Shown here piece by piece: positions 1 to 32,000 of a stretch of 32,000 nucleotides of DNA. The first letter of the stretch is position 1. Each line of letters begins with the position of its first letter. A program made the translations under genes and the position numbers. Source of the DNA: Candidatus Saccharimonadota bacterium (lineage in GTDB: Bacteria; Patescibacteriota; Gracilibacteria; Absconditabacterales; Absconditicoccaceae); contig OZ246420.1 in the NCBI GenBank assembly GCA_965231145.1, positions 990,001 through 1,022,000 on the forward strand, read 5' to 3'. The notes under the pieces are model-generated. The model made no database searches, was not told the origin of the DNA, and worked only from the letters and a program-made list of their open reading frames with translations.

Positions 1-1448
1 TTGGCAACATTTGTATGAGTCACCACTTCCTGCTGATACGCGATCAACATCTCATCACTATGATACGCTATCTTTCTCAGCTCATCGATCTCCGGATCAA
101 ACCCATCTCTAATATAATCTATTTCATCATTCAATCCTTCTTCCTTCAAAAGTTGATACAAATATTCATATAACTCTTCTCCTTTCTTCAATACTTCGTC
201 TTCGACTCAGAGCACTTTCAGTGCTGATTTTATCCCTTGCCCCTTATCCCTTGTCAATGATTCCTCCAACCTTAACTCCGCTCTTTGCTCTCTGCTCTCT
301 CAGTTTGATGGCGAATTAAATATAAGCGACAAAGCATATCTGAGCTTTCCTAGCGTTGTCGGATTGTGTTTCTTGTAGATAATAAGCGACATGATTTTTG
401 GGATATCAAGCATGTGACCGAGCGTCTGTGCGATACTTTGTGCATCATCGCGATGAGAGATATAGTAGTCGACATGCTGTTGACGCTCGGAGATGACAGA
501 AAGATTTTTTGTCGGACGTGTCAGCACTTCGCGAAGAAGCCTTGCGCCAAGTGATGTTTTTGTCTGATCGATAACGCCGAGCAATGAGTATTTTTTTGCA
601 CCATCGTAGTGCGAGGCGAAAAGCTCGAGGTTTTTTATCGTCACGTTATCGAGCAGCACCGCGTCGGTTGAGTTATCGTACGAGACAGAGATAATAGTAT
701 GGATGCTTCATTTTTGTACGCCGCGAAGATAGTGGACGAGTAAGCTGAATGCATATTTCCTACCGTCCTCAAGCGCCTTTCCAAACGAATTCAATGACTG
801 CACACCAAAGACAGACTGCAGCAATAAGTCTGCATCTGATGGCTGATCGTATGTCGAAACAAGGCAGTGGGAAAAATTGTGCATATGATTTTCGAGTTCT
901 CACTTCTGGGGAAAATCAATATCGACGACGATCTCCGCAGGAGACAGATTCAGTAAAAATTTTAAGAGTTCATCGATAGATGAAAAACTTTGCGTCCAGT
1001 ACTGCCCGACCGAAAAGTCACCCCACGCGAGGTGATAGTTTTGGAGATCTCCTCCGGAGTATGCAACCGCCGTGATGTATGAAAATTGTTTCTGTGACTC
1101 CTGAATATACGTTCCCGGCGTGATAACTGCCGTCACCTCACGCTCAACAATCTGCCCCGGCTTTGGCTCACTCACCTGCTCACCTATAGCAACTTTGTAG
1201 CCATGCGCCACCAGTTTCGCGATATACTTCTCTGCACTATGATATGGCAATCCCGCCATAGGAACTGGATTTGCACTATTTTTATCACGAGACGTGAGCG
1301 TCAGATCTAAGAGCTTTGAACAGATCTTTGCATCTTCATAAAACGTCTCATAAAAATCTCCCATACGAAAAAAAAGAATGCAGTCTTTATACTGCGTCTT
1401 CATGTCCATATACTGCTTTTGTGCCGGCGTCAGCTTCTCCGTATTCAT
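1..1448 (-). CDS. mutS: DNA mismatch repair protein MutS, N-terminal ~482 codons (3' end runs off the left edge)
   Basis: The N-terminus MNTEKLTPAQKQYMDMKTQYKDCILFFRMGDFYETFYEDA is the MutS domain-I signature. Track fragments 900..1448 and 300..659 share one frame and are joined by in-frame TGA at 900-902, 708-710, 300-302 and 207-209. I found no TAA/TAG in that frame down to position 1. The joined middle part reads ...LVHYLRGVQKGASHTIISVSYDNSTDAVLLDNVTIKNLELF, which is MutS-like. Confidence 0.9.
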
Positions 1449-1514
1449 GCCCTGATTGTACGGAAATAGCGGGTAAGCTCAATATTAAAAAATCCAATGA
1501 AATTATGCATATAA

Positions 1515-1530
1515 GCGCATTATAATGCGC
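1515..1530. repeat. 16-nt perfect palindrome GCGCATTATAATGCGC (hairpin), one of the transposase-associated hairpins
   Basis: Read directly. It lies 5 nt past the TAA (1536-1538) of the transposase gene and about 67 nt upstream of the mutS start. Its core CGCATTAT/ATGCG is shared with the 1782..1801 hairpin. Confidence 0.6.
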
Positions 1531-1535
1531 CTTCT

Positions 1536-2114
1536 TTAGAGAGGACGCAAAATATTGCGTCCGTACAATTCTCGCCATTTCATCGGATTTTCCTGGATAT
1601 ATTTTTTTATACGATCATATTCGATTTCATTTCTAATAATATGGTCGTGGTAACGACCATGCCGGGCGAATGAAATATGATTATTTTTCGCGTATTTCAT
1701 TACACCAATTTTAAACCCACGAATAATTGCTCACAACGATCATGATGCACATTCATATTTATTTTTTTCTCGGTATTGTACGGACGCATTATCATGCGTC
1801 CTTTTTATTTTATTTATTTTTTTATCATTGGACGCAAAATATTGCGTCCCCACATCGCACCTATTTACTATCAATATCCCATGGACGTGATTGGGCATAC
1901 AAATAAATTCATCTATTTCAACATACGGATAATGGGTCGGAATATCCTTTCGACACTTCCAAGCCACGCGACCCAATTCATTCAACCTCATCACCCCATT
2001 TTTCACTTTTCAAAAATAATGCTGCATATCCTTGCAGCATATCGTGACGAAATAGATAGCGGACGATGAGTAATCGTGTCGCTGGGCTCTGGGTGATGTA
2101 CGATGATGCATCAT
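1536..2114 (-). CDS. IS200/IS605-like Y1 (HUH) transposase, REP-associated tyrosine transposase (RAYT)-like, ~192 aa
   Basis: Reading through in-frame TGA at 2010-2012, 1740-1742 and 1731-1733 gives MMHHRTSPRAQRHDYSSSAIYFVTICCKDMQHYFGKVKNGVMRLNELGRVAWKCRKDIPTHYPYVEIDEFICMPNHVHGILIV...SLGAIIRGFKIGVMKYAKNNHISFARHGRYHDHIIRNEIEYDRIKKYIQENPMKW. This contains the HUH motif (PNHVHGIL) and the Tyr-containing C-terminal segment (RYHDHIIRNE) typical of this family. The real stop is TAA 1536-1538. The start at ATG 2112-2114 is my choice and is uncertain. Confidence 0.8.
1543..1562. repeat. Hairpin GGACGCAAAATATTGCGTCC (8-bp stem, 4-nt loop), copy 1
   Basis: Read directly and identical to the 1830..1849 copy. 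It lies inside the last codons of the transposase gene, where it is translated as GRNILRP. Confidence 0.7.
1782..1801. repeat. Hairpin GGACGCATTATCATGCGTCC, variant copy
   Basis: Read directly. It has the same GGACGCA/TGCGTCC stem as the 20-mer at 1543 and 1830, with a different loop. It is translated inside the transposase gene as RTHDNAS. Confidence 0.7.
1830..1849. repeat. Hairpin GGACGCAAAATATTGCGTCC, copy 2
   Basis: An exact repeat of 1543..1562, translated here in a different frame as GTQYFAS. Confidence 0.7.
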
Positions 2115-2214
2115 GACTATAAGCAAACAATACCATCGTCCATCGTATGAAATATAGCATAGATGAATAACGAATCTGCCTCTTTCGCACGAATAATATC
2201 ATTTTCTCAATATC

Positions 2215-2242
2215 AAAAAAAACGCCTCCGGAACTACCGGAG
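2215..2242 (-). terminator. Rho-independent terminator of the 2262..2750 gene
   Basis: The minus-sense sequence reads CTCCGG-TAGTT-CCGGAG followed by GCGTTTTTTTT, beginning 20 nt past the TAA stop. Confidence 0.7.
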
Positions 2243-2261
2243 TGCGTTGGGTTTATAGACA

Positions 2262-2750
2262 TTACGATGGTTTTTTATAGGACACCCGTTGTTGGCGAGG
2301 GAAAATGCTATTATACAGTTCTTTTTCGATAAGAAGCACCTGCTTTGACGAAAGAAATGTATATACATAGAGCAATTCTTTCTTCGCACAGTAGTAAATG
2401 TTGCCTTCCTGTACCTTGAGTCTAAGCCAGAGAGTATACTCCCCCAGAGCGTTACCCGGAAGGATATGATGCTGAGGAGTATAAATTTCTTTTCTACTCG
2501 CGCTATAATCCTGCTGGTCTCGGGTACCAATATAGTAGCCACCCAGCTCAGGAATATGACGCAGCATTTTACAATGCAGCTCAGGAAAACCAGCATCTTG
2601 CACCAACTTAATGAACTCGGCAGAAGCAGACACAATAGAGTGTTTAAGGTCAGCCGAATAGTGAGCAATGCGTGCTTTGCGAGCTTCTTTTCTTGCATTT
2701 TTTCCCTCGTTCCAATTTTTGGATGAGGTGTTTGCGATTTCAGTATTCAT
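2262..2750 (-). CDS. Hypothetical protein, 162 aa, no family recognised
   Basis: Intact ORF from ATG (2748-2750) to TAA (2262-2264) with no in-frame TGA, followed by a terminator. It has a basic N-terminal segment (KNARKEARKARIAHY). I recognise no motif. Confidence 0.6.
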   Translation of the reverse strand: MNTEIANTSSKNWNEGKNARKEARKARIAHYSADLKHSIVSASAEFIKLVQDAGFPELHCKMLRHIPELGGYYIGTRDQQDYSASRKEIYTPQHHILPGNALGEYTLWLRLKVQEGNIYYCAKKELLYVYTFLSSKQVLLIEKELYNSIFPRQQRVSYKKPS

Positions 2751-2863
2751 ATTGTATCAATTTAGGTGTGTTTTAATTTTATGTTTGCTTCCGTATTTTA
2801 CTTCTAGAAGACCATTTGTCAATACTTATTTTAGGACAAAAAGAGCCTTTTTGGGGCAATGCT

Positions 2864-4489
2864 ATGCGGAAAAGTGCTTTTGACTATACTTATACTATGG
2901 CGCAAGCTCCGATGCATACGGTGAGTCAGTATACTGCCCCGAAAGGCCCTCAGGAAGGGAAAGCGCTTTCGCTATTGAAAGAAAGAACAAAAGCAGAGCT
3001 TTTTGATGCAATTTCAGCACAAAATGTCCTCCATGGAGGTTGGCAGAAGAATGTAGAAGAATGGTACAACGAGAAGGTAGAAAAAATGATCGCAAGAGGC
3101 AATGATAAAGAGACTGCAGAAAAACTAGCAACGAAGCAAATACAGAAAGTATGGGCAAATGTATGGAGAGGAAAGCTTGCAACACCAGGGACAAAACAAG
3201 GCGATGGATATAAAAATGAGTGAGATAGCGATGGAGAAGGCGCAATATTTCTCATGAAGAAATTTATATTTGGAAATAAATCTTCATTTGTGAACTATCT
3301 CAGTCACGAAGATATAAAAGCGCATGCGCACTCCACCGACTTCAGTGACAAAAATGTACTGAGAATGTTTCTTGATGGCGGAGAGGTGCCAGGATTTACC
3401 GTGGAAAGCAAAGAAGGCAAGGGATTAAAATCTCCATGGAAACAAGCGAAGGTGATCGCCGATCATCATCCACATGGACCAACCTCCACTACCTGAATGG
3501 TAGCTAAATTATTGGAACTCACTCACATTATTCCTGCAAAAGAAAAAAAATATGTAGAGAAATTTGTAAAAACTATCGATGTAGTAGACTCCTTTTTGAG
3601 TAAGGCAGGAAAGGTTTTCGATGTAAAAAAAGAATATGCAAAGACGCTTATCGCTTTCAGTTATTCTCTTGATAGTGAGACACTCTATGAGCTATGTACG
3701 AAGCTTCCCGACAATGTCTGACCATTTTCACCAATCCCTGATGACATCCTCCAAAGCATGGAAGTTATTCCTAAGAAAAAGAAGACAAAAGTAAAACTAC
3801 AAGAGCTTGTTGAGAAAAAACAAAGCAATATTGATGCGTGAGCTATTATGGTAAAAGAAAAATTAGATGAAAAAAAGTTTGTCACTGTTGAATGAAAAAA
3901 ATTTATTATATTTTGACCCAACGACAGCATCCCAACTGACGTAAGGGCAATGCTCAGCGCTGAGTATGGTTGTGGGACTATAGCAGTATTTAAAAATGGT
4001 GATATGATCATCGTACATGATGAAGGGATTCCACAGTCCATGAGAAACCAAAACCTTTGACTAATAGTGCGCGATGTTATTCTTGTTATGAATGCAAACA
4101 CAACAAACAATAATCATATCGAAAAAGGGAAGCAGCTCTATAGTTCGATCCCCGATGGCGAATGAAAGAACTATCTTATGGGCCTCCTCGGCGGCGAAGC
4201 TAAAGAAAAAGTAGAGGTAGAAGCAGAACAAGCTCCGGAAGAAAAGAAAGCTGAACCGGTGGAACCGAAGAAAGAAATTTCTGCTCCTCTTGTTACACCT
4301 CCTCAGGCAACCCAAACTCCAATTGCTCCAAAGAGCGAAGCTCCAGTTCCTCGGCCGTTAGAGAAAAAGAAAATAGCCTCATTTGCTCCGGTCGCAAAAG
4401 AGATGAAAGATGAGATGAAAAAACTTGGCAAAGACATGAAAGAAATGTGGTCTGGCTTTCTCGATATTTTCCGCAGAAAAAAGAAATAA
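2864..4489 (+). CDS. Hypothetical 541-aa protein with a possible degenerate DHH-phosphoesterase-like core, a Lys/Glu/Pro-rich tail and a C-terminal amphipathic helix
   Basis: Track ORFs 2816..3223, 3254..3496, 3497..3721 and 4178..4489 are all in one frame. They are joined by eight in-frame TGA codons (3221, 3494, 3719, 3839, 3893, 3914, 4058, 4163), and I found no TAA/TAG until 4487-4489. The start could be TTG 2816 or ATG 2864. The segment KVIADHHPHGPTSTTGMVAKLLE (DHH at 3461-3469) resembles DHH motif III plus the following helix, and AHAHSTDFSDKNVL weakly resembles motif I. Confidence 0.6.
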
Positions 4490-4520
4490 AAAAAACCGAC
4501 AGTGTGATAACACCATCGGG
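4488..4520 (-). terminator. Rho-independent terminator of the DUF4407-like gene
   Basis: The minus-sense sequence CCGATGGTG-TTATCA-CACTGTCGG forms 9 bp including two G-U pairs and is followed by eight T. It overlaps the stop codon of the convergent + strand gene. Confidence 0.6.
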
Positions 4521-4557
4521 TTCTGGCAAACATTGTCCTATAACTTGCGACATTATA

Positions 4558-6237
4558 TTACGTTGTAGTACCAGCATTATTATTTGTACCGGGAGCATTA
4601 TTCACAGCAGGAGCTGGAGCAACACTCGCAGTTGGTTGTGGTGGTCTTGTGGCAGGCAGATTCAAGCGAAGATTTCTCTTAAAGATGTCGAGAAGAAGTG
4701 CTTTCTCAAGCATATCTTTCACGTCTCCTTGAGGAAGTTTCCTGACAAGCTTGTTTGCTTTGTCTATCTCGTGGCCGACCATATCATAGGTCTTCACAAC
4801 GAGAGCTTCTGCTTGCGTGATTCTATCAATCTCCATATCATGGAGAATCTTAATATCATCATCTGTTTTAGCCATGAGCATTTTAGCCATGATAGGAGCG
4901 ATGTCCAACAACATGAGGAAGAGGAATATAATCCACTCTTCAATCCTTATGCCGGGATATTTTTCGCCTGCCCTTTCCAGAGCATTCATACGAGCGCCTA
5001 AGCCATCAGCTTGGTTATTAGCCCACTGTGCTTGTTTCTCGTCGTATTCCTTATTCATTTCTTGCTCTTCTTTTTCCAACTTGGCTATTGCCTCATTGTA
5101 AAGGTCGGTCTGATATTTCCAGAACTCTTCCTTCTTACGTGCTTCGATACCATGGCCAGCCTTACGACCGCCAATAGAAGTATTTACTTCAGTATTATAC
5201 TCTTCACGAGCTTTATCTACTGGTATCTTAGCCTCTTCTTTTCTCTTACGCAATTTCTCTGTTTCAGACTTCCTCTCTTCATCTATTGCTTTCAGAGCAT
5301 CAGCTTTTTGTTCAGCTAATTCCTGCTTTATTTCCTGGTTAAACATCGCCATTTCCAATGGCTTTGCCAGGAATAATGCAATTACCCACGCCATAGCGAT
5401 ACGGATGAGAGCGATACCCCATTGCTTTTTAGGACCCATAGTAGCGATGATCGACCTATCGACTAAGAATACCACAATAGGAAGTATAATGCTTCCAACA
5501 ACAGTACCAAACTCTGACTTAAAGGTAACACTTATCATATAAGGCACAGACAGCAACGATACGAACAATGGAACAAACAGTGTTGATCCAAGAACCGAAT
5601 ACTTTATGCGATCTACTTTAGAAAGATCATCGTAATTCTTGCCTACAAAACGGCACAGAAGTTTAACGGTCATTTCTCTTTTTGCCACTACCATATGGTA
5701 GATAGAACCAGTAATGAACGCCATAGTAATCCCTTTTATCCAGCTTACAGGAAGCTTGGTATTGAGGAATACCATGGTGGTACCAAATGCAATAAGCGTC
5801 ACTACCCAACCGACAACTTCCAGTCCGACATATTGCTCCTTGCGGGTAAATAGTCTTCTGTTATTCAGTTGTGTGAGAACACGGTAGATTGCACCAGCAA
5901 AGGTTGCAGCTACCAGCGCTATCAAGTAATTTTTCCAGTTATACGGATCGCGTAGAACGAGAATACTAAATGTAGTGATCACTTCGACCCAGCCGAAGAT
6001 CTCAACAACCATAGGTTGCTGAGCATTAGTAAATACCCTTTTATTATCAACGTACATTTTGTTGATCATATGGTATATTACTGCTGTGAAACTCATAACT
6101 ACTATCGCCGCAAGATAACTTTTCCAGTTGCGATAATTATTTACGAGCACGATACTGACGCCGAAGGTCAGTATGATCAACCAAGCGAGAAACTCCTCTG
6201 CTTTGGATTGATGATCTGTTACAATAATTTTTTTCAT
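4558..6237 (-). CDS. DUF4407-like membrane / coiled-coil protein with an N-terminal extension of repeated transmembrane modules, 559 aa
   Basis: Intact ATG..TAA ORF without TGA. The segment DRIKYSVLGSTLFVPL...FLVDRSIIATM...IRIAMAWVIALFLAKPLEMAMFNQEIKQELAEQKA, then a long charged coiled coil, then GLGARMNALERA and a final TM helix, matches my memory of the DUF4407 layout. The N-terminal ~190 aa are extra TM hairpins. Confidence 0.6.
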   Translation of the reverse strand: MKKIIVTDHQSKAEEFLAWLIILTFGVSIVLVNNYRNWKSYLAAIVVMSFTAVIYHMINKMYVDNKRVFTNAQQPMVVEIFGWVEVITTFSILVLRDPYNWKNYLIALVAATFAGAIYRVLTQLNNRRLFTRKEQYVGLEVVGWVVTLIAFGTTMVFLNTKLPVSWIKGITMAFITGSIYHMVVAKREMTVKLLCRFVGKNYDDLSKVDRIKYSVLGSTLFVPLFVSLLSVPYMISVTFKSEFGTVVGSIILPIVVFLVDRSIIATMGPKKQWGIALIRIAMAWVIALFLAKPLEMAMFNQEIKQELAEQKADALKAIDEERKSETEKLRKRKEEAKIPVDKAREEYNTEVNTSIGGRKAGHGIEARKKEEFWKYQTDLYNEAIAKLEKEEQEMNKEYDEKQAQWANNQADGLGARMNALERAGEKYPGIRIEEWIIFLFLMLLDIAPIMAKMLMAKTDDDIKILHDMEIDRITQAEALVVKTYDMVGHEIDKANKLVRKLPQGDVKDMLEKALLLDIFKRNLRLNLPATRPPQPTASVAPAPAVNNAPGTNNNAGTTT

Positions 6238-6476
6238 TGTATAAAGAGATGATTTTTTGTATTGGTGAGTTCAATATTGTTTAGATAATTTTTTATGAAG
6301 AAACACATGTAGTCGCAATACACGTGTCAGATCTGTTAATGTTCATCCCTCTTCTAAACACAGTTTAGAGAAGGATAATATATTATATTCACAGATCGAA
6401 ATAAGTCAAGTTTTGGGGCATTTTCCACAAAATCGTCAAAAGATTGTTAATAAGTCGTTTTTAAGGATTTTTTAAG

Positions 6477-6521
6477 GTTTGTGGGACCTATATTTTTACC
6501 TTTTCTTATGATTTTGTAAAC
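6477..6521 (+). repeat. Direct repeat copy 1 (GTTTGTGGGACCTATATTTT ... ATGATTTTGTAAA)
   Basis: Read directly. The 20-mer core matches 6676..6695 at 19 of 20 positions. Both copies continue into ATGATT and TTTTGTAAA segments, with an indel between them. Confidence 0.6.
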
Positions 6522-6538
6522 CACCCGAACAAAACACA

Positions 6539-6562
6539 AAAACAGCTATATATAGCTGTTTT
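6539..6562. repeat. 24-nt perfect palindrome AAAACAGCTATATATAGCTGTTTT (operator or bidirectional terminator-like)
   Basis: Read directly. It has an A-tract on one side and a T-tract on the other, and sits in the 660-nt non-coding stretch upstream of nrdB. Confidence 0.5.
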
Positions 6563-6675
6563 CAGAGCGTTTCAGGATAAAATTATATTGTTTTCATGAG
6601 AAATGCCCTACCTTGCATTATAAACAATACACTTGTTTAATCCTTTTACCTACTCGTTTTTTTATGCTTTTAGGC

Positions 6676-6719
6676 GTTTGTGTGACCTATATTTTATATG
6701 ATTATAGAGTTTTTGTAAA
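6676..6719 (+). repeat. Direct repeat copy 2 (GTTTGTGTGACCTATATTTT ... ATGATT..TTTTTGTAAA)
   Basis: See 6477..6521. The two copies are 199 nt apart. Confidence 0.6.
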
Positions 6720-6814
6720 TAACACTTAGTTATCATTTTTGAAAATCACAACCTCCTTGTGAAATTTTTATGTTGATTTTTGATAATATACCTATATGAC
6801 AGTCCCCAACGAAA

Positions 6815-6830
6815 ACACCATATATAGTAT
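6815..6830 (+). promoter_or_regulatory. NrdR-box-like operator 1 (ACACCATATATAGTAT)
   Basis: About 14 of 16 positions match the published NrdR-box palindrome acaCwAtATaTwGtgt as I remember it. It lies directly upstream of nrdB. Confidence 0.55.
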
Positions 6831-6846
6831 CTTGAAAATATGTTGA

Positions 6847-6862
6847 AAACTATATGTAGTGT
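6847..6862 (+). promoter_or_regulatory. NrdR-box-like operator 2 (AAACTATATGTAGTGT)
   Basis: About 14 of 16 positions match the NrdR-box consensus. Its start is exactly 32 nt after box 1, which is the tandem spacing typical of NrdR sites. It ends 40 nt before the nrdB ATG. Confidence 0.55.
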
Positions 6863-6901
6863 TGAAAACAATTGCTTTTATATAGTAATAATACTCTGGA
6901 A

Positions 6902-7885
6902 ATGGTGTTGATTGGAAGAAAATTAGTGACAGATGGTACGAAACTATCTGATAAACATAGTGTGTTTGAAGACCTCTATAAGAAGCAAAAGCAGGCAATA
7001 TGGTTTCCAGAGGAAATTAACATAGGACTCGATCTCGTAGACTATAAAGGAATGAAGGAAGACGAGAAAACACTCTTTCATGAACTTATCGGATACTTTG
7101 TGACATCAGAGCTTCTCGTACAGAACGTCATCGGTGAATCATTCTATCCATACGTGATCGATGCAAGAGCAAAGATGGCGATGACCGTTCAGATGTTCAT
7201 GGAAGATATTCACTCTGACTTCTTTGAAATGATCCTTCATACGTTTAGCATGAACCGTGATGAGATCTACAGCAAAGCTTCTGAGCATCCAATCATGAAA
7301 GCAAAGCAGGAGATGATCGCTGCAGCAGCAAATCGTATCAGCGTTTCAGCATCAGGAGGTGTAAATCCAGACACCCTCGAAGGAAAGAAAGCTATTTTAA
7401 ATGCGATTCTTATTAACAATATCGTTCAGGAAGGAATCTTCTTCTACTCTGCATTTGCACTCTACTTCGCGATCAGAGAAACAGGAAGAATGAAAAATGT
7501 CTGTAATGGTATGGATCTTGTGCTCATCGATGAAAGTTTCCACCTCAAGATGGGAATAGAAATGATCATGACGATGATTGAAGAAACTCCAGAACTTGTA
7601 CAAGACGCAGCGTTTGTTGAACATATCAGAAAGACAATCATCGAAGGAGCAGAGCTTGAAATGCAATTCCTCCAAAGCCTTCTTACGAACCGCATGATTT
7701 TCGGTGTTCACTACAATGAAATGGTTGATTATCTCAAATATATCGTAGACCGCAGACTCGAAGAACTTGGGTTTGGACCTCACTATCTTATCGAAGGAAA
7801 TCCATTGAAATTCCTACAAAAACAAGACCTTAAAACGCTCCAAAATTTCTTCGAAATCACACCAACACAATATACTAATTTCTAA
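6902..7885 (+). CDS. nrdB: Ribonucleotide reductase small subunit (R2), class I, with R2c-like metal-site features
   Basis: Ferritin-like R2 motifs are present: FVTSELLVQN, FMEDIHSDFF (ExxH), VQEGIFFYSAF, IDESFHL (ExxH) and a C-terminal ...TQYTNF tail. It lies immediately upstream of nrdA. The stop is TAA 7883-7885. I prefer the ATG at 6902 as start; the track start at 6872 is a TTG. Confidence 0.9.
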   Translation: MVLIGRKLVTDGTKLSDKHSVFEDLYKKQKQAIWFPEEINIGLDLVDYKGMKEDEKTLFHELIGYFVTSELLVQNVIGESFYPYVIDARAKMAMTVQMFMEDIHSDFFEMILHTFSMNRDEIYSKASEHPIMKAKQEMIAAAANRISVSASGGVNPDTLEGKKAILNAILINNIVQEGIFFYSAFALYFAIRETGRMKNVCNGMDLVLIDESFHLKMGIEMIMTMIEETPELVQDAAFVEHIRKTIIEGAELEMQFLQSLLTNRMIFGVHYNEMVDYLKYIVDRRLEELGFGPHYLIEGNPLKFLQKQDLKTLQNFFEITPTQYTNF

Positions 7886-7977
7886 AACATCTTAAAATTA
7901 AAAACCAAAATCTTAAAGCAGCTTTCAGTTTTAAGGTTTTAGTTTTACGCTATGCTCTCTTTATTATGTAACGCGTT

Positions 7978-10521
7978 ATGTATCCAATGGCAAAAGTAGT
8001 AATCCACCGCAATGGGCAGGTAGAACCATTTAAAACAGAGAAGGTTATCAACGCTATCAAAGATGTTATTGCAGATATCAAGATAGATGATCCCTTTGTG
8101 GCAATGTTCAAGATCATCAAGAACTTTGAAACAAGACTTGCTGATGAAGTAAAAACAGAAGAGATAGATGGACTGATCTTGAAAGCTATTGAACCGCTCA
8201 TTCCGGAAGATACTATTTACGACCAGATCGCTACAAGACAGCTTGTAAAGCTTATTTCTGAGGATGTAAACAAGAGATTTTCTAGTTTCAGCGAATACAT
8301 TTCGTTTGGTGTGGAAAACAAACTGCTCGATCCAAGGATGAAAGAATTTGATCTTGGCACGCTCGAACTGAACATCAATTACGACAACGATAAATATCTG
8401 AACTATTTCGGAACATCAACGCTTCAGCATAGATATCTCGTCAAGGACCACTCAAAGAACGTGCTTGAGAAGCCACAGTGGATGTGGATGCGTATCGCTA
8501 TGGGTCTCAGCATCCTGGAACCAAATAAGGAAGATTTTGCGATCAAAATTTACAACAAACTTGCAACTCTGAGATATCTTCATTCGACTCCAACCCTCTT
8601 CAACTCAGGAACAAATTTTCCTCAGCTTATCAGCTGTTTCATCGGAGTGATCGGAGACAGTATTGAAGACATTATGGCGAAAGCTACAGATGCAGCTCAG
8701 TATGCGAAGTTTGCAGGAGGAACTGCGATGTCCTTTACGAAACTCAGAGCATCTGGATCAAATATCAAATCTATCAACTCTGCATCATGCGGCCCCATTC
8801 CATTTATTAAAATCTTTGACACAACTGTTGCATCAGTTGCAATCGGTGGAAAGAGAGCATCAAATCTTGTGGCATATCTTGAGCCATGGCATTATAACAT
8901 CGAAGAGTTTCTTGACCTCAAAGAGACCAATGGTAATGAAGCTATGAGAGCAAGAAAGCTTAATACAGCACTCTGGATACCGGATGAATTTATGGAAAGA
9001 GTGATGAGAGATGAAGACTGGTATATGTTCGATCCAAAAGAAACTCCAGAACTCGTAGAAACATGGGGACCAACATTTTCTCAGCACTATAAGAGCTATG
9101 CAGAAAAAGCAGAGAAGGGAGAAATGAAAATGTGGAAAAAGACAAAAGCACAAGAACTCTACAGAGAGATGCTTATCAGGATGGCGAAGACTGGTAACTA
9201 CTGGATCAACTTTAAAGACAGACACAACGAAAAGAGCCAGGCTCCAAGCTACGCCTTGATCCACTCTACAAACATGTGTACAGAGATTTCTATTCCAAAT
9301 CGCGAAGACAGTACAGCAACATGTACACTTGCATCTCTCAATCTCAGCAGATTTGTCATGCACGACAAGCTCGCAAACGTGAAAGAGATGACACTTGAAC
9401 AAAAGCTTGAGTGTATCAACTGGAAAGATCTTGTAGAAACAGCGCAAATAGCAACACAGGCTCTCGACAATGTTATTGAGCTCAATCACTATGTATCAGA
9501 AACTTCAAAGAAAGGAAGCTTTGACCTCAGACCTCTCGGACTTGGAGTTATGGGATTTGGTGAAATGCTCCTCTATCTCGACATTGCATATGAACACGCT
9601 GACGCTCTCGCACTTTCAGACAGGCTTGGTAGTACTATCTATAATGCAGCACTTGAGACATCGAAAGAGCTCGCAAAGACAAGAGGAACATTTGCTGACT
9701 ACGACAGTACAAGATACTCATATGAGCCAAGAAGAAACATTCTCCTTCTTGCTATCGCTCCTACAGCGACTATTTCAAACATTGCAGGAACATCGAGTGG
9801 TATCGAAACATTCTTTTCTAATGTATATGCAAGAGAGACTATCTCTGGTAAGTTCACTATCGTAGTGAAACATCTTATCGAAAGACTCAAGGCTGCAGGT
9901 ATGTGGGATGAAGATATCAGACAGAAAATCATGGATGCACAAGGATCTGTGCAGCATATCGGAGAAATAGATAATGCGTTTAACAAGCAGGTATTTAAGA
10001 CAGTATATGAGTGCTCTCCGGGTTCTCAGATCGACGTTGCGGCTGTATGGCAGAAGTATGTAGATCAGGCTATCTCAAGAAATCTCTACGTGAAAGAGCA
10101 TGAGAGAAGCAGCCTCTTCGACATCTATATGTATGCGTGGAAGCAAGGTCTTAAATCAACATACTACTGCTTCATCGAAAAGAACATTCAAGGAGAAAAG
10201 TATACAGAAAACGTAAATAAGCGTGGTGCTCGTGTAGGATTTTGAGCTGGTTCTCAAGACGCTCCTGCTGCTACAGCTACAACATCTGCAGCGCCAAGAG
10301 GTTTTGGAGCTGTGACGACAACACCCGTTGCTGCCGCTGTTGTAGATCTTACCTCTATCGACTTCAAAAATGTTACTAACGAACAAAGAGCCGCTATCGA
10401 GGCAAAGATGAGAGCAGAAAAGGGTGATGAATATGTAGAGAAACTCAAAGCAGGAACACTTTACGGTGACTCATGCCCTGTTGATCCATTTGAAAAAGTA
10501 ATGTGTGAAGGTTGCCAATAA
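7978..10521 (+). CDS. nrdA: Ribonucleotide reductase large subunit (R1), class I, with N-terminal ATP-cone, 847 aa
   Basis: An ATP-cone is present (VVIHRNGQVEPFKTEKVINAIKDVI), as are the catalytic-core motifs (NLCTEI-like STNMCTEIS, and PTATISNIAGTSSGIE). Track ORFs 7978..10245 and 10312..10521 are in one frame, joined through TGA 10243-10245. The extension ends in ...CPVDPFEKVMCEGCQ, the C-terminal redox cysteine pair expected for R1. Confidence 0.92.
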
Positions 10522-10527
10522 ACACAC

Positions 10528-10556
10528 AAAAAAACATCCCGTTTGGGATGTTTTTT
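10528..10556 (+). terminator. Rho-independent terminator after nrdA
   Basis: AAAAAAACATCCC-GTTT-GGGATGTTTTTT has a 7-bp stem and a T-run, starting 7 nt past the TAA. Confidence 0.8.
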
Positions 10557-10591
10557 AATTCAAAATTCAAAAAGCACAATTCACAATTAAG

Positions 10592-10625
10592 CATGAAGAG
10601 ACGTGCCGCGGCACGTCTCTTCATG
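10592..10625. repeat. 34-nt perfect palindrome CATGAAGAGACGTGCCGCGGCACGTCTCTTCATG
   Basis: Read directly. It starts 3 nt beyond the TAG stop (10629-10631) of the giant minus-strand gene and has no adjacent U-tract. Confidence 0.7.
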
Positions 10626-10628
10626 TAT

Positions 10629-13600
10629 CTATTTCTTAAACACATTAAGCGTCAGAGAGAGATCCTCTGCTCCCGGAGGGAGATTTGTGAAGATAGTAGG
10701 ATTTGCTTTGATGACGATAGCACCGTCGTTTAGCAATCCATCACTAGCTCTCTTATCAAACCAGTTTTCTACAACCGATCTTCTTCCCTTCACGAGATCA
10801 CTAAGATCTGCTCCAAGAAGGATACCATGGATAGTCAGCCTTCCACCATTGATCCAAGGTTTATTGAGATCGCTGTTGAACGCTGGCTGTCCGTCACCTT
10901 CTGCCTTGATATCTTTGAGTCCGATAAAGATACCATGTACTTCCTGATCCTGATTATTTGTCTTCGCATCTCCTTGCGCAGAGAAGATGATATCACCATC
11001 TCTTGCAATAAACATACCATTTGGATTTTGCTGCAGATCACCCTTGATAACGATGTCTCCGTTAATCACGATAAGCGTAAATGCTCATCCCTTGTAACTC
11101 ATCTTATCAAGAACAGTGATCATACCCTTTGTTCCAGCAGGAGTCTTCGCATCTATGACAAAGATATTCTTACTTGGAACTTTTGATACAACTGCTTTTT
11201 GGATAGTCGTATTGTCAGGGAGCTTATCCGTAATGACATCTGCTTTGACTGCGAGCGCAATATACTTATCTACCATCTTGGTGATAAGATTGATATCAAT
11301 ACCTCCGAGCGTAAATGGCTTGAGAGCTTGGATAAGCTCTGATACCGAGAGTACCATTGTTGTATCCTGTCTCTTATATGTATCAAGATCCGGTGTTGAC
11401 GAGAATGTACCACGCGGAGTTCTTGAAACTGCATACTGCTTTGTTACTCCGAAGTTCATCTGACATACTCTATCATATGGTTGGATAGCAGCGCCATTAC
11501 AGAGTTTTCCACTCACCACTTTCATAGTGATCATGTACTCACCGAGTCCAAGATAGTAACTTCCTGTGATCTGTTTTGCTCCAGCTCCACCAGGATATAT
11601 TTCAAGACCATATGCTATCTTCGCTGCGTTAAATGCTGTATCAATAAGCGGCAATTGCGGGTTATCATAACACGGCTGTGTCCATGTGATCACATGACCA
11701 TTTGGTCCTTGGAGATCAAACTTACACTGAAGAGAAGTAAGATTTACTCTTACATCTTTCGGCTGCGTCGTACACGATGATGTGACAAGAAGACGACCAG
11801 AACCAGCAGTTGTATAACCATATTCCATATCCCACCGATAAGGCATATATTCACCTACGTTAATAGCTGGTGGGTCTATATAACTACACTTCACTTCTGC
11901 GGTCATACCAGGAGGCTGATCTCTGAACTTACAGTCAGGACCACATACTCTTCCTGCAGGCACACCTGCTGGTTTTATACCAAGCGCAGCATTACCTGGA
12001 TCACATTGTTCACCTCTACTTGGCTGATAGAGACCATCTCCACAATATGGATATGATCCACCACCACCTCCTCCTCAACCACCACCTCATCAGCAGTTTG
12101 TACAAGGAACAATAGGTCATACACTTGCTTGAGATTCATCGTCTTCTACTCATGTATTTCTTCCTCTATTACACGGATTACTATCTCTATCTTTTACTCC
12201 ATTTGTCGCACTCATACCAATATATGAACACACTTCTGCATAGTTAGTTTCAACTACAGTACTTCTATAAGTACCCTGGAAAGTAATAGTGATAGAATCA
12301 CCAGGATTGAGTTGTGGAAGATTATAAAATGTAATATCTTTTGCCCCACTCAGGATCACATTCATCCCCGACGGTCACGTCGGATTTCCAAGATAGTCTA
12401 TACCCGCTGGAAGATAATCCTGTACTGTGTAACCGTTTACTGGCGATGGCACATCAGATTCATTGGTTACTCTGATAGTATAAGTCACTGTTTCACCATT
12501 TGCTGCAACCGATTTATCAATCATTTTTTGCAGGTTGATGTCAAAAAAACCTGTAGCAGAAACATCTCCTGTAGTAGTCGTTGTTGCTTCACCACAGTTA
12601 TTATTGTTGTAGTTATTGTCTCCTTCGATACAGACGACATTACGGTAAATATGCCCGCTAGCAAATTGTGTGACAATCTGTGCCTGGATAGAAACAAGCC
12701 CGCTATAACCTGGAGCCATATTAGTAAATCCAGTCCATATGAGAGTCTGGCCCGAAGCAGGCGTTCCGGCAACGATCGGATGACCAATATTGATTCCTGA
12801 AAGAATCGTTATTGATCCTGAAACATATGCTGTTCCCACTGGAAGCGAGTCAAGAAGCGACCAATTTGGTGCGGCGATTTGTCCGCTATTTCCATATCTA
12901 ATCGTATACGTTACAATATCTCCTGAGATAACCAATGGTCTGTCGATCACCTTGCTTGAGTAAAGATCGTAACAGAGCACGAGAAATTGTGCATTATCCT
13001 GAGCTGGAGCTGCGTTCGTAGCAGTAATTCTTCCGAGATTATCAACAATCTGATTTACACACACTGGCACAGTCGATCTGATTCTTACAAGGATTCTAAT
13101 AATACCTTGCTGACCAGGCAGAAGTGTTCCAATATTCCATGTAAGTGTCTGACCAGCTACTACTGAAGGCGAAGGGATCGCTGAAACAAAAGTAAGATCT
13201 GCTGGAAGTGTATCAGTCAACACAACACCTGTTGCTGTTCCGCTTCCTGAGTTACCGTATGTGAGTGTATAAATTGCATATCCATTTGGCACATATCCGC
13301 CAGTACTTGCTGCCACATCTTTTTGGATGTAGAGCTGTGGATTGAGCGGACACTGAATAGGTGACGTGACAAATGCACTATTATTAAACAGTGTGATTTC
13401 TGGAGTCACTGTCGCGATACTTACATCATTTCTCACTGTCACACAATTCGGTGTATTTCCTCTGATCCTTGTTGTCATCTGGATGACACCACCCGCATGC
13501 CCCACAATAGTTCCGAGATTATATCTTATGGTTGTTGTTCCATTTGCATTTGGTGTTACTGATGTCGGCGCCGGGATACTACTTATAAAATCAATTCCTG

Positions 13601-15077
13601 TACCCAAAATATCAGTGATGATCACACCTGTGGCAGCACCTGTTCCTATATTATTATAGAGAATCGTATAGTTAAGAATTCCACTTTGTACGTTACTTCC
13701 TGTGACTGATTTTGCGATCGCGAGATCGGGCGGCAGCACTACAGGAGGACACTGGATAGGCGATGTTACCATCGCATCGTTGTTCAGTGAATTTGAATCG
13801 TTCGTTGCAGAAACATTTACCCTATTGATAACTGTTGAACAGTTTGGAACTGTCAGTTTAATCTGCGCCTTAAAAACAATGGTACCTACTGCACCCGGCG
13901 CTACATTTCCGATATTCCATTTGATGGTTGTTGTTCCATCGACATTGAGCACAACAGAACTTGCTCCTGGAAGACTTGTTCCCGGAAGGAAAGTAAGACC
14001 TGTTCCAAGCGTATCAGTAATGACTACTCCGTTTGCAGTTCCTGCACCGAGGTTTCTATAGGTAATAGTATATGTTACTTCATTTCCTTGGATATTTGAC
14101 CCAGTAACTGATTTTGTCACAGTCATATCTGACGGTGGCGGAGGCGCTACCGGCGTACACATAGCAGAACATGTACTTCCTGGAGCTCCGTTCAAAGAAC
14201 CAAGGTCACATATTTCTGAAGCTGAACCGATATTGAATGATCCTACGTCAACAATACCATCACCACACCAGTGTACAGTCACGTTCATACATTCGTATGG
14301 TACGCGAGACTCTGATCCCCAACTTATCGCAGCCGAAGTCACTGATGATGTGCTCAGCACATAATGCGTTGGCCAGATCGGTGAAGATGTCGTCCATGAT
14401 GAACTGATATACCATGCATTGAACACGGCTCATCCATCTGTCGGACTAGCTGTAGGATACAACCAATAGTTATTTGTACCTGCAATCTTTGCTGAAAAAG
14501 GTCTATAGGCAATTTCGTATCCGATCTGAAATGTTCTCGATGCGATACTGTTGCTATCTGGCGCCGAAACCAAAAGCGGATGACTTTCTACTGCTCTTAC
14601 CCAGACGTCTTTCGGCGCGATCTTTGATTGTCTGTACCGTGCCATAGTAGTGTTAAGCGGCTGCGTCGTTGTTCCCACAAGCTTGGTGAGCATATTTTGA
14701 CCTCCGGCAGGAAGAAAGTATCTTACTTTTGTTCCTGGGAAGCCTGACTGTCTTCCTCAAATAAGATAGACTGGCGTTGTTCCTCCATTCATGACAAAAT
14801 TATCTCTTGCATAGTAGTTTGTACCAAGGTCTTTGATACCATCACCATTCAGATCATGAGCGAGATAGTAGTCTCTTGAGACATTTGCCTTCGTACAGAC
14901 TGATGCAGGAAGCGCAGAAGTTGCAGTTTCTTGGTCAAACAAGAGATTGTTCGTTGAATCAACGTATCCATTTTGGTACGTGTAACTTGGTCCAGGAATA
15001 ACTGCATATGCTGAAGAGATAAACCCTAGTCAAAGGGTTATCGCCATTCAGAACACTACTTTCAGCAAGTATTTCAT
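10629..15077 (-). CDS. Giant secreted surface protein, 1482 aa: signal peptide, 5 DUF11-type repeats, two CGDG...CD Cys-rich motifs, poly-Gly linker, uncharacterised C-terminal domain
   Basis: Six track fragments (14757..14942, 14430..14693, 12375..14426, 12150..12365, 11085..11963, 10629..11069) share one frame. They are joined by 11 in-frame TGA codons, and I translated every gap and found no TAA/TAG. The N-terminus MKYLLKVVFGMAITLGLGFISSAYA is signal-peptide-like. There are five ~125-aa repeats with the DUF11/TIGR01451-like signature (for example KSVTGSNIQGNEVTYTITYRNLGAGTANGVVITDTLGTGLTF). The motifs HWCGDGIVD and YCGDGLYQPSRGEQCD are also present. The stop is TAG. Confidence 0.85.
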
Positions 15078-15111
15078 GAAAAGTACAAAAAAAGGGTAAA
15101 TTATATGCAAA

Positions 15112-15139
15112 ATACTAGTATTTAATTGCTATTTGTCAA
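15112..15139 (-). promoter_or_regulatory. Candidate sigma70-type promoter in the 66-nt spacer between the two giant genes
   Basis: The minus-sense sequence has TTGACA (15139..15134), a 16-nt spacer and TAGTAT (15117..15112). This is a pattern match only. Confidence 0.3.
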
Positions 15140-15143
15140 GGTT

Positions 15144-18100
15144 TTATGGGTCTTGGCTGCCATTGTTTCCGGTTCCACCAGAGCCAGTATTTCCACCAGG
15201 ATCTTGATTTCCATTATTACCCGGATTAGTACTTGGACCATCCGTACCGTCAACAGGATTTGAACCTGGTGTTCCATCAACTCCGTCAACAGGATTTGAA
15301 CCCGGTGTTCCATTGCCTCCTTGTCAAGCACTTCCCCCACTATTTGATCCTCTTGTTGAGCTTGAACGGGTTGTTTGTCCGCCCGCCATGATACCAAGTC
15401 CAATCTTAAAAGTGTTTACTGTAAGGTAGTTATTTGTGTACTCTACACCCACATATACTCCTTCTTTCTTGTAGCTCACAATCATCTCACCAAAGCGGAG
15501 CATATATGCTTCATTTGCACATGGACCATTGAGTACTTTTTCAAAGACTGATGGAAGTTCTATCTTCACACCATTAATCTCGATCACCTTATTTTTAATA
15601 AGTTCTTTCATCTGCGCATCATCGAGGTGCACATTGACACCATTAGCCTTAAGTGCTTCATTGATCTTCTGATGTTGAACTTTAAACTCGTTAGTTCCTT
15701 GAAGAATATCAATAAACTTATCATATACTTTCTTTTCGCTTGAGGCGTCTTTCTTAAATTCTTTTCCATTTCCTGTAGCGATATCGACCTCCCCAAATCC
15801 AATCATTCCAGTCGTAGGAACAAGACCTCTTCTGTAGTAACCCACGAGAGCTACGGCGTTTCACACTGGCACATCACCATATTTCTCTTTCTTCCCATCA
15901 ACATCCTTTGCATCATCATAAATATCATCAAAAGCGTGAGCATCGATAACCACATTACTTGCCTTAAATGCATCTATATGTCCTCTTCTGTTTTTCAAAA
16001 GCGTTCCTACTGACTCAGAACCAGCATATCATTTTCATTTTCTAATTGCTTCTACTCTTGCTGAAAGCGAACCAGCCTGAAGGAAGACATTGACGATCTG
16101 TCTCTTATGCTCATCACTCTTGTCCCACATATCTTCAAATTCACGCCACTGCTCTTCATTTGCAAAAAGCTTCAAATATCTCGTGATGATTGTACTTATC
16201 TTCAATCTAATCTTCTCATATATTTCCGGCGAAGCAGTTTTTCTCGTTAATGCCACGAACTCACCGAAAAGAGCATTATACTTTTCTTTATTTATATTGT
16301 CTGATTTTGTGGCATTGAGAAATTTGTCCCTCGCATCTGAACCTCTCAAAATTTCATTAATAAGAACTTTATCAGCCATAGGAATATCTGGGCCAAAGTC
16401 GAGCGATATTCTTCTTACTTCTACTTCTGGATGTTGATCACCTTCAGCAAATGTTTCTGGCTTACCATTGATAGATTTGTTGACTGGAATCTTTTTCAAG
16501 TCAGCATCTTTCTTCCTATCATAGCCAAGATATATCTTCTCTTTTGTTGTATAGGCATTGATAAGTCTGCCTGCAAAGACACTCATACCCTTAGGAAATA
16601 CGATACGATCACCTGCCACAATAACTGACGATGGATCTTTCACAAACACATCACACTGATCATAGAGCGGTCTTTCGTCTTTATTACGCTTAGATTTAGC
16701 TATCGTAATTGTTCCTTCTGTGCCCGACACCTTGAAGTCTTCTCCAAGCCAGTACTGAAGTTTCTCTACAGCACTCATACCGTTCACATCAGAATTATCA
16801 AAATTTCTGAATGCATTCAAGCTATCAAGATTTGCTTCTTTCTTTTGCTTATCGTACATATCCGTCCATGTCGTTGATCTTCCATAGATAGTGATTCCTA
16901 TAAAGATTTTGATAATTGGTACACTGAGCACAGTTCCAATACCTACTTCTACCGAAAGATCACCATGCCCCTTACTTTCCTTCAATGCATGATTTGTCCA
17001 GTTCGATATATATGTTTCTGCGATCTCATCTGTTGTCAGATTAAATGTTTCCATACCATCTACGATATGTTGTGCAAGCTGTCTGATGTATTTTCTATTT
17101 TCAGGATCAGCAGAAGGAAGTTGCTCCAAAAGTATTTGTTCAACCTGCGGCGTCTTCATCCCAACCTTCACATCTTTCAGTACATCTTTTATAACGCGCT
17201 CCATATTTTGCGACTGACGTTCAATACCAGCCATAAGATTGCTTCCTACATAGAAACCAGCTCCAAAATAAACTGGGCTTGCTTCTACAAACATTCCGCC
17301 CTTCCACATTGGTGTCGGAACAAGTGTCGACTTAAGCTTCTGTCCATTGAGTACCTGATCAACACTTAAGCGAGTAAATGGCACGATGTTTGCTATACCA
17401 ACATCCGCATGCACTGTTACATCTTCACTCATCTGTATATCCATACCAAGATCTATCACAAAGCCTGGTTGTCCTGACGTACTCATACCAAGTCCAATAC
17501 TCATACGCTCAGAGATATCTCCTGCTCTTCCCATATCGATAGATACTCCCGCTCCAAGACCTACAACATTTACTCCACTATTAGTCACTCTATTTGTCGA
17601 CGAAACAATATTACCATTTTTATCAACAACGTTTTCTGTATGTACGTCTGTCTTAGAAACCATTAAAGCTCCTCCTGCAATTTGTAATGCAGCATAGCGA
17701 TCAAGTTTTCTCTGTATCTCTTGTCTATCAGCAGCACTCAAGGTTGAAGAGGTTGCTTTTGCAGCAGCATCAATAGCTGCTGCTGTTTTCTTACGAATCT
17801 CTTTACCATATTGTTTTTCTACAATATTTGCAGCGCTTTCCATTTGCTCCTCAGACGTCATTTCTTTTTCATAAGGAAGCTTCTTCATAGGCTCAGTAAG
17901 CCAATTTTTCAAAGAGACTACTGTCATATGAGGCAATACTTCATAGAGAAGATCTCTTACCATCTGGAGCGTATCTCCATCATCAAGAAGCTCTGAAAAT
18001 TCTGCAGCATTATTCCATCTTGGAAGGTCATTTCTGCCTCTTGCACGCATCATTCTTGAAAGTCTCTTATAAAGAGCAGCAGAGAACTCATCTTGTCCCA

Positions 18101-19163
18101 TCATTTTAATGGTCGAATCAATAGTCTGCTTCCACTCATTTTCTGTCATAATGACTTCGTCTCTATTATCTATCGTCTTTCTTTGTTTCTTTTTTTCAAT
18201 CTTACGATTTTTCTTTTCAAGCTTCGCCATACCTGTTAAAGAGACATAGTCCTGGATGAAATTTTTCGATGTAGAAATATCATCTGGGTGGTTATACTCT
18301 TCTGGCATCGCATCCCATCTACCATGTCTTTGCAAGATGTTTTTTATATTTTCTGCCCAGTTACGACCTTCGTTCATTGCATCATCATATGCAGTCTCTG
18401 CACTATGAAGTGCTCTAGCTCCCGATTCATTACCTTTTTCTCGTCTTCATTTTCTTGCAGCCGTCATGGCTGCCTGCTTCTCAGGCATGGTTGCATTGAC
18501 ATAACTCTTCGCAAGCGATTCTTTCATGTCATCTGGATCTAATTCTCCTTTTTCTATTGCCCATTTAATAATATCCTTCCCGTTGTCATCAATTTCATCA
18601 ATCTTGTAGATCGCATCCATAAAATCTTTCTTTATATCTTCTATCTCTCTTTGTTCTTTCTGTCTCTTATTAAATTTTCTTTCCTTTCTTTCATTTTTAA
18701 AATCTGTTCCATTATTTCCATTTTCATTAAAGTCAGAGAAATTCTCTGCTTGCTTTTGAAATTTCTTGAGGTTTTTCTTTGTGTCTTCTATGGTAGCGGC
18801 TTCTTCTATCATTTGAAAATCATAGAGATCATTAAGATCAGAAATTAAGTTAAGCGCATCTCTAAATTGGTCTTTCTTCTCCTTTGATCGGTTGACCTCT
18901 TTGCTGGCAGTTTCTAGCTTAATTTTCATGGCAAGTCTGTCAGCTTTATTATCAATATCAAACTGCTGATCATCTAAAACATCCGCAAATTGCTGAAAAA
19001 GCGCATTGTCCAATGCCTCGTTTAGCTTCTTTTGATAATTTTTATATTGCTCTTTGGTGAGCACTATATCTTTCGCCTCTTTTCAGGCTTTTCACTCGAT
19101 ACGAGTACCTCCTTCGCTACCACGAGGATCAAAAAATACCCTAGCTCTATATAACATCGTCAT
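15144..19163 (-). CDS. Giant hypothetical protein, 1339 aa, no recognisable domain: charged coiled-coil-like N-terminus, Gly-rich beta-like centre, Gly/Asn/Pro-rich repetitive tail
   Basis: Track ORFs 18447..19064, 16035..18377 and 15324..15845 are in one frame. They are joined through in-frame TGA at 19092, 19083, 18447, 16035, 16029, 15861 and 15324. An upstream in-frame TAA lies at 19209-19211, and the first ATG is at 19161-19163 (MTMLYRARVFF...). The real stop is TAA 15144-15146. I see no signal peptide. Confidence 0.8.
15247..15318 (-). repeat. Tandem 36-nt coding repeat (2 copies) giving GTPGSNPVDGVD / GTPGSNPVDGTD
   Basis: CCGTCAACAGGATTTGAACC[T/C]GGTGTTCCAT is repeated at 15247 and 15283, and about 32 of 36 positions are identical between copies. 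It lies inside the C-terminal tail of the 1339-aa protein. Confidence 0.8.
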
Positions 19164-19358
19164 ACTGTATGGTATAAAAAATACACATATAGTATAAACG
19201 ATATATTTTTAAAAAGTACTCTGGGCTGTTTCTTTCTTTCAAACAAGAAAAATCAACAAACCGATAATCTTAGAATATCATCATTAGCGGTGACATATCT
19301 TATATACTATATATTGAATGCATTGTGTTTTACGCCCCATGAAACAAAAAATATCATC

Positions 19359-19389
19359 AAAAAAAACTCAGCATGATTGCAGAGTTTTT
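19359..19389 (-). terminator. Rho-independent terminator of the sugar transferase gene
   Basis: The minus-sense sequence ACTCTGCA-ATCA-TGCTGAGT forms 8 bp with one mismatch and is followed by eight T. It lies about 25 nt past the TAG stop. Confidence 0.6.
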
Positions 19390-19413
19390 CATAGGTAGCA
19401 AGTAATTATTGTG

Positions 19414-20820
19414 CTATTTTCCGCCAAATACGACCCTCAGCGTTGAGATAAGTACTTGTAAGTCCATAGCCAATGACCAATGCTGGATATAGTAGAGTTC
19501 GAGTTGTGCTTCCTGTTCAAAAGGAAGTTTATCGCGACCAAAGACCTGTGCATAGCCGGTAATTCATGGTTTTGCAGCAAGCAGTCTTCTCATCCATGGT
19601 TCATATTTTGCCACTTCATCGGGAAGATGAGGCCTTGGTCCGACAAGCGACATAGTACCGAGAAATACGTTGATAAGTTGAGGAAGTTCGTCGAGCGATG
19701 TTTTGCGTAATATCTTTCATATAGTCGTTACGCGTGGATCGTCTGCTATTTTTGGAAGAATATCATCTCTGGTATTTTTTGTTGCGATAAGGTCTCTATA
19801 AATCTTCTGGGCATTTTTTCCTCCATATTTTTCGCCCGTACTGAGATGAGTATACATGCTACGAAATTTGATAAATCGAAAAAGTTTTCCCTTTCTTCAT
19901 ACCCTTTGCTGAAGATAGAAGACAGGACCTGGAGTATCTGCTTTTATAAGAAATGCGATAAGTAAGAATAATGGAGAAAGAAAAATAAGCCCGAAGAACG
20001 AAGCAACGACATCACATATTCTCTTTAAGACTCTGAGCCACCCATCGAGAGGCGAGCTCGTATACGCCCATCCTACGACTGGTCCGATGCGTTCGGGCTG
20101 CGCAATAAGATCTTCCAGAAAATAACTCTCAGGGATATGATAAAATGTTTTTCCATGATTACGAGCATGATCAGCAATCGTTTGCAATGTATTGGTATCG
20201 TACGAACCTACTGCCATAACAATGTCGATACTATCCCAGCGACGAGATGAGTCATACTCTTTTTTCATAATTGACACCAACTCATAGATGCGATATCATT
20301 CAATCTTTTCGACAAACTGCTCGTATTGTTCTGGAGTATTGTAAATAACGAGAATTTTGTAGGGATGTTTTTTTTCTAAGAAGCTATTGAGATTATTCCA
20401 AAAAATATCAAAGATACTGAGCAATACTAAACCACAGAGCGCTGACCATAAAATTACAAATCTTGAGATACCATCGGTAAAGAGAAATCCATTTCCAAAA
20501 AGAGCGAGAAATGTCATACTGACAAGCCACCAGACCCATGCAAGCAAAAATTTCTTATAGTAACCATGAAGAGGTTTTTGTAATTCATACACCCCAAGAA
20601 GAAACGCTGCAATTAAAAAAATAATGACAGCAACAAGAGCAAATCTACTTGTTTCTATCAGGTTGAATGCCGGTATTCTTAGCTGGAGCCAAGGGATAAG
20701 GTCAGTTGACTGACGGATTGTATATGCTATCCGGAAAGCTACTAAAAGCAGCAAGAAATGAATCAATGGCCTCGCAAGACGAAGAAGCATCTTATATGAT
20801 GAGGCAAAGCTCTTTTTCAT
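19414..20820 (-). CDS. Polyprenyl glycosylphosphotransferase (WbaP-like bacterial sugar transferase), 468 aa
   Basis: It has N-terminal TM helices. After read-through of TGA at 20296, 19897, 19717 and 19564 the C-terminal domain reads ...[26 protein letters not shown]...[44 protein letters not shown]...[42 protein letters not shown], the Bac_transf (PF02397-type) signature. The stop is TAG 19414-19416. I chose the ATG at 20818-20820 as start; the track GTG is at 20826. Confidence 0.88.
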
Positions 20821-21034
20821 GGGCACACAAAGTTGCTAAATATACTTTTATATTATATACAAATACATATAACTTTTCAATTCACAGTTGCCAACCTAAA
20901 AACCGAAGACCAAAACCTTAAAACTTTTCATAGGTAATATCATTGACAAGAAAAAATCATTGGAAGAGCTTTTTGTTTTCAGGTTTGCATTTTAAGTTAA
21001 TTGAGAATTGTTTTAGCAAATAAGCATATAAACA

Positions 21035-21373
21035 ATGTATATATTATTAACCACATACCCCAATAAATGAAGAGATCTTAAGCGCTTTATCATTTGACTG
21101 ATAAAGTCAGGGATGGCAGCGTGCATACAAAGAGTAAATTACGTCAAGTCCTACTATATATGGGAGGAACAAATGAAACAAGAAGAAGAAAAGATATTGC
21201 TTATAAAATGTATTAAGGGAAACAAATCAAAAATAGAAGCATATTTTGAGAAAAACCATCCCTATGATACACCAGAGATGCTCTGGATCGCACCAGATGA
21301 AATAAATAATGCGTATCTTGAATGGATGAAAAAAACAATAAACGCACCTTCTGAGAAAAAACTAAAAAAATAA
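21035..21373 (+). CDS. cutA: Divalent-cation tolerance protein CutA, 112 aa
   Basis: MYILLTTYPNKGRDLKRFIIGLIKSGMAACIQRVNYVKSYYIWEEQ...LLIKC...HPYDTPEM matches the CutA1 pattern (AAC..., S.Y.W, HPY..PE). The N-terminal 26 codons are recovered only by reading TGA at 21068 and 21095 as sense codons. Confidence 0.8.
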
Positions 21374-21394
21374 TATATCTTTCTTTTCTCCTAC

Positions 21395-22477
21395 ATGAAA
21401 AAATATGGAACCTTTCTTTTCTATCTTGTTGCTCTCGCTGCTGTTAGTTATTTTTTGCGACAGTATTTACACGCTCCCCGTGAATTTATTATAAGTCTCA
21501 TTATAAGCTTAGCGATTATTGCTCGGATCGCACGACAAAAAAAGTCATATCTTCCTATCATTGGAACGATCTTACTGATCGGACATATGATCCGGCTTAT
21601 ATGGCTCTTCATTCCTGTCTATAATCATCAGCCGGATATTCGCCAATGGTATCGTAAAGCACCTACGACGATACGTTCACTTCCTGGCGCCAGTAGCGGT
21701 GTAAATCTTCTCTTGGAACACGCAGGAAAAAACACCATGCCTTCATCCATACAACTAAGAGCATGAAAACCTCTCTATCAGGGAGATCGCATAAGCGTAG
21801 CATGACCCTCGCTTTCATTTACAGATCGTCTCGTAGTATCACTCCGGGATGGAAGTTATGTGCAGGTACTACCACAATCATCATTTATATTTGATATGCT
21901 CAGTCCTGATTATGCGAGACTCACCGGATCGCGCGTAGGCATCATATTAGAATGATGAGTCATAAGTATCGCAACTCGCAGAAAAGAGTTCGCCCCAACA
22001 CAGCGGTATGTAAAAGCGGGAAACATCTTCTTTTCGTGTAGAACCTGTCTGATTACTCTCTCGGGCACCGCAGGAAATATTGTAAGCGAGACGACTTTTA
22101 TGTGGCGAACAAACTCAGGAGAAATACTTTCCATCAGCGGAGGCGTCTATAGTTTCTCTCGTAACAGTATAAGCGCTGCTACAAATCCTACACTATTATC
22201 ACTATTTATCGATAGCACAACCCCTCTCTCCTCTTGGAGAAACGAGTATGATGCTCAACGCAAAAATTTCATCACATCACAGCGAGGACGGCCACTGGAA
22301 ACAAGTACCATGCTCCAATCTATCAGTAAAATAAAAATGTCTCTTGCTGGGATCGCAAATCGAACATACCTCGATAAGCGCAACCATCTCTTGCTGTACG
22401 AGTATCTCCGTGAAAGTACTGAGCTCTTTCCTTCAGCATTTGCTTCTCAACAATATCTCTACGAATTTATTCAATAA
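21395..22477 (+). CDS. Membrane-anchored hypothetical protein, 360 aa, with a possible FecR-like beta domain
   Basis: Track ORFs 21395..21766 and 22100..22477 are in one frame. They are joined through TGA at 21764, 21803 and the tandem pair 21953/21956, and I translated the gap codon by codon. It has three N-terminal TM helices. The segment GKPLYQGDRISVAGPSLSFTDRLVVSLRDGSYVQVLPQSSF is weakly FecR-like. Confidence 0.65.
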
Positions 22478-22504
22478 AAAAACTCTGCATTGAGCAGAGT
22501 TTTT
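22478..22504. terminator. Bidirectional rho-independent terminator between convergent genes
   Basis: AAAAAACTCTGC-ATTGA-GCAGAGTTTTT has a 7-bp stem flanked by an A-run and a T-run. Confidence 0.7.
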
Positions 22505-22505
22505 A

Positions 22506-23063
22506 TTAGTTCATAGAGAAAGTGCTAAATGATGCATCTATCTGATCTTTATGACTCTCAAACTCATCTGATGGAGCGAGATAGGTCATAACATAGATAG
22601 TATTATCTTTCAATGCATATACCTGCTCCCATGAAAATTGTCTATCAAGATATCTACCATGAAAAAGAATTTTCTTTGCTGGTTGTCCATCTATCGTCGT
22701 CGATTCGATGGCATCTTGTGTGAAGTCTATGATCACCTCTTTCAGTTGTGCTATCGTCTTATCCACATATCCATCCAGTGTGAGGTTTTGATCTATCTTT
22801 TCTTTTGTCACATTGAAGCTTGGCGTATATTCCTGGATATTTGGTGACGTTACTGTCGCAACCAGATATGGATTCTCTCCTCATGTCATAAGGTTCCAGC
22901 CTTCTGGATACGCAAATGAAACTTGACTTACGGGATCAGTGTAGACGTTTTTATAGAACATTTTATTCCCATAGCGAAGCCAAAGTATAGCCCCTACCAC
23001 AACAAGTGCGGCTAACGAAATCAACAGCCATGAAAGCCATTTTTTCTGCATGTTTTGTTTCAT
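22506..23063 (-). CDS. Membrane-anchored hypothetical protein, 185 aa (PsbP/DcrB-like fold is possible)
   Basis: Track ORFs 22881..23063 and 22506..22811 are in one frame, joined through TGA 22881-22883. It has an N-terminal TM anchor (WLSWLLISLAALVVVGAILWL) followed by VSFAYPEGWNL. The stop is TAA. Confidence 0.65.
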
Positions 23064-23262
23064 ACAACAGATAAATCATTTTACATATAATCAATTATAT
23101 TCCAATAGCAAGGCTTACTTATAAACTACACTTGATAATTCTCAAAATAGATACAAAGGGTTAAAGATCAGAATCTTGTAAGAAACCTAGGCCTCTGAAT
23201 ATTTTTTATTATTCTCGCCCGCCGATTTTGCCTACTTTTTGAGGCAATGACCAAAAAGTAGG

Positions 23263-23278
23263 TCCCCCGGAAGGGGGA
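23263..23278 (-). terminator. GC hairpin TCCCCC-GGAA-GGGGGA (possible terminator of the pseudouridine synthase gene), adjacent to a second hairpin at 23231..23262
   Basis: Read directly. It lies 18 nt past the TAA at 23296-23298. In the minus sense it is followed by CCTACTTTTT, which is also the 5' arm of a 10-bp AT-rich hairpin. Confidence 0.35.
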
Positions 23279-23295
23279 AAGAAAATAAAAATTAC

Positions 23296-23982
23296 TTAAC
23301 TAGTGAGTCCCACGCTCCACAAATGAAGGTGATCATCTGCATCTCATTTATAGACCACATCCCCTCTCAAAGAATATCCTATAGCCGCTGCATGTGCGCG
23401 TATCTGATGACGTATTCATTTCGAGATCACCGCATACGCAGTGGTCGTATCAGTTTCCTCGTCATAGTAGAGAGGGATAAAATAGGTTTTCACCACATGT
23501 TGTTTCCCACGACCATTTTTTATATCACGCGGCTGACGTACAACGATCATCTTCTGATCATCAAACGCATGATGCATGAGCGGATATGACACACATAAAG
23601 CATCATCAGAAGAAAACTCATTGGAAATCCACTGGCAGTACGTGTCTGTATTGGTAAATCTCTGCATATTTCCCTTCACGTCACAAAGATATCGCTTCGC
23701 AATTTCTCCTTTTTCCTGGAGAGCATAATAATGCTCTGCAGATTCACGAGATTTCGCAAAGTAAATGAGTCCTGCGGTATCATTATCGAGTCTATTGAGC
23801 AAACCAAATTCCTCTTCACGCGACCATATTTTTTCTAGTTCCATAAAAAATGTCGGACGACGAGCCTGTAGCGTTTCTAAAAAAGAAAACTGGGAACCGA
23901 ACGTTGTCGGCATCCCATGAGGTTTTCGTACATAATAAAGGTAATCATCTTCGTATCGCTTCATAGAAGCAATAGTAATCAT
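23296..23982 (-). CDS. RluA-family pseudouridine synthase, 228 aa
   Basis: GLLNRLDNDTAGLIYFAK is the catalytic-Asp motif. After read-through of TGA 23416-23418 the sequence continues ...AVISKGIRHQIRAHAAAIGYSLRGDVVYKG..., the G.xHQIR.H and GD..Y motifs. A second TGA lies at 23344. The stop is TAA 23296-23298. Confidence 0.85.
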
Positions 23983-23984
23983 TA

Positions 23985-26174
23985 CTATTCTGCTTTCAAT
24001 GGACTTACTGCCGGAGGCGGCACACCGTCTGTTACAGGATATGCGACTGGTTTAGCTGGGAAATTAACCTTTATTCCCTGAAGATTATTTTGAGAGAAGA
24101 GATGTGCAAATTGCGTATTGATGAAATAATAATTGCTTCCCATATATCCTACTCTTGGCATAAGAGAGCTCAGAAGCCATGGATCTATAGCACCCGTACT
24201 TGTTGTTGTTCCATAATAAGCATATGGATTTGTTAATATGTTTTTATAATCCATAGAGATAGTTTCTTTTGCTCCTTCGGTACTCAATGTTCGTCACTTT
24301 ATACCTGCAAACTGAGTCAATGATGTTTCCATCGGATAACATTCTTTTCTGATTTCTGCACCATTGGCACCATAAACGATACTACACTGCTGCGTTTTTG
24401 CTGTTGTTGCAAGTACAATAGGAAGCAACAGTTCTTTTGTTGTAGAGTTGAACACAAACATCCTTGGATTATGTAATGCATCCGATTGACTACCTTGTTC
24501 TCCAAATGTTTTTGTCCATGCTTGTGTTACGGAAATATTTCCCGCTCTGTCTTTCTGAGAGAAGTCTGCCTTGTACAGATCAAGCTTTATACCTCCTTGT
24601 CTTTCATTGCCATTTGCGTCTATCGATGTATTATACCCAAGACCTATAAGATATTGTACATTCCCTTGTCTTGGTCAAAACGGATGAAGATATGTGCTGT
24701 ATCCAGGCATCTTAAGTTGCCCAACGATAGTTGGTTTTGCACTGTTACTCAAGTCGATAACGAACAATGGATCTATCTGACGATATGTTACAAGATAGAG
24801 ATAGTTATCGATAAATCTTGTTCCGTAGAACTGTTCTCCTGGAGCGATGTTTTCTAGTTTACCTGCGATTTTTCCTTGTGCATCTATCGAATATACATTG
24901 GTAGCGATTCTACCGGCAGCATTTGCTGTATCAGAAGTAATAATTCTGAACGTTCCGTTGGTGTCGTCCATGCTATACTGGCTATATGTCGTTCCCTTTA
25001 CCGCTGTTGAATAATTATATGTGAGTGCTGGCAATGAAAATTGATGTATAGTGGTATAACTACCCTGTGACCACATTGGCATAAGACATCTCGCATTGAT
25101 CGGACAGCTCATCGGCGTAGAGACGTATGATGGAGCCGTAAGATAGAGTGTGCTTTTTGTAATATGCACCTGTGAAGAGCTTCCAACTATGGTCTTTATC
25201 GTAGGAGCTACACGTGGAGTATCGAGAGAAAACGTAATGATACTCGATAGAGAAAGTCCCCATTGAGGATATGAAGATGATTTTTTATCGGGTTTCATAT
25301 ACAATACATTTGTACAGTCCACTTGCGTGGTGTTTTTTACTGTCGTAAATTTCTTTGTTCCGTTTTTATAGGTAATCGTTGTAGGCTGAAGTGAGGTCCA
25401 ACTTGGTAAAGCATCACGCGCCGTGAAAGTGAAATCTGTTGGCTTGATAGACTGCTGTGCAGGATCTTGCATCATCTTATCGCGCATCATGTAAACTGGT
25501 CCTCGCGTAAAAGACTGAGATGTTACCAATACTAGTTTATTATTTACAAGTCTGCTTTCCTGCAAGTACCCATCATACTCATATGCACTTTCGAGCTGCG
25601 GAGTTTTTGGATTTGCGACATTATAGATCATGATAGAAGTTTTTTGATCGCGCGCGATGATGCTTGTCTGATACGCCACATATGGAGCACTCTTTGCACC
25701 AAGCACGATTAACTTCCCGTTATTGAGGAAAAGCTGAGCATTCCACATGTCCTGTGGAAGTGAGATCGTTGCCTCCTTTTTCCCTGCAGCAGAGACAATA
25801 TGTATCTCATGATTTTGCTGGGCATCTACATAATAGATATATTTTCCATCATTCTTCAAAATTTCTGGTTCTTCTACTCCTGACTTTTGATTGTTTGTCG
25901 CAGAGAAATCGCTTCCTCCGCCGCCTCACATACCATTTGCAGAAACAGCTTCTTTTGTCATAGCATCATTCATCATCACGCCACCTCTCACCGGTCCAAA
26001 ATATCCTCCGTTCCAATTGATACTAAAATACTCCTGTAACATACTCTCTACTTCCTTACACGACTTTGCCTGCGTCATTGTAGGATCCCACGACGGTGTA
26101 CTGGTCGCTGCAAATGCGCTTCCAGCGCTTAAAAAAATACAGAAGATGAGCACCAAGGATCAGAGTTTTTTCAT
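23985..26174 (-). CDS. Secreted beta-propeller domain protein (COG4880 / PF09826-like), 729 aa
   Basis: Track ORFs 25926..26156, 24675..25859 and 23985..24287 are in one frame. They are joined through TGA at 26160, 25926, 24675 and 24294, and I translated the gaps. The N-terminus MKKLGSLVLIFCIFLSAGSAFA is signal-peptide-like. YGTRFIDNYLYLVTYRQIDPLFVIDLSNSAKPTIVGQLKMPGYSTYLHPF is the hallmark of the secreted beta-propeller family. Confidence 0.8.
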
Positions 26175-26339
26175 GCGTGCAAAAAAAAGAATATAAAAGC
26201 GATTCTCTCTTGTAACGTTCTCTTATACAATATGTGACAACTATTTCTCTAAAAACTAAAAACTCAAACCTTAAAACTAAAAACAAGATGTTGATACAAA
26301 ATTTAATTAGTAATTCGTCATTGATAATTAGTAATTAGC

Positions 26340-26912
26340 TTACGAAGTCGCGTCCTGACGCAATGCACTCAATATATCGGCAAATACCTCCTCTACTGTC
26401 TTCGTCCCATCAATCTTTACGAGTTTACCAAAATGCTCAATATATTCGATAATCGGCATTGTCTGTTTATAGTAAGTATCTATACGATACTCTACGCTTT
26501 CTTTTGTGTCATCCGGACGCCCTCTTTGCATCGCACGCTCTACTGCAAGATCTCTTGGAACATCGATCCAGATACCGATAAGATCGCGTTCATTTCTATA
26601 CATTCTATCAAGAAACGAATGCATCTGTGGGATATCGCGGGGAAACCCATCCACGATCATCCTTTGATCATCACGAAGTGTGACATAAAACGCATCAAAA
26701 AGTGCAACAACAAGGGCATCATGAAGAAGTTTCCCCTGATCCATAAGCACTTTAATATATGAGCCGATAGCATTGTCATTTGATTCAAGCGCACGCAGTA
26801 CAGCTCCTGATTCAAAGTAACGATACTGACCGATAAAATGAGCAACCAACTTCTTTGCCTGAGTTCCTTTCCCTGATCCCTGAGCTCCAAATAAGACAAT
26901 ATCTTTTAGCAT
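26340..26912 (-). CDS. adk: Adenylate kinase (short-lid form), 190 aa
   Basis: It has the P-loop FGAQGSGKGTQAKKL and the motifs DGFPRDIPQ and RGRPDD. It is an intact ATG..TAA ORF. Confidence 0.9.
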   Translation of the reverse strand: MLKDIVLFGAQGSGKGTQAKKLVAHFIGQYRYFESGAVLRALESNDNAIGSYIKVLMDQGKLLHDALVVALFDAFYVTLRDDQRMIVDGFPRDIPQMHSFLDRMYRNERDLIGIWIDVPRDLAVERAMQRGRPDDTKESVEYRIDTYYKQTMPIIEYIEHFGKLVKIDGTKTVEEVFADILSALRQDATS

Positions 26913-27023
26913 ACTTTTCCCTTATAAGACGATAAAAATGACTCCATAAGCACATAAAATGCCTGTTTTATCCTCTTTGTTATAGGGAAGCCTTCCCGTT
27001 AATCAACAAAAAACAAAACTCTC

Positions 27024-27051
27024 TTGTATTTTCCACAATATTGGATATACT
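27024..27051 (+). promoter_or_regulatory. Candidate promoter of cspA (TTGTAT - 16 nt - TATACT)
   Basis: This is a pattern match 46 nt upstream of the cspA ATG. Confidence 0.4.
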
Positions 27052-27096
27052 AATGACTGGACTTAGTTCCACTTTACTTAATACCCAATTATTACT

Positions 27097-27297
27097 ATGG
27101 AAGGTACTATCAAGTTTTTCAATGAGACTAAAGGATTTGGTTTCATTACTCAATCAAATGGTGAACAAGACATTTTCGTTCACATCAGTGGTGTAGCTGC
27201 TGGTTCAGCTCAGCCTAAAGAAGGAGACAAAGTTACTTACGAAGTTGTTCAAGGAAAGAAAGGACTCCAGGCTGAAAACGTAAACGTTATCGGATAG
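27097..27297 (+). CDS. cspA: Cold-shock protein (CspA family), 66 aa
   Basis: GTIKFFNETKGFGFI (RNP1) and DIFVHISG (RNP2) are present. The stop is TAG. Confidence 0.92.
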   Translation: MEGTIKFFNETKGFGFITQSNGEQDIFVHISGVAAGSAQPKEGDKVTYEVVQGKKGLQAENVNVIG

Positions 27298-27350
27298 TCT
27301 TAAAATGTAAAAAAGCATATTATATATATCATCATATAAATAATACGTTT

Positions 27351-27376
27351 CCTCGCTCCGGCGGGGTTTTTTTTAT
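27351..27376 (+). terminator. Rho-independent terminator after cspA
   Basis: CCTCGC-TCCG-GCGGGG is followed by eight T. Confidence 0.7.
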
Positions 27377-27391
27377 CAATGAAAAATGATT

Positions 27392-27423
27392 AAAAAAAAT
27401 CCCTTCCGGTGCATCGGGAGAGA
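27392..27423 (-). terminator. Rho-independent terminator after rpsI
   Basis: The minus-sense sequence TCTCTCCCG-ATGCAC-CGGAAGGGA forms 8 bp with one mismatch and is followed by eight T. Confidence 0.6.
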
Positions 27424-27509
27424 TTTTTCATTCACATATATCAGAAAATCAATTATCGTAGAGTGATGTTCGATTATCGATTTTCGATGGCCGAACCTGA
27501 CAGAAAGGA

Positions 27510-27929
27510 TTAACGCTTTGACCACTTTGGTCTCTTTCTCGCTTTCTTTAGACCTGGCTTCATACGCTCTTTTGATCTAGGATCTCTTTTAAGAAGACCA
27601 AATGGCTTAAGCTGAGCTCTGAGTTCTGGATCCCAAATAATAAGCGCTCTTGAAAGAGCAAGCTTGATAGCATCTGCCTGACCAGCGATACCACCTGATG
27701 TGATTTTAATCTCAGCATCAAATTTTCCTCCTGTCGAAACGATAGGAAAGATTGCCATCTCGTAGAGATGATGATTTCCACCAAAATACTCCTTCAACGT
27801 GATAGTTGTACCACCCTTCTGAATAGTATAGTTACCAGTTCCTGATGGATAAAGTTTTACGACTGCTGTAGCCTCTTTTCTTCTTCCCACAGCATAGTTA
27901 TACTTAGTCTTTTTAGCCACTGCTGTCAT
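27510..27929 (-). CDS. rpsI: 30S ribosomal protein S9
   Basis: GRRKEATAVVKL...GGIAGQADAIKLALSRAL...RDPRSKERMKPGLKKARKRPKWSKR is the S9 signature with its typical C-terminus. Confidence 0.95.
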   Translation of the reverse strand: MTAVAKKTKYNYAVGRRKEATAVVKLYPSGTGNYTIQKGGTTITLKEYFGGNHHLYEMAIFPIVSTGGKFDAEIKITSGGIAGQADAIKLALSRALIIWDPELRAQLKPFGLLKRDPRSKERMKPGLKKARKRPKWSKR

Positions 27930-27931
27930 AA

Positions 27932-28393
27932 TTAGTCGATAAGAGTAGGATGTAAAGCGTCGTACTTATTTGTACTAGTCGTGAAAAGTTTCAATCTCTT
28001 CATACGGCTATCTCTGAGTTTATTTCTTGGAAGCATGCCTCTTACAGCAAACCACAATGGGTCTGTCGGCTTCTTCTGGAGAAGAGTTTGCAGGTTCTTT
28101 GACTTAACATTACCCTTGTATCCGCTGTATGTATAGTACATCTTTTGGAGAAGTTTTTTTCCGGTAACGTTGATCTTGTCTGCATTTTCTACTACCACAA
28201 AAGCTCCCGTATCCCAGAAGTCACAGTAATTAGCAGTATTCTTTCCCATAAGGAGATCCGCACATATTACTGCGAGCTTACCGAGGGTCTTACCTTCAGC
28301 ATTTACCTTATACCACTTTCTGGTTTTCTCCAGCTCTGCTGGCTTCACATAAAGTGTTTTATTGAGATCTTTTTTCGTAAATGTCATCTTCAA
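27932..28393 (-). CDS. rplM: 50S ribosomal protein L13
   Basis: WYKVNAEGKTLGKLA...GKNTANY...VVVENADKINVTG...YSGYKG...GMLPRNKL is L13-like. The gene lies directly upstream of rpsI. Confidence 0.93.
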   Translation of the reverse strand: MKMTFTKKDLNKTLYVKPAELEKTRKWYKVNAEGKTLGKLAVICADLLMGKNTANYCDFWDTGAFVVVENADKINVTGKKLLQKMYYTYSGYKGNVKSKNLQTLLQKKPTDPLWFAVRGMLPRNKLRDSRMKRLKLFTTSTNKYDALHPTLID

Positions 28394-28405
28394 AAAGCAA
28401 ATTAA

Positions 28406-28798
28406 TTAAATAAGTCTTACGAGCACTTTTTCTGCACCATCACCAACTCTATGCCCCATTTTATAGTCAGCAACATAACCACTCTTCTTACCTGCTGCCT
28501 TATATTTAGGCATAAGTTCGTCAACAACCTTCTTTCCTTCAGCTTCAGAAAAAATAATAGATTTTACTATTCTGATAGCTTCTCTTCTTACGTCCTTTTC
28601 ATCAGCGTACATGTCAAACAAACTTACAAGTCTTGAAAAAAACTTGTCTGCTTCTGACTTGATAACTTTTGCACGCTTGCTTGTTGTTGTCATCTCACCT
28701 GTTCTGATAAGATTTGTAAGAAGCGTTCTGATAAGGTTTGATCTCGTCTGGTGTTCACCAGTAGTAAGCTCGATCAACTTGTTATGCTTATGTCTCAT
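28406..28798 (-). CDS. rplQ: 50S ribosomal protein L17
   Basis: MRHKHNKLIELTTGEHQTRSNLIRTLLTNLIRTGEMTTTSKRAKV matches the L17 N-terminus (MRH.....L.R....R.A...NL). The gene follows rpoA. Confidence 0.92.
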   Translation of the reverse strand: MRHKHNKLIELTTGEHQTRSNLIRTLLTNLIRTGEMTTTSKRAKVIKSEADKFFSRLVSLFDMYADEKDVRREAIRIVKSIIFSEAEGKKVVDELMPKYKAAGKKSGYVADYKMGHRVGDGAEKVLVRLI

Positions 28799-28832
28799 CT
28801 TTGTAACGTATAACGATAAATGATTCTGATCT

Positions 28833-28909
28833 AGCAGTTAGATGTTGGATTTTAGATGTTAGCATGTTTTTGCCATAATCTAATATCTACAATCTAATTG
28901 CTAGTATGT
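28833..28909. repeat. ~77-nt imperfect inverted-repeat element, copy A (rpoA-rplQ spacer)
   Basis: AGCAGTTAGATGTTGGATTTTAGATGTTAGCAT...TGCCATAATCTAATATCTACAATCTAATTGCTAGTATGT aligns at roughly 85 percent identity with 31069..31149. Its two ~30-nt halves are mutually complementary at about 21 of 30 positions, plus G-U pairs. Confidence 0.7.
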
Positions 28910-28912
28910 TTG

Positions 28913-29908
28913 TTATCCTGCGAGTCCTTTTCCGATATTTTGAAGCGATACAACGATCTCATCAATAGCCTTCTTTCCAAGACCCTTCATACTAAGAAGC
29001 TCTACCTTTCTCTTTTTCTCAAGATCTTCTACATAGAGTATAGAGTTCTTGATAAGAGCGTTTCTTGTTCTTTCACTAAGTGGAAGAGCGTCGATAGGCA
29101 TAGTCTTGATGTTCATTTCTTCTGGGAGAACAGCCTTCTCTTCATGAAGATCTTCGTACTCTACGAGCATATTGCTGTCAATGTATGCTTCGTCGAAGAC
29201 GAATAATTTTGCGTACGATGCAAGCACTTCACCCGCGAAAGACATGAACTCCTTCGGTGAAATAGATGGATATTTTGATTGTACTTCGATGATAAGGTTG
29301 TCTTTGAGACCTCCTTGGAAGTCATCAATCACTTCTTCAACTTCATATTTGACGTATTCTACAGCCTTGAAGTCATTGTCCACAAGGAGCAAATGGATAT
29401 CACTTTCTCCCATCTTTTCTTCTCTTCTTCTGAGCCGATCCACGCTATAGTAGCCGTATCCTTTTTCCACTCTGATATCAAAGATCAACTCTGTTCCTGG
29501 ATCAGATATTTCACAGAGATACGCTTCATCATCCATAACTTCTATTCCTGAAGGAAGTTTAAGATCTTTTGATGTATATGTCCCAACTCCCTTAAACTTC
29601 TGTGATACCCACTGAAGTCCTTCTACCTTATCTGAGATAGAAAAACGAAGGCTCTTAAAGTTTTGCATCATATCAATTACTGCTTCTTTCACTCCATCAA
29701 TAACGTGATACTCATGAGGTACTCATTTGATTTTCATACCAGTAATTCCACCTCCAACGTTGTATCCAAGCATGATTCTTCTCATAGCATTCCCAAGAGA
29801 ATGACCAAATCCTCTCGGAAGATAGTTTACCTCAAATCTCATAGTCGTTTCATTGACAGTGTGCGCTTTGATCTTAGGAGCACCAATATATTTTTGTATA
29901 TCCAACAT
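28913..29908 (-). CDS. rpoA: DNA-directed RNA polymerase subunit alpha, 331 aa
   Basis: Track ORFs 29723..29908 and 28913..29692 are in one frame, joined by TGA 29723-29725. The junction then reads ...GGGITGMKIK-G-VPHEYHVIDGVKEAV, the conserved I.GV.HE(F/Y) motif. The C-terminal domain contains ELLSMKGLGKKAIDEI. The stop is TAA. Confidence 0.95.
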
Positions 29909-29965
29909 CCGGCAGACGGGACAAAATATAAAAGACTATATATGACTGTGAATTGTGATACGTTA

Positions 29966-30583
29966 TTAAGCTCTCGCGTAGAATTCAATAACCTTAAGGA
30001 CGTCAGCTGGAAGTTGCATTTCAGATACGTCTGGAAGGTCAAGAACTTCTATGCTCTTATCTCCCTTGCTGATCTTTAACCATGCAATTTTGCTATCTGC
30101 ATTGTCAAATGCTCCTTGGTAAAGAGCGCTTGATGCTGCTTTATCTCTTACCTTGATAACATCTCCTGGTTCTACGTAGTATGATGGCACATTATGCTTC
30201 TGCCCGTTGAGAGAAAAGTGTCCATGTACAACCATTTGTCTTGCTTGCATGATAGTTTTTGCAAGTCCAGCTCTTACAAGTACGCTGTCCATTCTTCTTT
30301 CAAGGAACTGTACAAGTGCCTTATCATGATTTGTACCTTTATTTTTAGCATATCTGAGAGACGTTACAGAAACGAGCTTTCTGAACTGTTTTTCAGCCAT
30401 AAAGTACATTCTCTTAAGCACCTGCTTATTTCTCAGCATTTTACCGTACTCAGAAAGTCTTGGCATATTCGCGCCATGCTGACCAGGTACTCCTCTTCTT
30501 TTCTTCACGTCATATTTTGGCACGCCGAAAAGATTGATTCCTTCTCTTCTTGCTAATTTAAATTTAGGTCCTGTATATTTCAT
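29966..30583 (-). CDS. rpsD: 30S ribosomal protein S4
   Basis: MKYTGPKFKLARREGINLF...YGKMLRNKQVLKRMY...LERRMDSVLVRAGLAKTIMQARQMVVHGHFSLNG contains the S4 N-terminus and the S4 RNA-binding domain. Confidence 0.95.
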   Translation of the reverse strand: MKYTGPKFKLARREGINLFGVPKYDVKKRRGVPGQHGANMPRLSEYGKMLRNKQVLKRMYFMAEKQFRKLVSVTSLRYAKNKGTNHDKALVQFLERRMDSVLVRAGLAKTIMQARQMVVHGHFSLNGQKHNVPSYYVEPGDVIKVRDKAASSALYQGAFDNADSKIAWLKISKGDKSIEVLDLPDVSEMQLPADVLKVIEFYARA

Positions 30584-30631
30584 GTGTAAATACGTAGCAT
30601 TATAAATAATAAAACAGCTATCCTATATTTA

Positions 30632-31033
30632 TTACATTCTCTTTGGTCTGATTCCCTTACATCCCCCGAACTGGATAGATGTTTCTTCCTTGATATACAG
30701 GATATCAATAAGTCCAAGGTCATTGATGGCTTTGAAAACCCCATCTCTTCCCATACCAGCACCTCTGAAGATGATACCAACCTGTTTGAGTCCTCTGTCA
30801 TCTCTTGCTTCTTTCATCACATTTTTTGTGAGCATCTCTGCAGCGTATGGAGTGTTTTCTTTTGCTCCCTTAAACCCCGCACTTCCTGTACCAGCTCCTG
30901 AAATCTTATTACCCTTCTCATCAGTCAGCGTAACGATAGTGTTGTTTTCAGTTGTTTTTACGTAAAGCAAACCAGAAGAGATCTTCGTCCCCTTCTTTTT
31001 CTTTACTTTTTCTTTTACTGGTGTTGTTGCCAT
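30632..31033 (-). CDS. rpsK: 30S ribosomal protein S11
   Basis: ...NNTIVTLTDEKGNKISGAGTGSAGFKGAKENTPYAAE...PGMGRD-like GAGMGRDGVFKAI...DETSIQFGGCKGIRPKR is the S11 signature. Confidence 0.95.
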   Translation of the reverse strand: MATTPVKEKVKKKKGTKISSGLLYVKTTENNTIVTLTDEKGNKISGAGTGSAGFKGAKENTPYAAEMLTKNVMKEARDDRGLKQVGIIFRGAGMGRDGVFKAINDLGLIDILYIKEETSIQFGGCKGIRPKRM

Positions 31034-31068
31034 CTACATTAAACAATGGAATTAAAAAACATTTATAG

Positions 31069-31149
31069 AGCAGTTCGATATTGAATATTAGAGGTTAGCA
31101 TTGCAATATTGCCAATATCTAATATCTATAATCTAATTGCTGAGTATGT
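31069..31149. repeat. ~81-nt imperfect inverted-repeat element, copy B (rpsM-rpsK spacer)
   Basis: AGCAGTTCGATATTGAATATTAGAGGTTAGCAT...TGCCAATATCTAATATCTATAATCTAATTGCTGAGTATGT is the homologue of 28833..28909. It ends 2 nt before the rpsM stop codon. Confidence 0.7.
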
Positions 31150-31150
31150 A

Positions 31151-31525
31151 TTATTTCTTGAGAACTGGTCTTACCTTTGCTCTACCAAGAAGTTTCTTTG
31201 CTGTACGTCCATTTTTCCTTGTTGCCTGACCTCTTACAGGGAGACCCATATTGTGTCTCATTCCTCTGTAGCACTTAATTTCCTTCAATCTTTTGATGAA
31301 AGCATTTACTTCACGCTTCAAATCATTTTCCAAAAGATAATCTTTGAGTGCATCAGTGATCTTCTTCTCTTCCTCCGATGAAATTTCTTTCACCTTCTTA
31401 AAAGGATCAATACCAAGCTCTCCAAGAATCTTCTGAGATCTTGATCTTCCGATACCATAGACAGCCGTAAGACCTATCCAAATATTTTTCTGCTCTGGGA
31501 TGACGTGTCCTTGAATTCTTAACAT
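31151..31525 (-). CDS. rpsM: 30S ribosomal protein S13
   Basis: MLRIQGHVIPEQKNIWIGLTAVYGIGRSRSQKIL...YRGMRHNMGLPVRGQATRKNGRT is S13. I prefer the ATG at 31523-31525 (MLRIQG...) over the track start at 31555, which adds 10 non-conserved residues. Confidence 0.92.
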   Translation of the reverse strand: MLRIQGHVIPEQKNIWIGLTAVYGIGRSRSQKILGELGIDPFKKVKEISSEEEKKITDALKDYLLENDLKREVNAFIKRLKEIKCYRGMRHNMGLPVRGQATRKNGRTAKKLLGRAKVRPVLKK

Positions 31526-31619
31526 AATGGAAGTTGTATGAATATAAATAAACATAATTACAAATTACCAATCTCTCATTACTAATTTCATAGTAATTAA
31601 TAATTAGTAATTAGGTTTG

Positions 31620-31733
31620 TTACCCCTGTCTTTGCTTATGTTTTACATTTTCACAAATGACGCGGACAGTTCCTTTTCTCTTGATGATTTTGCATTTGTT
31701 ACAAATGGCTTTGATAGATGCTCTTACTTTCAT
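31620..31733 (-). CDS. rpmJ: 50S ribosomal protein L36, 37 aa (not in the ORF track)
   Basis: The reverse-complement translation [37 protein letters not shown] is the canonical L36 sequence with its CxxC...C...H zinc ribbon. It runs from ATG 31731-31733 to TAA 31620-31622. Confidence 0.93.
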
Positions 31734-31773
31734 CGTAGAACGAATATGATTTAGGTAAATAGAGTCTGAAGTA

Positions 31774-32000
31774 TTATGCTGCTTTTCTCAGTCACGGATC
31801 TGGAGCAAGAGGAATTGTTTTTCCTTGCACACCAGCATCTGTTTGAGCGGCAGGTCTTGGTTTATCTTTACTATGTCTGTAGATGATACGTCACTTAGTA
31901 GGTTCGTAGGGACTGAGCTCTACATCAACACTATCACCTGGAAGGATACCGATTCTATGATTTCTCATCTTTCCTGCAGCCACGGCATTGACGTCGAGTC
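31774..32000 (-). CDS. infA: Translation initiation factor IF-1 (5' end beyond the right edge) with a C-terminal extension
   Basis: The frame reads ...[35 protein letters not shown]..., with the conserved Gly encoded by TGA 31891-31893. It continues through TGA 31792-31794 to TAA 31774-31776. Confidence 0.85.

Follow-up and report, generated by a model that had tools for sequence, protein, structure and literature searches.

An nrdB–nrdA operon with a probable class Ic-type R2 subunit is the sole ribonucleotide reductase of an SR1 bacterium

The nrdB and nrdA genes of this SR1 bacterium constitute its sole ribonucleotide reductase (RNR), which is likely to be a single, functional, aerobic class I enzyme whose beta subunit is of class Ic (R2c) type and is predicted to carry a Mn(IV)/Fe(III) cofactor. 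The bacterium would make its deoxynucleotides solely via an O2-dependent RNR that is free of a tyrosyl radical, with a large subunit (R1) whose full length is reached only under genetic code 25. The nrdB product is a divergent but ordinary class Ic-type addition and introduces nothing conceptually new; through it, the few known class Ic lineages are joined by a divergent subfamily of at least 120 database clusters, every one with a radical-site Phe and all uncharacterized. This subfamily might provide a second, remote system for asking what leads an R2 scaffold to select Mn/Fe. Coordinates (Table 1) refer to the window, i.e., the whole 32,000-nucleotide stretch of DNA that was analyzed.

Table 1. 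Features of the nrdB–nrdA region, in window coordinates
Feature	Position	Strand	Details
NrdR-box-like operator 1	6815..6830	+	ACACCATATATAGTAT; 2 mismatches to the 16-nt NrdR palindrome
NrdR-box-like operator 2	6847..6862	+	AAACTATATGTAGTGT; 32 nt from box 1
nrdB (R2/beta, class Ic-type, P0001)	6902..7885	+	327 aa; Pfam assignment Ribonuc_red_sm (PF00268, 4e-59); Chlamydia trachomatis R2c best PDB matches; AlphaFold2 model
Trp34 (TGG), electron-transfer path	7001..7003	+	E. coli W48, C. trachomatis W51
Glu70 (GAG), first metal ligand	7109..7111	+	E. coli D84, C. trachomatis E89; motif FVTSELLVQN
Glu101-x-x-His104, first ExxH ligand pair	7202..7213	+	GAA 7202-7204, CAC 7211-7213; FMEDIHSDFF; E. 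coli E115/H118
Phe108 (TTT), tyrosyl-radical position	7223..7225	+	E. coli Y122, C. trachomatis F127; 4 residues past His104
Glu177, bridging ligand	7430..7432	+	E. coli E204
Glu211-x-x-His214, second ExxH ligand pair	7532..7543	+	E. coli E238/H241
Tyr324, C-terminal tail, inter-subunit radical transfer	7871..7873	+	E. coli Y356, C. trachomatis Y338
nrdA (R1/alpha, P0002)	7978..10521	+	847 aa; Pfam ATP-cone, Ribonuc_red_lgN, Ribonuc_red_lgC
In-frame TGA read as Gly (code 25)	10243..10245	+	redox tail ...CPVDPFEKVMCEGCQ downstream of the codon
Hairpin with flanking A and T runs, likely operon terminator	10529..10556		minus strand in the scan; T-run after the stem on the plus strand too

Diagnostic residues of the nrdB product

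The table 11 frame that holds nrdB extends from 6872 to 7885; TTG at 6872 was rejected as the start codon and ATG at 6902 is preferred, because the resulting product has the length of nearly all of its relatives (326–327 aa). In a MAFFT (--auto) alignment of the query with E. coli K-12 NrdB (from NC_000913.3; residue numbers omit Met1) and 119 further R2 sequences, two of the E. coli residues are replaced (D84 by E70, and Y122 by F108) and the others are kept: W48 (W34), E115 (E101), H118 (H104), E204 (E177), E238 (E211), H241 (H214), and Y356 (Y324). The HMMER alignment to C. trachomatis R2c (Ct R2c; 1SYY) places E70 on E89, F108 on F127, W34 on W51, and Y324 on Y338, and F108 also lies opposite the mutant Tyr of 2ANI, the F127Y variant of Ct R2c. 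The four carboxylate ligands of the metal site are all Glu (E70, E101, E177, and E211) and are joined by H104 and H214; three residues follow Tyr324 at the C-terminus.

An earlier reading of the sequence alone had proposed that the radical Tyr is replaced by Phe and the first ligand Asp by Glu, with the other ligands and the C-terminal tail intact. The two alignments bear out both replacements, F108 falling on E. coli Y122 and Ct F127 and E70 on E. coli D84 and Ct E89; the inclusion of E. coli NrdB and Ct R2c restores neither a Tyr at the radical site nor an Asp ligand, and E101, H104, E177, E211, H214, and Y324 are all aligned with their counterparts. The codons that it had assigned to the first ligand, the first ExxH pair, and the radical position (7109–7111, 7202–7204, 7211–7213, and 7223–7225) are correct on re-reading.

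These residues are conserved across the family, the named members of which are Absconditabacterales (SR1). Among 121 aligned R2 sequences, comprising the query and relatives at 54–94% identity, Phe at the radical site and the five metal ligands other than the first are present throughout (121/121 in each case), Glu is present at ligand 1 in 119 (the remaining two are fragments with a gap there), and the C-terminal Tyr is present in 118. The SR1-type family also has invariant second-sphere residues of its own, D106 and F107 (HSDFF).

Similarity to solved proteins and class assignment

Ct R2c (1SYY/4D8F, 125 bits) and the R2c 6Y2N (111 bits) are the best sequence matches to the nrdB product in the PDB, with lower scores for human R2 (86 bits), E. 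coli NrdB (62 bits; phmmer), and R2lox (27 bits). An AlphaFold2 model of the product (42 relatives; pLDDT 89.6, pTM 0.89) was compared with the PDB using Foldseek: the top 14 matches are all R2c-type, led by Ct NrdB chains (TM 0.85–0.89, rmsd 1.7–2.1 Å) and ending with 6Y2N at rank 14 (TM 0.81, rmsd 4.1 Å), and E. coli NrdB appears from rank 15. Identity is 27% to a Chlamydia-type R2c, 26–27% to Ct by structure alignment, and 19–21% to E. coli NrdB in structure alignments. None of the NCBIfam RNR-beta equivalog models matches the product at its cut-off (best 195 bits vs. 237), which indicates a divergent subfamily; a protein atlas look-up returned generic RNR small-subunit clusters only.

With Ct R2c (1SYY, 4D8F, 4M1I) the nrdB product shares Glu as the first ligand (E89/E70), Phe at the radical site (F127/F108), a first coordination sphere of four Glu and two His, the pathway residues W51/W34 and Y338/Y324, and the same fold. 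It differs in its approximately 27% identity, in the helix motif (FEEAVHTHTF in Ct R2c, FMEDIHSDFF in the nrdB product) at second-sphere positions, and in its placement in another sub-clade, on a long branch. The 6Y2N-type R2c (cluster P0147, which includes Bradyrhizobium and Tardiphaga proteins) has the same Glu/Phe combination at ligand 1 and the radical site (E/F) and the same ligands, also at 27% identity. E. coli class Ia NrdB has the same fold and agrees with the nrdB product at W48, at Y356, and at five ligands out of six, whereas its Asp84 and radical Tyr122 are both replaced in the nrdB product.

Class Ic is defined by Phe in place of the radical Tyr, a Mn/Fe center, retention of the C-terminal Tyr, and absence of the R2lox cross-link (PMC3824934; PMC8463856). 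The nrdB product has F108, E70, the five other ligands, and W34 with Y324, and its cognate R1 has the catalytic and Tyr-Tyr residues; with every residue by which R2c is recognized at the sequence level in place and Ct R2c as the best solved match, the class Ic-like assignment made in the sequence-only reading is supported. Other classes were considered and rejected: class Ia/Ib, since F108 and E70 stand where Tyr and Asp are expected; class Id (NrdBi-type, Tyr retained; Flavobacterium johnsoniae 6CWO/6CWP), which gives a partial match of 40–44 bits over residues 125–326 and has a Tyr that the nrdB product lacks at this site; and class Ø. The class Ø RNR has a minimal alpha subunit and a ferritin-like partner that ends one residue after the pathway Tyr, Y239 (Burnim et al., 2022; PMC9531940), whereas the alpha subunit here has 847 aa with an ATP-cone and the beta subunit has 327 aa with three residues past the Tyr.

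Phylogenetic placement

In a search of 1.84 billion representatives, the family stands isolated: identity to the nrdB product drops from 55% to 38%, 33%, and 30%, with only 11 representatives at E <= 1e-30. The SR1 family forms a group with a support of 100 on a stem of 1.0–1.2 substitutions per site (FastTree, IQ-TREE PMSF), and is sister (98) to P0125/P0126/P0131 inside a clade of 14–15 rows that all have Glu and Phe (95). Members P0125 and P0138 of this all-Glu/Phe clade score 265 and 230 bits, respectively, to Ct R2c, and at most 130 bits to other solved proteins. The nearest relatives outside the SR1 family are P0125, P0126, P0131, and the R2 of a genome of the same class from another family (G005, L014), at 33–38% identity; all are E/F and strongly R2c-like (265 bits to 1SYY), and they differ from the nrdB product in the motif QMWEEANHCVAF and in a C-terminal extension past the pathway Tyr.

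A motif search among the matches retrieved no actual Chlamydia sequence, and P0147 was used as a stand-in for the Chlamydia type (near-identical to 6Y2N, 459 bits to 1SYY, motif RQAFEEAVHTHTF). These trees include named R2c from neither Chlamydia nor haloarchaea; in them, P0147 falls among Asp/Tyr proteins (96), apart from the SR1 clade, and the E/F signature may therefore have arisen more than once. A single clade for all Tyr-less rows is not rejected by the AU test (p = 0.3), and the backbone of the 46-row clade is without resolution. R2c has been described as possibly polyphyletic, and Leu, Ile, and Val variants at the radical site are known (PMC3824934).

Several distant relatives depart from both the E/F and the Asp/Tyr (D/Y) combinations: in P0129, P0168, and P0184, Glu is combined with a radical-site Ile or Val, and in P0139, P0155, P0181, and P0206, Glu is present at ligand 1 and the Tyr is kept. 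The metagenomic P0228 has Phe at the radical site and has lost three carboxylates (D84 to Ser, E115 to Leu, and E238 to Ala), with W48 and the C-terminal Tyr kept; for comparison, class Ie proteins are without three carboxylate ligands and keep the Tyr. A D/Y protein, P0146, has an insertion of approximately 150 aa in the second ExxH motif, between the ligand Glu and the His, which is probably an intein.

Predicted cofactor and mechanism

Mn(IV)/Fe(III) is the most likely cofactor of the nrdB product, because its first coordination sphere is identical to that of Ct R2c and its closest solved homolog uses Mn/Fe. Several sequence-derived features count against this class Ic-type reading: the 27% identity, the long stem, the differing second sphere, the grouping of P0147, and the equivalog cut-offs that were not reached. 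A functional Tyr-less class I R2 that holds its oxidant on a different dinuclear center, Mn2(IV/III) as in class Id or Fe2(IV/III), is an alternative that we regard as unlikely. It could draw on the low identity to the Chlamydia-type R2c, on the family's own invariant D106 and F107, on the separation of P0147 (Chlamydia type) from the SR1 clade, and on the known mis-metallation of the R2c scaffold (PMC8463856); however, the four Glu and two His of the first sphere are those of Ct R2c, class Id keeps its Tyr and matches weakly and in part (6CWO, 43 bits, residues 125–326), and the closest solved protein, by fold and by sequence, is a Mn/Fe enzyme.

It is also unlikely that the SR1-type R2 is a Tyr-less lineage that evolved separately or split off very early, with a choice of metal or a mode of activation unlike the Mn(IV)/Fe(III) of Chlamydia. 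As the only RNR of a bacterium with a reduced genome, such an R2 would make DNA synthesis strictly dependent on O2 or H2O2 in a member of a lineage generally regarded as anaerobic.

For the class Ic-type reading, the following mechanism is proposed by analogy with Ct R2c. With no oxidizable Tyr by the metal site, Mn would occupy site 1 beside Phe108 and Fe would occupy site 2; upon reaction with O2 or H2O2, the metal center, as Mn(IV)/Fe(III), would hold the oxidizing equivalent in place of a tyrosyl radical. In turnover, the path of the hole would run via Trp34 and Tyr324 of the beta subunit to Tyr730/Tyr729 and then to Cys434 of the alpha subunit, where a Cys434 thiyl radical would start nucleotide reduction. 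The electrons would come from Cys220 and Cys449, and the C-terminal Cys-rich tail of the alpha subunit would return this pair to the reduced state. Control by dATP/ATP would be exerted via the alpha ATP-cone and the upstream NrdR boxes. The organism would need to encounter O2 or H2O2, and both Mn and Fe would probably be required. If hydroxyurea acts here as it does on the Chlamydia enzyme (PMC8463856), its target would be either the metal cofactor or a Tyr radical of the pathway, and not a stable tyrosyl radical.

The nrdA gene and the genetic code

The nrdA product has an N-terminal ATP-cone, a catalytic barrel, and a Cys-rich C-terminal tail, and its best PDB match is Pseudomonas aeruginosa NrdA (5IM3). 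By alignment, C220, N432, C434, E436, and C449 correspond to E. coli C225, N437, C439, E441, and C462, and Y729-Y730 to E. coli Y730-Y731. Chlamydia R1 has three ATP-cones, unlike the R1 here, in which one was detected and whose gene is read with TGA as Gly.

Under table 11, a 755-aa ORF and a 69-aa ORF take the place of nrdA, and the shorter of the two holds the redox-active Cys tail; the sequence-only reading had passed over this break. The 755-aa version, which ends at 10245 without a C-terminal Cys pair, was rejected: TGA is a sense codon here, and the CEGCQ tail lies in frame beyond it. Allowing TGA doubles the codons that lie in long ORFs (150 aa or more) of the window, from 7,579 to 15,885, a UCA-anticodon tRNA is encoded in the genome, and in the nrdB genes of relatives TGA lies opposite a Gly of the nrdB product in 10 of 14 cases; the context of the nrdA codon (GF-TGA-AG) also parallels a later GFGAV. 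Many other genes of the window are split by TGA likewise; for example, 2816–4489 is one 557-aa frame with eight TGA codons. The nrdB gene itself has no TGA codon.

Recoding of CGA/CGG as Trp has been reported for Absconditabacterales (PMC13092985). Neither nrdB nor nrdA contains a CGA or CGG codon, so that such recoding cannot change either translation, and an effect of Arg-to-Trp recoding on the diagnostic residues was rejected. This genome may read CGA/CGG as Trp too, since the acceptor ends of its tRNA(UCG) and of one of its three tRNA(CCG) look like those of its tRNA-Trp(CCA) (5' TAGGG… / …CCCTGA; G000:C1 380013–380085 and 1091292–1091364) and CGU/CGC is served by a tRNA(GCG). In relatives, the essential W48-equivalent Trp (the column of 7001–7003) is coded as CGA in the R2 genes of L007 (G042), L036, L037, L038, and L040, which include both E/F and D/Y types, and Arg is printed at the Trp34 column in 31 of the 121 aligned database proteins. 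The CGA codons and the Arg at this conserved Trp fit the published recoding, and imply that many database translations from this family are wrong at Trp positions.

Operon structure and function as the sole RNR

The nrdB gene heads an operon in the order NrdR-like boxes, nrdB, nrdA, and hairpin. The adjacency of nrdA, noted in the sequence-only reading, holds: nrdA starts 92 nt 3' of nrdB. A scan of the window with a 16-nt NrdR palindrome gave six matches against 0.75 expected, and the two operators upstream of nrdB are the two best; the genome also encodes nrdR, at another locus. The non-coding leader of approximately 660 nt before nrdB (6238–6901) is unusually long for a compact genome and contains, besides the NrdR boxes, a perfect palindrome at approximately 6537–6564.

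The genome is a single contig of 1.107 Mb and is 99% complete. It holds no second R2, no second PF02867 protein (and hence no class II RNR), and no NrdD. The nrdB–nrdA pair is thus the organism's sole RNR and its sole route to dNTPs, so its beta subunit has to be functional as part of an RNR. Together, the residues of the nrdB product, the complete R1, the operon, and the sole-RNR status argue for a functional Tyr-less RNR of class Ic type.

These observations also bear on whether the nrdB product could be something other than an RNR subunit in function, either an R2lox-like oxidase or a catalytically dead beta-prime, which is very improbable. R2lox proteins (e.g., 4HR0) resemble the nrdB product in their ferritin-like fold and Tyr-less site (Mn/Fe-binding in the known members), they likewise have Glu and Phe at the two diagnostic positions (PMC3824934), and an NCBIfam R2lox model gives a weak match of 51 bits. 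That match is far below the cut-off (NF006200, 50.9 bits vs. 194), as is the second (NF006202, 45 bits vs. 315), and the R2lox score in the PDB search was likewise low. Retention of the Trp48 and Tyr356 equivalents is a criterion that separates R2c from R2lox (PMC3824934); these residues, absent from or unneeded by R2lox, are conserved in the nrdB product, including the C-terminal Tyr that interacts with R1. The co-operonic, complete nrdA behind NrdR boxes is likewise unlike R2lox, and the genome offers a dead subunit no other R2 to partner and no other RNR class to rely on. R2lox was rejected on the model scores and the C-terminal Tyr, and the preference for a functional R2 over an R2lox-type oxidase in the sequence-only reading is upheld.

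A protein radical at another site, on a Tyr near the metal or on a modified residue as in class Ie, is also highly improbable. Five Tyr are invariant in the SR1-type family (Y26, Y65, Y123, Y182, and Y277); of these, Y182 and Y65, counted along motifs, stand at the positions of E. coli Y209 and Y79, which are not known to be radical sites. Tyr occupies the position just before the radical-site Phe in five relatives (5/121; HNDYFEM), whereas Phe is found there in the query and in 116 of the 121 aligned sequences, and the sequence-only statement that no Tyr lies nearby is true for the nrdB product. Class Ie R2 has lost three carboxylate ligands and converts its Tyr to a DOPA radical (PMC8463856); it was rejected, since all six ligands are present in the nrdB product and the Tyr is not.

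RNR types in related genomes

We surveyed R2 in 200 other genomes of the same class, 22 of which belong to the organism's own family. Within the family, the SR1-type E/F R2 was found in seven genomes (58–75% identity) and a canonical Asp/Tyr R2 in six, and nine gave no R2 match. Genomes of the other families of the class have a Chlamydia-like E/F R2 (EEAIHTDTF), a D/Y R2, or no match, and the P0125-type R2 occurs in one genome of another family. A search of the literature collection used here returned nothing specific on the RNR type of Absconditabacteria, SR1, or Gracilibacteria.

A further sample covered 41 genomes of the family, this genome among them; of these, 20 have NrdD and 34 have a PF02867 protein. 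Among the seven genomes with an SR1-type R2 that were searched for NrdD, five have it, and it is absent from this genome and from G159; a congener (G225), searched for NrdD only, gave no match. Some family genomes have a shorter alpha subunit, in frames of approximately 500 aa, which may be a candidate class II RNR. The RNR repertoire of this one family is a mosaic in which SR1-type E/F and D/Y class I enzymes, candidate class II enzymes, and NrdD occur in varying combinations, which points to frequent replacement of RNR in these reduced genomes.

Follow-up and report, generated by a model that had tools for sequence, protein, structure and literature searches.

The 32,000-nt stretch of DNA analysed here (the window) contains two adjacent giant genes, A and B, which raise the question of what their products do and whether they work together. 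The initial annotation, made from the sequence alone, proposed that they form a host-attachment or effector-delivery module that current annotation does not describe.

When TGA is read as Gly, gene A (ATG at 19163, stop at 15144) encodes 1339 aa and gene B (ATG at 15077, stop at 10629) encodes 1482 aa, both on the minus strand, with 7 and 11 in-frame TGA codons, respectively, and a spacer of 66 nt (15078–15143) between them; these are exactly the coordinates and sizes given in the initial annotation. Translation table 11 leaves at most 803 codons of A and 684 codons of B uninterrupted, and the public protein entries of the orthologues are indeed fragments, as had been anticipated for table-11 pipelines. 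In alignments of the real genes of the window with seven orthologous loci, TGA codons were found opposite Gly 78 times, opposite TGA 32 times and opposite Trp 0 times. A run of 12 Gly codons in B reads TGA TGA GGT GGT GGT TGA GGA GGA GGT GGT GGT GGA, and TGA and GGN exchange places within this run among the B orthologues. The locus therefore belongs to a code 25 lineage (Gracilibacteria/Absconditabacteria group), in which TGA is decoded as Gly and not as stop or Trp. No tRNA genes were found in the window, hence tRNA-Gly(UCA) was not seen there.

Against the closest relative (L005), A has a dN/dS of 0.105 and B one of 0.049, with no alignment window exceeding 0.25; purifying selection acts along the whole of both genes. 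Each gene forms one open frame in the related contigs covering it. An origin of this continuity in sequencing errors, a possibility raised in the initial annotation, or in decaying pseudogenes has the 18 in-frame TGA codons and nothing further in its favour, and was rejected as having next to no probability given the TGA–Gly alignments, the TGA/GGN exchanges, the intact frames in 10 genomes and dN/dS values of 0.05–0.10. The features of the locus are listed in Table 1.

Table 1. Features of the A–B locus, with positions counted from the first nucleotide of the window
Feature	Coordinates	Strand	Basis
Bac_transf (PF02397) polyprenyl-phosphate sugar transferase	19414..20820	-	profile match, synteny
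Gene A, 1339-aa orphan protein, 7 TGA=Gly codons, 2 Cys	15144..19163	-	translation, family searches, dN/dS 0.105
A residues 1-500, charged, K/E/D-rich; long helices modelled from residue 240 on	17664..19163	-	alignments, AF2 model
A residues ~509-643, Gly/Ser-rich meander of ~eight long antiparallel beta strands	17235..17639	-	AF2 model, alignments
A residues 734-760, sole hydrophobic segment VEVGIGTVLSVPIIKIFIGITIY, modelled beta hairpin	16884..16964	-	AF2 model, alignments
A residues 1271-1339, low-complexity tail rich in G, N, S, P, T, D	15147..15353	-	alignments
Promoter-like box TTGACA-N16-TAGTAT in A–B spacer	15112..15139	-	sequence, orthologue comparison
Gene B, 1482-aa predicted secreted Cys-rich surface protein, 11 TGA=Gly codons, 28 Cys	10629..15077	-	translation, Pfam, dN/dS 0.049
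B residues 1-25, predicted Sec-type signal peptide, AYA/V cleavage-like site	15003..15077	-	sequence
B residues 26-262, N-terminal domain without family	14292..15002	-	family searches, alignments
B residues 263-316, first CGDG...CD cysteine-rich motif	14130..14291	-	TIGR02232 12.1 bits, below cut-off 20.8
B residues 317-971, five tandem CLIPPER (DUF11, PF01345) Ig-like domains	12165..14129	-	Pfam, NCBIfam, repeat alignment
B residues 996-1007, Gly12 hinge, three codons TGA	12057..12092	-	sequence, orthologue alignment
B residues 1008-1063, second CGDG...CD motif, Myxococcus cysteine-rich acidic repeat	11889..12056	-	TIGR02232, DUF4215
B residues 1064-1482, clade-specific C-terminal domain, ends ...NLPPGAEDLSLTLNVFKK	10632..11888	-	alignments, family searches
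Perfect 16-bp hairpin between convergent B and nrdA	10591..10626	.	sequence

The features of B named in the initial annotation (signal-peptide-like N-terminus, five PF01345 domains, two CGDG...CD motifs and Gly12 at 996–1007) are all present. The protein begins with MKYLLKVVFGMAITLGLGFISSAYA/VIP, in which a K-rich n-region and a 16-residue hydrophobic core precede AYA/V, and such a signal-peptide-like start is common to all B orthologues; two of its Gly residues are encoded by TGA. The following N-terminal domain shares 43–90% identity with that of L002, L010 and L005, and an unrelated domain takes its place in L004 and L006. PF01345 matched five stretches of B (188.4 bits against a gathering score of 24.6), TIGR01451 matched B at 143 bits, and the domain boundaries were set at 317–438, 451–571, 585–700, 708–833 and 846–971. 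One Cys pair is found in each of repeats 1–4, and repeat 5 holds Cys950/Cys969, which were left unassigned. When aligned with PDB 9IFR, residues K322, D355 and N418 fall on its bonded Lys, its Asp and its bonded Asn, and these three columns are kept in repeats 1–4, with the Asn missing from repeat 5; at the sequence level this arrangement suits an intramolecular isopeptide bond. The poly-Gly run varies from 4 to 12 Gly among orthologues. When scanned alone, the second CGDG...CD motif scored 21.7 bits against TIGR02232 (cut-off 20.8), placing it among the Myxococcus repeats, and it also matched DUF4215 with an E value of 0.0034, below the gathering score.

The C-terminal domain is the best conserved part of B, with 63–76% identity where the stalk has 47–69%. 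It has no family or PDB match, and its AF2 model is poor (pLDDT 55) and gave no fold match; the C-terminal region of about 480 aa that had been called uncharacterised measures 475 aa and matches no family. No TM stretch is present at the C-terminus, and searches of Pfam and NCBIfam identified neither an anchor or sorting domain (LPXTG with TM tail, OmpA-like, archaeosortase signal) nor an S-layer or SLH/CWB-type anchoring domain. No adhesive tip domain was recognised, the N-terminal domain having no match in Pfam or NCBIfam.

CLIPPER domains form the stalks of fibrillar adhesins (PMC12617251), and from its domain content B is predicted to be a fibrillar-adhesin-like surface protein of a known kind. 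Like Acinetobacter silvestris B9T28_05395 (PDB 9IFR; PMC12617251), B would be a long, secreted protein with a tandem CLIPPER stalk in its middle, with the Lys/Asp/Asn triad and a disulfide-capable Cys pair in each of stalk domains 1–4. However, B differs from the CLIPPER fibrillar adhesins in having no recognised tip (CshA-like or other) or anchor (OmpA-like, LPXTG), and in its N-terminal domain without family, two Myxococcus-type Cys repeats, poly-Gly hinge, 420-aa clade-specific C-terminal domain and TGA-encoded Gly. In the predatory code-25 bacterium Vampirococcus, a thick fibrous layer covers the single membrane and was attributed to giant proteins including ones with DUF11, and giant DUF11-bearing surface proteins have already been proposed as host-attachment factors there (PMC8080830). 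The giant DUF11/integrin/fibronectin-domain proteins of Vampirococcus lugosii (Absconditabacteria; PMC8080830) share with B the code-25 episymbiont/predator group, the size, the predicted envelope location and DUF11, and a role in a fibrous coat and host binding is proposed for both. B is also Cys-rich and DUF11-related, as is the Chlamydia envelope protein OmcB (Chlam_OMP6/DUF11), and has a weak PF03504 match at residues 607–664 (E value 7e-5, below the gathering score), but OmcB differs in architecture and size and sits in a diderm envelope. Hence, the view that B is undescribed does not hold for its core, as a CLIPPER/DUF11 stalk type (PMC12617251) with a precedent in Vampirococcus (PMC8080830) was already known. 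The initial annotation had listed assignment of both proteins to well-characterised families as an outcome that would count against it; this was found for the B stalk, but not for A, which is without family or known fold, nor for the C-terminal domain of B, which is without family.

Gene A is an orphan without recognisable function; the initial annotation described its product as lacking a signal peptide and any recognisable motif, and neither a signal peptide nor a family match was found. Searches of Pfam, NCBIfam, PHROGs, PADLOC and PDB returned no match, a profile-based comparison with PDB sequences was also negative, and BFVD gave nothing with an E value of 1e-3 or below. PHROGs, PADLOC and phage genomes also gave no phage or defence match for A or for the C-terminal domain of B. 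When 1.84 billion proteins were scanned exhaustively, A had only 29 matches, the best-scoring of which were orthologue fragments, and the family seems confined to about a dozen close relatives. Residues 1–500 are the most variable part, with insertions in the copies from the window and L005. The beta meander holds the conserved motifs GxPGFAIDFGKD and IPFARVG, and residues 734–760 are conserved as GxGxLxxxPVxxAFxGxxxY, contain Pro and Lys, and are modelled as a beta hairpin and not as a TM helix. The AF2 model is confident in part (helices, eight-strand meander and hairpin), and matches no known fold.

No signal peptide or TM helix was detected in A or in any of its orthologues, and the N-termini of 10 orthologues are hydrophilic; A does not appear to be secreted by a Sec- or otherwise signal-dependent route. 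It is most likely an intracellular protein, or one at the inner face of the membrane, with a structural or scaffold role. The missing Sec signal leaves room for other export routes. A is the fastest-diverging gene in the neighbourhood, with ~31% identity in related loci where nrdA stays at 82%, and is fast-evolving yet constrained. Its beta meander and rapid divergence could also be those of a host-facing protein.

Taken together, we favour the reading, at a probability of roughly 0.55, that this is a clade-restricted cell-surface locus of a code-25 bacterium, in which B is a fibre-like surface protein and A is most likely an internal structural or scaffold protein. Judging from its domain anatomy, B would be exported by Sec, with the signal peptide cut after AYA, and would fold outside the cell with disulfides formed among its 28 Cys, including the pair in each of CLIPPER domains 1–4. 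The five CLIPPER domains would stiffen the protein, at least four of them keeping the Lys/Asp/Asn set for an intramolecular isopeptide bond, and the poly-Gly run could act as a flexible joint. As B has no known tip, anchor or sorting signal, its proximal and distal ends are assigned from conservation alone: the conserved C-terminal domain probably holds B on its own envelope or assembles it, possibly via a glycan begun by the sugar transferase that is always encoded upstream, and the swappable N-terminal domain would be the distal, host-binding tip. The codon bias of B (ENC 41.3; TTA+CTA 2 of 100 Leu codons) resembles that of nrdA and the ribosomal proteins, which suggests that B is abundant, an expression level inferred from codon bias within the 32-kb sample only.

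The gene order was examined in the related contigs. The sugar transferase gene lies directly upstream of A in every contig reaching that far, and the order transferase, A, B is kept in all 10 contigs long enough to tell, so the pairing called for by the initial annotation was found. However, collinearity among these relatives extends over all ~25 kb of the neighbourhood (S9, adk, beta-propeller, CutA1, transferase, A, B, joined by nrdAB and mutS in most contigs), and the adjacency is therefore weak evidence of coupling between A and B. The promoter-like box in the spacer ends 34 nt before the B ATG and has a counterpart in each of the six orthologous loci examined; TTGACA-N16/17-TAnnnT precedes B in 7 of 7 loci. 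The 16-bp hairpin beyond B is likely a bidirectional terminator, and B would be served by its own promoter and a strong terminator. Given the collinearity and the conserved promoter-like box in front of B itself, a functional A–B module is at most a possibility.

It is possible, if rather unlikely, that A and B are unrelated in function, a surface protein next to a clade-specific cytoplasmic protein with the gene order frozen in a narrow clade. The order kept from S9 to B and the separate box for B both agree with this, as does an additional small gene between A and B in three genomes, and variants of A and types of B N-terminal domain appear not to co-vary when the alignments are compared by eye. 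However, the adjacency persists in the most divergent locus (L008) despite a changed downstream neighbour, and no terminator-like hairpin was found in the A–B spacer.

B could instead be mainly a structural envelope protein, a component of an S-layer or fibrous coat and not a host-specific adhesin, which we consider unlikely. The codon bias of B, similar to that of highly expressed genes, is indirectly consistent with such an abundant envelope protein, and so are the conserved C-terminal domain with the neighbouring glycan-initiating transferase and the thick fibrous coat of relatives (PMC8080830). Against this, SLH and other known S-layer domains are absent from B in Pfam and NCBIfam searches, the swapped N-terminal domain resembles a specificity module, and the CLIPPER stalks described are mostly in fibrillar adhesins (PMC12617251).

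The module of the initial annotation, in which A and B are one host-attachment or effector-delivery system, is improbable as a whole. Its attachment part gains from the prediction that B is secreted and of adhesin type, whereas its effector-delivery part gains nothing direct, and no secretion machinery is encoded near A or B. In such a module B would dock on the prey, and A would leave the cell by a non-Sec route and insert its meander and hairpin in the prey envelope, forming a pore or conduit there. The amphipathic Gly/Ser-rich meander of eight strands, the conserved hydrophobic hairpin, the rapid divergence of A, the adjacency in 10 of 10 contigs and a spacer without a terminator-like hairpin would agree with this, and porins and designed TM barrels are among the best, non-significant Foldseek neighbours of A. 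However, the Foldseek matches have E values of at least 0.06 (the best in PDB being the FMO sheet, at 0.06) and probabilities of at most 0.41; for porins the E value is at least 0.44, and A was not assigned to a barrel or PFT family. In addition, no A orthologue has an export signal, positive selection was not seen in any alignment window at a dN/dS of 0.1, a separate promoter-like box precedes B, and adjacency counts for little in a region collinear throughout.

It is equally doubtful that A, as a new clade-restricted family with its own fold, is together with B the inner or penetrating part of an attachment and feeding apparatus. If so, A would serve a code-25 episymbiont or predator either as a cytoskeleton-like support beneath the site of attachment or as a pore-former exported without a signal peptide that places its Gly-rich meander into the prey envelope. 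The attachment organelle of Mycoplasma combines a surface adhesin with the large cytoplasmic accessory proteins HMW1–3, and by analogy the A–B pair might work in a similar way, with no family membership implied: a wall-reduced, host-dependent cell would combine a giant adhesin on its surface with a large protein that is charged, rich in helices and without a signal peptide. The accessory proteins would offer a further parallel in a low-complexity tail, acidic or rich in Pro/Gly; the tail of A differs in both length and sequence among orthologues.

When only TAA and TAG were taken as stops, two long frames separated by a 66 nt spacer were found on the minus strand of the window, gene A and gene B (see table). 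The longest unbroken pieces under table 11, where TGA is a stop, are 803 codons in A and 684 codons in B, and the public table-11 entries for both genes are fragments. The initial annotation of two giant genes read through TGA proved correct in its coordinates and lengths, in the number of TGA codons and in the features it listed.

Features of the A-B locus and its surroundings (window coordinates unless a related contig or residues are named)
Feature	Location	Strand	Description
Gene A	15144-19163	-	first ATG 19163; 1339 aa; 7 in-frame TGA
Gene B	10629-15077	-	1482 aa; 11 in-frame TGA
B, N-terminal domain	14292-15002 (residues 26-262)	-	
B, CLIPPER repeats 1-5	residues 317-438, 451-571, 585-700, 708-833, 846-971		
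B, C-terminal domain	residues 1064-1482		
Small ORF between A and B	L002 ~6090-6275; L004 ~8098-8285; L006 ~7063-7250		~60 aa; one hydrophobic helix (e.g. MKKRWPIILLGIAILLLVYAIDKY...)
Hairpin 3' of B	10591-10626		perfect, 16 bp, GC-rich, palindromic
Second hairpin	10529-10556		
ORF antisense to B	10734-15029	+	1431 codons
ORF antisense to nrdA	7945-10554	-	869 codons
Beta_propel (PF09826) protein	23985-26174	-	729 aa; signal peptide
DcrB/PsbP-like protein	22506-23063	-	
ORF between mutS and the 2777-4489 gene	1536-2252	-	238 codons; 4 TGA; HVHGILIV motif
B-like gene in L008	13650-20066		2138 codons
Por_Secre_tail (PF18962) protein in L008	20315-21814		C-terminal Por_Secre_tail

Each TGA in the real genes of the window (mutS, nrdA, nrdB, the transferase, A, B and others) was mapped onto seven orthologous loci, where the partner codon was Gly 78 times, TGA 32 times and Trp on no occasion. 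The genetic code is therefore code 25, with TGA read as Gly, and code 4 is ruled out. The run of 12 Gly residues in B is encoded by TGA TGA GGT GGT GGT TGA GGA GGA GGT GGT GGT GGA, and TGA sits at different positions of the same run in related contigs L005, the closest relative, and L014. Values of dN/dS against L005 (Nei-Gojobori) were 0.105 (A), 0.049 (B) and 0.038 (the adjoining transferase gene), with all 100-codon windows at or below 0.25, and A and B are each a single open frame in all related contigs that cover them. Read-through of TGA is thus real on four independent checks, and the Gly/TGA partners, poly-Gly codon swaps, dN/dS and intact frames exclude sequencing error or pseudogene decay.

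The B gene product is a fibrillar-adhesin-like surface protein of a known kind. B begins with a Sec signal of typical form (MKYLLK, a hydrophobic core and AYA|V), and the same type is present in all orthologues. Pfam identified five copies of DUF11, renamed CLIPPER (PF01345), an Ig-like stalk domain, with a score of 188 bits (cut-off 24.6), and NCBIfam identified a DUF11-type repeat and an isopeptide-forming fimbrial domain. The nearest solved structure for repeat 1 was a weak match (E 0.4) to the CLIPPER crystal structure 9IFR, in which a Lys and an Asn form an isopeptide bond and an Asp is catalytic (PMC12617251). K322 and N418 of B align with the bonded Lys and Asn, and D355 aligns with the catalytic Asp; at the sequence level these columns are retained in repeats 2-4, and repeat 5 is without the Asn. 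CLIPPER domains 1-4 each hold a pair of the 28 Cys of B. Both CGDG...CD motifs belong to the Myxococcus-type cysteine-rich acidic repeats; the second passes the cut-off of 20.8 bits with a score of 21.7, and the first matches below threshold.

The N-terminal domain matched no family and no PDB sequence. No family match was obtained for the C-terminal domain, and its profile found nothing among PDB sequences; an AF2 model of this domain, based on the orthologue P0002, was of low quality (pLDDT 55), and Foldseek found no fold match for it in the PDB. A search of PDB sequences with the whole of B returned one match, 7b7n, which is spurious and tag-like, and no known anchor was found in the protein. 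CLIPPER fibrillar adhesins are a described kind of surface protein (PMC12617251), and B fits the thick fibrous coat and giant DUF11-bearing proteins reported for Vampirococcus, a single-membraned code-25 predator (PMC8080830). What is new in B is a CLIPPER stalk flanked by end domains as yet uncharacterised, in a code-25 gene.

Among orthologues, conservation of B is highest in the C-terminal domain and the second Cys repeat (63-77% identity) and intermediate in the stalk (47-69%). The N-terminal domain shares 43-64% identity with those in related contigs L002 and L010, and in L004 and L006 an unrelated domain of ~200 aa is found in its place, though the stalk and C-terminal domain are still homologous. 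This replacement amounts to a domain swap at the putative tip of B. The pattern of conservation suggests an orientation in which the conserved C-terminal domain would sit next to the cell or serve in assembly, and the swappable N-terminal domain would lie distally and confer specificity. Orthologues have 4 to 12 residues in the poly-Gly hinge, and the distant ones carry an additional Cys-rich insert of ~100 aa ahead of it. A search for related loci with the C-terminal domain recovered no more than one GTDB genome and two JGI contigs. In L008, the most divergent relative, a long B-like gene is followed, in the place of nrdA, by a gene for a protein with a C-terminal Por_Secre_tail domain, which is unexpected for a single-membrane CPR lineage.

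The codon bias of B (ENC 41.3, with TTA or CTA used for 2 of 100 Leu codons) resembles that of nrdA and the ribosomal protein genes of the window, and is modest evidence that B may be highly expressed. A promoter-like box, TTGACA-N16/17-TAnnnT, was found closely 5' of B in all seven loci examined, where ~0.01 per locus would be expected by chance on our own estimate, and B can therefore be transcribed alone. The hairpin 3' of B lies between the convergent B and nrdA genes and is likely to be a bidirectional terminator; a second hairpin is located nearby. As TTA and CTA are nearly unused for Leu in B and in nrdA (0 of 64), the strands antisense to both genes are also open, under code 25 or code 4. 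These shadow ORFs run in register with the real genes and could be mis-called by a code-25 gene caller.

Gene A, used as a single protein or as a 20-sequence profile, found no match in Pfam, NCBIfam, PHROGs, PADLOC, PDB sequences or phage genomes, and Pfam searches with each of the 20 family members gave scattered chance matches only. A prophage or defence origin was rejected, since searches of PHROGs, of PADLOC and, by tblastn, of phage genomes were all empty. A word-indexed search with the whole of A found no match, low-complexity words having crowded the candidate list, and a trimmed query recovered only the closest relative. Exhaustive phmmer searching of 1.84 billion representative proteins yielded 29 matches, and those inspected, the long and the best-scoring, were orthologues or pieces of them cut by table 11, which confines A to a narrow clade. 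No relationship between A and the C-terminal domain of B was detected by hhalign.

An AF2 model of residues 240-1042 of A, made from the family alignment (pLDDT 68.5), consists of long helices in its first part, about eight long beta strands, rich in Gly and Ser, arranged as a meander (~509-643), then helices, a hairpin and a small mixed domain, and a confident helical bundle at 929-1042. Foldseek found nothing at E <= 1e-3 in the PDB or BFVD; the best neighbours, the FMO sheet, porins and designed barrels, stood at E >= 0.06, which is not evidence of a related fold. A is a clade-restricted orphan without detectable fold relatives. Such orphans are common in CPR genomes and are not surprising by themselves.

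A has also diverged most of all the genes in this neighbourhood, at 30-33% identity with its counterparts in L002, L004 and L006, compared with 54-72% for B, 70-73% for mutS, about 75% for the transferase and 80-82% for nrdA, and is under purifying selection despite this divergence. Two sequence types were seen among orthologues in the C-terminal half of A (~930-1100), one (...PSN..YNKAFGEF...) in the window, L005, L002, L006 and the orthologue protein P0022, and the other (...KCIEATNQVQKKKYEYN...) in L004 and the orthologue proteins P0018, P0019, P0029 and P0023. These types do not track those of the B N-terminal domain, suggesting recombination.

The adjacency of A and B was borne out in relatives, as a Bac_transf sugar transferase gene, A and B were found in this order in all 10 contigs that extend far enough (L005, L014, L002, L004, L006, L010, L013, L015, L008 and the window); L009 stops shortly past A. 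However, the rpsI-to-mutS region is collinear throughout in relatives, B has its own promoter-like box, and an additional small single-TM gene lies between A and B in three genomes (L002, L004 and L006), all of which weaken synteny as evidence for a module. The small ORF is absent from the window, L005 and L010, and where present it contains the promoter-like box of B. Two observations speak for some linkage: the A-B spacer holds no terminator-like site, and the adjacency persists in L008 though the downstream neighbour differs.

A signal peptide is lacking in all 10 A orthologues, and the sole hydrophobic segment of A (734-760) includes Pro and Lys and was modelled as a beta hairpin. Because it lacks an export signal and a TM helix and has only two Cys, A most likely stays in the cell, where it may be a structural protein; that it is an exported, membrane-inserting partner of B is improbable. 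No secretion or pilus genes were found in the window. The effector-delivery module proposed in the initial annotation therefore finds support only in part.

For the molecular means by which code-25 CPR bacteria hold hosts and feed, the locus offers two concrete candidates, conserved and probably highly expressed: B, a fibre with a CLIPPER stalk, a putative tip that can be swapped and a conserved but uncharacterised domain at its presumed base, and A, a 1339-aa orphan that always precedes it. Coupling of A and B would make the pair a new attachment apparatus; if uncoupled, B would be another fibrillar adhesin and A another CPR orphan. The corrected gene models make both searchable in metaproteomes and targetable by proteomics or imaging in the few cultured Absconditabacteria.

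Other genes in the window include those for a Beta_propel protein and a DcrB/PsbP-like protein, both within the collinear block and both counted as secreted or membrane proteins. A Y1 transposase was suspected for the ORF at 1536-2252, but a Pfam match is absent. In L002, mutS and the counterpart of the 2777-4489 gene adjoin, and this ORF therefore appears to have been inserted into the window genome.
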